A DNA stretch of 63,922 nucleotides, the filler included, from Deltaproteobacteria bacterium (GTDB lineage: Bacteria > JAUYMQ01): assembly GCA_030698575.1 (NCBI GenBank). It is 7 parts of 7 records of this genome, joined end to end, with 100 filler letters (N's around TTAATTAATTAA, not from the genome) between each part and the next. Parts side by side here need not be neighbours in the genome. Positions count along the whole stretch, not along the records: positions 4,379 to 18,279 come from JAUYMQ010000330.1; 6 more parts are not named here. One strand, written 5' to 3'. Below the pieces are notes generated by a model. That model had not been told where the DNA came from, did no database searches, and saw only the letters and a program-made list of their open reading frames with translations. A program made the translations under genes and the position numbers. Positions 1 through 63,922 of the stretch are shown here, one piece after another (the stretch's first letter is position 1; every line of letters begins with the position of its first letter).

Positions 1-2
1 CC

Positions 3-2220
<2,218 letters not shown>

Positions 2221-2262
2221 GTCCAGGGGTGCCTCCGCTGCGCGTGAGGCATCCGACGCGCA

Positions 2263-2353
2263 TGTCATTGCGAGGAGGGCCGCAGGCCCGACGAAGTAAT
2301 CCCCTTCGCACTTGCCGGGGGATTGCTTCGTCGCTTCGCTCCTCGCAATGACA
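2263..2353. repeat. REP/RPE-like palindromic intergenic element
   Basis: TGTCATTGCGAGGAG..CGACGAAGTAATCCCC is followed by its imperfect inverse GGGGATTGCTTCGTCG..CTCCTCGCAATGACA. A half copy lies at 13061-13106. Confidence 0.8.
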
Positions 2354-2389
2354 AGTGATTTTCTGGGAGACTGTCAGTGGAGTTTTCAC

Positions 2390-3232
2390 ATGCGTGAAAT
2401 TCAGGCCAAGCTGATCACGGGCGCCGTCCGGCAGATGTGCATCGACGCCAACACCGACATCGGCGACGATATTCTGGGCGCCTTTGACAGGGCCAAGAGC
2501 ACCGAAGAATCACCCCTCGCCCTCAACATCATCGGCCAGATTGAAGAGAACGCCACCATCGCCGCGCGCGACAAGATGCCCTACTGCCAGGACACGGGTT
2601 TCTCCTGCTTCATGGTCGATATTGGCCAGGACGTGCACGTCACGGGAGGCGGGATCGAAGATGCCATCAACGAGGGCGTCAGGCAGGGCTACAACGACGG
2701 CTACCTGCGCAAATCGATCCTGAACGATCCCATCGAGCGCAAGAACACCGGCGACAACACGCCCGCGCACATCCACGTCGACATCGTCCCGGGCGACAGG
2801 CTTCACATCAAGTTCAGCGCGAAGGGGGGCGGCTCGGAGAACATGAGCCAGCTCGCCATGCTGAAGCCATCGGACGGGCTCGACGGTGTAAAGAAATTCG
2901 TGGTCAAGGTGGCGAGCGAGGCGGGGCCCAACGCCTGCCCGCCCATCATTGTCTGCGTGGGCATCGGGGGCACCTTCGACGGGGCGGCGCTCATGGCCAA
3001 GCGCGGCGTCTTCCGCGAAGCGGGAAAGCCCAACCCCGATCCTTTCTATGCGAAGCTCGAGCAGGAACTCCTTGCGCGGGTGAACGATCTGGGTTTCGGG
3101 CCGCAGGGGCTCGGCGGACGGACGTCCGCCCTGGCGGTGCACGTCGAGGCGGCGGCTTGCCACATCGCCTCGCTGCCCGTCGCCGTCAACATTCAGTGCC
3201 ATGCGCACAGGCACCGGGAGGTCACGCTATGA
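2390..3232 (+). CDS. Fe-S hydro-lyase alpha subunit (two-subunit class I fumarate hydratase / tartrate dehydratase type)
   Basis: PYCQDTG, KGGGSEN, NACPP, GPQGLGG, CHIASLPVAVNIQCHAHRH. Start taken at ATG 2390 because the longer ORF runs into the repeat element. Confidence 0.93.
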   Translation: MREIQAKLITGAVRQMCIDANTDIGDDILGAFDRAKSTEESPLALNIIGQIEENATIAARDKMPYCQDTGFSCFMVDIGQDVHVTGGGIEDAINEGVRQGYNDGYLRKSILNDPIERKNTGDNTPAHIHVDIVPGDRLHIKFSAKGGGSENMSQLAMLKPSDGLDGVKKFVVKVASEAGPNACPPIIVCVGIGGTFDGAALMAKRGVFREAGKPNPDPFYAKLEQELLARVNDLGFGPQGLGGRTSALAVHVEAAACHIASLPVAVNIQCHAHRHREVTL

Positions 3233-3801
3233 CGCAGGGTGTGGCGCAGCCGCTCAAGATCAAGGTTCCACTCTCCCGGGAGGACGTCCAGCGTCTGAAG
3301 GCCGGCGACATCGTCCACCTGACGGGGGCGGTCCTCACGGGCCGCGACGCGGCCCACAAGCGGATGTACGATCTGCTCGAGAAAGGCGAGCCGCTGCCGG
3401 TGGACCTCAAGGGACAGGTCATCTACTACGTCGGCCCCGCGCCGGCGAAGCCGGGGCAGGTCATGAATTCGGCGGGACCAACCACTTCGTCACGCATGGA
3501 CAAGTACTCGCCGCGTCTCATCGAAGAAGGCCTCACGGGCATGATCGGAAAGGGCTACCGAAGCGACGCTGTTGTGGAGGCGATGAAGAAGCACGGTTGC
3601 GTCTACTTCGCCGCCGTGGGCGGTGCCGCGGCGCTGATCGCCAAGAGCATCAAGAAATCGGAGGTGCTGGTCTGGGAAGATCTCGGCACTGAAGCCGTGC
3701 GGCGGATGGAAGTGGAGAATTTCCCTGCGATCGTGATCATCGACACTGAGGGAAACGATCTCTACAAGATCGGCCGGGAGAAATACGGAAAGCCGGGCTG
3801 A
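3229..3801 (+). CDS. Fe-S hydro-lyase beta subunit (fumarate hydratase beta)
   Basis: TGRDAAHKR, YYVGP, AGPTTSSRM, MIGKG, DLGTEA. ATGA overlap with the alpha subunit. Confidence 0.93.
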   Translation: MTQGVAQPLKIKVPLSREDVQRLKAGDIVHLTGAVLTGRDAAHKRMYDLLEKGEPLPVDLKGQVIYYVGPAPAKPGQVMNSAGPTTSSRMDKYSPRLIEEGLTGMIGKGYRSDAVVEAMKKHGCVYFAAVGGAAALIAKSIKKSEVLVWEDLGTEAVRRMEVENFPAIVIIDTEGNDLYKIGREKYGKPG

Positions 3802-3819
3802 AAAACCCGGCGGAAGGGG

Positions 3820-3848
3820 TTGTAGCGCCCGTCCCTATCTGCTTTAAT
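3820..3848 (+). promoter_or_regulatory. Putative sigma70 promoter
   Basis: TTGTAG-N17-TTTAAT directly upstream of the structured leader. Confidence 0.5.
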
Positions 3849-3856
3849 AAGACGTC

Positions 3857-3920
3857 AAAGCCACCCACGGTACCGATGGCGGCTCCGCAGGAGCCGTAGG
3901 CCCGCGCGGGTGGCTTTTCC
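3857..3920 (+). ncRNA. Structured 5' leader, candidate compact variant of the speF RNA motif
   Basis: Outer stem AAAGCCACCCACG/CGCGGGTGGCTTT and inner hairpin GCGGCTCC-GCA-GGAGCCGT flank an internal loop GGTACCGATG...AGGCCCGC. It lies upstream of a polyamine-related gene. The similarity to speF is from recall, not a covariance search. Confidence 0.5.
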
Positions 3921-3969
3921 TTTCATGCACGCGTCAAGGCCTGGAAGGCCGATGAGAGGAGGGTGAGCA

Positions 3970-4278
3970 ATGGCGAAGAAGTCCGATTTCATGAAGGTCA
4001 AGATCGAACAGCTTGACATGAAGCAGGTCGACGTGCGGCCGCTCGTGGACGGCATGGCGAAGACCGCGTTTCAGGCCCGAAATCTCGGCCGCGCCGCGGA
4101 GATCTACGCCCGCATGCTGCGTGACAAGGACTGCACCATCATCCTGACACTGGCGGGCTCGCTCTTCGGCGCGGGGCTGAAGAAGATCGTTTACGACATG
4201 GTGAAGAACGACATGGTCGACGCGATCGTTTCCACGGGCGCGATCATGGTCGACCAGGACTTCTTCGAGGGACTTGGT
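3970..4278 (+). CDS. Deoxyhypusine synthase-family protein (bacterial homospermidine-pathway type), 3' truncated
   Basis: TAFQARNLGRAA, LTLAGSL..AGLK, VDAIVSTGA..VDQDFFE match the N-terminus of DHS-like enzymes. GGAGGG RBS. Confidence 0.85.
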
Positions 4279-4378
4279 NNNNNNNNNNNNNNNNNNNNNN
4301 NNNNNNNNNNNNNNNNNNNNNNTTAATTAATTAANNNNNNNNNNNNNNNNNNNNNNNNNNNNNNNNNNNNNNNNNNNN
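4279..4378. other. Artificial contig spacer
   Basis: N44-TTAATTAATTAA-N44 (stops in all six frames). Confidence 0.99.
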
Positions 4379-4379
4379 C

Positions 4380-5246
4380 CGGGGCAGTTCGCCGCTCTTC
4401 CTGTGGGTCCACTTCCAGGATCCGCACGGGCCCTACGTGCCGCCGGACGATCTCGCGGACCGCTACCTCGAAGCCGAGCGCGCCGCGCCCGACGGACAGG
4501 TTCTGTTGTCCCTTTCGAATAACGTCCGCGGGATAGGGGGGATCCCGACCTATCAGGTGGTCGCGGGCCGCACGCAGGCCGCGGAGTACCGCGCCGCGTA
4601 CGACGGCGAGGTGCGCTACGCGGACGCCGAGATCGGCCTGCTGCTGGAGGGCCTCGCGGAGCGAGGGCTCACCGGGGGTGCCGTCGTGATCTTCGCCGCC
4701 GATCACGGGGAGGGAATGGGCGAGGGGAACTACTGGTTTGCCCACGGCGAGTACCTGAGCGACGCGCTTCTCCACGTGCCGCTGCTCATCGCCGGGCCGG
4801 GCGTCGCGCCGGGCGAGCGCCTAGACCTCGTCTCGCTCGTTGATCTGCTGCCTACGATCACCGGTCTTCTCGGCGTGGCGCCCCCGCCGGAGCTTGCGGG
4901 CCGCAACCTCTTTTCAGGCGGGCTGGACGAAGGGAAGGAGAGCGAGGAGCGGGCGGTTTACTTCATGAGCCTGCCGAAGGAATCGACAAGCCCGCGCTTC
5001 GGCCTGGCCCGCGGCGGGTACAAGTACATCGTGACAGCCGGGGAGGGCGGCCTGAGGGAGGAGCTGTTTGCGCTGGGCCAGGATGGCGAGAACCTGCTGG
5101 TGGAGGAGCAGGAGGAGGCGCGATCCATGGCCGCCGCACTGGCGTCGTTACGGCGGCAGTTTCCGGAGGCAGGCAGCGTGAAGAAGCGCAGCCTGTCGGC
5201 CACAGAGCGCGAGAAGCTTCGTTCGCTTGGCTACGTGTCGGAGTGA
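4380..5246 (+). CDS. Sulfatase-family hydrolase, 5' truncated
   Basis: FLWVHFQDPHGPY (read in frame from 4380), YDGEVRYAD, ADHGE, HG..L...LHVPL and the C-terminal LRSLGY tail. Confidence 0.88.
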   Translation, partial: RGSSPLFLWVHFQDPHGPYVPPDDLADRYLEAERAAPDGQVLLSLSNNVRGIGGIPTYQVVAGRTQAAEYRAAYDGEVRYADAEIGLLLEGLAERGLTGGAVVIFAADHGEGMGEGNYWFAHGEYLSDALLHVPLLIAGPGVAPGERLDLVSLVDLLPTITGLLGVAPPPELAGRNLFSGGLDEGKESEERAVYFMSLPKESTSPRFGLARGGYKYIVTAGEGGLREELFALGQDGENLLVEEQEEARSMAAALASLRRQFPEAGSVKKRSLSATEREKLRSLGYVSE

Positions 5247-5605
5247 GGCGTACGAGGGCGGGATCGGGGGCGCTGCATGTTCTCGATCTTCTTCGTCAGG
5301 TGATCGATAGTTTCCCGCAGCCGCTCAATCTCGGCGCGCTCGGGGATGTTCAGGCGGCGGAGGGCGGCGCGGATGCTCGATTCGATGGCGTCTTCCCATC
5401 CGCCGGGAACGCGCTTGAAGGCGTCGGCGAGCTTGTCCTTCAGTTTCTGGGCATCGGCGGAGGTCAGGTCGCCCTGCTCACGCGCCTTCCGTATGAAATC
5501 ATCGAGCTCGTCCTTCCCCACCGCAGCGGCGCCCACGCTCGCCAGCACGATCCGGCGCAGCAGGTCGCTGAGCCCCTCGCCGCTGTTGTTTTCTCGACCC
5601 GTCAA
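5231..5605 (-). CDS. Phasin-family (PhaF/PhaI-like) granule-associated protein
   Basis: LASVGAAAVGKDELDDFIRK...QGDLT...A and LRRLNIP.RAEIERL..IDHL patterns. Translationally coupled to the PhaR-like gene. Confidence 0.75.
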   Translation of the reverse strand: MTGRENNSGEGLSDLLRRIVLASVGAAAVGKDELDDFIRKAREQGDLTSADAQKLKDKLADAFKRVPGGWEDAIESSIRAALRRLNIPERAEIERLRETIDHLTKKIENMQRPRSRPRTPHSDT

Positions 5606-6234
5606 TTTCGTCCTCCCGCGGTCCTCGAAGCGCGCCGTTTGGCGCGCGGCTGCGCATCCAGCCGATCCACCGCATCGGCGAGCCGATCGACGCTGCTCCT
5701 CAGCCGATCGACATCCTCGCGGGCGGGGACGTCGAACCGGCGCGAGAGCTGCTGCAGGCGCTCATCGATCTGCCCCCCGATCTCCGTCTGCCCTTCCTTC
5801 ACCCAGTCGGCCAGGCGGCGGACCAGGGTCTCTCCCTCGTCGACGTTCAGTTCGCCCCGGCTGACGAGGCGCCGGACCGTCAGCTCCAGATCACCGCCGG
5901 CGTCCGCGATTTTCTCCACCCCGCTCGTGATTGAGCGCCTCACTACATCGAACAGATCGTCGCCCTTCTGGATGAGCTCCACCAGGAGAGGCCTCGGAAG
6001 AGCGTCACGGCCCTTTCGCTCGTTCTCGAGGAGAATCTGCGAGAGGGTGACGCTGGTGAGATCCTCGCTGCTGTCGTTGTCGACGACACGGATGTTCGAG
6101 CCCGACTTCACCAGCTCAGCCAGCTCATCGAGGGTGATGTAGCGGCTCTCCCGGGTATTGTAGAGCTTCCGGTTCGAGTAACGCTTGATGAGCAACGGTG
6201 AGTTGGGATCGTCGGCCTTTTTTCTGCGGCTCAT
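5602..6234 (-). CDS. PHA accumulation regulator (PhaR) DNA-binding domain fused to a phasin-like C-terminus
   Basis: IKRYSNRKLYNTRESRYITLDELAELVK...VVDNDSSEDLTSVTLSQILLE is the PhaR N-domain. The C-terminus has LVSRGEL..EG and DVPAREDVDRL. ATG 6234 overlaps the upstream stop. Confidence 0.85.
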   Translation of the reverse strand: MSRRKKADDPNSPLLIKRYSNRKLYNTRESRYITLDELAELVKSGSNIRVVDNDSSEDLTSVTLSQILLENERKGRDALPRPLLVELIQKGDDLFDVVRRSITSGVEKIADAGGDLELTVRRLVSRGELNVDEGETLVRRLADWVKEGQTEIGGQIDERLQQLSRRFDVPAREDVDRLRSSVDRLADAVDRLDAQPRAKRRASRTAGGRN

Positions 6235-6722
6235 TCCACCTTCACTTTCCGTGCACCACGCGACGGGCGCCCCTTCGGAGGCGATTGCGCGCCGAGGAGT
6301 TCCATCTGCCGGTCTATGATAGCCTTTACCGAGCGAAAGGTCTGTGCAAGAATCGCGGCATCTTTTCCCAGGGCGCCGGCTTCGAGACGCTCGATCTCCT
6401 TGGCGAGCGCTTCCTGCACCGTTGCGAGAGTCTCCCGCTTGATGGCTCGCGAGGGGTCGTCGCCGAGTTTGCGCAGCCGGCTTGCCGCCGAGTCGATCAA
6501 TTCGCGGAGGAGGCGCCATCCGGCCGCTCCGCCGCTGTCCGTCCCCTCACTTCCCTCAGACCGAAGTTCTGCTACGTCGATGGGCACACTCACGGCGACC
6601 CGCAACGCGAGCAGCAGCTCCACGCCCGCGTTGGCCAGGTGGGCCTGCCCCTCGTCCCAGCGTCCCTCGAGGATCTCCGTGATCGCGGCGCCTCGCGCCT
6701 TGGACTTTCGTTTCGGACTCAT
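6231..6722 (-). CDS. Hypothetical helical protein (163 aa) ending in RKVKVE
   Basis: ATGA-coupled at both ends within the operon and predicted helical. Confidence 0.7.
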   Translation of the reverse strand: MSPKRKSKARGAAITEILEGRWDEGQAHLANAGVELLLALRVAVSVPIDVAELRSEGSEGTDSGGAAGWRLLRELIDSAASRLRKLGDDPSRAIKRETLATVQEALAKEIERLEAGALGKDAAILAQTFRSVKAIIDRQMELLGAQSPPKGRPSRGARKVKVE

Positions 6723-7891
6723 TTCTTGCGCCCCTCGAAGATGATGAGGAATCGACCCTGCTCGAGCTTGGCTCGCTTCACCTCAAGCCCGACAAGCGCC
6801 CTCGGAAGCTGGATGCTTCGCTTCACGTTGTTCACCCGCAGGATGAGATCGTCGCCCTTCACCCATAGCTCGACGTTCTCCTTCACGGCGAAGGGGAGGT
6901 GAATCGTCATGCGGTACTCGCCGTTCTTCTTGGAAACCTCGAAGGGCTTCTCCGTGTGATAGATCGAGGCCGGATCCTCGTTTCCGAAAACCTCCAGCGC
7001 CGCGTCTCCGAGCAATTCGACGCCGCCAATTTCGCGGGGAAACAGCGGGACCTGGAGGATCGGCAACGGCGAGAAGCAGGCGTCGGCGGTCTTCATGTGC
7101 TCGGTCTGGATATCCCGCCAGCCCGCCATGTAGGGGTCCTGCAGATCTTTCGGGAGAACCCGGTTGGCGAAAACGCAGTCGACGGAGAAGCCGTAAAGCG
7201 ACAGGTAGGTGAGCGCGCGCTGGCTCTCCTTGATCACCATGCGCTCGGGGTTGAATACCAGCCGGATCGAGGCCTTCCCCGCGTCGCTCAGCAGATCCTT
7301 CATTCCCTTCAGCCGGAGATAGAGCCTCTCGACGTTGTCGTAGACATCTTCCGTCGGCAGCGGAACCTTCATGATGCGCTCCGCCACCGGCTTGAAGGCT
7401 TTCACCAGCTTCCGCTCGATGTGGAAAAATTTCTCCATGTACCAGCCCGCCACCTCGGGGAAGCTCAGCATTCGCATCGTGCTCCCCGTGGGCGCGCAGT
7501 CGATGATGGCAAGGTCGTAGTCGCCCGACTCGGCGAACTCCCGGAGCTTCAGGAGGCTGAACAGCTCCTCCATTCCGGGGAAGAGCGCCATCTCCTCGGC
7601 GATGACATCCTCGAAACCTTGTCGCTTCAGGAATTCGGTGAGGTAGGCGTGGATCTTGTCCCAGTTGACCTGCAGCTCCCGGTTGACGTCCAGCTCCTGC
7701 GCCCAGAGCCGCGGGGCGATTTTGACGAGATCGTGGCCCAGCGGCCGATCCAGCGCGTCGGCAAGGCTGTGCGCCGAATCCGTCGAGATGACGACGGTGC
7801 GGTGGCCCAGTTCGGCGGCGCGCACGGCAGTCATGGCCGAAATGGTCGTCTTCCCGACGCCGCCTTTTCCCGTGTAGAGAATGATTCGCAT
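6719..7891 (-). CDS. ArsA/Get3-family ATPase with C-terminal Hsp20/alpha-crystallin-like domain
   Basis: TGKGGVGKTT, STDSAHSL, FPGMEELFSL, DCAPTG, and a beta-rich C-terminus (HLPFAVKENVELWVKGDDLILRVNNVKRSIQLPRAL). An alternative start lies at 7915. Confidence 0.9.
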   Translation of the reverse strand: MRIILYTGKGGVGKTTISAMTAVRAAELGHRTVVISTDSAHSLADALDRPLGHDLVKIAPRLWAQELDVNRELQVNWDKIHAYLTEFLKRQGFEDVIAEEMALFPGMEELFSLLKLREFAESGDYDLAIIDCAPTGSTMRMLSFPEVAGWYMEKFFHIERKLVKAFKPVAERIMKVPLPTEDVYDNVERLYLRLKGMKDLLSDAGKASIRLVFNPERMVIKESQRALTYLSLYGFSVDCVFANRVLPKDLQDPYMAGWRDIQTEHMKTADACFSPLPILQVPLFPREIGGVELLGDAALEVFGNEDPASIYHTEKPFEVSKKNGEYRMTIHLPFAVKENVELWVKGDDLILRVNNVKRSIQLPRALVGLEVKRAKLEQGRFLIIFEGRKK

Positions 7892-7932
7892 GCGATCCCT
7901 TGACCTCGGATCCACTTCGGCCGGCGGCCCCT

Positions 7933-9099
7933 TCAGGCCGCGAAGAGGTGCTGGTTCAAAAGGCTCAGCCCGTCGAAATCGTGCACGTCGAGGGGAAACA
8001 GCGGCACGCTCAGGAGCCCCACGCCCCTGTCGAGAGAGCCCGCAAGCGTTTCGATGTTGCGCGAATCCCTCTCGGCCATCGCCTGGTGCCTTGCCAAATT
8101 TAGCAGGAGTTTGGACGCCGTGCTGCGGAAACCATCGAACCCCGCGGCTTCGGCCATGCGCGCGGCGGCTTCTTGCCGCCCCTGGTCCGAGAGCAGCGGA
8201 CCCCCCGGACCAGCTGCGCTCCCCGCGAGAGGGCGGTGCACCTTGTTTACGATGACCGCGTCGACGTGCATTTTGTGCTCGACGAGCTTGTTGTAGAAGA
8301 AAACCGTCTCGTCGAGAAGCCGCCGGTTCGGGCTGGTGACCAGGAGAAAGCCGGTGTCCCTGTCCGCTAGGAGCGCCTTCACGCGCTTGGCCCGCTGATT
8401 GAAGCCGTCGTACATTCCCTCGAAGGAAAGAATGAAGTCCGAGATGTCCTTCAGGAACTCCATCCCCGTGACCTTTTCCAGCACCCCGAAGACGCTGCTC
8501 GTGCCCTTGCGGAACACCTTGAAGCCGAGCTGCCCTGCCATCAGATAGGGCTTCACGAGCCAGTGAATGACCTTTCCTTCCAGGAAGGCGGTGATCCGGT
8601 CCGGCGCCTCGAGAAAATCGAGGGCGTGCCGGGTGGGCGGCGTGTCGAGGACGATGAGATCCGCGTCTTCGGTCGAGTGAAGGTCGAAGAGCTTTTCCAT
8701 CGCCATGTACTCGCGGCTGCCCGACAGCGTTTCCGAGAGTTGCTGGTAGATCGGATTTCCGAGAATTGCGTCGCGCATCTCGACGTTGAGCGCGAAGCGC
8801 TCGACGAGATCGTCGAAGGTTCGCTTCGTGTCCACCATCATTGCGCGGAGTTCTCCTTTGAGCGGGACTCCCGCCTTTTCGAACTTCCGCCTTGGCACCG
8901 CCCGCACCTCGTTGCCGAATTCGGAGACTCCGAGCGCGTTCGCCAGCCGGCGGGCGGGATCGATCGTGAGAACGAGAGTGCGCTGTCCCAGCATTGCCGC
9001 CCGGATGGCGATTGCCGCCGCGGTCGTGGTCTTACCGACGCCGCCGGCGCCGCAACAGACGAGTATCTTCTTCTCCTGCAGGAGCGCGTCGAGATTCAT
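7933..9099 (-). CDS. ArsA/Get3-family ATPase (Rv3680/BagB-like)
   Basis: CGAGGVGKTT, TIDPARRLANALG, SGSREYMAMEKL, VLDTPPTRHALDFLEAP. Confidence 0.9.
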   Translation of the reverse strand: MNLDALLQEKKILVCCGAGGVGKTTTAAAIAIRAAMLGQRTLVLTIDPARRLANALGVSEFGNEVRAVPRRKFEKAGVPLKGELRAMMVDTKRTFDDLVERFALNVEMRDAILGNPIYQQLSETLSGSREYMAMEKLFDLHSTEDADLIVLDTPPTRHALDFLEAPDRITAFLEGKVIHWLVKPYLMAGQLGFKVFRKGTSSVFGVLEKVTGMEFLKDISDFILSFEGMYDGFNQRAKRVKALLADRDTGFLLVTSPNRRLLDETVFFYNKLVEHKMHVDAVIVNKVHRPLAGSAAGPGGPLLSDQGRQEAAARMAEAAGFDGFRSTASKLLLNLARHQAMAERDSRNIETLAGSLDRGVGLLSVPLFPLDVHDFDGLSLLNQHLFAA

Positions 9100-10076
9100 G
9101 GCGTGTTGCTCTCGTCGATGATGATCTCGCCGAGCCCGCGGAGATCCTCGATCGAGAGATCGGTTTGATAGACGAAGGGGAGCTGGATGGTGCGCTTCCG
9201 CACGCGCGCCCGAAGGCGGCGGATGTGGTGAACATTCAGGGCCTGGCGCGCTATCGCATCCTTTCCGATCCGGATGAGAGCGGCGGCGTCGAGCCCCTCG
9301 CCGAGGGTTTGCGACAGTCGGTCCAGCGCCTCCGGGTCGGCTTCGAGCTTTTCGATGGCGGCGGCGTCGCTACTGTCGAAGAGCCTGGGGGCGACCCCGT
9401 TGACGATCACCAGTTCGAAGGGGACCTTCAGTTTTTCGTCCGCCGCCTTCGCCATCTCCGCGGCCTCGTTCACGGGCAGCTCCTCGGGGAGGGTCACGAG
9501 TATGAGACGCGTCCGCGCCGGGTCCTCGATAAGATCTCGCACCCACTGACTATGCGTTCGGGGCGGGCCGAACCTTATCGCCTTCACGAAAGCGCCCGGC
9601 GTCTGCAGGAAGCCGAGCCCTTGCCCCGTGGCGGGCGCATCGACGATGATCAGGTCGTATTTCGGGCGGTTGGACCCGGCCTCCCGCTGGCTTTCGAGAT
9701 GCCAGACCTTCCCGAGCGTGATGAGATCGCGGAAACCGGGCGCCACCTCGACGAGCTGCTTGAACAACGGATTGTGCGAGATGAGGCGGACCAGGCGGCG
9801 CGAGGGGAGCTGGGTCTCGAGGTATTCCTCCAGCGCCCGGTAGGGGTGGAGGTTGATGGCCCAGATGTTCTCGTCGACGGGTACTTCGTTGTGGCCGGCG
9901 GGCTGGGCGCCGAAGATCCGAGAGAAGTGCTCGCGCGGCCCGATCTCGACCAGAAGGACCCGCTTCCCGCGCTTCGCCGCCGCCAGCGCCAGTGCGGCGC
10001 TCACGGTCGTCTTTCCGACCCCCCCCTTGCCCGTGACGAGCAGGAGCCGCATCGCGAGCGGGGAGGCAGCTTTCAT
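9096..10076 (-). CDS. ArsA/Get3-family ATPase (Rv3679/BagA-like)
   Basis: TGKGGVGKTT, APGFRDLITLGK, VDAPATG, VTLPEELPVNE. Confidence 0.88.
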   Translation of the reverse strand: MKAASPLAMRLLLVTGKGGVGKTTVSAALALAAAKRGKRVLLVEIGPREHFSRIFGAQPAGHNEVPVDENIWAINLHPYRALEEYLETQLPSRRLVRLISHNPLFKQLVEVAPGFRDLITLGKVWHLESQREAGSNRPKYDLIIVDAPATGQGLGFLQTPGAFVKAIRFGPPRTHSQWVRDLIEDPARTRLILVTLPEELPVNEAAEMAKAADEKLKVPFELVIVNGVAPRLFDSSDAAAIEKLEADPEALDRLSQTLGEGLDAAALIRIGKDAIARQALNVHHIRRLRARVRKRTIQLPFVYQTDLSIEDLRGLGEIIIDESNTP

Positions 10077-10154
10077 TCTGGCCCCTTGCAGCTCCGCCCC
10101 CTTCCACCCGATCCGTGACAAGCGCAAGGCCGCCCGGCAGACACCCCCAAAAGC

Positions 10155-10183
10155 GAATTAACACGGTGCGTCAGGACTGTCAA
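10155..10183 (-). promoter_or_regulatory. Putative sigma70 promoter of the ArsA/PhaR/phasin operon
   Basis: Minus strand TTGACA-N17-TAATTC with a TG just upstream of the -10. Confidence 0.6.
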
Positions 10184-10287
10184 GCAGGGCAGCCGGGGCA
10201 CCACGCGCCAGAGCCTTAAGAATCATCCCCGAATGGCCGATTCTTTATTCAGGCGCCCGGCACCCGTGCGCCACCGTCGGAGCCTGC

Positions 10288-11784
10288 ATGATCGTCAGCT
10301 GCGAGTACTGCGCCACCCGCTTCAAGTTCGACGAGCAGCGCATCAAGCCCAAAGGGATCAAGGTCCACTGCTCGCGGTGCCGGCGCACCTTTGTCCTGAA
10401 GCATCCGGACACGCCCGTCGCCCCTGCCGAAACCGAGCAGGTAGCGCCCGATCTGGCCACGCAGGCCGAACTCCCTTCGCCCGTCGTCGACACCGCCGGC
10501 GCGGACTCCGCGGCGTTGTCCGACCCGGAGGTCTTCGAGGACGATCCGCTTGCCGACGTGCCGGGTTTCGACCCCGACGACCTGCCGTCTTCCGTGAACG
10601 ACGCAGCGGCGGAGGAGGAGAAGGCCCTCGAGGCTCTCGCGCGGGATGATCAGCTCGATGCCGGGGTGGCCCAGGCACTCGATCGATTCGGGGCGCCGCC
10701 CTTCGATGCAGGCGAAGGCGAGGAGGAAGCCGCCGGGGAGGACGTGGCGGAAAGTGCCGATCTGTCCGCTGATGCGGATCTCTTTGATGCCGCCGGCTTG
10801 ACAGATGACGAGGCGGGCGAGGAGACAAACGACGATCAAGCGGATCTTCCCTCTCTCGAGGGGGAGGCCGCGAAGGGGGACGACAGCTTCGGCACGCCCG
10901 TGGAATTCGACTGGGATCAGGTCTCGTTCTCGAAGGGGAAGGAAGCCGCGAGCGCCGGCGCCGAGGAGAGCGAAACAGAGCCGGCGGTGGACGGCGAAGA
11001 TGACACATCGTTTTTCACCGAGCCGACAGTCCATGAGAAGCAGGCGCCGCCGAGCCTCGCCTCGGTGGAGGCAGATTCGGCGAAGGCCTTCGAGACCGAA
11101 TCACTGGAGCTCGACCTGAGGAATGTTTCGAGCCGGCCAGGCCTTGTGAAACCGGCCCCCGCGCCGGTCGCCCCCGCCGCGGCCAAGGCTCGTCCGGCGC
11201 CCGCGGTGGATAGTTCCCGCCGTGATGCCGCGGCGACTCCCAAAAAAGCCAAAGCCGTCGTCGTGCCCCCGCTCCGGATGAGGGCGCGGCCGGAGCGCGC
11301 GGCCCTCGCGCTTCCGGGCATCAGCGGCCTGATTCTTTCGATCGGCCTCGGGCTCGTTGCCGCGGGCGCCGGGGCGATACTGGCCTACACGCCCTCCCGC
11401 GGTGGTGCCGAGCTTGTTCGACCGGCGGGGGGCGCCGCCGGAAGCACCGCTCTTTTGGTCGAGGATACCCGCAGCATCACCGTCGATCGCCTTCAGGGGC
11501 CGTCGCTCTACCTGGTCACCGGCAAGGCGCGCTGGAAGGGACCGTCGCAGGCTTTGGCCTACCTCGAGGGGGTCATCACCGACGACGCCGGGAAGATTCT
11601 CGAGCGCCGCCCGGCCCGCCTCGGCGAGTTGCCGAACTGGAAGACGATCGAAGCGGTCGACCCGGATCTCTTCGCCCCCCACACGCCGCTCCCCGCCGAC
11701 GGAGAGACTCCCTTCAGCCTGCTCTTCGCTCCCGATCCGACATGGCGAGGCGAGGTGCACTTCGAGCTGCGCACCGGCGAATGA
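10288..11784 (+). CDS. MJ0042-family zinc-ribbon membrane protein (acidic linker, one TM helix, DUF3426-like C-terminus)
   Basis: MIVSCEYCATRFKFDEQRIKPKGIKVHCSRCRRTF N-terminus, a long D/E/A-rich linker and a TM segment GLILSIGLGLVAAGAGAILAY. Confidence 0.8.
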   Translation: MIVSCEYCATRFKFDEQRIKPKGIKVHCSRCRRTFVLKHPDTPVAPAETEQVAPDLATQAELPSPVVDTAGADSAALSDPEVFEDDPLADVPGFDPDDLPSSVNDAAAEEEKALEALARDDQLDAGVAQALDRFGAPPFDAGEGEEEAAGEDVAESADLSADADLFDAAGLTDDEAGEETNDDQADLPSLEGEAAKGDDSFGTPVEFDWDQVSFSKGKEAASAGAEESETEPAVDGEDDTSFFTEPTVHEKQAPPSLASVEADSAKAFETESLELDLRNVSSRPGLVKPAPAPVAPAAAKARPAPAVDSSRRDAAATPKKAKAVVVPPLRMRARPERAALALPGISGLILSIGLGLVAAGAGAILAYTPSRGGAELVRPAGGAAGSTALLVEDTRSITVDRLQGPSLYLVTGKARWKGPSQALAYLEGVITDDAGKILERRPARLGELPNWKTIEAVDPDLFAPHTPLPADGETPFSLLFAPDPTWRGEVHFELRTGE

Positions 11785-11798
11785 TGCGCAGCTGAATC

Positions 11799-11833
11799 AA
11801 CAAGGCCGATCGCGCCTCGCGATCGGCCTTGTT
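11799..11833. terminator. Probable bidirectional intrinsic terminator
   Basis: Perfect 16-bp stem AACAAGGCCGATCGCG-CCT-CGCGATCGGCCTTGTT between convergent genes. Confidence 0.7.
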
Positions 11834-11864
11834 AATACCGCCTCCGCGAACCCTCAGGTCCGCT

Positions 11865-12077
11865 TCAGCTCGTCGAACCGGGCGTGGAATTCCCGGTCTC
11901 GTCCTCGCCGGTCTTCTTGGGTGTCACGTCGATCTCGTCCGGCTCCTTTGTCGCCTTCTTGAAGGCCTTGATGCTCTTCCCGAGAGCGCCGCCCAGCTCG
12001 GGAAGTCGCCCGACGCCAAAGATGATCACGACCATCAGGAGGATAAGCACCAACTCCCAGATCCCCAGTCCGAACAT
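11865..12077 (-). CDS. tatA: Twin-arginine translocase TatA/E subunit
   Basis: [42 protein letters not shown]. Confidence 0.93.
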
Positions 12078-12233
12078 GGGCAGTCCCCATAACAGGGATC
12101 CCCTGGAACTCGCGCCATCGTGGCACGCGGGCTTCAGAAACCCCTTGTAATAGTTGAACAAACGCTAGCCCAGGGGCAGGGGGAAGTCAACCACGATGAT
12201 GTGGAGGGGCGCGGCGCCCGCCGGGCCGGTGTC

Positions 12234-12959
12234 TCAGACGAGACTCTGGAGGACATGCCGGTTGATGGCTCGCTGGTCCTTGGTTTCGATGCTGGTGAAC
12301 TTGATTCCCACGCCCGGCGGATAGGACATCTCGGTGTCTGGCCGGTATTCGTTGCGCCAGGTCACAATGCCCTCGGACTCGATGAGGTGCTTCCTGCGCG
12401 GGAGACTGAAGGCGAGCCTCAGCTCGGTGTTCTCCGGGGGAGGCGAGATCGTGCGGAGAAAGAGGCCTCCCGTGGAGATGTTGTAGGAGTAGCCCGAGAG
12501 CTCGGTCTCCTCGATCCGGTAGCGAACGAGGATGTTTTCCTCGATCCGCGGATTCATCCGGAGCTCCCGCTTGTCGGGATAGAGGATCCGGTTGATGCGG
12601 AAGAGAACTTGGTCCAGCGGGGTCTTCTTGCTCATGTAGCCCGCCGCACCCAGTTGCTTCAGCTCCTCCACGTGCTTTTCACGGTAGGCGCTCGAGATGG
12701 CCAGCACCGGGATACCCGCCGTGACCTTGGCCTGCTTCAGTTCACGGAGAACGCCGAAACCGTCCAGCTCGGGCATGCGGATGTCGAGGAGCACGAGGGA
12801 GACGTCCTGCAGCTCGTACTTCAGCTTCCGGACGCACTCAAGACCGTCCGAGGCGACGTGCACCGCGTAGCCGGCATTGTTCAGCATCTCCCGGAGCATG
12901 CGCTGCCAGAGCTTCGAGTCGTCGGCGACCAGAATGCTGATGTTCTGCGAGTTGGCCAT
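12234..12959 (-). CDS. Response regulator receiver fused to PilZ domain
   Basis: ILVADD, LLDIRMPELDG receiver, then RELRMNPR and NISTGGLFL PilZ motifs and PPGVGIKF. Confidence 0.85.
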   Translation of the reverse strand: MANSQNISILVADDSKLWQRMLREMLNNAGYAVHVASDGLECVRKLKYELQDVSLVLLDIRMPELDGFGVLRELKQAKVTAGIPVLAISSAYREKHVEELKQLGAAGYMSKKTPLDQVLFRINRILYPDKRELRMNPRIEENILVRYRIEETELSGYSYNISTGGLFLRTISPPPENTELRLAFSLPRRKHLIESEGIVTWRNEYRPDTEMSYPPGVGIKFTSIETKDQRAINRHVLQSLV

Positions 12960-13060
12960 GATGGCGCCCCTCCCCACCGCCGGGGGTTCTGCGGATTACT
13001 GCACTTGTCTGTGCTTATCGACGCTTTGCCACGAGATCCTGAGTTGGAAGGGGGGGCGGG

Positions 13061-13106
13061 GGGGATTGCTTCGTCGGGCCTGCGGTCCTCCTCGCAATGA
13101 CATGCG
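13061..13106 (-). repeat. Half copy of the REP/RPE-like element at 2263-2353
   Basis: Reverse complement CGCATGTCATTGCGAGGAGGACCGCAGGCCCGACGAAGCAATCCCC differs at only 2 positions from the left arm at about 2259-2304. Confidence 0.8.
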
Positions 13107-13121
13107 GGCGCGGGGCCGGGC

Positions 13122-14696
13122 TTACCTGTCCGGGGCGCCCTGCCCGGTTCGGTCGGGGGGGCGCCACCGTGCCCGGTGAAACAGCAGCAGAACGCCTGCA
13201 AAAACGAGGTATGCGGACCCCAGCAGCACCGGGGCCCGCTCGGCGATGCGCCAGGGGAGGAACATCTCGCCCCCCGGTAGAGGGGAATGGATGATCCCGA
13301 AGAGCGCGGCCAGGGCGCCGGCGGTCATGAAGGCGGCTGCCCGGAGAAGGGCGCCGTCGATGATGAGGGCAAGCGCTCCGCCCCAGAGCAGCGCGCTGAA
13401 GATGAAGCCGCCGGACAGCAGGTGAAGGCTCCGGTAGGTGGCGGCGGTCTCACCCGTGAGGCTGGCGGGGCCGAGGCCGACGTTCGAGAGGGTGGTGCCG
13501 ATCTGGATCACGAGCAGGCTCGCGATTACCGGCAGAAAGGAGAGCGCCACGGCGGGGGCGTGCTTCGGCGGCGAAGCCTGGAACGCCTGCGCGCAGATCT
13601 CGATGCCGATGAAGACAAGGATGGGCGCGACGGCCGCCGCGGGAATGAAGGTCACGAAGAAGGAGAGGTAGCCGAGAAATCCGCCCAGGCCGATGAAGAG
13701 CGCCGTTGCGGCGGTGTAGCCCGCGCGGCCACCCATCTCCTTGTAGGCTGGATGGCCGATGTAGGGCGTGGTCTGGATGACGCCGCCGCAGAGCCCCGCC
13801 ACGAAGGTTGCCAGCCCTTCCGTCATGACCACGTCGCGCGTGCTGTACTCATCTCCCGCCGCGGCGGCCGACTCGGTGTTGTCGATTCCGCCGACGACCG
13901 TCGCGAGGGCGAAGGGAATGGCGATTGGCAGGTAGGGGAGCATGGCGCCCAGCCCGTCGAGAAAGCCCAGCGTCGGCAACGGCAAGGCGGGGTGGAGCAT
14001 CAGCGCCTCCGCCAGCGGGGGGACGAGATGATGCGTGAGACCGGCGGCGCCGAGGGTGTAGAAAGCGACCGTGCCAAGCGCCGCCGCGAGAAAGGCGCCG
14101 GGAAAGGCCGCCGGCAGTGCGATGCGCGCGACCAGGCAGGCCAGCACGATGGAGAGCGAGAGGAAGCCCACCACGGGCTCGCCGAAGATCTCCAGCGCCG
14201 GCAGGAAGGCGATGAGCAGGATTGCGACTGCTGCGATCGATCCGAGGAGCCCCGCCCGAGGAACCACTCGGCGGACCCATTCCGCCGCGTAGGCGCAGAC
14301 CACTTTCAGGAGTCCCATCGACACCATGAGGGCCATGCCGATCTGCCAGGCGAGCGTCTCGTCTCCGGTGGCGCGCAGGGCGGGTCCGAGCACGCCGAAT
14401 GTGAGCCCGAAAAGGCTCGGTGTGTCGATTCCCAGCGGCATGGCCGTCACGTCGTCGCGCCCCTCGCGACGCGCCAGGCGCACGGCCATCCACGTGTAGA
14501 CGAGATCGCCGACGAGCACGCCCACCGCCGTGCCGGGGATGATGCGCGTCAGCACGATCTCCTCCGAGAATCCGAAGATCTCGATCAGGATCCCGGCGAG
14601 GATCACGATCTGCGTCATGTTGTCGAGCATGAGCCCGAAGAAGGCGTTGACGTCTCCCCGGCCCACCCAGGCAACTCTCCGGCCTCCGGCGCTCAC
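13122..14696 (-). CDS. NCS2/AzgA-like (xanthine/uracil/vitamin C) permease-family transporter
   Basis: GDVNAFFGLMLDN, TAMPLGIDTP, ESAAAAGD, TPYIGHPAYKEMGGRAGY and many TM helices. Confidence 0.75.
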   Translation of the reverse strand: MSAGGRRVAWVGRGDVNAFFGLMLDNMTQIVILAGILIEIFGFSEEIVLTRIIPGTAVGVLVGDLVYTWMAVRLARREGRDDVTAMPLGIDTPSLFGLTFGVLGPALRATGDETLAWQIGMALMVSMGLLKVVCAYAAEWVRRVVPRAGLLGSIAAVAILLIAFLPALEIFGEPVVGFLSLSIVLACLVARIALPAAFPGAFLAAALGTVAFYTLGAAGLTHHLVPPLAEALMLHPALPLPTLGFLDGLGAMLPYLPIAIPFALATVVGGIDNTESAAAAGDEYSTRDVVMTEGLATFVAGLCGGVIQTTPYIGHPAYKEMGGRAGYTAATALFIGLGGFLGYLSFFVTFIPAAAVAPILVFIGIEICAQAFQASPPKHAPAVALSFLPVIASLLVIQIGTTLSNVGLGPASLTGETAATYRSLHLLSGGFIFSALLWGGALALIIDGALLRAAAFMTAGALAALFGIIHSPLPGGEMFLPWRIAERAPVLLGSAYLVFAGVLLLFHRARWRPPDRTGQGAPDR

Positions 14697-14706
14697 TGTT
14701 CTCTCC

Positions 14707-16143
14707 TTATCTTGCCAGCCCGGGCCCGGCCTTCACGCGTAGCGGCGCGTGCAGTCTCGCGAGAACGATCTTCTCCGTTCCCGGCCCGAAATCCTCGAGC
14801 ACGTAAAGATGGACCTGGTCCGGTCCGTCGCCCGCCCGCCGTCCCGGGTTCGTGAGCCGCCAGCCGATGGCCGGCCGCCCTCCCGGCGCGCGCTCCGGCG
14901 GATCCGGCGCGGCGTCGTCGCTGAAGAGCAGCGTGGGCGCGGGCGAACGCGTGCCGCGCTTTCCGGCTTTTCGAAACACGGCCAGGAGCGCGCCGTGCTG
15001 CGGCGTCCGGAGCGCCCACCAGGCCGAGGGGAGCCCGTCAAGCGCCTCCTCGACGGGCGTTTCCTTCCCGTCGGCGGGCACGCCTTTCGGGATCGGCGCG
15101 GCGAAAACCGTGCTGCCCTTCGGCGGCTGGAAGTCCCAGTAGAGGCGGGCAGTCACGTCGCGCACGAGAAAGCTCATCGCGCCGGGCACCCCGTCGGGCT
15201 CCTCGATGATGATCCGGTCGGGAAGGTGGATCGTGGTCGACTCCACCCTCGCGTCCAGCCAGGGTCTGAGGCGCACGCGGCGCTCGATCTTCCGGATGGC
15301 CCGCAGCGGGCCGTCGATGACGCCGAGCAGTCGGGCGTCGATGCGATCCTCGTTGCGGCGGAAATCGGCCCCGGGCAGGAAACGGAGGCGGCCTTCGTAA
15401 CGCAGCTTCTCCCGGTCGAGAAGGTTAGGACCGTGCCGCTCGCTCCCCTTCCCGTCGATGGCCAGCTCGGTCATCACGCTGGGAACGAAACGCCCGCCCC
15501 GCCGGGGGTAGAAGATTCGGTAGTAAGGCGTGACGAAGCTGTCGCCGAGCGCGGCGGACGCCGCGTAGGCGCGGACGTCGTCCACGGCCGGGAGCGGAGG
15601 CACCGGTTCGTCGAACTGAAAGAGGTAAGCCCAGCCCCGGTGCCCCGTGACGGGGTCCTGGACCTCCAGCTCCACGCCTGCGATCGTCCCCTTGGGCCAG
15701 GCCGTCCGCGCAACGCGGACACCGAGGTCGCGAGGGCGGAAGACAATCTCGTCTTCCGGCGTGAATAGTCCCTCACCCTCCGCGGCAGGAGATTCTGCGG
15801 CCCCCGCGGGGGCCGGCCAGATCCATCTGCCTCCAGCGTCCCGCTCGTCGATCTGGAAGGGAATGACGGCCCACTCCTCGTCGAGCCGGTAGACCACCAT
15901 GCGCAGGCGGCTGATCGCCACCGGCTCGCCGGGCAGAGCGACCTCTTTCCCTCGCAGAACCACGAGATCGCGGGGGCGGTCGATGCGTGATCGGGGAAGC
16001 TGCGCGCGCATGCGCGCGAAAACGGCGCCCGGGCCTTCCTGCGTGCCACTCGGAGATTCGGCCCAGGCGGAGGTGGGCGGCGCAGCCGCCAGCGTGAATG
16101 CGACCCAACACAAAAACAGAGCGGCGGCCTTAGATGCTCTCAT
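14707..16143 (-). CDS. Hypothetical secreted protein
   Basis: Signal peptide (MRASKAAALFLCWVAFTLAAAPPTSAWA) and a W..IPFQIDER motif. Sits 10 nt upstream of the permease. Confidence 0.65.
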   Translation of the reverse strand: MRASKAAALFLCWVAFTLAAAPPTSAWAESPSGTQEGPGAVFARMRAQLPRSRIDRPRDLVVLRGKEVALPGEPVAISRLRMVVYRLDEEWAVIPFQIDERDAGGRWIWPAPAGAAESPAAEGEGLFTPEDEIVFRPRDLGVRVARTAWPKGTIAGVELEVQDPVTGHRGWAYLFQFDEPVPPLPAVDDVRAYAASAALGDSFVTPYYRIFYPRRGGRFVPSVMTELAIDGKGSERHGPNLLDREKLRYEGRLRFLPGADFRRNEDRIDARLLGVIDGPLRAIRKIERRVRLRPWLDARVESTTIHLPDRIIIEEPDGVPGAMSFLVRDVTARLYWDFQPPKGSTVFAAPIPKGVPADGKETPVEEALDGLPSAWWALRTPQHGALLAVFRKAGKRGTRSPAPTLLFSDDAAPDPPERAPGGRPAIGWRLTNPGRRAGDGPDQVHLYVLEDFGPGTEKIVLARLHAPLRVKAGPGLAR

Positions 16144-16231
16144 AGACGATTATGATCTGCGGCACGAATGTCTTGGCCGCGCGGTTCTACGGAAAGGGCG
16201 AGATGATGGACAAGTAGGGGGAAGGGACTAA

Positions 16232-16690
16232 TTATCGGCTGCGCGTTCGATAGAGAGTTACCGTGCCTGAAAGGCCAATGGTTGCTAGGAACGGTCTGCG
16301 CGTGTTCTTTACGGTTCGATACATCTTTGGTAGTGCGCGCGTGAATGCCTCAGCCATCTTCGCGCCCGTCAAATTTCCGGATGTCAGGATGAATGCACCA
16401 ACTTCGTGCTGGACAATGGCCCGCCACTCAATTTCATTGTGACGGATCCTGCGGTCTTTGGACAGAACGATCCACCCTTGAAGGCCCGCCTCGGTGAGCC
16501 ATATCTCGTCGGGAGTTCCCTGATCAAAACGCTCGTTGTGCGTAATGACAGCCGCGCCACTTTCTCTCAGAGCCTCGGCAATAGTATGCCCGCCCAGGGA
16601 GGCGTCCAGGAAGAAAATGAGTTGTTCAGGCGGCCTTGAGATCGAGCTCGCAGCGGATCGCTTCTTCGATCTCCGCCGCTTCCCGGCCAT
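16232..16690 (-). CDS. VapC45-like PIN-domain toxin
   Basis: FFLDASLG, TPDEIWL..AG..GWIVLSKDRRIR. Overlaps the end of the DUF433 antitoxin gene. Confidence 0.8.
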   Translation of the reverse strand: MAGKRRRSKKRSAASSISRPPEQLIFFLDASLGGHTIAEALRESGAAVITHNERFDQGTPDEIWLTEAGLQGWIVLSKDRRIRHNEIEWRAIVQHEVGAFILTSGNLTGAKMAEAFTRALPKMYRTVKNTRRPFLATIGLSGTVTLYRTRSR

Positions 16691-17348
16691 AGTCCTCCAT
16701 AAGATCCCGGATAGAGTCACCGGCCTTGTAACGTTCGGCGATCACCGAGGTAGGAACGTTTGTGCCTGTAATGACGGGCCTGCCAAAGGCAACTCGAGCA
16801 TCTATCACGACGTTTCTCGGAGCATCCTGGATCGCCTGGCGAGTGAATGGAAAGAGCTTCACCGGTAGACCTTCAGGGTCGCGCTCGATCCTCCTGAGAT
16901 AAGTTTCAAGCGCTTCACGAATGGTGATCTGACCGCCTCTCGTGATGGCGACGAGATCGCCCATGTGGCTAATGAACAAATCCTTTCCATCCGTTTCCAT
17001 CGCTTTCTCTATCAGCGGGTGAACAGTATTGAAGTGCTTTCGGAGGTAGTCGACGGCACGCCGCACATCCGGCAGTGCCACGTGGTGCTGGCGTCGTATA
17101 GCGCCCAGCACGTGCGCCTCGCAGAGGTTGTAAAAGGAAAGTCTGGGGGGTGTGGGTTCCGGAATGCGAATCACCGGCAGCGCCGTTCTCGTGCCCTGCC
17201 GGGTAGCGTAAGGCCGGCCCATGACCCAAGCCCGAAGTGTGGCGGCGGGGAGGCCGAGATAGTGGGCGGCCTCCTTCACGCCGTATACGCCAAGCGAACG
17301 TGGATCAGAGGCGAGTCTTGAATGGGAGCTATTCTTGGGCATTTGCAT
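16626..17348 (-). CDS. VapB45-like antitoxin (HTH plus DUF433)
   Basis: YGVKEAAHYLGLPAATLRAW, LSFYNLCEAHVL, VIDARVAFGRPVITGTNVPT...GDSI...DYG. Confidence 0.85.
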   Translation of the reverse strand: MQMPKNSSHSRLASDPRSLGVYGVKEAAHYLGLPAATLRAWVMGRPYATRQGTRTALPVIRIPEPTPPRLSFYNLCEAHVLGAIRRQHHVALPDVRRAVDYLRKHFNTVHPLIEKAMETDGKDLFISHMGDLVAITRGGQITIREALETYLRRIERDPEGLPVKLFPFTRQAIQDAPRNVVIDARVAFGRPVITGTNVPTSVIAERYKAGDSIRDLMEDYGREAAEIEEAIRCELDLKAA

Positions 17349-17444
17349 CACGTCCCCCGGATAGGCTCGCAAGGACCTGAAGGGCCGTCGCGATCGGCTG
17401 GGGCGGTATTCTGCTCGGGAGCAGTTGTTGTGGCAACAAGAATT

Positions 17445-18278
17445 CTAGCCGGATTCGGACGGCCAGGGATAGGCATCTTGCTTACAGGCCACGTAATTTT
17501 CATCGAGCCTAGGCTCGAGAAGCACGATCGCGGCTATCCGGCGGCCCATGTCGGTGACCTCGCGGGCTTCCTCCAGCCTGAGCGGCCTTCCCAGTAAAGC
17601 GCGCTCTCTATACGAAAGCCATTTTTTGATGACCTGGTAGCCACCGATAACGTAATCCCATACGCGTGAGGGAACATTCTTCCAGTACGCCTCGTTGTTC
17701 AGATAAACGTCGCAAGTGCGCTCCCCGAGGTGCTTCAACGCCTGCTTTGTGGTCAGACCGAGCGCCTTGGCGCCCGCGCTGATGGCTTCCATCTCGTCCG
17801 GCGCATAGTCCCGCGCCAGGATCTTTCCCTTCCCCGGCATTGTGACGCCCCCCTTACCCGAGTGCCCCCAACCGGCGGTCAGAGCCAATCGCTCGGAATC
17901 TGAGCTGATCTGCCCCCCGCCCACACGAAAGATCACGGCAATGCCTTTCAGTTCGGGCCGCAGCTTGCCCGAGGTCACGCCCGGGACAGGGGTTTCCGTA
18001 TCCAGCCGCATTGCGACCTGGTTTCCGAGCTCTGCGGAAGCCAAGAGCGCTTTCTTCGCGCTTGGAAGGGGAATGCGAGGCCAGTCCTGACGAATTCCAT
18101 CCGTGTTATCAGCCAGGTATAGGGGTGAATAACCGATTGCGAGGGCGTGCAACCATATGATCTGAGGGTTGATGGCGCCAGCGCTCTTCTGGTTTTTGTC
18201 AATCGTGGATAGATAGCCGATTGCCCTGGGAGAATAGTTCGGCGAGGTGCTACCGTCATCGCGCGAAGTTTCTTGATA
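17445..18278 (-). CDS. Type ISP restriction-modification enzyme, C-terminal specificity region (5' truncated)
   Basis: HALAIGYSPLY..N...RQDWPRIPLP and YWKNVP..VWDYVIGGYQVIKKWLSYRE. The frame is open to the contig end. Confidence 0.85.
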   Translation of the reverse strand, partial: YQETSRDDGSTSPNYSPRAIGYLSTIDKNQKSAGAINPQIIWLHALAIGYSPLYLADNTDGIRQDWPRIPLPSAKKALLASAELGNQVAMRLDTETPVPGVTSGKLRPELKGIAVIFRVGGGQISSDSERLALTAGWGHSGKGGVTMPGKGKILARDYAPDEMEAISAGAKALGLTTKQALKHLGERTCDVYLNNEAYWKNVPSRVWDYVIGGYQVIKKWLSYRERALLGRPLRLEEAREVTDMGRRIAAIVLLEPRLDENYVACKQDAYPWPSESG

Positions 18279-18279
18279 G

Positions 18280-18379
18280 NNNNNNNNNNNNNNNNNNNNN
18301 NNNNNNNNNNNNNNNNNNNNNNNTTAATTAATTAANNNNNNNNNNNNNNNNNNNNNNNNNNNNNNNNNNNNNNNNNNNN
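18280..18379. other. Artificial contig spacer
   Basis: N44-TTAATTAATTAA-N44. Confidence 0.99.
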
Positions 18380-18725
18380 CGAGCGCCCGCGTGGTCCCTT
18401 CGGTCCCCATCGCCGACGTGACCGTTCCGGCCGAGTCGATGAAGAAGCAGTAGACGTTGAAGCTGGCTGCGGTGATCGAGCCCACCAGCGCAGGCATGTC
18501 TGTCCGAGAGGCCTTGGTGAGCGAGATCCCTTTGACCACGCCGTGCCAGGTGGAGCCAGAGCCGATCTGCGCCGTTGTGCCGCCGCCGGTTGTGATTTCC
18601 AGCCCAGCGGATGAGTGCGACTGGCAAGAGAGCCGGTCGGCGATCGGCGCCAGAATCGCGCGCAGATTTGCGCGATCCCGCTCCGACGCAACGCCGGAGA
18701 GGTAACGGGTGAGTGTGTCGATCAT
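18380..18725 (-). CDS. Phage protein downstream of major capsid (possible head decoration), 3' truncated
   Basis: AAGGAG RBS, a G/S/T-rich product and a position immediately after the capsid gene. Confidence 0.6.
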
Positions 18726-18786
18726 GCGAGACTCCTTAGTGAGAGCGCGGGCAGGAGTCACCTCCCGCCCGTCACGTTGGTTGTGA

Positions 18787-19857
18787 TTAGCTCAGGGTCT
18801 TGGAGCCGACGCTTCCGATCGCCATCCAGCCGTTGTTTTCGATCATCACGGCCTTCCACCAGATGGTGCCGGCGTAGCCGCGCTGACCGTGCGGGTCGGA
18901 CTTCGACTTCTGGCCGGGCGGGAGGTAGGTCGGGTCGAGCGCATCCTTGCCGCGCACCGCCACCTGCGACCACGCGTCCTGCGCCGTCACGATGAGGGTG
19001 TAGACGTCGATGTTGCTGCCCGAGGTCGAGTACAGGCCGGTCGCGCCGACTGCGGCGCCGCCGTCCTGAACCGCCGGGAGGTCGGGCGAGGTGATGAAGC
19101 GGAAGCGCTCCACCTTGCCGATCTCGCCCGGCATCGGCGTGCCGCTCGCGTACTTCTCCGCCGGGGTGAAGTTGGGGATGTCACGGATGTCCGGCTCGAG
19201 GTCGGTGTGGCAGTAGACGGTGAAGCCCGCGGCCACGGCATCCGTGCCGTATGCGCCGCTCGCCTTCAGCACGCTGTTCACCGGCTTGCCGTGGTTCGCC
19301 TGGAGGTTCTTGGAGATCTTGCGGACGAAACCGAGAGTGAGGCCGCCGTTAACGGTCGCGACCGTGGTGCCTGTCCCGCCGTAGTACTGGTTCGTGCAGG
19401 CGCGCAGCGCGCCATAGATGATCATCTCGTTGACGAACGTCACGCGCTCGCCGACCTGAGTGATCATCTCTTTCGGGATGTCGTCCTCATACAAGTCGTA
19501 CGTTTTGTCGGTGAAACCGTAGAGGCAGTCGTACTGCGCCATGACAACCGTCACGTCCATCGGGGTGATGGAGGTCGGGGTCGAGGTCACGCCTTCCTGG
19601 GTCTGGTGCGCCTGGACGATCGTGACGTCACGGTTACCCGTGCCGGCGGTGAAGAACTGGTTCTGGGTGTTCGCGTTCGTCGAGCTCGTGTTGTACGGCA
19701 GGAACCGGCGGGCGACGTAGGTGTCGCTGTTATTCTTCGGGAACCGCACCTGGCGGCCGGCTTTACCCAGCACCTCCATCGGAACGGCGTGGGACAGAAT
19801 CTGGCCCTTGTACTTGTTGAGGCGCCCTGCGTTGAGGGCAAACGTTTGCATTGCCAT
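18787..19857 (-). CDS. N4-gp56-family major capsid protein
   Basis: FPKNNSDT..ARR, EGVT, YCHTDLEPDIRDIPNF.P.EKY, GEIGKVERFRFI, KSDPHGQRGYAG..WW. AAGGAA RBS. Confidence 0.85.
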   Translation of the reverse strand: MAMQTFALNAGRLNKYKGQILSHAVPMEVLGKAGRQVRFPKNNSDTYVARRFLPYNTSSTNANTQNQFFTAGTGNRDVTIVQAHQTQEGVTSTPTSITPMDVTVVMAQYDCLYGFTDKTYDLYEDDIPKEMITQVGERVTFVNEMIIYGALRACTNQYYGGTGTTVATVNGGLTLGFVRKISKNLQANHGKPVNSVLKASGAYGTDAVAAGFTVYCHTDLEPDIRDIPNFTPAEKYASGTPMPGEIGKVERFRFITSPDLPAVQDGGAAVGATGLYSTSGSNIDVYTLIVTAQDAWSQVAVRGKDALDPTYLPPGQKSKSDPHGQRGYAGTIWWKAVMIENNGWMAIGSVGSKTLS

Positions 19858-20018
19858 GGTGTGATTCCTTGTTGAAGTCGGTGTGGGGTGGGCGTGCTGC
19901 GACGCCACCACTTGGAGGTGGACTGCTGCTTCTTTCTCCGGCGACTTGAACGTGGGAGAGCAATGCGCTCGTCGTTGCGGCGAGCTAGATCCTGCGTACT
20001 ACAAAGCGACCAGTTCTT

Positions 20019-20980
20019 CTAGCCTTCTTTGAAGCCCTCTTCGAAATCGTCATCACCCTTGTTCGGGGTGACGTGACTGCCGGAGGCGCGGGGGTTGACG
20101 GCTGCCTCGAGAACGCCTTTGCGTCTCGCTGCCGCTTCCTCCGCCTTCTTCGCTGCGGCCGCCTTTTCGGCGGCAGCGGCGGCCGCTTTCGCGGTTGCTG
20201 CTGCTGCGGTTTCAAACTTTTCGATCGAGCGAGCGATCACGCCGGCGCTGTTAGTCGACGCGAGCCTCGCCTGGTACTCCGGCGTCTGCGTCGCGAGCCA
20301 TACGCGGTACGGCGTCTTCGAATCTTTGTCGCCGACGACCTCTCGCCAGTCCGGGCGCGCGTCCTCGAGCTCTTCGCTCTGGATCGCGACCAGTCGCGCG
20401 GTCACGGTCGAATCGATCTCTTTCGGATCGGGTGCGGCGGCCGCGGCTGCTACCGGGGCGGTGCCCTTCAGCTTTCCGGCGAACGTCTTGAACGCCTTCA
20501 GCGCGAGGCCACCGAGCTCAGGGAACTCCTTCGCGAGGTCAGCGACGACGTCGTCAGTGACCTCGACGGCGTACCCTGCCGGTGTTGCTGCTTGAATCGT
20601 GGCAAGCGTGCGCTCCAGCCCGCCCACTTTACCGAATGCCTTGTCGAGCTCTTTGCGGTGGTCGGCCCGGATCTGGTCGACCTCTGCCGCCTTGCTCTGG
20701 ATATGCGTCCACTCCGTCTCCGTGATCTGACGGTACTTCGGCGCTGCCGCTGCCGCTGCTGCCGCGGCGTCGGCTTCAGCCTTGTCGGCCGCCTCCTTCT
20801 CCGCTGCTGCTGCTGCCTCTTTGGCTGCCTCGTCCTCGTCCGCCGGCGGGGTTTTTTCCGTGGGCGTACCGGCGAAACCGGCCTCGAAATCCGTCATCTC
20901 TGCCGCTTCCGCGGCCCGTGCTGCGGCTTCCGCCGCCTCGTTCTTCTGCTCGTCGGTGAGGACTACCTCTTCCGATTCAT
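20019..20980 (-). CDS. Putative phage scaffolding protein, 5' truncated
   Basis: Ala/Glu/Lys-rich coiled-coil product with DFEAGF/DFEEGF motifs and an RPDWREVV segment, directly upstream of the capsid gene. Confidence 0.6.
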
Positions 20981-21080
20981 NNNNNNNNNNNNNNNNNNNN
21001 NNNNNNNNNNNNNNNNNNNNNNNNTTAATTAATTAANNNNNNNNNNNNNNNNNNNNNNNNNNNNNNNNNNNNNNNNNNNN
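20981..21080. other. Artificial contig spacer
   Basis: N44-TTAATTAATTAA-N44. Confidence 0.99.
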
Positions 21081-23322
21081 CCACCTGCGCCCAGGCGCGC
21101 GTCTTGAGCCCGCAGTCCGGATTGACCCAGATCTGCTCGGGCTTCAGAACCTTGATGGCCTTTTCGAGAAGCGCCTCCATCTCCGACTTGTCGGGAACCC
21201 GGGGCGAGTGGATGTCGTAGACACCGGGGCCGATCTCGTTCGGGTAACGGTAGCGCACGAACGCGTCCAGAAGCTCCATCTGCGAACGAGAAGTCTCGAT
21301 CGAGATCACGTCGGCGTCCATGGCTCCCACGGACTCGATGATGTCGTTGAACTCCGCGTAGCACATGTGGGTGTGGATCTGGGTTTCGTCCTTGACGCCG
21401 GAGGACGAGATCTTGAAGGCCTCGACCGCCCAGCCCAGGTACGCCTCCCAGTCGGACTTGCGCAGCGGGAGCCCCTCGCGGAGAGCCGGCTCGTCGATCT
21501 GGACCACCTTGATGCCCGCGGACTCCAGATCCACCACTTCGTCGCGGATGGCCAGCGCGATCTGACGGCAGCTCTCGGAGCGCGGCTGATCGTCCCGGAC
21601 GAAGGACCACTGGAGAATCGTCACGGGGCCCGTGAGCATTCCCTTCATGGGCCTGTCGGTGAGCGACTGCGCGTACTTCGACCACTCGACCGTCATCGGC
21701 GCGGAACGCCAGACGTCGCCGAAGATGATCGGCGGCTTGACACCCCGCGAGCCGTAGCTCTGCACCCAGCCATGCTGCGTGAAGGCGAATCCTTCCAGCT
21801 GCTCTCCGAAGTACTCGACCATGTCGTTCCGCTCGAACTCCCCGTGAACGAGCACGTCAATCCCGATCCGCTCCTGGAAACGCACCGCCTTCTCGGTCTC
21901 CTCGCGGAGGAAGGCGTTGTAGCTCGCCTCGTCCCGCTTGCCGGCCTTGAACTCGGCGCGGGCCGCGCGGACTTCCTTCGTCTGGGGAAAGGAACCGATG
22001 GTCGTGGTGGGGTAGGGCGGGAGCCCGAGGAGCGCCATCTGCTTCTTGCGGCGCTCGTCATAGGGGCTCTTCCGGCGGGCCATCGATGCGTCGGTCTTCG
22101 CGAGCCTCGCCTCGACGTCCTTGTTGTGAATTCTCTTGGAAGTGCGCCGGCTCTCGACTGCCTTCTTGCTGGCGTCGAAAGCCGCCCTGGCCGCATCGCG
22201 CCCCTCGTTGGCCGCCGTCGCCAGCGCGCGGATCTCCGCGAGCTTCTGCTTCGCGAAGGCCAGCCAGCTCCGGAGATCGTCGTCGAGCTTCTCTTCCAGA
22301 TCCAGATCGACCGGCACGTGGAGAAGCGAGCAGGAGGGGCCGACCATGAGGCGGTCGCTTCCAAGCGCCTTGATCGCCGCCTCGAGCTGCTTGAAGGCTG
22401 CTTCGAGATCGGACCGCCAGATGTTGCGGCCGTTCACCAGGCCGAGGGAGAGCATCATCCCCTCGGGCAGTGTCTTCAGCGCCTGATCGAGGCTTCCTTT
22501 GCCGCGCACGAGATCGAGATGGATCGCGGCGACGGGGAGCGAGAAGGCGAGGGAGAGGTTGTCGCGAAGGTCGCCAAAGTAGGTTCCGAGGAGGATGCGT
22601 AGCTTGTTCGACACCGCGCCGAGGCGCGCATAGGCGCTCTTCACTGCGTCGTCGGCGCCCTTCGGCAGGTCGAGCACGAGGCAGGGCTCGTCGATCTGCA
22701 CCCAGTCGGCGCCCGCCGCGGCCAGCTTCGAGAGGATCTCCTCATAGACCGGAAGAAGCGCCGGGAGGAGCCGGAGCTGCGCGCCGGCGGCCTCGCCGTG
22801 CATCTTGCCGAGGAGCAGGAAGCTCACTGGGCCCAGCAGCACGGGCCGCGTGTGCACGCCCAGGGCCTTTGCCTCCTCGAACTCCGCGACCGCCTTGGTG
22901 GATGCGAGCCGGAAGGCCTGATCCGCTGCGAACTCCGGAACGATGTAGTGGTAGTTCGTGTCGAACCACTTCGTCATTTCCATGGCGGGGACGTCGAGGC
23001 CGGCGGCCTTGTCCTGCAGCCCCCGGGCCATCGCGAAGTAGGTCTTGAGCGTTACGGGACCCTTCTCGTCCGGGTAGCGCGAGGGAACGGCGCCCACCAT
23101 GCAGGCCGTGTCGAGCACGTGATCGTAAAATGAGAAATCATTGCTGGGTATGTGATCGAGCCCGGCTTCCTTGGCGAGTTTCCAGTGGCGCTCACGCAGC
23201 GCGCGCGCGGTCTCGAGGAGCGAGGCCTGGTCGATCTTGCCTCCCCAGAACTGCTCCAGGGCGCGCTTCAGCTCGCGGTGGGCACCCAGGCGGGGGAAGC
23301 CGAGGTTGGTGGCGAGGGTCAT
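21081..23322 (-). CDS. metE: Cobalamin-independent methionine synthase (last residues cut by contig end)
   Basis: NLGFPRLG..RELK, EMTKWFDTNYHY, PTTTIGSFPQT, HGEFERNDMVEYF, HTHMCY, WVNPDCGLKTR. AAGGAG RBS. Confidence 0.97.
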
Positions 23323-23393
23323 CGAGAGGGCTCCTTTTCGGTCTTTGAATCTAAAGGGGCCCGGAAGCCCCTTGAGGATGCAGGAAAGCACTG

Positions 23394-23422
23394 AAATTAC
23401 TGGCATTTGGGGAGACTGTCAA
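23394..23422 (-). promoter_or_regulatory. Putative sigma70 promoter of metE
   Basis: Minus strand TTGACA-N17-TAATTT about 70 nt upstream of the start. Confidence 0.65.
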
Positions 23423-23607
23423 TGACCCTGGGCGCCGGCCCTCAAACCGTCGCAAGGGCGGGCAGATGGCGCCTGCCCCGCCGCTCCGGAAAATCTGACC
23501 GGGACCCGGCCCCGCCTCAACCAGAGAGGGTGTCCGGCCGATAAGCCTTCGGTATCCGACTCCCAACGTCCCACGGCCGTTTTCTCAGAATCTCGAACTG
23601 GGTGCGC

Positions 23608-26577
23608 ATGGCTTCCGCCGACAGAGACAAGTGCCTGGCTTCGCTCCAGAAGCTCATTTCGCGAGGACAACCCGAAAAAGCCTCCAGGGAGTACGACGCG
23701 TTCATCGAGCGCATCCCGGGTGATGCCAACTTCCTGCTCAAGAGCGCCGAGATCTTCGAGCGCGCGGGTTACCGGGACCGGGCCGCCGATTCCTACTGCC
23801 GCCTCGCGCAGTCCTTCTCCGAGGCGGGTTTCTACCCAAAGGCCATCGCGGTCCTGAAGCGGGTGCTCACGCTCCAGCCCGACGCCCGCGCGGTGCATCT
23901 CGATCTGGCCGATCTGAACGAAAAGCTCGGTCATGTCTCGGAGTCCGTCCGCCACTACCAGAATGCCGCCGGCCTCGACGAGCGAAGCGGCGACAAGCGC
24001 CAGTCCATCGACATCCTCAAGAAGATTGCCGACCTCGGCCCTCCGGACGTGGAAAAGCGGCTCGAGGTCGCTTCGCTCTACTACCGCGAAACCTACGACG
24101 AATCAGGATACGAGCAGTTTTGCCACGCCATCTCCGACGTGGAGCCCGGCTCGCAGGAGTTGCTCGAGATCGCCCAGCGGATGTGCAAGGTAGCGCCGCG
24201 AGACCAGCGGCTGAAGCTCAAGCTCGCCGAGGTCTATCTCACGCGCCAAGAACCGAAACTCGCCCTCGAGGTTCTGGAAGGCGCAGCGCAGCAGTCCCGA
24301 TCGGGGCGCACCGTCGAGCTGCTAGGCGAAGCGAAGGCGCAGGCGGACGAAGCGAGCGAGGCCAAGGCGCTGTTCGAGGAGGCGGTCGAGCTTTACAAGT
24401 CGGAGTGGGATCACGGCAGGCGCCGGGAGGTGGTCGCGCGTCTGCGCGAGCTCGATTCGGTCGCCGAGGAGCGGGAGGTCGCGCCGCAAACTGGAAGCGT
24501 GTCCACAGCGGCGCCCGGTGCAGCAGCGCCCGTCGCATCTCCCGCGCCGGCTACGCCGGAGCCCACAAGGCCCACCGAGGCGCCTGCGCCCCTTCCATCC
24601 ATGCCGATCGAGGTCAGCCTGCGCGAACAGGAAAACTACGAACCCGAAACGCGGTCGGGTCCCGGCGCCTCGGTGCGTCGATCCGGAGACGTGGGATCTT
24701 TCAGCGAGTTGAGCCAGGGCGAGCGTGTGAGCGAGGACCGAAAGCTCGATCAGCGCCTGGGCAAGGCGGATGTGCTGTTCCGGAAGGGAGACAGCCACCT
24801 GGCGATCGCCGAGCTGGAGCAGCTTGCGCAAAACTATCCCCATCGTACGGACCCGCTTTTCCGGCTCCTCTGGATTCACGAACGCCTCGAGAATTTTGCC
24901 GGCCTGGCCCAGGTGCGGAGGCGGCTTGCGCGCGTGATGGAAGAGCGCGGTGACCACGCGCGCGCGGCCCGGTTTACGGCCGATGCCCACGCCGCCGATC
25001 AAAAGGCGGCGGAGGCCGGCCAGGCCCAGCCCCCCGAGGGAGCGCCCGCGAGCGAACATCCGGCCCCTGCGCAGCCCTCTCCGGTCGGCCGCGCTGTGCG
25101 AACCACCGTTACCGTGCCCCTCGACTCGCAGGCGAGCGGGCGAGCCATTCGCGGCCCTGACGGCGCGCGCGAGAGCGCCGCGGCCAGCCAGCAGATCGAG
25201 AGCGAACTGCGCCGGGTCGTCGAGAGCGGCGGAGATCCGGCCGAGCGGCAGGCGATGCAAAAGACGGTGCTCAGCACCGCATTCCGCCACGCACTCACCG
25301 GGCTTCCGATCCGCGCGCTCTTCATGGAGCGGGTCGATCAGGCGCTCGGGCGCGCACGGCGGGACTCGAACTACATCTTTGCGGTGCTGATGCTCGATCT
25401 GGATCGTTTCAAAATGGTCAACGACAGTCTGGGCCATGATGCAGGCGATAAACTGCTCGTGAGCGTCGCACGCCGGCTGGAGGACCACGTGCGGGAAGGG
25501 AACAGCGCAGCCTACCTCGGCGGCGACGAGTTCACGATCCTGCTGGGCGACATCAGCGACGCGAAGGATGCGACGAGGGTGGCCGAGCAGATCTGCAACC
25601 GGCTGTCCCTCGCATTCAACCTGGACGGGAAGGAGGTCTTCACCACCGCGAGCATCGGCATCGCGCTGGGGAGCGCCGACTACGCGAAGCCCGAGGATCT
25701 GATCCGCGACGCAGACACGGCCATGTACCGGGCGAAAGCCCAGGGGAAGGCGCGTTACGAGCTTTTCGATTCGGCCATGCACACGCGCGCGATCGCCCTG
25801 CTCGAGCTCGAGACCGATCTGCGTCGCGCGGTCGAGCGAGGCGATTTCCAGATTCACTACCAGCCGATCGTCGATCTCAGAACCGGCAAGATCGCGGGCT
25901 TCGAGGCGCTCGCGCGCTGGCTCCACCCTGACGGGCATCTGGTGCCGCCGATGGACTTCATCCCGATGGCCGAGGAGATTTCTCTCATCGTCCCCATCGA
26001 CCGCTGGGTCCTTCGCGAGGCCTGCCGTCAGATCCAGTCATGGCAGCTCCGCTACGAGTTCGACCCGCCCCTCACCATCAACGTCAATCTTTCGGGGAAG
26101 CACTTCGCCAAGCCCGATCTGACGGACTTCATAAAGTCGGTGCTGGCGGATACGGCGATCGATCCACGGACGTTGCTCCTCGAGATTACGGAGAGCGTGG
26201 TGATGGATAACATCCAGACCGCGCAGCTCATCGTCAGCCAGCTGAAGAAGCTCAACATCGGCGTTGTGGTGGACGACTTCGGGACGGGCCATTCCTCGCT
26301 CGCGGCGCTGCACCGTTTTCCCTTCGAGACCCTGAAGATCGATCGCGCCTTCGTGCACGGCATGAAGGAAACCCTGGCGAACGAGGAGATCGTCAAGACG
26401 ATCATCGCCCTCGCGAGGAACCTGCGCATGACCGTGGTCGCGGAGGGGATCGAGACCTCCACGCAGCTCGCGCGCCTGCGCGAGCTGGGATGCGAGTTCG
26501 GGCAGGGCCATCTCATGTCCAAGGCGGTGAACCATGAGGCCGCCAACATGCTTCTTCATCGAAACCCCACCTGGTAG
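23608..26577 (+). CDS. TPR-repeat plus GGDEF plus EAL cyclic-di-GMP signalling protein
   Basis: N-terminal TPR helices, DLDRFK.VNDSLGHDAGD and GGDEF, then FEALARW, LEITES, DDFGTGHSS, KIDRAF, AEGIET. Confidence 0.92.
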   Translation: MASADRDKCLASLQKLISRGQPEKASREYDAFIERIPGDANFLLKSAEIFERAGYRDRAADSYCRLAQSFSEAGFYPKAIAVLKRVLTLQPDARAVHLDLADLNEKLGHVSESVRHYQNAAGLDERSGDKRQSIDILKKIADLGPPDVEKRLEVASLYYRETYDESGYEQFCHAISDVEPGSQELLEIAQRMCKVAPRDQRLKLKLAEVYLTRQEPKLALEVLEGAAQQSRSGRTVELLGEAKAQADEASEAKALFEEAVELYKSEWDHGRRREVVARLRELDSVAEEREVAPQTGSVSTAAPGAAAPVASPAPATPEPTRPTEAPAPLPSMPIEVSLREQENYEPETRSGPGASVRRSGDVGSFSELSQGERVSEDRKLDQRLGKADVLFRKGDSHLAIAELEQLAQNYPHRTDPLFRLLWIHERLENFAGLAQVRRRLARVMEERGDHARAARFTADAHAADQKAAEAGQAQPPEGAPASEHPAPAQPSPVGRAVRTTVTVPLDSQASGRAIRGPDGARESAAASQQIESELRRVVESGGDPAERQAMQKTVLSTAFRHALTGLPIRALFMERVDQALGRARRDSNYIFAVLMLDLDRFKMVNDSLGHDAGDKLLVSVARRLEDHVREGNSAAYLGGDEFTILLGDISDAKDATRVAEQICNRLSLAFNLDGKEVFTTASIGIALGSADYAKPEDLIRDADTAMYRAKAQGKARYELFDSAMHTRAIALLELETDLRRAVERGDFQIHYQPIVDLRTGKIAGFEALARWLHPDGHLVPPMDFIPMAEEISLIVPIDRWVLREACRQIQSWQLRYEFDPPLTINVNLSGKHFAKPDLTDFIKSVLADTAIDPRTLLLEITESVVMDNIQTAQLIVSQLKKLNIGVVVDDFGTGHSSLAALHRFPFETLKIDRAFVHGMKETLANEEIVKTIIALARNLRMTVVAEGIETSTQLARLRELGCEFGQGHLMSKAVNHEAANMLLHRNPTW

Positions 26578-26725
26578 GCCCTTCCCGAGCCCTGTTTCCA
26601 GCCAATCCATCGTCGCATCTGTTCCGCACTTGAGAGCTTCCCGGGTTCTGGTATAGACACAATGGGTGACCCATGAGGCGCTCCCTTGCCGGCCGCGGCC
26701 GGGGGCAGCCCGGGAGGAGTCAGCG

Positions 26726-27604
26726 TTGAAAGCCTACCTCGACATCGTGCGGGAAGTGCTGGAACGAGGCACGCGGAAGGAGAACCGCACGGGCGTCGAC
26801 ACGCTCTCGACCTTCAACATCAACTACGAGATCGATCTTCGGGACGGATTCCCGCTTCTCACGACCAAGGAGATTTCCTGGAAGAACATCGTCGTCGAGA
26901 ATCTCTGGTTCCTGTCGGGGCAGACCCACATCGGCCTGCTGCGCAAGCACAAGTGCGCCTTCTGGGATCCCTGGGCGGATGAGAAGGGAGAGGTGCCGAG
27001 CGCTTACGGCAACTTCTGGCGGAACTTCCCCGTGCGGGAAGCGGGGCGCGGCGCCTTCAACGACCAGATCGCCTGGGTCCTCGAAGAGATTCGCCGCAAT
27101 CCGATGAGCCGCCGGCTGGTGGTGACCGCTTGGGAGCCGGGCAACGCGCAGCGGAGCCAGCTCCCTCCATGCCACTGCCTGTTCATCTTCAACGTTCAGA
27201 TCGCCGATGACGGCGAGCCCATCCTCTGCCTGCACCTCACGCAGCGAAGCTGCGACGTGGCGCTGGGGGTTCCCTACAACGTCGCCGGCTACGCCCTTCT
27301 GCTCGAGCTGTTCTCCCGCTTCACGGGCATCCGGCCGGGGATCTTCGCGCACACGCTGGTGGATGCCCACGTCTACACCGCCAAGCCCGACGGTTCGATG
27401 GCCGAGTATGATCACGTGCCCGGTTTGCGGGAGCAGCTCACCCGGGAGCCGCGCCTGCTCCCCCGGCTCTCCATCGATCCCTCCATCAAGTCGCTGGACG
27501 AGATCGCGAAGCTCCTCGAGGCGGACACCGGGGAAGTGATGCGCCACTTCGTTCTCTCCGGCTACGACCCCGAACCCCCCATCAAGTTCAAGGTGGCCGT
27601 GTAG
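26726..27604 (+). CDS. thyA: Thymidylate synthase
   Basis: ENRTGVDT, FPLLTTK, SRRLVVTAW, LPPCH, QRSCDVALGVPYN, DAHVY. TTG start after GGAGGAG. Confidence 0.96.
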   Translation: MKAYLDIVREVLERGTRKENRTGVDTLSTFNINYEIDLRDGFPLLTTKEISWKNIVVENLWFLSGQTHIGLLRKHKCAFWDPWADEKGEVPSAYGNFWRNFPVREAGRGAFNDQIAWVLEEIRRNPMSRRLVVTAWEPGNAQRSQLPPCHCLFIFNVQIADDGEPILCLHLTQRSCDVALGVPYNVAGYALLLELFSRFTGIRPGIFAHTLVDAHVYTAKPDGSMAEYDHVPGLREQLTREPRLLPRLSIDPSIKSLDEIAKLLEADTGEVMRHFVLSGYDPEPPIKFKVAV

Positions 27605-28092
27605 TGGCCTCCCGTCGCGGTATCATCGTCGCAATGTCGCCGGACCGGGTCATCGGCCTGGGTGGCCGCGTCCCCTGGCACTACCCTGCCGATTTGCGGC
27701 GCTTCAAGCTGCTCACTTCGGGCGGCACGGTCATCATGGGAAGGAAGACCTGGGAGTCGATCGGTGGAAAGCCGCTCCCCGGAAGGCGGAACATCGTCAT
27801 CACGGCGCGCGACCTCCGGGGCGTGGAGTGCTTTCCCGGCATCCCTGCCGCGCTCGCGACCTGTGAGGGAGACATCTGGTTCATCGGCGGCGCGGGAATC
27901 TACGCCGAGGCGATGAACCATGCGGAGTTCATCGACCTGACCCACGTTCCCGACCACGTGGAGGGAGAGGGCGCCGTGCGCTTTCCCCCCGTCGATCCCG
28001 AAGTCTGGGTCGAACGCGAGACCGTGGAGAATCCGGCCGACCCCCGCATTCGACACACGCACTACGACCGCCGGACCGACCGCACCCGCTGA
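27604..28092 (+). CDS. folA: Dihydrofolate reductase
   Basis: VIG..GRVPWHYPADLRRFK, IMGRKTWESIG, PLPGRRNIVIT, IGGAGIY. One-nt overlap with thyA. Confidence 0.95.
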   Translation: MASRRGIIVAMSPDRVIGLGGRVPWHYPADLRRFKLLTSGGTVIMGRKTWESIGGKPLPGRRNIVITARDLRGVECFPGIPAALATCEGDIWFIGGAGIYAEAMNHAEFIDLTHVPDHVEGEGAVRFPPVDPEVWVERETVENPADPRIRHTHYDRRTDRTR

Positions 28093-28272
28093 GGGGGCGC
28101 CGGAAAGGGCGGCACCCGTGCCGCGAGGCGGGGAAAGCCCCCGCATTCGAAGGCTTATCCCCGCTCTGAGGGCCTTTTGGGTTGCGTTCGAGGGGCAGGT
28201 AACCTAGCCTTTGCCGCGTTCATGCGGCCTCGGGGTGACACCCGCACCGCCCGGATCGGAGGCGGACGCTTC

Positions 28273-29226
28273 ATGGAAAGACTCCGCGTCGGGATCGTCG
28301 GCGGCAGGCGCCGACGGCAGGGGCTCGGCCCCTTCGTGGTGCGGTTCCTGAATCAGGCCGGCGCCGAAATTGGCGGGCTCGTCGGCACGCGCGAAGATAC
28401 CCTCGACAGCGCCATTGCGGATTTGAAAACGCGCTATGGCATCGAAGCCCGGGGTTACCTGACCCTCGAGGCCTTGCTCGAGGCCGAGTCGCCGACAGCT
28501 CTCGCCATCCTATCGCCGGCGAACACGCACCAGGGCTATCTCGATGCCGCGCTCGAGGCGGGGCTTCACGTCCTCTGCGAGAAGCCCTTCGTCTGGGGGA
28601 TCGACACGCTGGCGGAGACGAGCCGGCGGATCGTGCGGGGGTTCCGGGCGCGCCGTCTCAGGCTCCGGGAGAATTGCCCCTGGCCTTACACGCTTCCGGC
28701 CTATGAGCGGCTGCACCCGGGAGCGCTTTCGCGGGGGGTGGGCCGCTTCGAGATGCTGCTCTCACCCGTCTCCACGGGCGTGCAGATGCTGGGCGACGCG
28801 ATGCCTCACGCGCTCAGCCTTCTGCAGGCGATAGCGCCCGGGGAAAAGGTCACGCTCGGTCAGATTCATTACTCCACCCGGGCGAGCGATGCTCCGGAGG
28901 TAACCGTGGCCTTCCGGTTCCTGTCGGACGGCCGGGAAGTCGAGTCCGAGGTCCGGCTCCTGCGCCAGGAGCGCCAGCCTCGCGAGGCCGGCTACGGCGT
29001 CGACGGATGCTGGGCCAAACGCACGGTTCGGATGGAGGACTACGCGCTCTTCTTCGGGGACGGCGGCCGGACGGTCGAGGTTCCCGATCCGCTGGAGTTG
29101 CTGGTCGCCGATTTCGTGAACGATCTGGGGGACGCCGCCGCGGGAGACGATGAACGCCGCGGCGCGGAGATCATCCAGCGAATGCTGCTACTGGATCAGC
29201 TCACCCGAGCCTACGAGGGGTCTTGA
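28273..29226 (+). CDS. Gfo/Idh/MocA-family oxidoreductase
   Basis: VGIVGG N-terminus, SPANTH, AGLHVLCEKP. Confidence 0.8.
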   Translation: MERLRVGIVGGRRRRQGLGPFVVRFLNQAGAEIGGLVGTREDTLDSAIADLKTRYGIEARGYLTLEALLEAESPTALAILSPANTHQGYLDAALEAGLHVLCEKPFVWGIDTLAETSRRIVRGFRARRLRLRENCPWPYTLPAYERLHPGALSRGVGRFEMLLSPVSTGVQMLGDAMPHALSLLQAIAPGEKVTLGQIHYSTRASDAPEVTVAFRFLSDGREVESEVRLLRQERQPREAGYGVDGCWAKRTVRMEDYALFFGDGGRTVEVPDPLELLVADFVNDLGDAAAGDDERRGAEIIQRMLLLDQLTRAYEGS

Positions 29227-29263
29227 GAGAGGCCCGCGAGGGGCCAACCGTGAGGGAGAATCT

Positions 29264-30487
29264 TTGAGCCACACGATTCATGATTTCAGAGGGAAACTGC
29301 TGCAGCCGGCCCTGCGGGATCACATGCGGGCATACGTGGACTGGCGGAAAGCGCTCGGCACGGCACGGAAGGAAGGGAAGCCGGCGCCCGAGACCCCCGA
29401 TCTCGCGCCGATCTCCATCAATCTCGATCTCACGACCGCCTGCAACTACCGCTGCGATCACTGCATCGACTGGGACATCCTGAATTCGCGCCACAAGCAC
29501 GTCGAGGCGGAGTTGCGACGCTCGGTGGAGCGCATGGCCGGGCGGGGTCTCAAGTCGGTGATCCTCATTGGCGGCGGTGAGCCGACCCTCTATCCCGGCT
29601 TCGCGGGATTCGTCGAATTCCTGAAGGGCCTCCGGCTTCAGGTGGCTGTTGTCTCGAACGGGGGGCGCGGCAACCGGCTGCTCGAGGCCGCGGAGCACCT
29701 CGATGAGCACGACTGGATCCGCCTCTCGCTCGACTCGGGCAGCAACGACCTCTTCCTGGCCATGCACAAGCCGGTCGACAAGAAGCTCGATCTCGATTCC
29801 ATCTGCGAATGGATTCCGAAGATCAAGGAGCGCAACCCCCGCGTGAGGGTCGGTTTCTCCTACATCATCGTCTGGAAGGGCGCCGAGCGCTCCGGGGTGG
29901 AGATTCACGAAAACATCCACGAGATCGTCATGGCCACCGAGCGGGCGCACCGCTACGGCTTTGACTACATCTCGCTCAAACCCTTCCTCGAGCGATCGCC
30001 CGAGGGCGCCGAAGTGATGGACCCGACCCACGCCCAGGAAGAGCTCGATGCAATTGTTCGCCGGATCCGCGCCGAGGTCGATCGCGCCAAGTGCCTCGCG
30101 ACGGAGAAATTCGACGTCTACGAGAGCACGAACCTCCGCGTTCTCGAGGAGGGCAACTGGAAGGACTACACGAACCAGCCGCGCACCTGCCACATGCAGG
30201 CGCTGCGACAGGTTCTGACACCCACCGGGCTCTACAACTGCCCCGCCCATCGGGGCGAGCATAAGGCGCTGATTGCCGGCCCTCAGGCCTACTGCGACGA
30301 CGATGCTTCGCGGGGGACCAGTGAAGGGCTCCTGAAGATCCTCGACGGTTTCGACGCGAGCCACGAGTGCCGCGAGGTCACCTGCCTCTACAACGGGGTG
30401 AACTGGTGGATTGAAAAGATGATTGAGGATCCCCGCGAGGATGTTGATCTTCCGCTGGCCGACGAGCGGCTGGACTATTTCCTGTAA
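29264..30487 (+). CDS. Radical SAM protein with SPASM/twitch-like C-terminal cysteines
   Basis: CNYRCDHC (CxxxCxxC), GGGEPTL, WIRLSLD, and C-terminal CHM...YNCP...CREVTC. TTG start after GAGGGAG. Confidence 0.88.
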   Translation: MSHTIHDFRGKLLQPALRDHMRAYVDWRKALGTARKEGKPAPETPDLAPISINLDLTTACNYRCDHCIDWDILNSRHKHVEAELRRSVERMAGRGLKSVILIGGGEPTLYPGFAGFVEFLKGLRLQVAVVSNGGRGNRLLEAAEHLDEHDWIRLSLDSGSNDLFLAMHKPVDKKLDLDSICEWIPKIKERNPRVRVGFSYIIVWKGAERSGVEIHENIHEIVMATERAHRYGFDYISLKPFLERSPEGAEVMDPTHAQEELDAIVRRIRAEVDRAKCLATEKFDVYESTNLRVLEEGNWKDYTNQPRTCHMQALRQVLTPTGLYNCPAHRGEHKALIAGPQAYCDDDASRGTSEGLLKILDGFDASHECREVTCLYNGVNWWIEKMIEDPREDVDLPLADERLDYFL

Positions 30488-30684
30488 TACCCGTCCTTCC
30501 CAGCTGAACCCGCCACCGCGTATCAGCGCGTCGCGCTTCCCCGGTACTGGTAGTCGGAGAAGCTCGCGCGGCCGGCTGGGACGAACTCGTGTACGTCGGC
30601 CAGCCGGAAGCCGGCGTCGCGGATAAGATCGTCGATCTTCAGGCTAAAATTACTTGTAAAATCTGCCGGAGATCGGGTGCCAGG

Positions 30685-30960
30685 TCATTTCTGCCAGCCA
30701 GAGGTGGGGAGGGTCGTCAGGGCGAGCGCGTGGATCTCGCCTTGCAGGAGATCGGCGAGCGCCTCGTTCACGAGGCGGTGCTGGGCGAGGGGAGGCATCC
30801 CCTCGAAGCGGGCGGAAACGATCTTCACGCGGTAGTGCCCGCCGCCGGAGGCCGCGCCGGCGTGTCCGGCGTGCGCCGCGCTCTCGTCCGCGATCTCTAT
30901 GTGCAGGGGATCGAAGCGCTCCCGGAGTATCCGTTCAATCTTCTCGACTGTGTTCTTCAC
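30685..30960 (-). CDS. bolA: BolA-family protein
   Basis: DESAAHAGH, GGGHYRVKIVSARFEG..LAQHRLV, IHAL. Confidence 0.92.
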   Translation of the reverse strand: MKNTVEKIERILRERFDPLHIEIADESAAHAGHAGAASGGGHYRVKIVSARFEGMPPLAQHRLVNEALADLLQGEIHALALTTLPTSGWQK

Positions 30961-30993
30961 ATCACTCCCGTTCCCGCCGTCAGACCGGCGATC

Positions 30994-31833
30994 TCATCGC
31001 CCGCGATCCGTGATCGACGCGCCTGCCGCATCGCCCCGGAGTGGCTGCGTCAGCATCTTCGCAAGGCCGTACTCCGCCGGCGACCGGAAACTCTCGAGCC
31101 CTATTCGCATCTCGAGATGGCCGTCCCGCGGCTGGGCCCGGTAGGTGCCCAGCAGGCGATCCCACCAAGGCAGATTGAATCCGAAGTTGCTGTTGGTTTC
31201 TCGTGTCACGACCGAGTGGTGCACGCGATGCATGTCCGGGGTCACGACGAACCAGCGCAGCACCCCGTCCAGCGCCGACGGGATGCGCACGTTCGAATGG
31301 TTGAAAAGCGACATGCTGCTGAGAACTATCTCGAACAGGACGACTGCCGCAACCGGCGGGCCGATCGCGGCGACGGCCCCCACCTTGATGACCATGCTCA
31401 GCAGGATCTCGGCGGGGTGAAAGCGGCCGCCCGTTGTCACGTCGAAGTCGACGTCCGAGTGATGCATCCGGTGAAAGCGCCAGAAGAGCGGCACGGCATG
31501 GAACATGACGTGCTGCAGGTAAATCAGGAGATCCAGAAGCAGGACTGCGGCGGGCAGGGCTATCCAGGCGGGAATCGCGGCAACCTTCAGGAGTCCCCAG
31601 CCCCGTTCGCCGGCCGCGATGGCCATACCCACCGCTGCGGCGGGAAAGAGCAGCCGGACGAGCAGCGTATTGATCACGAGGATGCCCAGATTGGGCGGCC
31701 ACCGGCGCCTATGCGCGTTCTCGATCCGCCGGCGCGGGAGAAAAATCTCCGCGAGGGCCATGACTCCGAAGACGGAAGCGAAGGCCCCGAAACGGACGAG
31801 CGCTTCGTTCTCCTGCATGATCGCCGCGATCAC
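30994..31833 (-). CDS. Sterol desaturase / fatty acid hydroxylase-family protein
   Basis: His boxes QHVMFH, RFHRMHHSD, FNHSN, HRVHHS and NSNFGFNLPWWDRLLGTY. Confidence 0.9.
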   Translation of the reverse strand: MIAAIMQENEALVRFGAFASVFGVMALAEIFLPRRRIENAHRRRWPPNLGILVINTLLVRLLFPAAAVGMAIAAGERGWGLLKVAAIPAWIALPAAVLLLDLLIYLQHVMFHAVPLFWRFHRMHHSDVDFDVTTGGRFHPAEILLSMVIKVGAVAAIGPPVAAVVLFEIVLSSMSLFNHSNVRIPSALDGVLRWFVVTPDMHRVHHSVVTRETNSNFGFNLPWWDRLLGTYRAQPRDGHLEMRIGLESFRSPAEYGLAKMLTQPLRGDAAGASITDRGR

Positions 31834-32729
31834 GGAGATCCCTCGAGGAACTCCGCCAGCGCCTTGCAGAACTCCTCGGGCCGCTCGAGTTCCGGGAAGT
31901 GCCCTGTCCCCTCGAACTCCCGGTAGGCCGCATGCGGCAGATGGGTGAGGGATGAACGCTTGTCGGTCCGCCGGTGCGTGCGATCCTTCAGGCCCCAGAG
32001 AACCATTGACGGCTTCTCGAGGTCGCTGAACTTCGGCGCGGGTTCGGACACGAGTTTCTGGAAGGCCGAGGCCAGCGAGTAGCCGGCGCCCTGATCGAAC
32101 GCAGCCTGTGCGACGGTGTCAAAGCGCGCCGCGGTGGCGGTGTCGGGCGTGCAAATGTCGTACCAGCCGCGCGCGACGCGCCGCTTACCGACCGCCAGAA
32201 TGAGCTGCCCGAGCACGGGCGTGCCCAGCCGCCCCTGCGGATCCACCCGGTTGTACCAGGCGATCTGCTCGGGCCAGGACGGGGTTTGAATCAGGATAAT
32301 GTGCGATACGAGTTCGGGCCGATCGGCGGCCAGACGAAGGGCCATCTGGCCCGCCACGCAGGAAAACGCGACAACGCAGGGCGCGGCTTCGAGCCTGTCG
32401 AGAATTTTCGCCGCGATGCGCACCTGCGACTCGAAAGAGAAGCTGAAGCCCTTCTTGGGAACTGACAGGCCGAAGCCCGGGATCTCGAGACAAATCACGC
32501 GATGCGCGGGCGACAGAAGTTCGAAGAGGCGGTCGTAGTGCTCGATGACGTTGGGCGGATCGGGCGTGAAGACAATCGTCGACGGGCCCCTGCCGAGATC
32601 GCGCACACGCACGAGGGCGTCGTCCAGTTCAATGTGCCCGAGGCCCGGCCGCTCCGCGGACGCTGTGGCGCGCCGCAGGCGGGGCAACAGCCGCTGCATG
32701 AGGGTTCGATCAATCCATCCGGCGTCCAT
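31830..32729 (-). CDS. Alpha/beta hydrolase with atypical nucleophile elbow
   Basis: EIPGFGLS, WGLKD, GHFPELERP. The nucleophile region reads AFSCVAG. Confidence 0.8.
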   Translation of the reverse strand: MDAGWIDRTLMQRLLPRLRRATASAERPGLGHIELDDALVRVRDLGRGPSTIVFTPDPPNVIEHYDRLFELLSPAHRVICLEIPGFGLSVPKKGFSFSFESQVRIAAKILDRLEAAPCVVAFSCVAGQMALRLAADRPELVSHIILIQTPSWPEQIAWYNRVDPQGRLGTPVLGQLILAVGKRRVARGWYDICTPDTATAARFDTVAQAAFDQGAGYSLASAFQKLVSEPAPKFSDLEKPSMVLWGLKDRTHRRTDKRSSLTHLPHAAYREFEGTGHFPELERPEEFCKALAEFLEGSP

Positions 32730-32858
32730 GGGCCGTTCTCCCCTGCGCGCCCTCCCGATCGTCGAGGCCGCGCGCTCGCCGCCCGGGGCCTATGTTAGCA
32801 TCGGCGGGGCAATTGCCCACGGATGGGCGCCGTAGCGCGCCCCGGAGTATTTTCAATC

Positions 32859-34277
32859 ATGCCGGTTTCAGCCGCCTACCGCCCCGCACCGCGCTTCCCG
32901 GCGCTGGGGGGCGCCTTCTTCGACGCCGTCGAGCCTGCGTGCTTTCCGACGTCGAGAATCCGCTACCGGAATGATCGGTGGGCAGCCCGGATCGGGCTCG
33001 AGGATCTCGACGGCCAGGAATGGGAGCAGCATTTCGCGCGCTTCGAACCGCTTCCAGGAAATCTCGACCGGCCTCTTGCGCTGCGTTACCACGGCCATCA
33101 GTTCATGGTCTACAACCCGAACCTGGGCGACGGCCGCGGCTTTCTCTTTGCGCAGCTCATCGACGCCCGGGACGGACGCCTGCTCGATCTCGGCACGAAG
33201 GGGAGCGGGCAGACGCCCTGGTCGCGGGGCGGCGACGGACGGCTGACCCTGAAAGGCGGCGTCCGTGAGGTTCTTGCCTCGGAAATGCTCGAGGCGCTGG
33301 GCGTCAGCACCTCCAAGAATCTGAGCCTCATAGAGACGGGCGAATCGTTGCACCGTGGCGACGAGCCCGCGCCGACCCGTTCCGCCGTTCTCGTGCGCCT
33401 GAGCCATTCCCATGTGCGCTTCGGGAACTTCCAAAGGTTGTCCTATCTCAAGGACGGCGCGAGTCTCCGGAACCTGCTCGATTACTGCATCGAGAATTAC
33501 ATGCCGGAACTCGCCCTCTCCGGGAACAGGCCTGCGGCCTTTCTTCGGGAGGTATCCCGGCGGAGCGCCGCACTCTGCGCAAGCTGGATGATGGCCGGGT
33601 TCGTTCACGGTGTGCTGAACACCGACAACATGAACGTGACGGGCGAGAGCTTCGACTACGGCCCCTACCGGTTCCTGCCAGCCCTCGATCCGGCTTTCGT
33701 GGCGGCCTATTTCGATCACGGCGGATTGTACGCCTACGGCCGCCAGCCGTTGATCGTGCGCTGGAATCTCGAGCGGCTCGCCGATGCGCTCCGGCCCCTC
33801 GCAACCGAGGCGTCGCTTTCGGAGGCGCTCGACGGATACGAACACGATCTCGATCTCGCGCTGCAAGCAGGGTTCCTGTCGCGGCTCGGGCTTCGCGCGC
33901 TGGGGCCGGAGTCCGATGCGCGACTCCTCGCGGTGGCTTCCGAATTTCTCGAAGAGAGCGGTGCGGGATTCGAGCAGTTCTTCTTCGACTGGCGCGGCGG
34001 GATGGGCGCCGAGCGGCGCGCGATGAACGGCCCCGCGGGCGCGCGCTACGCGGGAGGTCCCTTTGCTTCCTTCCGGCGCGCACTCGAGACCTACGAGCCG
34101 GAAGCCCGGGCCGTTCGCGCCCATCCGTACTTCGAAGGCGTGCGCCCGTGCGCGCTTCTCGTTGACGAGGTGGAGAAAATCTGGGAGGCTATCGCCGATC
34201 GCGACGACTGGTCGCTCTTTGACGCCAAGATCGCGCGCATCGGCGAGATGCGGGACGCCTACGGCGGGCAAACCTGA
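32859..34277 (+). CDS. selO: Protein adenylyltransferase SelO (YdiU family)
   Basis: YHGHQF, LGDGRG, KGSGQTPWSRGGDGR, HVRFG, GFVHGVLNTDNM, FDYGPY. Confidence 0.93.
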   Translation: MPVSAAYRPAPRFPALGGAFFDAVEPACFPTSRIRYRNDRWAARIGLEDLDGQEWEQHFARFEPLPGNLDRPLALRYHGHQFMVYNPNLGDGRGFLFAQLIDARDGRLLDLGTKGSGQTPWSRGGDGRLTLKGGVREVLASEMLEALGVSTSKNLSLIETGESLHRGDEPAPTRSAVLVRLSHSHVRFGNFQRLSYLKDGASLRNLLDYCIENYMPELALSGNRPAAFLREVSRRSAALCASWMMAGFVHGVLNTDNMNVTGESFDYGPYRFLPALDPAFVAAYFDHGGLYAYGRQPLIVRWNLERLADALRPLATEASLSEALDGYEHDLDLALQAGFLSRLGLRALGPESDARLLAVASEFLEESGAGFEQFFFDWRGGMGAERRAMNGPAGARYAGGPFASFRRALETYEPEARAVRAHPYFEGVRPCALLVDEVEKIWEAIADRDDWSLFDAKIARIGEMRDAYGGQT

Positions 34278-34297
34278 CCGGACGATAAGGGGGAAAT

Positions 34298-34726
34298 ATG
34301 ATCGGATCCATCCTCGACAACACCACGCGTCAGAGTGCGGGATCGTTCGGGCTGCTGGTTCTCCGGGTCGGCACGGCCGGCATGATGATCTACTCCCACG
34401 GCTGGGACAAGCTCGCCGGTTTCACCGAGAAATCAGCCGTCTTCCCGGATCCGCTGGGCATCGGCAGCGCCGCGAGCCTGGCCCTGGCCACCTTCGCCGA
34501 GTTCTTCTGCGCCATCGCGATTCTCCTCGGCTTCGCGACGCGGGTCGCCGCGCTTCCCCTCGTTATCAACATGCTCGTGGTGGTGCTGGTGGTCCACGGC
34601 GCCGACCCCTTTGCAAAGAAGGAGTTCGCGCTGCTGTACGCGATTCCCTACATTACCCTCCTCTTCGCGGGCGGTGGAAAATATTCCCTCGATGCGGTTC
34701 TATGGTCCCGGTCACGCGGGCGATAG
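34298..34726 (+). CDS. DoxX-family membrane protein
   Basis: LLVLRV..G..M..HG..KL, FPDPLG, LLGFATR.AA, GGGKYSLD. Confidence 0.88.
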   Translation: MIGSILDNTTRQSAGSFGLLVLRVGTAGMMIYSHGWDKLAGFTEKSAVFPDPLGIGSAASLALATFAEFFCAIAILLGFATRVAALPLVINMLVVVLVVHGADPFAKKEFALLYAIPYITLLFAGGGKYSLDAVLWSRSRGR

Positions 34727-34857
34727 ACCGCCTCCGTTTTTCCCCCCACGCCTGAATCCTTTTTCGCGCTTCCGGCATCAGGATAGGGAGGGGTTTGCGC
34801 GCCGCCGGCCCCCGGCAGGGCCGGTCCAGGTCAACAGAGTCAAGAGGAGGAAGACGC

Positions 34858-36045
34858 ATGGCCGCAGGAAAGAATGGTTCCGCGCTCGATGTGGAGCGCG
34901 TGGTCCGCGAGCGGTACGGGGAGGCCGCGCGCGGGCGCGAGGAGGCGCTTTGCTGCCCCCTGGAGTACGACCCCCGCTATCTCGAGGTCATTCCGGAGGA
35001 AGTTCTCGAGCGCGACTACGGTTGCGGAGATCCGTCGCGCTACGTGCGCGAGGGCGACACGGTTCTGGATCTCGGCAGCGGCGGCGGCAAGATATGTTTC
35101 ATCGCGGCGCAGATCGTCGGACCCAAGGGGCTCGTGATCGGTATAGACATGAACGATGAGATGCTCGCGCTTGCCCGCCGGAGCGCCCCGATCGTGTCCG
35201 AGCGCGTCGGCTATGCGAACATCTCCTTCCACAAGGCCCGCATTCAGGATCTCGCCCTCGATCTCGACAGGCTCGAGGCGAGGCTCAATGACAAGCCGGT
35301 CAAGAGCCTCCACGATCTCGCGTCCCTCGACGAGTACTCCCGGCGCCAGAGGGCCGGGCAGCCTCTCGTTCCCGACGCGTCCGTCGACGTCGTCATATCA
35401 AACTGCGTCCTGAACCTCGTGCACGACGCCGACAAGCCGGCGCTCATCCGGGAGATCTTCCGCGTCCTGAAACCCGGCGGCCGCATCGCCATCTCTGACA
35501 TCGTGAGTGACGAGTTCGCGCCGGAGGCGCTCAAGGCCGATCCGGAACTCTGGAGCGGCTGCATTTCCGGCGCTTTCCAGGAGGAAGAGTTGCTGCGCGC
35601 GCTCGAGGAGGCGGGATTCTATGGCATCGCCCTGGATCAGTGGGTCGAGGAGCCCTTCCGGGTAGTCGATGGAATCGAGTTCCGCGCGATCACGGTGACG
35701 GGGCGAAAGGGAAAAGAAGGGCCCTGCTTCGAGGCGAACCAGGCGGTGATCTACAAAGGTCCCTGGAGGCAGGTCGAGGACGACGACGGCCACGTGCTTC
35801 GCCGCGGCCAGCGGGTGGCCGTGTGCGCCAAGACCTACCGGATCTACACGTCGCCTCCTTATTCGCAGGACGTCATCGCGGTCCCGCCGCGTATCGAAAT
35901 TCCCCTGACGGCCCGGGAGCCCTTCGACTGCGCGCGCACCGCGCTCCGCCACCCCCGCGAAACCAAGGGCGAGGCCTACCGCGAAAGCACGCCGGCGCCG
36001 GCCGCCGGCAGCGGCGGCTGCTGCGCGCCCGGCGATTGCGGATGA
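34858..36045 (+). CDS. ArsM-like SAM-dependent methyltransferase
   Basis: [45 protein letters not shown], and a C-terminal GGCC.PGDC. Confidence 0.82.
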
Positions 36046-36103
36046 CGACCCGGGGCCGCAGCCCGTCCAGCGCTGTTAAATTTTCTGAACCGGAGGCTCC
36101 TTC

Positions 36104-36565
36104 ATGTCGGAACACAAGGCGTCGGTGACCTGGAAGCGGAACACGCCCGACTTCAGCTACGAGACCTATGACCGGACGCACGCCTGGCGCTTCGAGGGGG
36201 GCGTGACGCTCACCGCGTCGGCGGCGCCGGAGTTTATGGGAAACCCCGAGCTGGTCGACCCGGAGTCGGCCTATGCCGCCTCGCTTTCGAGCTGTCACCT
36301 GCTCTCGTTCCTCGCGATCGCCGCGCGGAAGAAGTTCACCGTGGACAGTTATGCGGACCATGCAGTTGCAACCCTGGAGAAGAACGCCGAGGGAAAGCTC
36401 GCGATCACGCGTGTGGTCCTTCGACCGCGGGTGACTTTCGGGGGCGAGCGGATCCCCGACGAAGCCGAGATCAGGAAGCTCCACGAGCGCGCTCACGGCA
36501 TTTGCTTCATCGCCAATTCTGTTCGCTCGGAGGTCGTCGTGGAGCCGGTGGTGGGCGCGGGGTGA
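36104..36565 (+). CDS. OsmC/Ohr-family protein
   Basis: VDPE...ASLSSCHLLSFL and HGICFIANSV (two catalytic Cys). Confidence 0.9.
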   Translation: MSEHKASVTWKRNTPDFSYETYDRTHAWRFEGGVTLTASAAPEFMGNPELVDPESAYAASLSSCHLLSFLAIAARKKFTVDSYADHAVATLEKNAEGKLAITRVVLRPRVTFGGERIPDEAEIRKLHERAHGICFIANSVRSEVVVEPVVGAG

Positions 36566-36646
36566 CCGGCGGCGACACTCAGTCGGAGAGCGCCCGCAGG
36601 CCCTGAGGGATGGCGACGGCAGCATCGGGCCGAGGGAGCGGGGGCG

Positions 36647-38623
36647 CTACATGCTTGCGATTCGCTCGACGGCCGCGGTGGGCCCCGCAAGGAGGAGCGT
36701 ATCCCCCTCGCGGATCCGGTCGCTGGAGGACGGGACGCGAGTCCTCGAACCTCCCTTGCTCCCGGTCTGGTTTCGAATGAAGATCACCTGCACACCGTAC
36801 TCCACCCTGACGTTCAGCTCGCCGATGGTCCGGCCGAGAAATGCGGGCGGCGCCAGTATCTCCCCCATGACGTGACCATCCCCGAGGTCGACGCGGCGTA
36901 GCTTCTCCGCGAGCCGGACGCTGCTGCCCAGGCTTCCGGTCAGATCCAGTTCGATCAAGGCGCGATTCCGGGCCTCGATGACGTCGGATTTCCGCACGAC
37001 ACCAATCACCTTTCGAGGGTTGTCCGCCGGCACCACGGCGATCTCGTCCATGTCCCCCTGGCCGAACAGGCGGAGCACGTGGTCGAGGTCGTCTTGCTCG
37101 GTCACCGTCATGCGGAAGGGATCCAGCAGATCCCCCGCGACGACCACGTCCTGCAGCGTTTCGCGCTCGAAAATCACTTCTCTCAGCCGTGACAGCGAGA
37201 TGGCCCCTTCCAGTTCCCCCCTGTTGTTGAGGACGAATAACTCCTTGTGGCGGCTTCTGACGACCATCTCGAGCACGACGAGCAACTTTGCTGAATCCGG
37301 TATCAACTCGGCTTCTCGATCGAAGATGTCGGCGACACGGATGTGCTTCAGCACGTTCGCGTCGGGCACGGCGCGGATGTCCACTCCGCGGCGCATGAGC
37401 TTCATGGTGTAGATCGAGTCCCGTTTGAGCCAGGTGGCCAGAAGGCTGCTCACCACGCACGACGCCATGAGGGGCGGGACGATGGTGTAGTCCCCCGTCA
37501 TCTCGAATATGATGATAATGGCGGTGATCGGGGCATGCGTCGTGGCCGCCACGACGGCGCTCATGCCCACGAGGGCATAGGCGCCTGACGTCGCGGTCCA
37601 GCCGGGAAACCACTGATGGACGAGGGTGCCGAAGAAGCCCCCGGTCACCGCCCCGAGAAAGAGCGAAGGCGCGAAGACACCGCCCGAGCCGCCCGAACCG
37701 ATCGTGACCGAGGTGGCGACCATCTTGGCCAGCAGGAGGGCCCCCAGGGTCAGCAGGGGCAGGCTGCCCACGAGGGCATGATTGATGCTGCCGTAGCCGA
37801 CGCCGAATACCTCGGGGAGCCAGACGCCGATACACCCGATGAGAAGCCCTCCCAGGGCGGGCTTCAGGTACTCCGGCATCGGCACCCGCTCAAACAGGTC
37901 CTCCGTCCCGTAGAGCAGGACCGTCATTCCCACGCCCACGAAAGCCGCGACGATGCCGAGCCCCATGTATGGGACAAGTTCGAAAGGGCTCACGAGCGCG
38001 TAGTCCGGGACATCGAACGCGGGAAAGTCGCCCAGGAAATGGCGGGAGAGCACGGTGGCCACGACGGAGGAGATGACGATGGGGCTGAATTGGGCGACGC
38101 CGAAGTCACCCAGGATGATCTCCACGGCGAACAGGGCTCCGGCGATGGGTGCGTTGAAGGTCGCCGCGATTCCCGAGGCGGCGCCACAGGCCACGATGGT
38201 CCTGAGGTGGCGGGAAGGGAGCCGCAGGAACTGACCGATCGTCGAGCTGAGCGCCGAGCCTATCTGAACAATGGGCCCTTCGCGCCCCACCGAACCGCCC
38301 GATCCGATGGAGATCGCAGAGGCCAGCGCTTTGACGGCCACCACGCGGGGGCGGATGGTCCCTCCGCGCAGCGTAACGGCTTCCATGACCTCCGGCACGC
38401 CGTGACCCTTGGCTTCCCGGGCGAAGAAGTAGACCAGGGGCCCGACAATGAGTCCTCCCAGTGCGGGGATGAGTAGACGGTAGGTCCACGGAAGGGCGCT
38501 GGCGATCGGGAGAAGATCGCCGCTGCCTCCGAAGAACCGGGACTGAACGAGCTTGATAAGCTCGCGGAAGGCAATGGCGCCGAAACCCCCGGCAACGCCG
38601 GTGAAGATCGCCACCACCACCAT
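36647..38623 (-). CDS. ClC chloride channel/antiporter with CBS pair and TrkA-C domain
   Basis: GHGVPEV, GSVGREGP, FNAPIAGALF, GGVFAPSL, FEMTGDY, then CBS and RCK-C-like segments. The exact start is uncertain. Confidence 0.92.
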   Translation of the reverse strand: MVVVAIFTGVAGGFGAIAFRELIKLVQSRFFGGSGDLLPIASALPWTYRLLIPALGGLIVGPLVYFFAREAKGHGVPEVMEAVTLRGGTIRPRVVAVKALASAISIGSGGSVGREGPIVQIGSALSSTIGQFLRLPSRHLRTIVACGAASGIAATFNAPIAGALFAVEIILGDFGVAQFSPIVISSVVATVLSRHFLGDFPAFDVPDYALVSPFELVPYMGLGIVAAFVGVGMTVLLYGTEDLFERVPMPEYLKPALGGLLIGCIGVWLPEVFGVGYGSINHALVGSLPLLTLGALLLAKMVATSVTIGSGGSGGVFAPSLFLGAVTGGFFGTLVHQWFPGWTATSGAYALVGMSAVVAATTHAPITAIIIIFEMTGDYTIVPPLMASCVVSSLLATWLKRDSIYTMKLMRRGVDIRAVPDANVLKHIRVADIFDREAELIPDSAKLLVVLEMVVRSRHKELFVLNNRGELEGAISLSRLREVIFERETLQDVVVAGDLLDPFRMTVTEQDDLDHVLRLFGQGDMDEIAVVPADNPRKVIGVVRKSDVIEARNRALIELDLTGSLGSSVRLAEKLRRVDLGDGHVMGEILAPPAFLGRTIGELNVRVEYGVQVIFIRNQTGSKGGSRTRVPSSSDRIREGDTLLLAGPTAAVERIASM

Positions 38624-38840
38624 GAAGGTGTGGCCGGGGATCCGTGATCTCAGCGAACTGGAAGACGCCTCGGCGATGACCCTTCTCCACGCAACTGATT
38701 CGGGACAGGGCCGGCTGCGGTCACAAGACGACGAGTACCTGCGGGCCCCCGGGCCGCGCGCGGGCAGGATCCCGGCTGAGCGCGGTGCGCGTTCGTGACC
38801 ATAACGCCTGCCGATGCGCGGCGCAATCAGTCGAGGATTT

Positions 38841-40319
38841 TCAGGAAGCGAGCAGCTGGAAGAGGCTTAGCATGGCCTCGGTGTCGCGCTTGCAGTAGGC
38901 TAGAAGCTCCGCGCGCAGCCGGACGGCGCGGTCCGCGGGCGTGGCCGGGTCGATCATCTCGGCGTAGGCGAGTCCGGCCAGCGTCCCCTCGGCGATCGCG
39001 AGATCGCCGTAGCCACTTCCAGGCACGAGGACCGGGAGGACGTTTTTGATCGAGAAAGACCCGTGGAAGTCCGGATGGTAGCAATGGTCCCGGATGAGGG
39101 GGTGCATGTCCTGCACGCGGCCCTCGATGCTGAGCAGTTCCGTGGCCAGGTCAGGAAGGGCGTCGGCCAACTCCCTGAGGCGTGTCGCCTCGAAGCTTGA
39201 ATAGGCGGCGACCGATGCGGCGCCGCGTGTGGCCTCGACCAGGCTTCGCGCGAGGGCAGGGCGGGGGTCGTCGGCTCCGCCGTGAAGATACTCGTGGTGA
39301 ACCGGCTGCCCGTTCTTCTCCAGCACATGCAGGGAGTACTGGAAGGGGATCATCTGGTAGGGGTGCGTGCCCGGAAAGAGCGGGAGGCCCGGATTCACCG
39401 TTTCGAAGTCGAGGAAGTGGACAGGATACCGGTAGGCCTTCAATCGTTTCGACAGCGCGGCGTCGATGATCGGCTTGCCCGTCCTGATAGCGAGGCACTG
39501 GCGATCCTGCAGCCTGGTCAGCGCCACCTCCCCCTCCGGCAGGTCGCGGAGGTCGCGCAAGCCGAGCGCCCGCAACTCGTCGAGCAGCCGGGGCGAGATC
39601 CGGTAGAGCTCATGGAGCGGATGCGCCGGGGCATCCCGGTGACAGTGGCCGTGGAAGGGGCAGACGTAGGGGCGGGCGCAATGCGGCCCGATCTCGATGG
39701 GCGGCGGCGTGTTTTCGCGAAGAATCGCCCACATGCCGTCCAGGTGGGACTCGACGGCAGGGAGCCGCCCGCGCGCCTCCTTGGTCAAATCCCCGAGGTG
39801 TAAGAGCTTTGCGAGATCGTACTCACCGCCCGGATGGACGTAGTCGCGGTTCAGGTGCATGAGGCCCGCCCGCCTGATGCTGACCCCCGCGCCATCGATG
39901 ACGTGGAGCTGGAGGGCGACGTCGTCGACGTGCTCGTTCTTCACGCGCGTGGTCGACTTCACCTCGATGAGATCGAATTCGTCCTTGCCCGCGCGTCGCA
40001 GCACATCGGCCCGGATTCGAATGCCCTCATGCGTGAAGGCCGCCTCGAAAATGGCGGGTATCCCGTCGTCCTGGAGCGCGCGGCGCGTGCGGGACTCGGC
40101 GCGGGCGTGCTGCAGAGGTCCTTCCTCGACGAGAAGGCCGCCGGGGTATTGCTGGCGCGCCAGCGCGCCCACCCGGTTGCCGCTGTCGAAGATGGCCTGC
40201 TGCACGGGCCCGACGGGATCGGCCAGGCGCGGATCGTGTCCGGTCAGGTAGAGCCGCTTCGGGCACTGGAGCCCTGCGGTGTAGCGTGATTTCGAAAGTG
40301 TGGGTGCGCGTGATGCCAT
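38841..40319 (-). CDS. DUF2779 protein (PD-(D/E)XK nuclease-like N-terminus plus RNase H-like C-terminus)
   Basis: LSKSRY..GLQCPKRLYL, RADVL...LIEVKST, C..PY.CPF..HC, FLDFET, YQMIPFQYSLH, GSFSIKNVLP, LAYCKRDT. Confidence 0.82.
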   Translation of the reverse strand: MASRAPTLSKSRYTAGLQCPKRLYLTGHDPRLADPVGPVQQAIFDSGNRVGALARQQYPGGLLVEEGPLQHARAESRTRRALQDDGIPAIFEAAFTHEGIRIRADVLRRAGKDEFDLIEVKSTTRVKNEHVDDVALQLHVIDGAGVSIRRAGLMHLNRDYVHPGGEYDLAKLLHLGDLTKEARGRLPAVESHLDGMWAILRENTPPPIEIGPHCARPYVCPFHGHCHRDAPAHPLHELYRISPRLLDELRALGLRDLRDLPEGEVALTRLQDRQCLAIRTGKPIIDAALSKRLKAYRYPVHFLDFETVNPGLPLFPGTHPYQMIPFQYSLHVLEKNGQPVHHEYLHGGADDPRPALARSLVEATRGAASVAAYSSFEATRLRELADALPDLATELLSIEGRVQDMHPLIRDHCYHPDFHGSFSIKNVLPVLVPGSGYGDLAIAEGTLAGLAYAEMIDPATPADRAVRLRAELLAYCKRDTEAMLSLFQLLAS

Positions 40320-40639
40320 CGAACCTGCCCTCTTTGTCGGGGCGCGCGGGAAGTGCTGCGATGAGCCGGGAACGAGCAACCAGATGAGCAACCGCTGGAC
40401 GGGCGGCCAGTACAGTATGTTCCGGATGTTCCCCGGCGCATATCTCGTATTTTCCTTCCTGTAACTATAGACCAGGCATGTGACATCGGCTCCTGGTGTG
40501 AAGGCATCTGGCCTTCGCGGCCGGCGGCGGCACGGGGCCGGGGGGACGGTTGCTCGTGCGCGCGCGCTATCGCAGCGGAGTTGTGCGGGGTGTGGCGGCT
40601 CGCGGGAATTCTCGGGGCGCTCGTTCCGCGGGATGTGTC

Positions 40640-41614
40640 CTAAGGGGTCACGACGAGCTTGCCGTAGCTCTCCCGCGATCCGAGGGCGCGGAGCGCCTCG
40701 GGGAGCTGCTCGAGCGGATAGCTCTTGTAGACTACCGGGTTGATCTTGCCGTCTTCGTAGAGCTTGAAGAGCGCGTCGAAGGTCTCGGGCATGCGCTGGG
40801 GCTCGTTCACGGCGTAGGCCCCCCAATGGAGGCCCACGACGGAGATGTTCTTGAGCAGAATCCGGTTGGCCTTGATCTCCGGAATATTGCCGCTCGCGAA
40901 ACCGATCACCAGCAGCCGCCCGTTCCACGCGATGCACTTCAGCGATCGATCGAGGATGTCGCCGCCCACCGGATCGTAGATGACGTCGGCGCCCCGGCCG
41001 TCGGTCATATCGCGCACCTTCTGAACGAAATCCTCCGTCTTGTAATTGATCGTGAAGTCCGCGCCTTCCTTCTTGACGCGCTCGAGCTTGTCGTCGCTCC
41101 CCGCCGTTCCAATGACCGTCGCACCGAGCGCCTTGCCGATCTGAACGGCCGCGATCCCCACGCCGCCCGCCGCCGCATGAACGAGCAGCGTTTCGCCGGC
41201 CTGGAGATTGGCGCGGTAGACGAGCCCTGCGTAGGAGGTCGGGTAGACGATCGGAAGACCGGCCGCCTGCTCGAAGGACATTCTTTCCGGGAACTTGTAG
41301 GCCGCAATCGCCGGCACGACCGCGCGCCCGGCGTAGCCCCCCGTCGGGATGGCGCCCAGGACGCGATCGCCGACGGCGAACCCTTCGGCCTCGGGCCCCA
41401 CTTCGCGAACAACGCCGGCCACTTCGCCTCCGGGGATGAACGGGAAGGGGGGCTTCGACTGGTACTTCCCCTGGACCAGAAGGATGTCAAAGAAGTTGAC
41501 TCCGGCGGCCTTAACATCGATGCCGAGCATCCCCCGGGTTACCTCCGGCTCGGGTGCCTCCTGGACCTTCAGGTCGGCCGGCTCCATCCAGCGGTCAACA
41601 ACAATCGCTTTCAT
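40640..41614 (-). CDS. NADPH:quinone oxidoreductase (MDR/zeta-crystallin family)
   Basis: GVNFFD...GKYQSKPPFPFIPG.E, LVHAAAGGVG, YDPVGG, IGFASG. Confidence 0.92.
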   Translation of the reverse strand: MKAIVVDRWMEPADLKVQEAPEPEVTRGMLGIDVKAAGVNFFDILLVQGKYQSKPPFPFIPGGEVAGVVREVGPEAEGFAVGDRVLGAIPTGGYAGRAVVPAIAAYKFPERMSFEQAAGLPIVYPTSYAGLVYRANLQAGETLLVHAAAGGVGIAAVQIGKALGATVIGTAGSDDKLERVKKEGADFTINYKTEDFVQKVRDMTDGRGADVIYDPVGGDILDRSLKCIAWNGRLLVIGFASGNIPEIKANRILLKNISVVGLHWGAYAVNEPQRMPETFDALFKLYEDGKINPVVYKSYPLEQLPEALRALGSRESYGKLVVTP

Positions 41615-41891
41615 TGATCCTCCCTGTGTGGTGCGGCGACGAAGGAGTCTGCCGAGCTAGCGCCCCGTCCATGCAACCACCGCCCCCCGGGACGGGCGGG
41701 CGGCGTGAAACCCCCAGTCTACCCGATCGAGCACGCCATTGGCATCGTCGCTTCGATCCGGGCTCGGCATCGCGGGGAATAGCGCAGCGGTGCGTGCGTC
41801 GCGGGGTCTGGAAACGGAGCACTTTCTTTGGACCGTCGAATTGCGGTGTTATACTTCCCGCCGCGGCAGCCTATCTGCTAAGGGGCAGAGA

Positions 41892-42317
41892 ATGGGACGT
41901 CGAACTGGCCGTATGTTGATTGGATTTTCGGGTGTTCTCTTGGCCGCCGCTGTCGCGGTGTGGGCGATCGATATTTACCAGGGTCCAGGTAGAGTGGCCC
42001 AGATACTCAACATTGCTGTAGCGCCAAGATCCCTCCATGTGATGGACTGCAAGGACGGACCGATTACAGACGTATTGATAACGTGCGCAATAGAGATCGA
42101 TCCTCAAGAGTTTCCGCTGCTTCTTGCCGGGTATTCCTTTGCCAGGACTTCCACGGATGTTATTAGTTCCTCCTCCGGCTTGCCGAAGATCGGACCCGAG
42201 TTCCCTGTCAGGGCGGTATACAGCGTCTTCCCCTCAAGCTTCAAACATGGCGGTTCCGTGACAATCCTTGCAGACAGCGAGCGCAGGCGGGCGATAGTGC
42301 ATCTGTACATTGAATAG
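41892..42317 (+). CDS. Hypothetical exported protein (visibly lower GC)
   Basis: Hydrophobic N-terminal segment and a Cys pair. An extended -10 TGTTATACT lies at 41847-41855. Confidence 0.55.
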   Translation: MGRRTGRMLIGFSGVLLAAAVAVWAIDIYQGPGRVAQILNIAVAPRSLHVMDCKDGPITDVLITCAIEIDPQEFPLLLAGYSFARTSTDVISSSSGLPKIGPEFPVRAVYSVFPSSFKHGGSVTILADSERRRAIVHLYIE

Positions 42318-42468
42318 TTGCGCCTTGATCTCAGATGGAACGGACGCGCTGCCAGCGCCGTCCCGACTTCGAGTGTTGTGACGCCACAGGATCTAGTAAT
42401 CGACGCACCTTCAACATGCGTCATTGCGGCGTCTGACACCTGGCAAGAGGATTCATGCATTCCAGTCG

Positions 42469-43014
42469 TCACATGCCTGTCCCATGAAAACCGATGCGGG
42501 GGCGCGGCGGAGTCGGCGGAGGCGCCGCCAGCCGCCGGATTACGCCCACGAGTTCCCGGATCGCCGCGTCGTGCGCGCCCACGCGGCGCTCCAGTTCCGC
42601 CAGCGTGTGGACCAGTTCCTTGTGCTCGGCGACCACCTGCCGAAGTCGCACGAAGGCCCGCACGACGTACACGCTCGCTTCGACCGCCCGGCAGCTGTTC
42701 AGCACGTTCGCGGCCATGATCGTCCCATGCTCGGTGAAGGCGTAGGGTCGGTATCGAACATTCCGCTTCGAAGCGGTCACAAATTGTGACCGCATGATTT
42801 CGGCCTCTTTCAAGGTCAACCTGAAGGCGAAGTCCACGGGAAACCGTTCTGTGTTCCTCTTGACGGCTTGATTCAACACCTTCGTGGGGACGCCGTAGAG
42901 TTTCGCCAGATCCGCATCCAACAAGACCCGCTGGCCGCGAATCAGGAGGATCTGGCTCTCGATCCGCTCGACCGACGCGATGACGTGAGCCGACCCTTCT
43001 CGCCTGGAAACCAT
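42469..43014 (-). CDS. ORF6N (KilA-N-like) DNA-binding protein
   Basis: IRGQRVLLDADLAKLYGV.TK.LNQAVKRN..RFP.DF, PYAFTEHG, VVRAFVRLR and a C-terminal RPRIGF. Confidence 0.92.
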   Translation of the reverse strand: MVSRREGSAHVIASVERIESQILLIRGQRVLLDADLAKLYGVPTKVLNQAVKRNTERFPVDFAFRLTLKEAEIMRSQFVTASKRNVRYRPYAFTEHGTIMAANVLNSCRAVEASVYVVRAFVRLRQVVAEHKELVHTLAELERRVGAHDAAIRELVGVIRRLAAPPPTPPRPRIGFHGTGM

Positions 43015-43124
43015 ATTCCTCTGTGGTTGTCTTGTTCGTCTTTCCCGGCCGAGGCGTCCAGCCGGTCCGGACGATTGACACTCTCTTTCATGGCATACGG
43101 GTGCGACGAAAAAATCGTCGCGGC

Positions 43125-43196
43125 AATAGGGACGTTCACTATTCTCGCCGCTCTATGTGGCGGGGAAGCTGAAGGAAAATAGTGAACGTCCCCATT
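43125..43196. repeat. REP-like inverted repeat pair
   Basis: AATAGGGACGTTCACTATT ... AATAGTGAACGTCCCCATT (18/19 inverted match) around a 34-nt spacer. Confidence 0.7.
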
Positions 43197-43271
43197 ATCC
43201 CGTCTGGCACTGCGCTCGGGGTTCCATTATGCTGGAGCCCGCATCCAACGCCTGCAAAGGAGGGGACCCCC

Positions 43272-44213
43272 TTGGAACTCAAGGAGATCGGCAGCAATGT
43301 ATACGCCTGCCTGCAGGAGGACCGGGGGCTCGGGTGGAGCAACTCCGGACTGATCAACCGCGCCGGCGGCCTCGTGGTGGATACCTTCTGGGATCTCCCT
43401 CATACGCGCGAGTTGATCGAGAACTACAGCCGCGTGTGGAAGACGCCCGCGCGGCGAGTCGTGAACACCCACCACAACGGCGACCACTGCTGGGGGAACC
43501 AGCTCTTCGAGGGCGCCGAGATCATCGGCCACCGGCTGTGCGCCGAGGGGATGAAAGGCGAGTCGCCGGAGCTGCTCCAGATGATGAAGGGGATGGCCGG
43601 GAATGAAGACGCCGCACTGGCGGGCTTCGCCCGGGCGCTGGTTGCCTGGGATTTCGCGGGGATAACGCCCACGCCGCCGACCACATTCATCGAAGGGCGC
43701 ATGACATTGAACCTTGAAGACGTCCCCGTGCATCTCATCCACGTCGGGCCGGCGCACACGGGGGGAGACGTCATCGTCCACCTTCCCGAGCAGCGCGTCG
43801 TGTTCGCCGGTGACGTGCTCTTCCGGCGCTGCACCCCCATCGGCTGGGACGGCACCTACGCGAAATGGATCCAGGCCCTCGATGACATCGTGGCGCTCGC
43901 GCCGGAGGTCATCGTGCCGGGCCACGGTCCCCTCTGCGGCGTCGAGGGGCCGCGTGAAATGAAGGCCTATCTCGAGTATGTGCGGAGCGAATCGAAGAGA
44001 TTCTTCGACGAGGGGGTTCCGGCAATCGAGGCGTCGCGGCGCATCGATCTGGGCCCCTACGCCGGCTGGACCGAACCCGCCCGGATCATCTTCAATGTCG
44101 AGCGAGCCTACCGTGAGTTGCGGGGTGACCCCTACGATGCGCCCATCGATGCGCAGGAAATCATCCGTAACATGTTCACCCTCCAGCAAGAACCGAAGTT
44201 CGCCCGCGCCTGA
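43272..44213 (+). CDS. Metallo-beta-lactamase-fold hydrolase (cyclase-like)
   Basis: NTHHNGDHCWGN, GPAHTGGD, FAGD, VPGHGP. TTG start after AAAGGAGG. Confidence 0.88.
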   Translation: MELKEIGSNVYACLQEDRGLGWSNSGLINRAGGLVVDTFWDLPHTRELIENYSRVWKTPARRVVNTHHNGDHCWGNQLFEGAEIIGHRLCAEGMKGESPELLQMMKGMAGNEDAALAGFARALVAWDFAGITPTPPTTFIEGRMTLNLEDVPVHLIHVGPAHTGGDVIVHLPEQRVVFAGDVLFRRCTPIGWDGTYAKWIQALDDIVALAPEVIVPGHGPLCGVEGPREMKAYLEYVRSESKRFFDEGVPAIEASRRIDLGPYAGWTEPARIIFNVERAYRELRGDPYDAPIDAQEIIRNMFTLQQEPKFARA

Positions 44214-44244
44214 GCGGCGCGCCCGGCTTCGCCCCGGGCCGAGC

Positions 44245-45660
44245 ATGTCCCGCGCGGTCTTTGCCGCCGGCTGTCTCGTGTTCCTCCTTGGCTGCCGGAC
44301 GACGGCCGAGGCGCCCGATCTGGCCGGCCTGTACAACCGGGCGGCGAGCTATCACGGCGCCGATCGCAATCCCATCATCGTCATCCCCGGCATTCTCGGC
44401 TCGAGGCTTGTCGACGCTCCCACTGGGCGGACCGTCTGGGGCGCCTTCAGCGGCGACTACGCCAACCCCCAGAAGCCCGATGGCGCCCGCCTCCTGGCGC
44501 TTCCCATGGAAGAGGGCGTGCCGCTCGGGGATCTCCGCGACGAGGTCGCGCCCAAGGGGGTGCTCGACCGGATCAAGGTGCGCGTGTTCGGGGTGCCGGT
44601 CGAGCAGAAAGCCTACCTGAACATCCTGGGAACTCTCGGCGTGGGCGGCTACCGGGACGAGGATCTCGGCCTGTCCGGCGCCATCGACTACGGCAACGAT
44701 CACTACACCTGCTTCCAGTTCTCCTACGACTGGCGCCGTGACAACGTCGAGAACGCGAAGCGCCTCCACGCGTTCATCCTGGAGAAGCGCGCTTACGTCC
44801 AGAAAGAGATCGAAAAGCGCCACGGCGTGAAGAACGCCGACGTGAAGTTCGACATCATCGCCCACTCGATGGGCGGACTCGTCACGCGCTACTACCTCAT
44901 GTACGGGACGCAGGATCTCCCGGAGAAGGGCGTCCCGAAGATCAGCTGGGCGGGAAGCCGTTACGTGGAGCGGGCGATCCTTCTCGGCACGCCGAATGCC
45001 GGCTCGACGGAGGCCATCATCCAGCTCGTGCAAGGAGTGAAGTTCGCGCCGATCCTCCCGCGATACGAACCCGCGGTGCTGGGGACGATGCCCTCGATCT
45101 ACGAGCTTCTTCCGCGCGCGCGCCACGGGGCGCTGGTGGATGCGTCGGATCCGGGCCGGAAGCTTGACGTGCTCGACCCCGATCTCTGGGAGCGGATGGG
45201 GTGGGGGCTCGCCGATCCTGCCCAGGACGGCGTCCTCCGGAAGCTCTTGCCGGAAGTTCCCGATGCAGCGGCGCGGCGGCGCATCGCACTGGATCAGCAG
45301 CGCAAGTCGCTGCGCCGCGCGGGGCGCTTCTTCGAGGCGATCGACCGGCCCGCCTCGCCTCCCGACGGGCTCACGCTGCACCTGATCGCGGGCGACGCCG
45401 TGCAGACCACCCAGGTGATCGCGGCGGACAGCGCAACGGGAGAGATCGAGGTCATCGCCCGCGGCCCGGGGGACGGCACGGTGCTCCGGAGCAGCGCCCT
45501 CATGGACGAGCGCGCCGGCGGCAATTGGCAGTCGGCGCTGCGTTCGCCCATCGACTGGCGATCGGCGCTCTTTCTCTTTACGGATCACCTCGCGCTGACG
45601 CGGGATCCGGCGTTCACCGACAACATCCTGTACCTACTTCTCGAAGAACCTCGCCGCTAG
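44245..45660 (+). CDS. Lipoprotein lipase/acyltransferase (LCAT-like alpha/beta hydrolase)
   Basis: Lipobox LLGC, IPGILGSRL, YDWRR, AHSMGG, GTPNAGS, GDGTV. Confidence 0.82.
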   Translation: MSRAVFAAGCLVFLLGCRTTAEAPDLAGLYNRAASYHGADRNPIIVIPGILGSRLVDAPTGRTVWGAFSGDYANPQKPDGARLLALPMEEGVPLGDLRDEVAPKGVLDRIKVRVFGVPVEQKAYLNILGTLGVGGYRDEDLGLSGAIDYGNDHYTCFQFSYDWRRDNVENAKRLHAFILEKRAYVQKEIEKRHGVKNADVKFDIIAHSMGGLVTRYYLMYGTQDLPEKGVPKISWAGSRYVERAILLGTPNAGSTEAIIQLVQGVKFAPILPRYEPAVLGTMPSIYELLPRARHGALVDASDPGRKLDVLDPDLWERMGWGLADPAQDGVLRKLLPEVPDAAARRRIALDQQRKSLRRAGRFFEAIDRPASPPDGLTLHLIAGDAVQTTQVIAADSATGEIEVIARGPGDGTVLRSSALMDERAGGNWQSALRSPIDWRSALFLFTDHLALTRDPAFTDNILYLLLEEPRR

Positions 45661-45674
45661 ACGAGGAAGCAGGC

Positions 45675-46687
45675 ATGCCCGCGATCCCTCACGTCTCGAT
45701 TCTCCTCCCCGCCCGCGACGCCGGGTCCACGCTCGCCGCGTGCCTCCGCAGCGTCTCGCGCCAGACTCTCGCTGATTGGGAGTGCGTCGTCGTGGACGAC
45801 GGCTCAACGGACGCGACGGCGACGATTGCGCGACGGTTCGCGCGGGGCGATCCCCGCTTCAGCACGGTCACCACCGCCCGACGTGGGCTCGTCCCGGCGC
45901 TTGCCGAGGGGCTCTCGCGCTGCCGTGGCGCGCTCATCGCGCGCATGGACGCCGACGATCTCATGCACCGCAGGCGTCTCGATGCGCAGTGCGCCGCGAT
46001 GGAGGGCGACCCGACACTCTCCGCCGTGGGGTGCCACGTGCGTCTGTTCCCGCGGGCGCGGCTCACGGCGGGCCTGCGCGACTACGAGCGCTGGCTGAAC
46101 GGCATTGCCTCGGCCGAACAACTCCGCGCCGAGGCCTTCGTCGAGTGCCCGCTGGTGCACCCCACCCTCATGATCCGGCGCCGCGTGCTGACGGAGTTCG
46201 GATACCGCGACCGCGGATGGCCGGAGGACTACGATCTGGTATTGCGGCTGCTCGGAGCGGGGCATCGCATCGGGATGGTCTCGTCGCGGCATCTCTCCTG
46301 GCGGGACGGGCCCGACAGGCTCTGGCGGACGAGCCCGGCCTACGCTCTCGATCGGTTCCTGGCGGTGAAGGCGCACTTCCTCGCCGAAGGATTCCTGCGT
46401 GAGGGCGAGCGGTACGCCCTGTGGGGCTACGGGCATACGGCCAAGGGGCTCCGGCGGGCGCTGGCCGGGGAGGGGGGAAGCTGCCCGCCTACATCGTGGA
46501 AATGCACCCGGGGAGGATCGGACGGCGGATCCACGGCTCGCCGGTGGTGAGTCCGGAAGCGCTGCCGGGTCTTCCCCGGCTGCCTATAGTCGTTTCTGTG
46601 GCGAGGGAAAAGCCGCGAAATGAGATTCGCGCGGCCCTCGAGGAGATGAAATTCAGGGAGACTGCCGACTTCGTCTGCGCGGCCTGA
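45675..46687 (+). pseudogene. GT2 glycosyltransferase, frameshifted in a G-run at 46467-46477
   Basis: VVVDDGSTD, ARMDADD, PEDYDL in the first frame. The natural C-terminus (KLPAYIVEMHPGRIG...DFVCAA) continues in another frame after GGGGAGGGGGG. Confidence 0.8.
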
Positions 46688-46694
46688 GCGGACG

Positions 46695-48116
46695 TCAGGC
46701 CTTCAGTTCCTTCAGGACGTCGGCGATGACTTGCTTTGCGTCTCCGAAGCACATGACCGTATTGTTGTTGTCAAACAGCGCATTTCGAATACCGGCGAAG
46801 CCGGGACTCAGCGATCGCTTGACGACGACGACGGTCCGCGCCTCGTGGACGTTCAGGATGGGCATGCCGTAGATCGGGCTCGACTTGTCATTGAGCGCAG
46901 CGGGGTTCACGACGTCGTTCGCACCGAGCACGATCGCGACGTCGAAGGATTTGAACTCGGGGTTGATGTCCTGCATCTCGATGAGCTGATCGTAGGGAAC
47001 GTCGGCTTCCGCCAGCAGGACGTTCATGTGGCCCGGCATCCGCCCGGCCACGGGATGAATCGCGTATTGCACGCGCGTGCCTCGCGCCTGGAGAAAGTCG
47101 GCAAGCTCGCGCGTGATGTGCTGGGCGCGCGCGACGGCCAGGCCGTAGCCCGGGACGAAGACCACGCCGGTCGCGTCTTCCAGAAGCATCGCCACTTCGT
47201 CCGGCCCCGCTTCCTTGACGTTCGTGTAGCCGGCCTGGGCCGCCGCCGACACCTCGCCGCCGAACCTGCCGAAGAACACGCTTATGGTCGACCGGTTCAT
47301 CGCCTTGCACATGATCTCCGTCAGGATGAGACCCGACGCACCCACGAGCGAGCCCGCGATGATGAGCAGGTAGTTGGAGAGCACGAATCCCGCCATCGCA
47401 CCCGCGATGCCCGAGAGGCTGTTGAGGAACGCGATCACCACCGGCATGTCGGCACCGCCGATCGGCATCACCATGGCCACACCCAGGAGAAACGAAATGC
47501 CCATGAGCACGAAGAAGAGCGTCGTGGTGGTCGCGTCCGTGAAGGGCACGACCGTGAGCACGCCTGCCAGAGCGAGGGAGGCGATGAGGCTCACGAGGGT
47601 CAGGTAGTTGCCTCCCGGGAGTCGCATCGCCCGCTCGATGGCCGTGCCGCGAAGCTTGAGATAAGCGATGTAGCTCCCGGAGAAAGTTGCGGCGCCGACG
47701 ATGAGCGTCAGCTCTCCGGTGACGGCGGTCTGGTATCCGCCGAAGAGGCTCGCCAGGCTCTCGGAGTTGCTGGAAGGATGCTTTTGAAACTCCTGAAAGA
47801 GGATGGAGACCGCCACGAGGGCCGAGGCGGCCCCGCCGAATCCGTTGAGCAATCCCACCATCTCCGGCATGGACGTCATCGGGACCCGCACGGCCACGAC
47901 GGCGCCGACGGCCGAGCCGATCAGGAGCCCCGCCAGGATGTAGCGGTAGTCGACCGCAGCGGCGTCGATCAGTGTGACGACGATTGCGAGGAACATGCCG
48001 ACGGCGGCGAGCGTGTTGCCTCGACGCGCGGTCCTCACCTTCCCGAGGTCGCGCAGGCCGAGGATGAAGAGCGAGGCGGCGACGAGATAACCGAGCGGAA
48101 TCCAGGCGGTCTCCAC
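46695..48116 (-). CDS. pntB: NAD(P) transhydrogenase beta subunit
   Basis: IGGADMPVVI..LNS, MCKAMNRS, VPGYG, HPVAGRMPGHMNVLLAEA, GANDVVNP, GMPIL. Confidence 0.96.
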   Translation of the reverse strand: METAWIPLGYLVAASLFILGLRDLGKVRTARRGNTLAAVGMFLAIVVTLIDAAAVDYRYILAGLLIGSAVGAVVAVRVPMTSMPEMVGLLNGFGGAASALVAVSILFQEFQKHPSSNSESLASLFGGYQTAVTGELTLIVGAATFSGSYIAYLKLRGTAIERAMRLPGGNYLTLVSLIASLALAGVLTVVPFTDATTTTLFFVLMGISFLLGVAMVMPIGGADMPVVIAFLNSLSGIAGAMAGFVLSNYLLIIAGSLVGASGLILTEIMCKAMNRSTISVFFGRFGGEVSAAAQAGYTNVKEAGPDEVAMLLEDATGVVFVPGYGLAVARAQHITRELADFLQARGTRVQYAIHPVAGRMPGHMNVLLAEADVPYDQLIEMQDINPEFKSFDVAIVLGANDVVNPAALNDKSSPIYGMPILNVHEARTVVVVKRSLSPGFAGIRNALFDNNNTVMCFGDAKQVIADVLKELKA

Positions 48117-48120
48117 GGAA

Positions 48121-48405
48121 CTACCTCTTCTTCTTGAACATGCGGAGCATGCGGTCGGTGACCATGAAGCCGCCGACGACGTTGATTGTGGCGAAGGCGA
48201 TCGCGAGGAACCCGAGGATGTTGGCGACGCTCGCTTCGCCCGTCCGGGCGCAGAAAAGGGCGCCCACCAGCGTGATGCCCGAGATGGCGTTGGACCCCGA
48301 CATGAGGGGCGTGTGGAGCGTCGGCGGGATCTTAGTGATCACCTCGAATCCGATGAAGATGGCCAGGACGAAGACGTAGAGACCGATGACGAAGGTCGAG
48401 ATCAT
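48121..48405 (-). CDS. pntA: NAD(P) transhydrogenase alpha subunit part 2
   Basis: VITKIPPTLHTPLMSGSNAISG, NVVGGFMVTDRML. Confidence 0.95.
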   Translation of the reverse strand: MISTFVIGLYVFVLAIFIGFEVITKIPPTLHTPLMSGSNAISGITLVGALFCARTGEASVANILGFLAIAFATINVVGGFMVTDRMLRMFKKKR

Positions 48406-48938
48406 GGCTGCTTGCCTCCCGAGGCCAGAGCCTCCCGGGTGGCTGCGTGGAGCACCTCGCCGTTGTGAGTGATGAGCGAACCGGCCACCAGCTCGTCCTC
48501 GAGGTCAAACACCAGGGCGCCGTCCTTCAGGAGGGACTGCACCACGTTCAGGACGTTGCGTGCGTACATGTCGGTCGCGTCGACGGGGACGAGCGCCGGC
48601 ACGTTTTCCCGCGCGATGATCGTCACGCCGCCGCTGCGCACCACCTTGTCGCGTTCGCCCAGTTCGCAGTTGCCGCCCGTCTCGATCGCAAGGTCAACCA
48701 CCACGGAGCCTTCCCGCATTTCGCGCACCATGTCGGCCGTGATGAGCTTCGGGGCGGGCTTTCCGGGGATGCTCGCCGTGGTGACGACCACGTCGGCCGC
48801 GACGATGCGCGATCGAACCATCTCGCGCTGTCGCTTGAGGTACTCTTCGGTCTGCTCGCGTGCGTAGCCGTCCTTGTCGGCGATCTCGCCTTCTACCTGC
48901 GGCGGCTCGATGAACCGGGCGCCGAGGCTCTCGACTTC
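48402..48938 (-). CDS. pntA: NAD(P) transhydrogenase alpha subunit part 1, 5' truncated
   Basis: DVVVTTASIPGKPAPKLIT, GSVVVDLAIETGGNCE. The frame is open to the contig end. Confidence 0.93.
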   Translation of the reverse strand, partial: EVESLGARFIEPPQVEGEIADKDGYAREQTEEYLKRQREMVRSRIVAADVVVTTASIPGKPAPKLITADMVREMREGSVVVDLAIETGGNCELGERDKVVRSGGVTIIARENVPALVPVDATDMYARNVLNVVQSLLKDGALVFDLEDELVAGSLITHNGEVLHAATREALASGGKQP

Positions 48939-49038
48939 NNNNNNNNNNNNNNNNNNNNNNNNNNNNNNNNNNNNNNNNNNNNTTAATTAATTAANNNNNN
49001 NNNNNNNNNNNNNNNNNNNNNNNNNNNNNNNNNNNNNN
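48939..49038. other. Artificial contig spacer
   Basis: N44-TTAATTAATTAA-N44. Confidence 0.99.
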
Positions 49039-49039
49039 G

Positions 49040-52000
49040 GGGACCGCGTCGTCGACGCTGGTGCGGAACGCCCCGGGGCACATCACGAACCGGACCGATT
49101 TTCGGGGGGTGCAGACGACCTGGGCCAATCACGACGTGGACGGAAGCCCGGGCACGGTGACCGAGGCGGTGGGCGAGCCCGAGCAGCGGACGACGACGTT
49201 CACGTACCACCCGGAGCTCCACACGGCGCTCTCGATCGTGCGCCCCAGCGCTCTGCCCGGCGGCACGCAGAAGGTCGCGATCTTCGACTACCAGAAGCCC
49301 GCATCGGGCCCGCCGCCTGACCCGCCGCTGAACCCGCCCGCGGACTTGGACCCAGCGACGTTCAACATTCCTGGGACGAACAACACAAACTTCGACCGCG
49401 TGGTGCACCGGGTGATCGAGAGTGGCTGGACACGGGATGCGGCGGGCACCCCGCTACGCGTGGCTTACGTCTCGCATTTTAGCTACGACGGCTTTGGGCG
49501 TGTGACCAGCATCGATGGGCCACGGGACAATACCGGGCCGGCGGGACCCGATGTGACGACGTTTGCCTACTACGCCGACAACGCGGCGCAGGGCAACAAG
49601 CGCGGGCAGTTGCAGACGGTCACGAACGCGGCTTCGCAGGTAACGGCCTTCAACGACTACGACGCCATGGGAAACGCGCTGTCGGTGACGGACCCCAACG
49701 GCCTCACGACGACCTTCACGTATGACGCGGGCAATCGGGTAAGGACCATCACGCAGGTGGGGGCCGGCGTCGATGGCGGTGGGCAGCCCATCGACCTCGT
49801 GACAACGTACGTCTACGAGGCGAACGGGAACCTCGACTACATCGCGCTCCCGCGGGGCAACTTCATCAACTACCAGTTTGACGGGGCCGATCGGCTCAGC
49901 TCCATCACGCGGACGGCGACCGAGCCCACGAGCCCCTCCGACACGCCGGCCGGGGAGACAATCCGGTACAGCTACGACAGCGAGGGAAACCGGACGCGCG
50001 AGGAGGTGGCGCCGGGGGTCTCCGCGCAAGAAGTCCGCTTCACCGACTTCGAGTACGACGCCCTGAACCGGCTCGAAAAGGTCTACAACCCGGTCTTCAC
50101 GAGCGACCCCGTGACCGACGCCGTCTTCCGGCGATCTACGTATGACGCCAACGGCAACCGCAAGGCCTTGGACCTGGAACAAGTCCAGGGGATGACCTCC
50201 ACGACGCTCCGCCACACGGCCTTCGCCTTTGATCCCCTGAACCGGCTGAAAGACGTAACCCAGGACGACGGCTCGCCTTCGGGGGTCCTGACCGCCTACG
50301 CCTACGACGTGCAGGACAACCTTCGAACCCTCACCGACGGCAACAACCACGACACGGACTACGGGACGGATGATTTCGGCCGCCAGGTCGAAGCGGTCTC
50401 GCCCGACACGGGGACGGCCCGGTTCGAGTACGACGAGGCCGGAAATCTGGTGGAGAAGGACCAGAACGGCCTCGTCACCGAGTACACCTACGACGCCCTG
50501 AACCGCCTGGCCCTCGTGCACTTTCCTTCTGATTCCTCGGAGGACCTTGCCTACACCTACGACACCCACGCCGACGCGCCGCCGAAGGAGAACGGCGTCG
50601 GGCGCCTCGTGCGGATCGAGGATGCCTCGGGGAAGACCTACTTCTCGTACGACAAGCGGGGAAACGTGGCCCTGGAGGAACGGCAGCAGGGCGGCGTGAC
50701 GCTCACAACGAGCTACGCCTGGGACCCGAACGGGAACCTGCAGAGCCTGACCTACCCCTCGGGGCGGAAGCTCACCTACAGCTACGCCCTCGCGAACGAC
50801 CAGCCCCAGACCGTGGCCATGAACCACCAGGGGCAGAACCGGACCCTGGCCTTCGGGATTGCCTTCGAGGCCTTCGGCCCCTTGGCCTCGCTCCAGTACG
50901 GAAACGGCCTGGTGGAGACCCGGACCTACGATGTGGCAGGCCAGCTCGATGGCCTGAGTGTGGCCCCCAATACAGGCCCCGCCGTGCTCTCGCTGGACTA
51001 CACCTTCGACGAGACGGGCAACATCTCCGGCATCGTCGACACGCAGGGTTCCGAGAAGAACAAGAGCTACATCTACGATCGTCTGGACCGCCTCGACACG
51101 GCGACCGTCGGAGATCTCGGGGATTTCGACTACGACTACGACCCCGTGGGGAACCGAACCCGGGAGGACCATGACGGGGCGGTCACGACCTATACGATCG
51201 AGGCCACGAACAACCAGATCGACACCCTCTCCGGGGCCACCACGGCGACCTTCGGCTATGACACCCATGGCAACACGACCACGGACGGGACGCTGACTTT
51301 CGCGTACCACCCGACGCATCAGTTGAAGCAGGTCCAGGAGCCGGGCATGGCGGTGCTGGGAACCTACCAGTACGACGGCCAGTCGCGGCGGACGGCCAAG
51401 ACCGTGCAGGGGCTGACGCGGCTCTTCGCCTACGACACGGGCGCGCAGATGCTGGGCGAGTATGACGCTGCGGGGAACGTGCTGAAGGAGTACGCCTACC
51501 TGGGGACGCAGCGGCTGGTGATGGTGGACCACGACCGGGACGATGAGGGCATCCGGGACGAGGTGGACAACTGCTCGGTCGTCCAGAACCCGGACCAGGC
51601 GGACGGGGACTCGGATCTTCTGGGGGATCTGTGCGATGCGGCCCCCGGAAATCCCGACCGGGACGGGGACGGGCTTCTGGATGGGGAAGAAGATGCCGAT
51701 AAGGATGGCCAGGTGAGCGCGGGAGAGACCGACCCCGACAACCCGGACACGGATGGGGACACGTTCAGTGATGGCGTTGAGGTGGCGGCGGGGACGGACC
51801 CGCTGGACCCGAATTCCTACCCGGGCGCGCCGTCCGCGATTCCAGCCCTCTCCGTCATGGGCGTGGTGATCTTCCTGGTTCTCTTTGCCGCGGGGCGGTT
51901 CTGGGCCCTCCGGCGGCGGTGGTCGAAGGTGGGGCGGGGCATGGATCTCATGGTGCTGGCGCTGGGCCTCACCCTCATGGCCCCGGAGGGGGTGACCCCG

Positions 52001-52945
52001 CAGGGCGGAGGTACGCCGGAGCGGGTGTACTACATTCACACGGACCACCTCGGAACGGCGCTGAAGCTGACCGATGCCAATCAGCAGGTGGCTTGGGATG
52101 CCCGAGCCGAGGCCTTCGGAAAGACGACGGTCACGGCCACGAACACGGTGTTCAACCTCCGCTTCCCGGGCCAGTACTATGATGCGGAGACGGGGCTGAC
52201 CCACAATGGCTTCCGGACGTATTCGTCCCAGCTTGGCGCTTACCTGCAGGCCGACCCGATTGGCGACGCTCTTACAGCAGCGACCGGGGTGACGGGTCTT
52301 CACTACGGGTACGCCGATGCCTCACCCACCGGGGTGATCGACCCCCTGGGGCTCGATGGGATTGCGCAGGGGGCATATGACTATTGGGAGGCCGTCGGGG
52401 TTGCGGGGGCAAGCCAGGGCGGGGTGCGCGGCACGGCGCAGATGGCCGCCGCCGCGTTCGCGCAGGCATCGATCGATTTCTTCCTGGCGCGGTGGATTGA
52501 ATCGGAGGCTGGGCTTGCCGGCTATGCCTACGGGCAACAGTGCTACGGGGAAGCGCTGAAGCACGGCGGCTACGCGGCGGGAGGCATTGCCCTTTCTTCG
52601 GGTGCCATCGGGTATGTCGTCCCCAAGATTCCCGGACTGTTTTCGAGAGCCGCAAGGGTGGGATCCCGCGTCGATCCTACACGGCTTAGCCATATTTTCC
52701 GCGATGCTCCAGGGCATGTGAACCCGTCGACGGTTGCGTCTCGCGAGCGGTTCCTTCGGCTATTCGAAGACGTAGCGTCGAATCCTCTAAACCGGCGTCC
52801 AGACTTCCCGCTACCGAAGGAGGCCGTGGAGGCGGGTGTTGAATCGTTCACGAAAACGTACCGAAGCGGGAAACAAATATGGGTGCTAACCCGGGATGGA
52901 AAGATCATCAACGCTGGCGTCAACCCAGGGGGTGCGATCCGATGA
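49040..52945 (+). CDS. RHS/YD-repeat polymorphic toxin (5' truncated) with inserted TSP3 repeats and membrane hairpin
   Basis: Many YD repeats, core motifs YYIHTDHLGT, NLRFPGQYYDAETGL, ADPIG and IDPLGL, then a C-terminal extension of about 196 aa. Confidence 0.93.
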   Translation, partial: GTASSTLVRNAPGHITNRTDFRGVQTTWANHDVDGSPGTVTEAVGEPEQRTTTFTYHPELHTALSIVRPSALPGGTQKVAIFDYQKPASGPPPDPPLNPPADLDPATFNIPGTNNTNFDRVVHRVIESGWTRDAAGTPLRVAYVSHFSYDGFGRVTSIDGPRDNTGPAGPDVTTFAYYADNAAQGNKRGQLQTVTNAASQVTAFNDYDAMGNALSVTDPNGLTTTFTYDAGNRVRTITQVGAGVDGGGQPIDLVTTYVYEANGNLDYIALPRGNFINYQFDGADRLSSITRTATEPTSPSDTPAGETIRYSYDSEGNRTREEVAPGVSAQEVRFTDFEYDALNRLEKVYNPVFTSDPVTDAVFRRSTYDANGNRKALDLEQVQGMTSTTLRHTAFAFDPLNRLKDVTQDDGSPSGVLTAYAYDVQDNLRTLTDGNNHDTDYGTDDFGRQVEAVSPDTGTARFEYDEAGNLVEKDQNGLVTEYTYDALNRLALVHFPSDSSEDLAYTYDTHADAPPKENGVGRLVRIEDASGKTYFSYDKRGNVALEERQQGGVTLTTSYAWDPNGNLQSLTYPSGRKLTYSYALANDQPQTVAMNHQGQNRTLAFGIAFEAFGPLASLQYGNGLVETRTYDVAGQLDGLSVAPNTGPAVLSLDYTFDETGNISGIVDTQGSEKNKSYIYDRLDRLDTATVGDLGDFDYDYDPVGNRTREDHDGAVTTYTIEATNNQIDTLSGATTATFGYDTHGNTTTDGTLTFAYHPTHQLKQVQEPGMAVLGTYQYDGQSRRTAKTVQGLTRLFAYDTGAQMLGEYDAAGNVLKEYAYLGTQRLVMVDHDRDDEGIRDEVDNCSVVQNPDQADGDSDLLGDLCDAAPGNPDRDGDGLLDGEEDADKDGQVSAGETDPDNPDTDGDTFSDGVEVAAGTDPLDPNSYPGAPSAIPALSVMGVVIFLVLFAAGRFWALRRRWSKVGRGMDLMVLALGLTLMAPEGVTPQGGGTPERVYYIHTDHLGTALKLTDANQQVAWDARAEAFGKTTVTATNTVFNLRFPGQYYDAETGLTHNGFRTYSSQLGAYLQADPIGDALTAATGVTGLHYGYADASPTGVIDPLGLDGIAQGAYDYWEAVGVAGASQGGVRGTAQMAAAAFAQASIDFFLARWIESEAGLAGYAYGQQCYGEALKHGGYAAGGIALSSGAIGYVVPKIPGLFSRAARVGSRVDPTRLSHIFRDAPGHVNPSTVASRERFLRLFEDVASNPLNRRPDFPLPKEAVEAGVESFTKTYRSGKQIWVLTRDGKIINAGVNPGGAIR

Positions 52946-53460
52946 GCGCATTGGCGAACGCCCTGGCACTCGATACAGCGCAAGACCTCCCTGCTGCAGC
53001 TCGGGAATACGAGCGGGCGGTCAGGGACGTAGGGGCGACATTGGAAACGTATTTGAATCTGGCGGTTCTCTATTTCGTACTCGTGGATCCTGGGGAGGCC
53101 AGCACGCGAGGATTGTCCGCTGACTTCGTGAATGCGGCATGGCGACGAGCAACTGAGCTGCTCGAAGAAGCTTCTGACCGTTTTGGTTCGAACTCCGAGA
53201 TCGAGTTCTGGAAGAGATACTTCCGCTTCGTTGTTGTCGGGGATGCGTTTCTTCCAGAGGAGTGCGAAGAGCTTGCAAAAAGTGGAGGCTCGCTCGTCCC
53301 TTACTTCTTCCTTTCTTCCGCTTGTGATGATAACCGATATTGTGAGCAGACGGAGGTACTTCGCGAACAAGTCCGTGCCCGCGAGACGGCTAGACAGCGA
53401 TACGTTTATGATATGCTGCAAAAGGCGCGAGGTCGATCTCGCCAGAGGTCGAAGTCATGA
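52942..53460 (+). CDS. Putative cognate immunity protein (TPR-like helical)
   Basis: ATGA overlap with the RHS stop, lower GC, and a helical AAAREYE...YLNLAVLYF segment. Confidence 0.75.
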   Translation: MSALANALALDTAQDLPAAAREYERAVRDVGATLETYLNLAVLYFVLVDPGEASTRGLSADFVNAAWRRATELLEEASDRFGSNSEIEFWKRYFRFVVVGDAFLPEECEELAKSGGSLVPYFFLSSACDDNRYCEQTEVLREQVRARETARQRYVYDMLQKARGRSRQRSKS

Positions 53461-53570
53461 TCCTGGTCTGACATAGACCCTTTCCTCATCCTTCTCCGCC
53501 GAGCCGAAGGCCCGCTGCATCCGCGCACGCCAATCGGGCCTTGGGCCGACGTGGTCCTCCGCTGCTTCCG

Positions 53571-54246
53571 TGTCCAGCTCAAAAACTCTATCTGCCCACT
53601 TTTGGAACAGGATCTTGAGACCCGGACATGCGGAGTGGCTCGGTTCAGTGCCTGGCCTTCGGTATGGGAATCGCGTGCATAGGGTGATCGGGTGGGCGGA
53701 CGTATCCGACCAAGCGATACGAGGCAATCGGCTGGTAGGACCTCAGGCCGCGCGCCCGTACCGGTGATGAAGGCCGCCCACCTGGGGGATGGCGATGACG
53801 CGTCCCCGGGACGGCGGCTCTATGTTCCTGGGAACGGGGGCGTTCCTCTGGAGCGAGATGTGAGGGCGCGCCCGATCGTAATAATGGAGGTAGCTCTTGA
53901 GAACCCTGCGAAGGTGATTCTCGCCGAACACGATGACGTGGTCCAGACACTCCCGCCGGATGGAACCGATCACCCTTTCCACGAATGGATTTTGCCAGGG
54001 CGACTTCCGGCTCGTGATGATCTCCCGAATGCCCATGTTCTGGAGCCGTCGGCGGAACCAATCCCCGTAGATACCGTCCCGATCCCGAACGAGGAACCTG
54101 GGGATCGGCTCATCGTCTGGGAACGCCTCGACCATCTGCTGGGCTGTCCACTCGGCCGTGGGATGCTCGGTCACGTTGAAGTGCACGATGCGTCGGCGGT
54201 CGTGGGAAAGGACGAGGAAGCAATACAGGACGCGAAACGTGGCCGT
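53571..54246 (-). mobile_element. IS481/IS3-like insertion sequence, partial
   Basis: Integrase-core transposase plus a probable terminus TGTCCAGCTCAAAAACTCTATCTGC starting with TGT at 53571. The other end is cut by the contig break. Confidence 0.7.
53743..54246 (-). CDS. Integrase-core (rve) DDE transposase, 5' truncated
   Basis: HFNVTEHPTAEWTAQQ, RDRDGIYG, SPWQNPFVERVIGSIRRECLDH, RPHISL, GGLHHRY. Confidence 0.9.
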   Translation of the reverse strand, partial: TATFRVLYCFLVLSHDRRRIVHFNVTEHPTAEWTAQQMVEAFPDDEPIPRFLVRDRDGIYGDWFRRRLQNMGIREIITSRKSPWQNPFVERVIGSIRRECLDHVIVFGENHLRRVLKSYLHYYDRARPHISLQRNAPVPRNIEPPSRGRVIAIPQVGGLHHRYGRAA

Positions 54247-54346
54247 NNNNNNNNNNNNNNNNNNNNNNNNNNNNNNNNNNNNNNNNNNNNTTAATTAATT
54301 AANNNNNNNNNNNNNNNNNNNNNNNNNNNNNNNNNNNNNNNNNNNN
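54247..54346. other. Artificial contig spacer
   Basis: N44-TTAATTAATTAA-N44. Confidence 0.99.
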
Positions 54347-54615
54347 AAGCCACGCCCTTCCCGCGTCAGCACGTAGCCCCCTTCCTCGCGGAGTACGACC
54401 ACCCCCGCCTCCCGGAGTTCCGTCAGCCTCTGATTGAGAACGCTCGGCGACATCGCGTCACACCGGTCGCGCAGATCCCGAAACGTCGGTGTCTCCTCCC
54501 GCAGCTCCCAGAGAATTCGGAGCGTCCAGCGGCGGCCCAGCAGATCCAGGAGCGCCATGATCGGGCGCCCCGTGCGGGAGCCCCTGACGCGCTTTCCCGG
54601 TTGAGGCACGGCCAT
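54347..54615 (-). CDS. HxlR-family winged-helix regulator, 3' truncated
   Basis: GRPIMALLDLLGRRWTLRILWEL, SPSVLNQRLTELREAG. AAGGAG RBS. Confidence 0.88.
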
Positions 54616-54650
54616 AACCACTCCTTTTTCCTTCAGGCATTTCCCCTGGC

Positions 54651-54695
54651 GCTACGGATTTCGTAGTGCTAGGCTGTTGCTACTGAATCCGAAGC
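54651..54695. promoter_or_regulatory. Two candidate operator palindromes (GCTACG-N5-CGTAGC consensus)
   Basis: GCTACGGATTTCGTAGT (54651-54667) and GCTACTGAATCCGAAGC (54679-54695) between the divergent HxlR and CMD genes. Confidence 0.6.
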
Positions 54696-54793
54696 GGAGC
54701 TTAGGCTACAAGCGGCCCCGGCGCAAGTGACAGCCGTGGCCATCCGCCGGCGCCAACATCCGGGACCGCTGCCCCGGCAAAAAGGAGGAATCC

Positions 54794-55363
54794 ATGCCCC
54801 CCGCAGGAAGGTCGCCGAGAATCACGCCCGTCGAGCCCCCTTACGATCCCGAGGTGGGGCTCGATCTCGAGAAGCTCATGCCGCCCGGCATCCCGCCGCT
54901 CAGCATCTTCAGGACGATCGCGAATCACCCGCGGCTCCTCAGGAAGTTCAGGCTGACGGCGCCGGCGTTCTTTGCCAAGGGGCTTCTAGATCCGAAGGAC
55001 CGGGAGCTGATCATTCACCGCGCATGTGCGCGCTGCGGCGCCGAGTACGAGTGGGGAGTGCACGTGGCGGCTTTCTCGCGCCCCATGGGTTTCAGCGAGG
55101 CGTGGATCCACGCCACCGTGCACGCCACTGCCGACGACCCTGTCTGGTCGGAGCGCGAGGCGCTGCTTGTGCGGATGGTCGACGAACTTCACGACACGGG
55201 CGACGTCTCCGACGATCTCTGGAAGGCCCTGGCCGCGCGCTGGGACGTGACCCAGCTCGTGGAACTGGTCATCCTTGCGGGGCAGTACCACCTCATCTCG
55301 TTCGTCGTGAACGCATTTTGAATCGAGTTCGAGGAAGGCGCGCCCCCGTTCCCGCCCGCCTGA
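54794..55363 (+). CDS. Carboxymuconolactone decarboxylase/AhpD-family protein with in-frame TGA at 55319-55321
   Basis: FRTIANHPRL, RELIIHR.C..CGAEYEWGVH, ELVILAGQYH. 13 more in-frame codons (IEFEEGAPPFPPA) follow the TGA. Confidence 0.8.
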
Positions 55364-55478
55364 CGCCTTCCGCCCGAGCAGGGCTGCGGCGGCCCGCCAC
55401 GTTCCGCGGGGCGGCCCTTTACGAAAGGGGTCTGCCTCCTTTATTCTGGCCGCGGGTTCATGAATTCGGGGAGGGACG

Positions 55479-55865
55479 ATGCTGCTGCGCGCAATCTGGT
55501 TCCTGGTTCTAGGCTGGTGGTTCGGTGCGATCTGGGCGGCGCTTGCCTACCTCTTCTGCCTCTCGATCATCGGGCTGCCCATCGGCGTGCTCATGCTCAA
55601 CCGGCTGCCGCGGGTGCTCACCCTGAAGCCGCTCGAGACGGAGCCCATGCACACGATGCGGGAAGGCAAGCCCGCAACGGTCGAGGTCCCGGCGGAAGAG
55701 TACCCCTTCATCCTGCGCGCGCTGTGGTTCTTCGTGCTGGGCTGGGAGATCGCGGGCTTCGCCCTCATCATCGGCTATCTGCTCTGTCTGACGATCCTGG
55801 GCATCCCGGCCGGCCTGTGGATACTGAACCGCGTCCCGCTGGTCATGACGCTGAAACGCGCCTGA
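55479..55865 (+). CDS. YccF-domain membrane protein (internal duplication)
   Basis: Two copies of LRA.WF.VLGW....CL.I.G.P.G...LNR.P.V.TLK. Confidence 0.8.
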   Translation: MLLRAIWFLVLGWWFGAIWAALAYLFCLSIIGLPIGVLMLNRLPRVLTLKPLETEPMHTMREGKPATVEVPAEEYPFILRALWFFVLGWEIAGFALIIGYLLCLTILGIPAGLWILNRVPLVMTLKRA

Positions 55866-55933
55866 GCGTCGGCGCATCACATGCGGTAGTCGCGTGCACG
55901 CCGCGCCGCGCCCGACAAGGGAGGTACCGCCCG

Positions 55934-56707
55934 ATGGCAACGTCGATCGGAACGCTGGCCTGGGTGCGCGAGACCGGCGGCCGCATGCGTCCGCGCGACG
56001 TGCTGGGACAACTCGGGCGTGCCCTCGTCGATCAGGCGCGATTGTTCCCGCCGCAGCTGCTCTTCCGCCTGGGGCTTTCGAGACCCCGCCCGCTCGCCCT
56101 CGATCCGCGTGACATCAAGGCGCCCGATTCCCGCGTGGCGCTCGAAGCCGAGCAGATGTGCCGCGAGGCGGCGCCGCCTTTCCTGCTCAACCACTGCCTG
56201 CGCACCTACCTCTGGGGCCGGTTGCTCGCAGCGGCCAACGGCCTCACGCTCGACGATGAGCTTTTTTACGTCGCGAGTCTCCTGCACGACCAGGGGCTAA
56301 TCGACAAGTACGCCGGACCCGAGCCCGGCGTGGAGTGCTTCACGCTGATCAGCGCCGGCGCGGCGCGAAACCTGGCCGGCAAGTCGGGTTGGCCGCAGGC
56401 GCGGCAGGACGCGCTCAGCGAGTCCATCACGCTCCATCTCAACGTGCGCGTCGGACTCGAGAACGGAACGGAGGCGCACCTCCTCAATGCTTCCACGGTG
56501 GTGGATGTGCTGGGCCTGCGGCTGTGGGAGATTCCCGCCGAGGCGCGCGCCGCGGTGCTCGAACGCTACCCGCGCCTGGGCGTGAAGAAAGGGATTGCGG
56601 AACGCTGGACGGAGGAGGGGCGAGTGCGCCCGCATGGGCGCGCGCGCTTCCTGAGCCGTTATCTGCTGTTCGATCTGCTCGTGCGGATGGCGCCCTACAG
56701 GGAATAG
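55934..56707 (+). CDS. HD-domain hydrolase (cyanamide-hydratase-like)
   Basis: LNHCLRTY, ASLLHD.GL, ITLH, VLERYPRLG. Confidence 0.78.
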   Translation: MATSIGTLAWVRETGGRMRPRDVLGQLGRALVDQARLFPPQLLFRLGLSRPRPLALDPRDIKAPDSRVALEAEQMCREAAPPFLLNHCLRTYLWGRLLAAANGLTLDDELFYVASLLHDQGLIDKYAGPEPGVECFTLISAGAARNLAGKSGWPQARQDALSESITLHLNVRVGLENGTEAHLLNASTVVDVLGLRLWEIPAEARAAVLERYPRLGVKKGIAERWTEEGRVRPHGRARFLSRYLLFDLLVRMAPYRE

Positions 56708-56734
56708 CCGGAACGACCCGCTTCCCCCGCCGGC

Positions 56735-57583
56735 CTATGCGGTCGGGCGCTTGTAGAACTCGATGGGCGTGTTGTTCGTGCCTTCGGGGCCGACGAGCCC
56801 CACGTCGAGGCCCCCGGCCGACTTCGTCCGCGTCACAGTGAGCCCCGCGTTCTCCAGGCGCTTCGCCGCCGCCGTGAAATCACTCACCTCGATTCCAATC
56901 AGGAAGAGCCCCTCGCCGCTCTTCTCGAGCCGTCTCGCAAGCAGCGCCGCAGGCTTCGCGCCCGAAGGGGCCATGAGGGCGATGACGGCGCGGCCGACGG
57001 GGTGAAAGGCCACGCGCACGCCGCGTGCGGCATCCTCAATCTTCGCCGCGCAGGGGAGATCGAAGTGCGCGCCGAAGACGGCCGAAGCCTGGCTCTCGTC
57101 ATTCACGGCAACGCCCGCGGTGTGAAGCCGGATGAACGGTCCTTGCGGCGGATGTAACTCGGGGGGCGCATCCTCCGGGAAGGGGGTGGCGTACTCGACG
57201 AGCGTGCCGTGATTGGCCTTCGGGTGGAGGAAGCCGATCATCCCGGCGAGCCCCTTCCTGGGCGCCTTGTCGATGAGCGGGATTCCCTTCGCCTCCGCCT
57301 CCTTCAGGGCGCCGCTCACGTCATCGGTCTGGAAACAGACGTGGTGCAGCCCCTCGCCGCGCTTTTCGAGAAATTTCGCCACACCGCCGTTCTCGTTCAC
57401 GGGTTCGAGCAGCTCGATCTCGCTCTCGCCGCAGGGGAGGAGCGCGGCGGAGACGCCCTGATCGGGCACCACCGCGGTCTTCGATACGGCGAGCTGGAGG
57501 GTGTCGCGCCAGAAGCCGTAAGCCTTCTCGAGATTCCGGACGACGATTCCGACGTGATGGATACGGGTAAAAGAGCTTGGCAT
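56735..57583 (-). CDS. mce: Methylmalonyl-CoA epimerase with a second degenerate VOC domain
   Basis: IHHVGIVV, EIELLEP, KFLEKRGEGLHHVCF, FLHPKANHGTLVE, followed by a second glyoxalase-like repeat. Confidence 0.85.
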   Translation of the reverse strand: MPSSFTRIHHVGIVVRNLEKAYGFWRDTLQLAVSKTAVVPDQGVSAALLPCGESEIELLEPVNENGGVAKFLEKRGEGLHHVCFQTDDVSGALKEAEAKGIPLIDKAPRKGLAGMIGFLHPKANHGTLVEYATPFPEDAPPELHPPQGPFIRLHTAGVAVNDESQASAVFGAHFDLPCAAKIEDAARGVRVAFHPVGRAVIALMAPSGAKPAALLARRLEKSGEGLFLIGIEVSDFTAAAKRLENAGLTVTRTKSAGGLDVGLVGPEGTNNTPIEFYKRPTA

Positions 57584-57784
57584 GCGTGCGGCAACCTCCT
57601 GTCCGTGGGTGAGCGTGGCGCGCCCATCTTGCGAGAATCGGCCTGCGTCCGCAAGTGGGGTCAGGCATGACTTGTTGACTTATGCGAAACTTGCTCCCGG
57701 CGACGTAACGCCCTTTGACGAACGATGCCCTCCGGCGATAGAAAGGTAACAATCCAACAAGTCACGAAAGCCAGGCCTGATCCC

Positions 57785-58288
57785 ATGATTGACCTCTACC
57801 TTTTCCGGCACGGTGACGCCGACCCGCGGGGTCCCGACGGCAGCGATGCCACGCGGGCGCTCACCGACCGGGGCCGGATCGAGGTGCGCGAGGCCGCCCG
57901 CGGCCTGGTGCGGCTGGGTGTGGAGCTCGACGTCGTTCTGACGAGCCCGCTCGTCCGCGCGCGCGAGACCGCTGCGATCGCCAGCGAGGTGCTTCGCCCC
58001 GCCGGCGGCACGCACCTCTGCGACGCGCTCGGCCCCGGCGGCTCGGACGCGGCCCTGTTCGACGAAATCGCAGCACAACAGGGCGGGCGCGTCATGCTCG
58101 TGGGGCACATCCCGCAGCTTTACGAGCTGGCGAGCGTCATGGTGTGGGGCCGGCCGGAGGGGGCCATCGTGCTCAAGAAGGCGGGGCTCATCCGCGTTGT
58201 CACGCAGGGGCTTCCCCCGTCGGCGCGCGGCGAGCTTCACTGATTGCTCACGGCCGATCAACTGGGGCGCATCGCGGGCGCGCCCTGA
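57785..58288 (+). CDS. sixA: SixA phosphohistidine phosphatase with in-frame TGA at 58241-58243
   Basis: LFRHGDA, SPLVRARETA, VGHIP, LKKAG. The frame continues LLTADQL after the TGA. Confidence 0.8.
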
Positions 58289-58403
58289 CCTTGCCCGCAC
58301 GTCCTCACCCGCACGTCCTGTTCCGCACGCGCTTGTTCGAACGCCCCTGGATTGGCGCGGCGCCGGGGCGCGTGATAGCGTGACTGGGGGAAGGAGACAG
58401 CCG

Positions 58404-58598
58404 ATGGCCGAGGTGAAAGTCAGGCGCTGCATGGTGTGCGCCAAGGAATACGAGATGGCGGGCTCGATCTGCGAGACCTGCAACGCGAAGATCCGCGGCG
58501 AGGCCGCGGGCAAGAAGGAGGGGCTCCGCAAGGAGGCCGAGCGCGAAATCAAGCGGGCGGGCGTGAGCACCGAAACGCACAAACCGGAGAAGAAATGA
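58404..58598 (+). CDS. Small putative zinc-finger protein (64 aa)
   Basis: AAGGAG RBS, CMVC-x10-CETC, and an ATGA overlap with the next gene. Confidence 0.7.
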   Translation: MAEVKVRRCMVCAKEYEMAGSICETCNAKIRGEAAGKKEGLRKEAEREIKRAGVSTETHKPEKK

Positions 58599-59494
58599 TG
58601 CCTCAGGACGCCACACAGGCGCCCGCCGCTGGAGGCGGCGGCCGGGTTCTCGCGCTCCTCGAGAAGCTTGGCACGGCCGTGTTCCCGGGCGTCTATGACG
58701 CGGTGAGCGCCAAACTCGCCGAACAGGCGGGCTTCGAGATGATCTTCATCTCGGGCTACAGCGTCTCCGCCGCGCGGCTCGGTGAGCCTGACTTCGGCCT
58801 GGTCACCCAGAGCGAGATGGTCGAGGCCGCGCGATCTGTATGCCGCTCCGTGCGAGTGCCTGTCATCGTCGATGCCGACACGGGCTACGGCAACGCGTTG
58901 AACGTCATGCGAACGGTAAAGGATCTTATCGCCGCGGGCGCGGCGGGAATGTTTCTGGAAGATCAGGTCTGGCCCAAGCGCTGTGGTCACATGAAAGGGA
59001 AGAAGATCGTCCCGATGGAGGAATATCTCCAGAAGATCCGCGCGGCCGTGGATGCGCGCGCCGGGCGCGACTTCTTCATCGTTGCGCGCACCGACGCGAA
59101 TCAGGCGGTGGGGCTCGAGGAGGCCATCCGCCGGGTGAAGGCGGCGCGAGACGCGGGCGCGGACGCCGCCTTCGTCGAGGCGCCGAACTCGATCGAGGAA
59201 CTGCGGGCCGTTGCGAGCGCGGTGCCGCCACCCCTCGTGGCGAACATGCTCGAGCGGGGGATCACGCCGCTTCTCACCCGGGAGGAGCTGCGCGAGCTGG
59301 GTTACGCCCTCGCCGTCTGCCCGCTCACCGGTCTCTACGCGGCCGCGAAGGCGATGAAGGAGATCTTCGCCGAGCTGCGCGCGAACGGTACCACGCGCGG
59401 CGCGCTCGACAAGCTCATCACCTTCGACGAGTTTCACGATCTTGTCGGCCTCGAAGAAAAATACGCCCTCGACGCGAAGTACGCGGCGGACTGA
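58595..59494 (+). CDS. Isocitrate lyase/PEP mutase-family enzyme (methylisocitrate lyase-like)
   Basis: ISGY, VDADTGYG, LEDQVWPKRCGH, VARTDA, GADAAFVEAP. Confidence 0.9.
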   Translation: MMPQDATQAPAAGGGGRVLALLEKLGTAVFPGVYDAVSAKLAEQAGFEMIFISGYSVSAARLGEPDFGLVTQSEMVEAARSVCRSVRVPVIVDADTGYGNALNVMRTVKDLIAAGAAGMFLEDQVWPKRCGHMKGKKIVPMEEYLQKIRAAVDARAGRDFFIVARTDANQAVGLEEAIRRVKAARDAGADAAFVEAPNSIEELRAVASAVPPPLVANMLERGITPLLTREELRELGYALAVCPLTGLYAAAKAMKEIFAELRANGTTRGALDKLITFDEFHDLVGLEEKYALDAKYAAD

Positions 59495-59528
59495 TCCGCG
59501 AGGCCGGGTGCTCCAGGACAGGCTCAGA

Positions 59529-60593
59529 ATGCTTCTGGGAAGAATCACACCGGCGATATTCTTGATCTGCGCGGTGCTCTCGCTTTCACCCACTCTGGCG
59601 CATGCGGTGGCGGGTCCCGACTCGGTCGCCGTCATCGCCAATACCCACATCGATCAGAGCAAGGCGCTCGCGGCGCACTACGCGGCGGCCCGCCAGATCC
59701 CGGCGCGGCAGGTCTGCGAGATCAACGTTCCGATCCCGCCCTACGATCCCACCCCCGTTCCTTCAGGCCAGTACTTCTCCCAGAAGCGGACCTTCCTCAG
59801 CGTGCCCGAGTTTCGCACCTACGTGGTGGGCGGGCTCGAGCAGTGCCTGGGCGAGCGGGCGCTCGAGCGGATCGAGGCCGTGGTCATCGCGCGCGGAGTC
59901 CCCTTGATGGTGGGAATTTCAGTGGGCTTCGGATTTCAGTTCCCCTCGCTGGCCGCGACCCTTTCCGTCTGGAAATCCAAAACCCTGAACGGCGAGGATC
60001 TCATCGATCTCCGTCCCATGCTCGTGGAGCCCATCTGCGATCCCGCCTCGATCAACTGCCTGGCCCGATGGCGGAACCCCCTCAAGGGAGCGCCGGAGGT
60101 CTTTTCGCCCGGCTGGTCCGGCGCCTCGATTTCGGAAGAGGGGGTCCCCTTCGAGGGCAAGCCGCTCATGGTCACGATGCTCCACGGCCTGAGCTACGGT
60201 GTCGACGCGAGCGGCAACCCCGAGGTCGACCCCCTGGGACCCGCGACGAATCTCATCGACAGCGCGCTGGCTGCCGAGGCGGCCGGCGGCGCGTCGGGGA
60301 AGTTCCTCTTCATGCGGAGCAGCGACGTGTACCGCGGCATCCTCGACGTCGAGTACGAGGGGATCGTCGGGGGCCTGTCGCAGCGCGGATTCACGGACGC
60401 CGCCATCGTGGACTTCAGCAAGACGCACACCGGCGAGACGCTGGCCTCGTTCTTCGTCGGCACCGCCGATCTCGGCACCTACGATCCGATGGGAGGCAGC
60501 TCGACGATTGAGGGCAATACCTATGCACCGGGCGCCCTCGTCGACAACCTGACGAGCCTGGGCGCATCGCCCCCGAATTTTCCAACAAACTGA
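59529..60593 (+). CDS. TIGR03790-like exported protein, probably C-terminally truncated
   Basis: Signal peptide, GPDSVAVIAN...S..LAAHYAAARQIP..QVC, RGVPL, PGALVDNLTS.G. It stops shortly after that last motif. Confidence 0.6.
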   Translation: MLLGRITPAIFLICAVLSLSPTLAHAVAGPDSVAVIANTHIDQSKALAAHYAAARQIPARQVCEINVPIPPYDPTPVPSGQYFSQKRTFLSVPEFRTYVVGGLEQCLGERALERIEAVVIARGVPLMVGISVGFGFQFPSLAATLSVWKSKTLNGEDLIDLRPMLVEPICDPASINCLARWRNPLKGAPEVFSPGWSGASISEEGVPFEGKPLMVTMLHGLSYGVDASGNPEVDPLGPATNLIDSALAAEAAGGASGKFLFMRSSDVYRGILDVEYEGIVGGLSQRGFTDAAIVDFSKTHTGETLASFFVGTADLGTYDPMGGSSTIEGNTYAPGALVDNLTSLGASPPNFPTN

Positions 60594-60606
60594 ACAAGTC
60601 AATAAG

Positions 60607-60954
60607 TCAAGCCTGACCCCGGTTCAACAACCAGAGGCCGATGGCCAGGAGGGCGATCGCGGCGATCTTCTGCGCCACGATGGCGCGGCTCGTCTGCTCG
60701 ACGATGAGGCCCGGGCGCAGCCGCGCGAGGATCGCGCTGAAGAGCAGGACAAAGAAACCGCCCACGCCGCTCAGCGCCGCGACGACGGCCACCGGCCCGG
60801 TCTGCAGCGCCCGCGTCAGGAAGAGAAAGCCCGAGATGCTCAGGAGCACCGTCGTAGCAATGATGAGGTGCGTGCCGGCGTCGTGACCGCGCAGCGTGGC
60901 GGCGAGGCGCCGGCGCGGGCCCGGGGCCAGGAGCGCCACACCCGCCGCCGCGAC
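60607..60954 (-). CDS. EamA/DMT-family transporter, 5' truncated
   Basis: RALQTGPVAVVAALS...FVLLFS...QKIAAIALLAIGLWLL. Confidence 0.7.
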   Translation of the reverse strand, partial: VAAAGVALLAPGPRRRLAATLRGHDAGTHLIIATTVLLSISGFLFLTRALQTGPVAVVAALSGVGGFFVLLFSAILARLRPGLIVEQTSRAIVAQKIAAIALLAIGLWLLNRGQA

Positions 60955-61054
60955 NNNNNNNNNNNNNNNNNNNNNNNNNNNNNNNNNNNNNNNNNNNNTT
61001 AATTAATTAANNNNNNNNNNNNNNNNNNNNNNNNNNNNNNNNNNNNNNNNNNNN
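60955..61054. other. Artificial contig spacer
   Basis: N44-TTAATTAATTAA-N44. Confidence 0.99.
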
Positions 61055-61438
61055 CCGGGCGGGGGCCTCGGAATGAGCGACCTCATCATGCGCCGCGGCG
61101 CCGATCGTGAAGAGGTGCTCCGGCGTGTGCACTTCCCGGCGGGCTCCGACGGCAATCTCGACATACCCGAGAACGTCTATGACGCCGACGTCTACGCGGA
61201 TCTCATGCGAAAGGCGGGCCTGGAGGACGTGCGTGTCGACACCGTCACCGACCGCACGCTTCTCGGCTTCATCGAGCACCTCGAGGGGGTGGCTCGCGCA
61301 AACCTCGACGGCAAAGGGCCGCGCCGAATGAAGATCGCACAAATTTTGCGCGACTACCTGACGATCGGCATGGACTACGTGCTCGTGGGGGCCCGGAAAC
61401 CGCGGCGCCAGGGCCGCGCCGGGAAACCCATTATTTAG
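61055..61438 (+). CDS. Class I SAM methyltransferase (paralog 1), 5' truncated
   Basis: PGGGLGMSDL...VHFP.GS.G.LD.PENVYD, TDRTL, DYVLVGARK. Clearly paralogous to the next gene. Confidence 0.85.
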   Translation, partial: PGGGLGMSDLIMRRGADREEVLRRVHFPAGSDGNLDIPENVYDADVYADLMRKAGLEDVRVDTVTDRTLLGFIEHLEGVARANLDGKGPRRMKIAQILRDYLTIGMDYVLVGARKPRRQGRAGKPII

Positions 61439-61453
61439 AACTGGAGCAGCAAG

Positions 61454-62296
61454 ATGCTATCGGAGAAGACCAAGGGGATTGCCGAGAATTACGCAGCTCG
61501 CCACGAGTTCGGCTGGGTCATCTTCGACAAGAAGCCCTACGGCAACTATGGCCTGTGGGAGAAGCCGGAGACCACTTTCGACGAAGCGCGTGACGCGCTG
61601 ACGGAAGCCGTGGCAAGAGCGGCCGGTGTCAAGGCGGGCGATCGGGTCCTGGAGGTCGGCTGCGGCTACGCCGCCAGCGCCGTGCACTACACAAAAGTCT
61701 TCGAGCCGGCAGCCGTTGTCGGGCTGGACGTCACCGAGGTCCGGATCGAGAAAGGGCGCGAGTACGTGGCGGCGAACGGGCTGGCCGATCGCATCCAGCT
61801 CGAAGTGGGCGATGCCACGGCCCTCGGATTTCCCTCCGAAAGGTTCAACCGGGTGATAGCTATCGAGTGCGCCCTCCATTTCGACACGCGTTACGATTTC
61901 TTCCGCGAAGCCGCGCGGGTGCTGCTTCCGGGGGGCGGACTCGGGCTGGCCGACATCGTTCTCAGGAAGGGCGCGGACCGGGAGAGTTTCCTGACCCACG
62001 TGCACTTCCCGATTGGAACCGGCGGCTCACTCGATGTACCGGATAACGTGTACGACGCCAGCGTCTACGAGAACCTGCTTCGGAAGTGCGGGTTCGAGGA
62101 CATCCGCATCGAGGATGTCACCGACCGGACCCTGGCGCCGCTCACCGATTATCTCGAGCAGCTCGGCCGGGAGACCGAGGGCGAGCGCGGGCCGCGCCGG
62201 ATAGCGGCCGCCCAGATCTACCGCGAGTACATCGAGCACGGTCTCGAGTACGTGTTCGTCTCGGCCCGTCGATCGGATGACGGCGCAAAGGCCTGA
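61454..62296 (+). CDS. Class I SAM methyltransferase (paralog 2; EryG/McyJ-like O-methyltransferase)
   Basis: YGNYGLW, VLEVGCGY, GDATAL.F, IECALHFDTR.DF.REAARVL.PGG. Confidence 0.9.
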   Translation: MLSEKTKGIAENYAARHEFGWVIFDKKPYGNYGLWEKPETTFDEARDALTEAVARAAGVKAGDRVLEVGCGYAASAVHYTKVFEPAAVVGLDVTEVRIEKGREYVAANGLADRIQLEVGDATALGFPSERFNRVIAIECALHFDTRYDFFREAARVLLPGGGLGLADIVLRKGADRESFLTHVHFPIGTGGSLDVPDNVYDASVYENLLRKCGFEDIRIEDVTDRTLAPLTDYLEQLGRETEGERGPRRIAAAQIYREYIEHGLEYVFVSARRSDDGAKA

Positions 62297-62339
62297 CTTC
62301 GAATTGCCCTGCGGGCCCCCGGCCCGCCAAGGAAGGCTC

Positions 62340-63164
62340 ATGACGTCACAGAAAACCCAGGAGATCGCCCAGCTGTATGAGGAGCGGCACAAGACGCGCA
62401 CGGACGTGTTCGGCGACCGGCCCTACGCGAACTACGGCTACTGGGTCCGGGAAGACATTCCGATCGACGAGGCTTGCGACGCCATGACCGATCTCGTGGC
62501 ACGCGCTTCCGGGCTCACGGAAGGTGACCGGGTCCTGGAGGTTGGCTGCGGCTACGGCGCGAGCGCGGTCTACTACGCCGGGAAGTTCAAGCCGTCATCC
62601 GTGGTGGGCGTCGATGTGACGGAAGTTCGCCTCAAGAGCGGCCGCGAGTATGTGAAACGCTGCGGCCTCGACGGGGTCATCGATATCCGGCTCGGCGACG
62701 CCACCGCGCTCGAGTTTCCCGACGCCTCATTCGACCGGATAATCGGCATCGAGTGCGCCTTTCACTTCGACACGCGACTCGATTTTCTGAAGGAGGCCTG
62801 CCGTGTCCTCGCGCCCGGGGGCGGGCTGGCGCTGGCGGATCTCATCCTGCGCGAGGGCGCCGACGCCGAGGCGTTCATCAAGGCCAGCCGGGTCGACAAC
62901 TACGGCCGAAGCCTGGTCGCGCAGAATGTGCATGATCGACGAATTTATCTCGAGCAACTTGTGGAAGCGGGCTTCACCGAAGCATCCGTCGAGGTGATTA
63001 CCGAACGCACGCTCGTTCCGCTGATCACGCATCTCGAGAAGGTCGCGGCGCAGCAAGCGGGCGAGAAGGCGGCTTTCAGGGCGCGCAGCGCCGCAATCGT
63101 TCGGCATTTTCTGAAGATGGGCATGGAGTACGTGCTGGTCTCGGCGCGGAAGCCTGCGGCCTGA
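62340..63164 (+). CDS. Class I SAM methyltransferase (paralog 3)
   Basis: YANYGYW, VLEVGCGYG, GDATALEF, IECAFHFDTR.DF.KEA.RVLAPGG. Confidence 0.9.
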   Translation: MTSQKTQEIAQLYEERHKTRTDVFGDRPYANYGYWVREDIPIDEACDAMTDLVARASGLTEGDRVLEVGCGYGASAVYYAGKFKPSSVVGVDVTEVRLKSGREYVKRCGLDGVIDIRLGDATALEFPDASFDRIIGIECAFHFDTRLDFLKEACRVLAPGGGLALADLILREGADAEAFIKASRVDNYGRSLVAQNVHDRRIYLEQLVEAGFTEASVEVITERTLVPLITHLEKVAAQQAGEKAAFRARSAAIVRHFLKMGMEYVLVSARKPAA

Positions 63165-63374
63165 GACGGAAGCGACGGAAGAACGCCGACAGACACAGGC
63201 AAATAGTTCATGGCGCGTGTTCACATGAACAGGCGTACATGCTACCTAAGGTAACTGGTTTCGATAAAAAGGAATTTTCCCACTCGTCCGGCCCGATTAA
63301 CCCATGGCTGGTTGCGCCGCTTTGCATGAAGATCCATCCGCGGCGTTTCCTGTTTACAGAAAGAGGTATCGAAC

Positions 63375-63922
63375 ATGTTTCGAGCCACGGTAGAAAGTCA
63401 ATTCGACCGTAGCGGAAAGAGGTCGAGGGCGAAGCAAGTACTCGACGCTTTTCGCCTGGTCCTGATGGTCCTCGGCCTCGGCGCGCTGCTGGTCGCAGCC
63501 GCCCCGACGGCCGCGCTGGCAGGCGTTCCTGCCTGTCCGGACGGCGACAGCGACGGCTACGTCGTCTGCAACGGTTGCGACTCCACCAGCAAACTCTGCG
63601 GCGAGTGCAACGACGGCGACGCCGCCATCTCGCCCGGGGACCCCGAGCTTTGCGGCACCGGCGTCGATGAGAACTGCGCCGGCGGTATCGACGAGGGTTT
63701 CGACGTCGGCGCTGCTTGCGGCGTTGACACCACCAACGCCTTCGGCACCTGCACCACGGCCGGCCTGAAGGAGTGCAGCGGCAACAAGCTGACCACGGTC
63801 TGCGTGGCCCTCGGGCCGCTCGATGTGCCCGAGCAGGAAGGCGTCACGGCAGCACACGCCTCCTGCTTCGATCAGGACGACAACGACTGCGACGGGCTCG
63901 AAGACCATCAGGAAGCTGCCTG
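63375..63922 (+). CDS. Secreted Cys/Asp-rich protein with MopE-type metal-binding repeats, 3' truncated (absent from ORF track)
   Basis: Manual translation from ATG 63375 (AAGAGG RBS): hydrophobic signal, CPDGDSDGY, ECNDGDAAISPGDPELCGTGVDENCAGGIDEG, CFDQDDNDCDGLED. No stop before the window end. Confidence 0.82.
   Translation, partial: MFRATVESQFDRSGKRSRAKQVLDAFRLVLMVLGLGALLVAAAPTAALAGVPACPDGDSDGYVVCNGCDSTSKLCGECNDGDAAISPGDPELCGTGVDENCAGGIDEGFDVGAACGVDTTNAFGTCTTAGLKECSGNKLTTVCVALGPLDVPEQEGVTAAHASCFDQDDNDCDGLEDHQEAA

Follow-up and report, generated by a model that had tools for sequence, protein, structure and literature searches.

A six-gene operon encoding BagAB-like and Get3d-like ATPases with candidate partners: PhaR_N/phasin-like proteins and a small tail-bearing protein

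Introduction

Why should three Get3-family ATPases be encoded together with a PhaR-like regulator and a phasin? The question is raised by a locus in a deltaproteobacterial MAG (G000, assembly GCA_030698575.1; 91.6% complete), which was analysed together with two phylum-mates (G001 and G002). The window, meaning the whole stretch of 63,922 nucleotides that was analysed, is a scaffold of MAG contigs, and the operon lies on one 13.9-kb contig of this genome. A sequence-only reading had proposed that the ATPases serve storage granules. To our knowledge, structures have been solved for BagAB and for the bacterial and chloroplast Get3d-type ATPases, but their clients or partners are not known. As an explanation of the whole, we favour, with a probability of roughly 45%, that the operon is a fusion of two separately conserved Get3-like modules; the storage-granule reading is supported only in part.

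Architecture of the operon

ORF calling on the minus strand recovered all six of the co-oriented genes that had been read from the sequence, encoding a BagA-like ATPase, a BagB-like ATPase, a Get3-type ATPase with an alpha-crystallin domain (A3), a 163-aa helical protein (H163), a fusion of PhaR_N with a phasin-like domain, and a phasin. Most of the genes overlap, as claimed, with 4-nt overlaps at 9096-9099, 6719-6722, 6231-6234 and 5602-5605, and a gap of 41 nt lies between the BagB-like gene and A3. The six-gene order is kept in 8/8 informative metagenome contigs, of which L099 and L100 carry the full set and L101-L106 are fragments in register; two more weak metagenome matches were left out of this count as spurious. 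The phasin, PhaR-phasin, H163 and A3 are also present in G002, a member of the same family, at 70-76% identity, and the BagA-BagB-A3 order is present at loci L012 and L013.

The BagA/BagB-like pair

The BagA-like (9096..10127, minus strand) and BagB-like (7933..9099, minus strand; P-loop GAGGVGKT) ATPases score best against NF053622 (153 bits; PF02374, 110 bits) and NF053621 (337 bits), respectively, in both cases below the NCBIfam equivalog cut-offs of 400 and 521 bits, and they also remain below the 135-bit cut-off of TIGR00345 (113 and 98 bits). The BagA-like ORF opens at a TTG at 10127, and alignment of the upstream regions points to the conserved ATG at 10076 as the likely start. The closest solved chain to the BagB-like protein is the M. 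tuberculosis chain 6bs3_B (E 4.5e-66), and a BagA-like gene precedes BagB both here and in 71 of 80 BagB loci. The arrangement thus resembles that of M. tuberculosis BagA/BagB (Rv3679/Rv3680; PDB 6BS3-6BS5), namely two adjacent, overlapping genes for single-domain Get3-like ATPases, but is distinct in that the scores fall under both equivalog cut-offs and in that PhaR_N/phasin-like genes adjoin the pair here, in Myxococcota and in Desulfobacterota, whereas the actinobacterial loci are without them. Families and folds agree with the earlier view that the operon encodes Get3-like systems of two separate kinds, one a BagAB-type pair and the other of the alpha-crystallin type.

PhaR_N/phasin-like proteins and their linkage to BagAB

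The fusion protein (5602..6234, minus strand; 210 aa) consists of a PhaR_N DNA-binding domain followed by a phasin-like coiled coil. Its longest ORF spans 5602-6519, and the start was placed at the ATG at 6234 because homologues are 203-210 aa long. The N-terminal PHB_acc_N domain (PF07879) scores 89.3 bits against a cut-off of 25, the C-terminal half reaches 28.0 bits on PF05597, just below the gathering cut-off of 28.8, which counts against our explanation, and the cut-off of the PhaR family TIGR01848 is missed (78.7 versus 109.45 bits). There are 1461 homologues at E<=1e-10; among the matches listed (120 of 1461), precomputed Pfam assignments place PF07879 in all 120 and PF05597 also in 59. 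The adjoining phasin-family protein (5231..5605, minus strand; 124 aa) is amphipathic, passes PF05597 (39.0 versus 28.8 bits) and has no transmembrane segment by hydropathy and hydrophobic moment.

Canonical PhaR moves from DNA to PHB granules, whereupon phasin genes are de-repressed (as described in passages of PMC3079617 and PMC3570403). The N-terminal PHB_acc_N domain and the adjoining phasin gene are shared with the PhaR-PhaP circuit of PHA producers such as Ralstonia eutropha, as is, in Myxococcota, a divergent control region held in common with the phasin-like gene. By contrast, the C-terminal half of the present protein is a PF05597-type coiled coil, PhaC is neither nearby nor found in the genome, and where PhaC exists it is accompanied by a distinct PhaR_N paralogue.

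The linkage of Get3-like ATPases to PhaR_N/phasin-like genes, one of the predictions made for this locus, was seen well beyond the source genome in a survey of gene neighbourhoods. PhaR_N/phasin genes stand beside BagAB, in other gene orders, at 7/80 BagB loci. They are absent nearby at the other 73, mostly from Actinomycetota, and no PhaR_N or phasin gene lies beside the second BagAB pair of the source genome; both observations weigh against our explanation. Among Myxococcota, the linkage is found in 34 of the 88 genomes listing both genes, and in all 34 PhaR_N shares the strand and lies 1.2-5 kb upstream (median 2.5 kb). The phasin-like gene is divergent from bagA at 23 of these 34 loci and therefore has a control region in common with it. 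Three Desulfobacterota genomes likewise carry PhaR-phasin and BagAB, with phasin as a separate gene in L035 and L069 and as a fusion only in L041. Gene neighbourhoods therefore indicate that the link is old and wide, spanning at least three phyla. Our searches found no literature joining phasin and Get3, and none of the best-ranked literature on ArsA/Get3, phasin, PhaR and polyhydroxyalkanoate links an ArsA/Get3 ATPase with PHA proteins.

The alpha-crystallin-type ATPase and its coupled small protein

In A3 (6719..7891, minus strand), a Get3/TRC40-type ATPase is followed C-terminally by an alpha-crystallin (ArsA_HSP20) domain. Its ORF spans 6719-7915, with the ATG at 7891 as the likely start, and the protein scores 292 bits on PF02374, 65.8 bits on PF17886 (cut-off 22.5) and 264.5 bits on TIGR00345, the TRC40/GET3/ArsA subfamily, where it passes the cut-off of 135. 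The AF2 model of A3 (pLDDT 85.9) finds full-length fold matches only in the Get3d structures 8EGK, 3IGF and 8ELF. A3 thus shares with Arabidopsis AtGet3d (8ELF) and Nostoc All4481 (3IGF/8EGK) a Get3 ATPase fold and a C-terminal alpha-crystallin domain, the latter being described in PMC10248533 as lacking typical oligomerisation features in Get3d. A3 misses the cut-off of the NosAFP equivalog NF050088 (151 versus 325 bits), and its P-loop is intact with the canonical GKGGVGKT, whereas NostocGet3 is without a nucleotide-binding site (according to a passage in PMC6593721). A further distinction is that A3 has a coupled small partner gene, whereas the partners of Get3d are, according to PMC10248533, still to be found.

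This coupled gene encodes H163 (6231..6722, minus strand), a 163-aa protein of four helices whose basic tail is disordered and terminates in RARKVKVE; profile searches returned no family match for it. A C-terminal RKVxVE is present in 23/23 H163 homologues. Related proteins were sought as small ORFs that overlap or directly follow an ATPase gene and end in basic-[VI]x[VI]-[EDKG], a description that fits H163 itself, given its overlap with A3 at 6719-6722 and its RARKVKVE tail. Such an overlapping ORF is found downstream at all nine Vicinamibacteria BagA-BagB-A3 loci that have DNA downstream of A3. At 15 loci from different families, an overlapping tail ORF follows the Get3+alpha-crystallin gene in 10 under the strict pattern and in 12 when variants are included; its absence from the remaining three counts against our explanation. 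Among the 1149 called genes that served as background, seven encode the tail, and all seven directly follow Get3+alpha-crystallin genes. An N-terminal helix is common to the members of the family. These sequence patterns place H163 in an undescribed family of small proteins encoded directly 3' of Get3+alpha-crystallin ATPases in many phyla. With genomic coupling across phyla to the alpha-crystallin-type ATPase, we regard the 163-aa protein as dedicated to that ATPase rather than as a granule coat.

In small heat-shock proteins, a C-terminal IxI/V motif binds the beta4/beta8 groove of alpha-crystallin domains. The disordered tail of the H163 family similarly ends in [VI]x[VI], and its gene always lies beside one for a protein with an alpha-crystallin domain; however, here the motif belongs to a different polypeptide from that domain and has basic residues in front of it, and docking in the manner of IxI/V is putative. 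The best-ranked literature on Get3 and small heat-shock proteins does not mention the IXI motif.

Upstream region and flanking genes

The promoter proposed by the sequence-only reading, TTGACA (10183-10178) and TAATTC (10160-10155) with a 17-nt spacer, is present in the sequence, where it forms a promoter-like block TTGACA-N14-TGT-TAATTC of the extended -10 type (10155..10183, minus strand). A consensus scan reported no sigma-70-like site at 10155..10183 because the -10 hexamer is poor. The block is conserved as TTGACA-N14-TGT-TAAyTC in three of the four upstream regions compared (window, L012 and L099), with diverging flanks, while that of L013 is not alignable. The divergent intergenic region also contains an inverted repeat, AAGAATC-N14-GATTCTT (10218..10245), whose right arm ATTCTTAAG is invariant in the alignment of the window, L012 and L099, and which may possibly act as an operator.

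Beyond this region lies a divergent gene for an MJ0042-type zinc-ribbon protein (10288..11784, plus strand; PF13717, TIGR02098) with one TM segment (residues 348-366), found at the same position in L099/L100 and at 28/34 Myxococcota loci. A TatA/E gene (11865..12161, minus strand; TIGR01411, 61 bits), the true start of which is probably near 12077, is the upstream neighbour and occurs at the equivalent position in L099, L100, L013, L032, L037 and 13/34 Myxococcota loci. These conserved membrane-protein neighbours would also suit a membrane-directed role, which counts against our explanation. The ATPases could accordingly target small or bitopic membrane proteins (TatA, the single-pass zinc-ribbon protein and others), with the PhaR-like protein acting solely as a transcription factor and the phasin-like protein as a holdase; the positions of both neighbours are preserved between this candidate phylum and Myxococcota, and transmembrane helices are bound by Get3 homologues, with in vitro capture of a tail-anchored protein shown for Get3d (as reported in a passage of PMC10248533). 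However, the Myxococcota loci also conserve UPF0047 and TPR genes, and TatA was detected at just 13 of the 34; TatA and the zinc-ribbon protein are not of the tail-anchored type, and the Desulfobacterota loci have different flanks, with a sigma-54 activator. We therefore consider a role in membrane-protein biogenesis unlikely.

Storage synthases and the remaining alternatives

Within Myxococcota, the linkage of PhaR_N to BagAB is independent of PhaC, a PhaC-like gene being present in 12 and absent from 22 of the 34 linked genomes (odds ratio 0.89). It weakly tracks WS/DGAT, which is found in 14/34 linked genomes against 12/87 (p 0.002, with genomes counted regardless of kinship). Neither a PhaC-like gene nor WS/DGAT is found in 11 of the 34, a point against our explanation that would rather suit a stress-proteostasis system, in which BagAB and A3 would serve as ATP-regulated holdases, with the phasin-like proteins co-induced as general chaperones and no particular compartment involved. 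A general-chaperone role has been proposed for bacterial Get3 homologues bearing alpha-crystallin domains (in a passage of PMC6593721), and in M. tuberculosis bagAB gives protection from stress by glycerol and nitric oxide (as stated in PMC10597346). Such a system leaves unexplained both the modest WS/DGAT enrichment and the persistence of the PhaR_N/phasin pair beside BagAB across phyla, and we regard it as improbable, to about the same degree as the membrane role.

As for a storage synthase, a truncated WS/DGAT gene was found in the source genome, in line with the sequence-only reading. No PhaC was found: G000, G001 and G002 gave no PhaC_N match, just class III-like alpha/beta-hydrolase matches of 49-68 bits; the source MAG being incomplete, its lack of PhaC is no proof of absence. 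Near the operon, the claimed lack of a PHA synthase was confirmed among the 62 other window ORFs scanned. A strict PHA-granule system, in which polyhydroxyalkanoate granules would receive their phasin and PhaR from the ATPases, would fit the domain names and the three Desulfobacterota genomes, which encode class III and class I-type PhaC. It is disfavoured, and we judge it very unlikely, given the missing PhaC_N matches, the 22 linked Myxococcota genomes that have no PhaC-like gene, and the second, separate PhaR_N gene that adjoins PhaC in PhaC-bearing Myxococcota genomes. Finally, that the three ATPases are ArsA serving ArsB/Acr3 has next to no probability: although they share the P-loop superfamily and the Pfam domain named ArsA_ATPase with the arsenite-translocating enzyme, they are single-domain proteins with no tandem duplication, reach 54-84 bits on TIGR04291 against a cut-off of 650, and have, as had been claimed, no ars genes among the 62 window ORFs, while the source genome yielded no Acr3 and, as its sole ArsB-superfamily match, a partial one of 36.6 bits on another contig.

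Discussion

The sequences establish gene content, coupling, conservation and independence from PhaC; regulation, binding and clients are proposed on that basis. In the two-module reading that we prefer, the first module would comprise the BagA/BagB-type heterodimeric ATPase, the PhaR_N protein with its phasin-like amphipathic domain and the small phasin-like protein, and the second the Get3+alpha-crystallin ATPase translationally coupled to the small helical partner H163. The PhaR-like protein would repress the operon and, upon appearance of a hydrophobic surface, would be titrated off, by analogy with canonical PhaR and PHB. At that point the ATPases may, at the cost of ATP, bind the phasin-like amphipathic proteins or comparable clients and deliver them to this surface. 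The surface would be independent of PHA; candidates are the membrane and neutral-lipid bodies of wax ester or TAG. The basic-[VI]x[VI]-acidic tail of H163 most likely docks on A3, where it could either sit in the groove of the alpha-crystallin domain, like the IxI tails of small heat-shock proteins, or serve as an ATPase-activating peptide, as in ParA/MinD-type systems.

A more general proposal is that Get3+alpha-crystallin ATPases across phyla are two-component machines, the partner tail plugging the alpha-crystallin domain or firing the ATPase, and that the clients or regulators of BagAB are PhaR_N/phasin-like proteins that sense and coat a PHA-independent hydrophobic surface, such as neutral-lipid bodies. 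We put this forward as a possibility, and a doubtful one. The operon nonetheless provides these little-understood ATPases with first candidate partners that are concrete and testable, namely the PhaR_N/phasin-like pair beside BagAB and the tail-bearing small protein coupled to Get3+alpha-crystallin genes. The survey further shows that many genes annotated as "PhaR" or "phasin" in genomes without a PHA synthase are part of a different circuit, tied to BagAB. If the more general proposal is true, the small helical tail protein would supply the Get3d branch with its missing partner.

Organization of the six-gene operon

The operon is located on a 13.9-kb contig (C610) of the source metagenome-assembled genome (MAG), which by coordinate offset occupies about 4376 to 18276 of the window, past a run of N at 4327-4375 that follows position 4326. 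The window itself is a scaffold of contigs from this MAG (4.13 Mb, 653 contigs, 91.6% complete), with contig C612 spanning 21081-48938. All six ORFs proposed in the sequence-only reading lie on the minus strand as described, and all six carry a coding signal in a codon-usage test. Pfam and NCBIfam models identify the BagA-like ATPase (9096-10127), the BagB-like ATPase (7933-9099), the Get3/TRC40-type ATPase A3 with its ArsA_HSP20 alpha-crystallin domain (6719-7891) and a fusion of a PHB_acc_N (PhaR_N) domain with phasin-like sequence (5602-6234). Between A3 and the fusion lies the 163-aa protein H163 (6231-6722), which has no family match, and the phasin (5231-5605; PF05597) completes the series. 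The longest ORF for the fusion reaches 6519, and the 5602-6234 boundary was set by homologues of 203-210 aa. Four of the junctions are 4-nt overlaps.

The hexamers of the promoter proposed for the operon are in the sequence, and a block comprising TTGACA-N14-TGT-TAAyTC and an upstream inverted repeat is kept in the window and in the related loci L012 and L099, where an alignment of the upstream regions shows that the flanks diverge, but a sigma-70 consensus scan of 4800-10600 reported no sites, the proposed promoter included. No ars genes and no PHA synthase were found among the other ORFs of the window, and the operon's Get3-like ATPases do not form an arsenic pump. In one estuary metatranscriptome run, short contigs align with 5588-5758, 7319-7595 and 8356-9048 of the window, within the PhaR-phasin, A3 and BagB genes, at 92-99% identity; as contigs of an RNA library they do not demonstrate transcription or operon structure, and give a weak hint that close relatives are present in that library.

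Elsewhere in the window, 49061-53460 encodes an RHS-repeat protein of 1294 aa that also carries a TSP3 repeat, and then a 172-aa ORF without family, a layout that resembles a polymorphic toxin with its immunity gene, followed by an integrase-core fragment at 53743-54186. A stretch of lower GC (0.59) at 16626-18152 encodes a DUF433/HTH protein as well as part of the C-terminal domain of a Type ISP restriction enzyme.

Conservation of the gene order in close relatives

The phylum is represented by only three genomes in the collection examined. In one of the two relatives, which are of the same family as the source MAG, phasin, PhaR-phasin, H163 and A3 follow one another as far as the contig end (G002), and in the other A3 itself lies at a contig end (G001). 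A metagenome scan with an alignment of H163 homologues returned ten contigs, of which L099 and L100 bear out the six-gene order in full (divergent zinc-ribbon gene, BagA, BagB, A3, H163, PhaR-phasin, phasin) and six fragmentary ones agree with it in register; the two weakest (30-32 bits) were discarded as spurious. L012 and L013 contain BagA-BagB-A3.

BagAB and PhaR/phasin genes are linked in other phyla

The linkage of Get3-like ATPases to phasin and PhaR genes recurs in other genomes. Gene counts here rest on tblastn, HMM and Pfam matches, because a simple codon-score gene caller chose shadow ORFs in some high-GC loci. Among the best 80 BagB-like loci, taken as one genome per species and including two non-linked unpublished genomes that count in the denominator only, a BagA-like gene lies upstream of the BagB-like gene in 71, A3 lies downstream in 12, and a PhaR_N gene and phasin-like genes are nearby in seven (three Desulfobacterota, three Myxococcota and one Acidobacteriota). 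The three Desulfobacterota loci share a divergent sigma-54 activator upstream; in L035 and L069, PhaR-phasin, phasin, BagA and BagB are all on the same strand, and in L041 the PhaR-phasin fusion is immediately upstream of BagA, with a separate phasin gene undetected. The Myxococcota loci read PhaR_N (+), phasin (-), BagA, BagB, and in the Acidobacteriota locus the PhaR-phasin gene is 6.5 kb distant. In one Acidobacteriota locus (L076:4729-7688), the interval that separates PhaR-phasin from BagA encodes an epimerase and an NAD_binding_4 fatty acyl-CoA reductase, representing wax-ester-type chemistry beside the BagAB system. Mapping whole-genome Phasin matches onto loci had suggested 25 extra linked candidates, which frame and length checks exposed as coincidences on other contigs.

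Of 121 evenly sampled Myxococcota genomes, 110 contain BagB-like genes and 104 contain PhaR_N. Both genes appear in the matches listed for 88, and in at least 34 of these PhaR_N lies upstream of BagB, 1.2-5.0 kb away and in the same orientation; the figure is a minimum, since 22 BagB matches fall outside those listed and many assemblies are fragmented. By tblastn, these 34 linked loci contain BagA (34 of 34), a TPR gene (31), a divergent zinc-ribbon membrane protein (28), a phasin-like gene divergent from bagA (23), UPF0047 (14) and TatA (13). In the window and in L099, TatA and the zinc-ribbon gene are found at the same positions, and thus the whole BagAB neighbourhood looks inherited, with the PhaR/phasin pair displaced behind an inserted A3-H163 module in the source clade.

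Just past tatA, window positions 12234-12977 encode a fusion of a response-regulator receiver with a TIGR02266-type PilZ domain (NCBIfam name 'gmx_TIGR02266'), a family that is expanded in myxobacteria. The source MAG also has a second BagA/BagB-like pair (contig C25; L098:764-2991, minus strand) without PhaR, phasin or A3; genes for a cysteine-rich protein of 164 aa and for an FAD oxidoreductase precede it.

Relation to storage polymers

For the proposed storage inclusions, a genome search for phaC and WS/DGAT gave a divided answer. PhaC_N has no match in the source MAG (91.6% complete), where the only PhaC-like sequence is a class III-like alpha/beta hydrolase of 49-68 bits beside a thioesterase, and it is likewise unmatched in G001 and G002, which have the class III-like hydrolase only. 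The 68-bit hydrolase (C171; L009:758-2454) directly follows a YbgC/FadM-type acyl-CoA thioesterase, an arrangement kept in both relatives. A truncated WS/DGAT is, on the other hand, present: its C-terminal 220 positions (TIGR02946, 178 bits; PF06974, 93 bits) are retained at C356:5603-6253 (L011), where a contig end cuts the gene, and it is the sole storage-lipid synthase seen in the MAG. G001 has four full copies.

True PhaC genes are found in all three linked Desulfobacterota genomes. Of the 121 Myxococcota genomes, 45 have PhaC-like genes, among them 12 of the 34 with the linkage (odds ratio 0.89, p 0.84). WS/DGAT is present in 26 genomes, 14 of them linked (odds ratio 4.4, p 0.002, with no correction for kinship or assembly quality), and 11 linked genomes show neither. 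Myxococcota PhaR_N genes fall into two classes, one about 1-4 kb from PhaC-like genes versus one upstream of BagAB, and PhaC-bearing genomes often have both (for example, G237:C553, G316:C9, G283:C1 and G268:C1). Since a second PhaR_N gene stands beside PhaC where PhaC exists, the BagAB-linked PhaR_N proteins are a separate, PHA-independent class. A connection of the BagAB-PhaR_N system to neutral lipids is possible but weak.

A probable tail-bearing partner of the alpha-crystallin-type ATPase

The ATPase domain of the A3 model (pLDDT 85.9) matches archaeal Get3, and the only full-length matches are Get3d structures. In Mycobacterium tuberculosis, bagAB is reported to confer protection from glycerol and nitric-oxide stress (PMC10597346). 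One study describes alpha-crystallin-bearing Get3 homologues of bacteria as uncharacterised, and as general chaperones perhaps (PMC6593721); another reports structures of Get3d and its capture of TA proteins, and states its partners to be unknown (PMC10248533). A literature search returned no papers joining phasin with Get3, and the best-ranked literature on ArsA, phasin, PhaR, PHA and Get3 nowhere ties an ArsA/Get3 ATPase to PHA proteins.

H163 is predicted to form four helices and a disordered tail (pLDDT 70). It has 24 close homologues, each at least 59% identical, and RARKV[KTP]VE terminates all 23 that were aligned. When 1.84 billion representatives were searched with a profile, just 12 matched, the distant ones likewise ending in [RK][KR]Vx[IV][EDG]. 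In addition, an ORF of 68-80 aa with the same ending overlaps the A3 stop in all nine Vicinamibacteria BagA-BagB-A3 loci with DNA downstream of A3. Independently, 151 genomes drawn from different families yielded 17 loci with a Get3+alpha-crystallin gene, 15 of them with downstream sequence; the strict tail is present on an overlapping or adjacent small ORF in ten of these, a variant in two, and a tail-bearing small ORF is absent from three. The strict tail occurs in seven of 1149 called genes, all seven directly at the Get3+alpha-crystallin gene. H163 is the probable partner of A3. The family, with short and long forms, shares an N-terminal helix motif and matches none of the Pfam models searched; PF27253, outside that set, is precomputed on nine of the 24 H163 homologues, so that a DUF entry for the H163 family may exist already.

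Small heat-shock proteins carry IxI motifs that dock in the alpha-crystallin groove. By likeness to these, the H163 tail would dock in the corresponding groove of A3; alternatively, it could serve as an ATPase-activating peptide. A complex prediction with two A3 copies and H163 gave a score of 0.02 (mark 0.32), which speaks neither for nor against binding. No clear signal of charge covariation emerged when tail endings were compared with alpha-crystallin residues, and "IXI motif" is absent from the best-ranked literature on Get3 and small heat-shock proteins. In a Foldseek comparison with the PDB, the H163 model matched only generic helical bundles, all of them weaker than E 0.001, every ESM Atlas match was below 0.9, and a search for fused, longer H163 forms found none, which is weak evidence. 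An assignment of H163 to DUF5304 (E 0.0072; ESM Atlas 0.75) was rejected, being absent in other family members; DUF5304 was also unfound in five genomes searched, where no control gave a match either.

In five Vicinamibacteria loci (L048, L053, L056, L076 and L079), an outer-membrane beta-barrel-like protein follows the BagA-BagB-A3-small-protein run, with a Ras/MglA-like GTPase as well in the first three.

For the operon products, we infer the mechanism, clients and target surface. The best-supported reading is that a PHA-independent PhaR/phasin-style circuit accompanies BagAB-type ATPases, and is joined here to an ATPase of the Get3d type that has a tail-bearing partner of its own.

Follow-up and report, generated by a model that had tools for sequence, protein, structure and literature searches.

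According to TIGRFAMs/NCBIfam naming, the exosortase XrtH (TIGR04177) is specific for IPTL-type tails (IPTL-CTERM, TIGR04174), and genes of the midcut-by-XrtH family (NF033207), whose NCBIfam name suggests that XrtH recognizes a site midway along the protein, typically adjoin XrtH. WapA-type RHS toxins of Gram-positive bacteria have an N-terminal signal peptide, are attached to the surface and are independent of T6SS, a combination to which the family described below bears a likeness. T6SS Rhs effectors and TcB-TcC (8qjc, 7q97, 4o9x, 4igl) share a YD cocoon, a DPxGL core and a variable C-terminal toxin with that family. As for sorting tails, the S-layer protein of Methylomirabilis lanthanidiphila is an IPTL-CTERM protein (PMC8671808), and MYXO-CTERM tails, in which a motif, a TM helix and an Arg-rich cytoplasmic end form the same three-part build, have an enzyme of their own, myxosortase, that cleaves them for sorting to the surface (PMC11980579). 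The RHS chain analysed here is best explained, from its sequence, as carrying a complete sorting signal of the exosortase H class between shell and core.

The RHS gene and its insert

The window (the whole stretch of DNA that was analysed, 63,922 nucleotides) includes, bounded by N spacers at positions 49039-54246, the 5208-nt contig C613 of the source genome G000. An RHS frame enters at the contig edge and meets no stop codon before 52943-52945; its first listed start is 49061, from which translation gives 1294 aa. Since the frame is already open at the contig edge, the gene is truncated at its 5' end by the end of the contig. The following features were assigned on this contig.

49039..52945, + strand: RHS polymorphic-toxin gene (ORF, translation, RHS_repeat, RHS, TSP3_bac, Rhs_assc_core, AF2 cocoon)
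51485..51529, + strand: last YD-type strand KEYAYLGTQRLVMVD, just before the insert (translation, paralogue alignment, model strand E717-723)
51530..51817, + strand: acidic TSP3 repeats of the calcium-binding type, first part of the insert (TSP3_bac; 89% identity to paralogue C121)
51818..51853, + strand: putative sorting-signal motif region YPGAPSAIPALS, with IPALS at 51839-51853 (11 of 12 residues identical to C121)
51854..51919, + strand: predicted TM1 VMGVVIFLVLFAAGRFWAL and RRR cluster (hydropathy, model helix, lineage tail profile)
51920..51982, + strand: basic loop WSKVGRG and second hydrophobic segment MDLMVLALGLTLMA (hydropathy, model helix 857-867)
51983..52021, + strand: conserved linker PEGVTPQGGGTPE with a QGG motif (81% identity to C121)
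52022..52354, + strand: RHS-associated core, RVYYIHTDHLGT to DPLGL (PF03527, TIGR03696, model strands 888-955)
52355..52942, + strand: C-terminal variable toxin domain (C-termini differ between homologues)
52942..53460, + strand: 172-aa ORF, candidate immunity gene, overlapping the RHS stop codon (ATGA)
53746..54246, - strand: IS integrase fragment (rve_3, 55.4 bits), cut by the contig end

The YD repeats were recognized by RHS_repeat PF05593 in 11 stretches (E 8.4e-48, Pfam), and the predicted shell matches solved Rhs cocoons (see below). The core was matched by RHS PF03527 at aa 989-1023 (47.1 bits, Pfam) and by Rhs_assc_core TIGR03696 at aa 1017-1098 (57.9 bits, cut-off 32.5, NCBIfam), and DPLGL, of the DPxGL type, is readable in the translation. 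Between the last YD strand and this core, positions 51530-52021 translate in frame into 164 aa, exactly as an earlier note on this DNA had claimed. In ordinary RHS proteins of other phyla the two elements stand about 10-25 residues apart, which agrees with the note's statement that they normally lie close together, and the length of the insert is therefore unusual.

In order, the insert contains TSP3 repeats, IPALS, a pronounced TM helix with RRR behind it, and then a further hydrophobic segment, which is short. The TSP3 repeats, also noted earlier, were confirmed by TSP3_bac PF18884 with 33.4 bits in the whole protein and 35.7 bits in two stretches of the insert alone (gathering cut-off 25), while the eukaryote-type TSP_3 PF02412 gave only 15.5 bits on the insert, under its cut-off of 25, and the dockerin-like EF-hand PF00404 had no match in the insert at E <= 10. 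TM1 extends over 51854-51910 and RRR over 51911-51919; aa 926-944 (Kyte-Doolittle 2.58) are the sole 19-residue span at or above 1.6 in the 1294-aa protein. RRR is followed by the basic loop (51920-51940) and the second hydrophobic stretch (51941-51982), which reaches Kyte-Doolittle 1.83 over 15 residues and appears signal-peptide-like in length. Hydropathy thus bears out both hydrophobic segments of the earlier note. A strongly basic character marks the loop of the hairpin sequences, between flanks that are acidic or neutral.

Downstream of the core, the toxin domain had no Pfam or NCBIfam match and no meaningful PDB sequence match; Atlas pointed to MafB, EndoU and RNase A-like proteins (0.88-0.91), which serve as leads only. 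The family search with the 172-aa ORF returned just weak TPR-type matches under cut-off, and it is named a candidate immunity gene from its position. A full 341-aa relative of the rve_3 integrase fragment was seen upstream of the C121 RHS paralogue.

Integrity and recurrence of the insert

The source genome, a MAG, is fragmented into 653 contigs and the RHS family is multi-copy, with contig graphs that branch at 51204 in both runs; two genes misjoined within this repeated family, or a gene in decay, might be suspected on these grounds. However, a single contig from run X1, 1196 nt long, spans 51472-52400 without a difference and bridges both junctions of the insert, a contig of the second sample (X2) covers 51926-52189 and bridges the 3' junction, and the frame is open throughout. 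Moreover, independent contigs and metagenomes have the same order of parts in diverged sequence. We consider such an origin extremely improbable, and the chimeric assembly that the earlier note named as a refutation was rejected on the strength of the bridging contigs, the open frame and the independent diverged copies.

Indeed, at least five further loci of the same genome and about 13 metagenome homologues carry the insert. Besides C613, hairpins ahead of the core were found in C121 (full length, 1811 aa), C233, C151/C127 and C555 of the same genome, and the same architecture is present in P0021, P0030, P0054, P0089, P0134, P0153-P0157, P0159 and P0160 from other samples, whose C-terminal toxins differ. 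Identity between the window protein and C121 is 89% in TSP3, 92% in the motif, 31% in TM1-RRR-TM2 and 81% in the linker; only hydrophobic character and charge are kept in the hairpin, as is expected of membrane segments. A motif of class [IV]P[AT][LIT] occurs in 16 of the 17 tabulated hairpin sequences, the exception being C555, which begins inside TM1 at a contig edge, and all 17 have the second hydrophobic segment. Each of the 12 close-family sequences extending into the core keeps QGG of the linker. AxA-like sites of the signal-peptidase type come after the second segment in C233, C151, C555, P0089 and G002:C75, and no canonical AxA site was found after the second segment of the window copy and its close family, where this segment ends in [AST]-P. 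A hairpin occupies the same site in the RHS proteins P0181, P0264 and G002:C75, where Cys-containing motifs precede it.

Likeness to sorting tails, and exosortase genes

The phylum was sampled with three genomes, the source G000, G001 and G002. In these, the module of TSP3, [IV]P[AT]L, TM and basic (RRR-type) cluster was C-terminal in all 15 non-RHS proteins that have it, with 0-25 residues from the basic cluster to the protein end, and the tails of these 15 have TSP3 repeats in front, just as the signal in the window does. A lineage profile was built from 10 tails of G001 and G002 only and searched against the 37,929 ORFs of G000. Of its 14 matches at 11.2 bits or more, 11 were C-terminal tails and three were internal RHS sites, namely C613 (19.7 bits, rank 7 of the 37,929 ORFs), C233 (17.9 bits) and C151 (16.2 bits); C121 stayed outside the E <= 10 limit of this search.

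These tails bear on whether the insert is instead a looped-out adhesion or attachment module that never passes a membrane, its helices packing on the protein or entering a target membrane. There are 14 more distant RHS proteins with TSP3 and/or dockerin-like EF-hand repeats at exactly the same site and no TM hairpin, which means that the site tolerates soluble modules. Two of them, the dockerin-insert RHS proteins of Methylomonas rapida (P0185) and M. methanica (P0203), share the insertion point and acidic repeats of TSP3 type with the window protein (about 32% identity over 95% of the query region), but their repeats are EF-hand/dockerin-like (PF00404) and they are without the TM hairpin, the sorting motif and the basic cluster. 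In the window protein, by contrast, TM1 is the most hydrophobic stretch and is followed by RRR and the basic loop, the whole module equals C-terminal tails of this lineage that are genuine membrane anchors, and a stop-transfer segment of this kind would be expected to keep a Sec-exported chain in the membrane. We therefore regard a looped-out module as quite improbable.

The earlier note had recognized the IPTL-CTERM pattern, and its three parts are present: a motif of the [IV]P[AT]L class (IPALS), one TM helix and the Arg cluster. The curated model did not bear it out, however, since no RHS site was reported by TIGR04174 (cut-off 20.5 bits) at E <= 10, either in the hmmscan of the piece or in the six-frame genome search. 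The C-terminal IPTL-CTERM proteins of the same genome, C520 and C234, have the same IPALS/IPTLS motif and scored 23.0 and 22.7 bits. The window signal further differs from this class in being internal, with 341 residues after the basic cluster, and in being followed by the second hydrophobic segment and the RHS core. From MYXO-CTERM it differs in that its motif is without Cys and of the [IV]P[AT]L class.

The midcut_by_XrtH model gave 23.1 bits on the whole window protein and 28.7 bits on a 90-aa piece, under the cut-off of 45; the match covers the motif, TM1, basic loop and second segment (profile positions 29-82 of 175). When the source genome was scanned, other RHS paralogues scored 13-16 bits, no improvement on the 11-13 bits of unrelated membrane proteins. 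No above-cut-off member of this family was found in 401 diverse genomes. The comparison was made by profile and family name only, and the family is modelled at 175 positions versus the giant RHS protein here.

As the earlier note's reading implied, the source genome has an exosortase gene. XrtH (TIGR04177, cut-off 86) scored 110.7 bits in G000 (C634, 188 aa), 110.1 in G001 and 70.2 in G002, and all three phylum genomes encode XrtH-like exosortases; the background rate was 21 of 401 diverse genomes at E <= 1e-12. The joint presence of XrtH and the internal-signal RHS form refers to G000, the genome examined for it, where the RHS gene lies on C613 (5.2 kb) and XrtH on C634 (7.6 kb) of the fragmented assembly. 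A second exosortase of G000 goes with a separate class of tails, [IV]PEP, about 20 in number, and no RHS locus has one. The TIGR03790-like gene, to which the earlier note had also pointed, turned out to be a partial match on the next contig, C614 (33.3 bits versus a cut-off of 67, profile positions 1-91 of 316), and carries no weight for the exosortase link.

An internal IPTL-type signal followed by a second hydrophobic segment was also found in non-RHS proteins of two XrtH-bearing genomes. This recurrence of signals of the same build argues against a permanent, uncleaved hairpin, in which the helices would anchor a periplasmic RHS capsule, IPALS would be a relic of the inserted module and XrtH would ignore internal sites. 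Such an anchor would agree with the silence of the curated IPTL-CTERM model and with the absence of a canonical signal-peptidase site after the second segment in the window's close family; moreover, all sorting enzymes tested so far act on C-terminal tails (PMC11980579). Yet the motif is as conserved between the paralogues as given above while the TM segments drifted, it is retained in all but one of the tabulated sequences, and a capsule fixed to the inner membrane of its producer would have no evident path to a target. We judge the permanent anchor unlikely, although it deserves serious attention.

Export context and predicted structure

The full-length paralogue C121 starts with an N-terminal Sec signal peptide and has no PAAR-type start; the window copy is without its N-terminus. 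Sec signal peptides also start the homologues P0153, P0156, P0160 and P0134. Omp85 is present in the genome, and TssC (PF05943) was not found in this 91.6%-complete genome. With a Sec signal peptide, no PAAR-type start and no TssC found, the non-T6SS route suggested in the earlier note is reasonable. The family thus differs from T6SS Rhs effectors in that a Sec signal peptide replaces the PAAR/VgrG-linked N-terminus, and from WapA in that the host is a diderm with Omp85 and that attachment would use an in-chain signal of exosortase type, not wall-binding repeats.

The AF2 model predicts an intact RHS cocoon with the insert placed between two adjacent strands. The shell is confident at model residues 21-725 (pLDDT > 90), including strand E717-723, which is the last YD strand (pLDDT > 90), and so is the core at 888-965, with strands 888-955 at pLDDT 81-94, whereas the hairpin helices 834-849 (TM1) and 857-867 (second segment) are of low confidence (pLDDT < 50). 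The cocoon matches solved Rhs, TcB-TcC and teneurin structures, with Foldseek probability 1.0 to Rhs cocoons and to T6SS Rhs/TcB-TcC, from which it differs by the 164-aa membrane-hairpin insert ahead of the core. Among the matches is 4igl, the two-chain cocoon of YenB/YenC2, which shows that a cocoon can consist of two chains.

Proposed mechanism and meaning

Taken as a whole, the earlier note's interpretation is partly supported. We think it somewhat probable that the protein is a Sec-exported RHS toxin of a diderm, tethered to the inner membrane by its hairpin, and that XrtH, perhaps together with signal peptidase, cleaves it. The N-terminal signal peptide would take the shell of about 1450 aa across the inner membrane, TM1 would stop transfer with the Arg-rich loop remaining in the cytoplasm, and the second segment would restart translocation, bringing core and toxin into the periplasm as well. 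There the cocoon would close round the toxin while the hairpin holds the chain to the membrane. XrtH would then cut at IPALS, as is thought for C-terminal tails of the same kind, and the second segment would be removed by signal peptidase or stay behind. Finally, the capsule may leave with its two chains joined through the cocoon, and be handed on to the cell surface like other XrtH substrates.

The sorting signal is of a kind that usually closes a protein; its mid-chain place here, with a signal-peptide-like segment behind it, suggests that RHS toxins have an export route not described before. Further, we tentatively suggest, as a less probable reading than the tether in this diderm, that several unrelated lineages make a single RHS precursor in which the shell ends in a sorting signal and the core-toxin part starts with a signal peptide, so that excision of the hairpin would yield a two-chain capsule handed to the surface by a sortase-like pathway. 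The sorting signals included in this proposal are of the XrtH class in the window and Cys-containing in G002:C75, P0181 and P0264. If it is true, polymorphic toxins would have a T6SS-independent delivery route, and exosortase-family enzymes would act on internal sites of giant proteins.

The insert in the RHS gene

The RHS gene of the window lies on a 5.2 kb contig of the host genome G000, a MAG of 653 contigs that is 91.6% complete.

Features of contig G000:C613 (positions are those of the window)
49039-54246: contig G000:C613, 5.2 kb, between N spacers of the window
Contig edge to 52945, + strand: long RHS frame, open throughout; 1294 aa translated from 49061
51530-52021, + strand: insert within the RHS frame
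Overlapping the RHS stop codon: 172-aa ORF
53746-54246, - strand: rve_3 integrase fragment on the same contig

The protein is an RHS protein with 11 RHS_repeat stretches, an RHS domain and an RHS-associated core. The last YD strand (end 51529) and the core (start 52022) are separated by an insert of 164 aa, compared with about 10-25 residues in ordinary RHS proteins. The earlier note had described this insert as TSP3 repeats followed by an IPTL-CTERM-like membrane anchor; its observation was confirmed, and its text of the insert was identical to our translation at every residue. The order of parts is TSP3_bac repeats (35.7 bits), IPALS, a first hydrophobic helix (TM1), RRR with a basic loop after it, a second hydrophobic stretch, some 13 residues long, and a short linker. 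No other 19-residue stretch of the protein is as hydrophobic as the one in TM1 (Kyte-Doolittle 2.58). The C-terminal toxin domain had no match in Pfam, NCBIfam or PDB sequence searches and gave leads only in Atlas.

Next to the window RHS gene lies the rve_3 integrase fragment (53746-54246), and a related rve_3 gene (L011:2425-3450, - strand) lies next to the paralogue on contig C121, which is followed by a serine-recombinase-like ORF; the two copies therefore sit in mobile-element surroundings.

Assembly check and paralogues

The earlier note named a chimeric assembly as something that would refute its reading, and we examined this on Logan contigs (not reads) of two samples, both groundwater and both part of a single study. 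In X1, possibly the source sample, a single contig covers 51472-52400 with zero differences and spans both boundaries of the insert; in X2 a single contig runs across the 3' junction, and the absence of contig cover over 51528-51609, at the 5' junction, is neutral evidence. The insert is no assembly artefact. In both sequencing runs a contig diverges at 51204 into other sequence, and a second copy with a common upstream repeat would explain this branching and the breakage of the assembly by the gene family.

The same order of parts was also found in G000 on contigs C121, C233, C151/C127 and C555, among which the C121 gene is full length (1811 aa). The window copy is identical to C121 at 89% of residues in the TSP3 part, 92% in the motif region and 81% in the linker, and at 31% in the TM1-RRR-TM2 stretch, where just hydrophobicity and charge are conserved. 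Contig C178 (829-1050) carries a core-toxin part whose similarity to the window gene starts just past the second hydrophobic segment, with neither TSP3 repeats nor a hairpin upstream in any + frame; a frameshifted copy was considered and rejected, and the part is an orphan core-toxin cassette beginning right after the second segment.

Homologues were sought by a profile search against 1.84 billion representative proteins, the list from which was dominated by TSP3-rich proteins so that single-stretch, full-span matches alone were useful, and by a word-based search against 5.8 billion. The full architecture, with differing C-terminal ends, was present in P0021, P0030, P0054, P0089, P0134, P0153-P0157, P0159 and P0160; P0158 was left out of the count, its core motif being missing by the pattern used. 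In all, 17 hairpins were tabulated. No hairpin was seen in the 12 RHS loci read, of 74 distinct loci, in species-representative genomes, and no RHS gene of the TSP3 and IPAL form was seen with the queries used in G001 and G002, two sister genomes of the same phylum.

Likeness of the first half to sorting tails

The host phylum is represented by three genomes only in the collection. The insert profile retrieved from them 15 other proteins whose TSP3 repeats lead into an [IV]P[AT]L motif, a TM helix and then a basic cluster, and in 15/15 the protein ends 0-25 residues past the basic cluster. Two proteins of G000 pass the curated IPTL_CTERM model, namely C520, with IPALS as in the window (23.0 bits), and C234, with IPTLS (22.7 bits). 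The RHS sites behave differently: the earlier note had proposed scoring the segment with this HMM, and the curated model matched neither the window segment nor any other RHS site at E <= 10, so the segment is not classed as an IPTL_CTERM member.

To keep the comparison from being circular, we built a profile solely on tails of the sister genomes G001 and G002 (10 in number) and searched it against the full set of 37,929 ORFs in G000. Matches of at least 11.2 bits numbered 14 and comprised 11 C-terminal tails and 3 internal sites, all 3 in RHS genes (C613, 19.7 bits; C233, 17.9 bits; C151, 16.2 bits); C121 fell below the reporting level of E <= 10. The midcut_by_XrtH model (NF033207) aligned motif, TM1, loop and second segment of the window protein (profile positions 29-82/175) at 28.7 bits, below its cut-off of 45, and on the other paralogues it scored no better than for unrelated membrane proteins; none of the 401 diverse genomes had a member above cut-off. 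Comparison within the lineage gives good support to the view that the insert is a sorting-signal hairpin.

Exosortases of the lineage

An XrtH-like exosortase was found in 3/3 genomes of the lineage (G000 110.7 and G001 110.1 bits, cut-off 86; G002 70.2 bits), and such genes occurred in 21/401 diverse genomes (E <= 1e-12). The earlier note had tied its reading to an exosortase-like gene in the host genome, and the XrtH of G000 scores above the cut-off. Its link to a TIGR03790-like gene was rejected, since G000:C614:5273-5569 is a weak partial match (profile positions 1-91/316) of 33.3 bits, the cut-off being 67. The second exosortase of G000 is larger and has an EpsI partner; to it belong about 20 [IV]PEP tails, a distinct class with no member at an RHS locus.

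On the XrtH contig (G000:C634:1-2323), a thioredoxin-like lipoprotein gene precedes XrtH (Rcas_1661 family, 102 bits, cut-off 190), and a membrane-protein ORF with no family match follows it and is ended by the contig edge. The contig also holds two proteins with [IV]PEP-type tails, at a distance of 5-7 kb.

Probable topology, export and predicted structure

The loop past TM1 is strongly basic and its flanks are acidic or neutral. Under the established positive-inside rule, this suggests that the chain is periplasmic on its shell side as well as on its core side, and that the loop is cytoplasmic. Sec-type signal peptides start C121, P0153, P0156, P0160 and P0134. G000 is diderm, since Omp85 is present; TssC was not found in this genome (91.6% complete). 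In length the second segment corresponds to a signal-peptide core, and AxA-like sites lie past it in C233, C151, C555, P0089 and the RHS protein of G002:C75; in the close family of the window protein, the segment ends in [AST]-P, followed by a conserved QGG. One RHS chain would contain an internal sorting signal and then a restart signal. We infer that XrtH may process the RHS hairpin, and the fate of the capsule is likewise an inference.

AlphaFold2 was run on residues 101-1294 of the window protein with a 42-row alignment (model residue + 100 = protein residue). The cocoon was confident (model residues 21-725, mostly pLDDT > 90), as was the core (model residues 888-965, pLDDT 81-94); the TSP3 region was in part at pLDDT 69-88, two low-confidence helices coincided with the two hydrophobic segments, and the toxin domain was left unmodelled. 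Foldseek matched the cocoon to solved Rhs, TcB-TcC and teneurin cocoons (probability 1.0). Taken together, the confident cocoon and core and these matches place the insert between adjacent strands, two in number, of a predicted cocoon that is complete apart from it.

The same site in other proteins

RHS proteins of more distant kinship, about 14 of them (~32% identity), have TSP3 and/or dockerin-like repeats at the insert site and no membrane hairpin; proteins of Methylomonas rapida and M. methanica are included. In P0185, P0203, P0177, P0189 and others, some from cultured Methylomonas, TSP3 and dockerin-like EF-hand repeats stand before the core at exactly this point, again with no membrane hairpin. 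G002:C75 (L136), P0181 and P0264 are RHS proteins that do not belong to the TSP3/IPAL family, and the hairpin that each has at this site is of another build. It consists of a Cys-containing motif, one TM, a basic cluster, another TM and then an AxA-like site, and TSP3 repeats are absent; P0264 ends in a Tlde1 domain. One fixed rule, which asked for a pair of hydrophobic segments and a basic loop, picked out 11 of the 126 RHS proteins with a core motif from the searches, and it missed P0089. Such recurrence of hairpins with different motifs, at one site and in other RHS lineages, favours a functional role over a chance event in a single genome.

Two XrtH-bearing genomes have non-RHS proteins in which an IPTL-type motif, TM, basic cluster and second hydrophobic segment lie within long frames. 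At L137 (G344:C9:99413-99712) and L139 (G387:C23:114036-114197), the second segment of such an internal signal is signal-peptide-like and further domains come after it. P0104 (1964 aa) is TSP3-rich, with an internal Cys-containing tail (TM and basic cluster), a signal-peptide-like segment and an OmpA-type part, apparently another architecture of two secreted proteins in one frame.

Relation to known systems

The S-layer protein of Methylomirabilis lanthanidiphila is reported to have an IPTL-CTERM domain besides its predicted signal peptide (PMC8671808), and the three-part MYXO-CTERM tail is reported to be cleaved by myxosortase in surface sorting (PMC11980579). By title and abstract start, the literature yielded nothing relevant tying an exosortase to Rhs proteins, nor did the matches listed for XrtH, midcut or exosortase H; by title, dockerin-type inserts in Rhs/YD-repeat proteins were untreated among the matches listed. 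A search on polymorphic toxins and PEP-CTERM found only work on SitA toxins. No experimental work on exosortase H was found in the literature searched, whose scope excluded subscription journals.

RHS toxins travel by known routes, namely T6SS, Tc complexes, and Sec with wall anchoring in Gram-positives. The arrangement seen here suggests that a chain with two membrane crossings could have its cocoon closed in the periplasm. The RHS hairpin protein would be a natural substrate for studies of exosortase H, and a sorting signal inside the chain with a restart signal after it would give a concrete, testable answer to how signal-peptide-bearing RHS proteins of diderms may be built and displayed.
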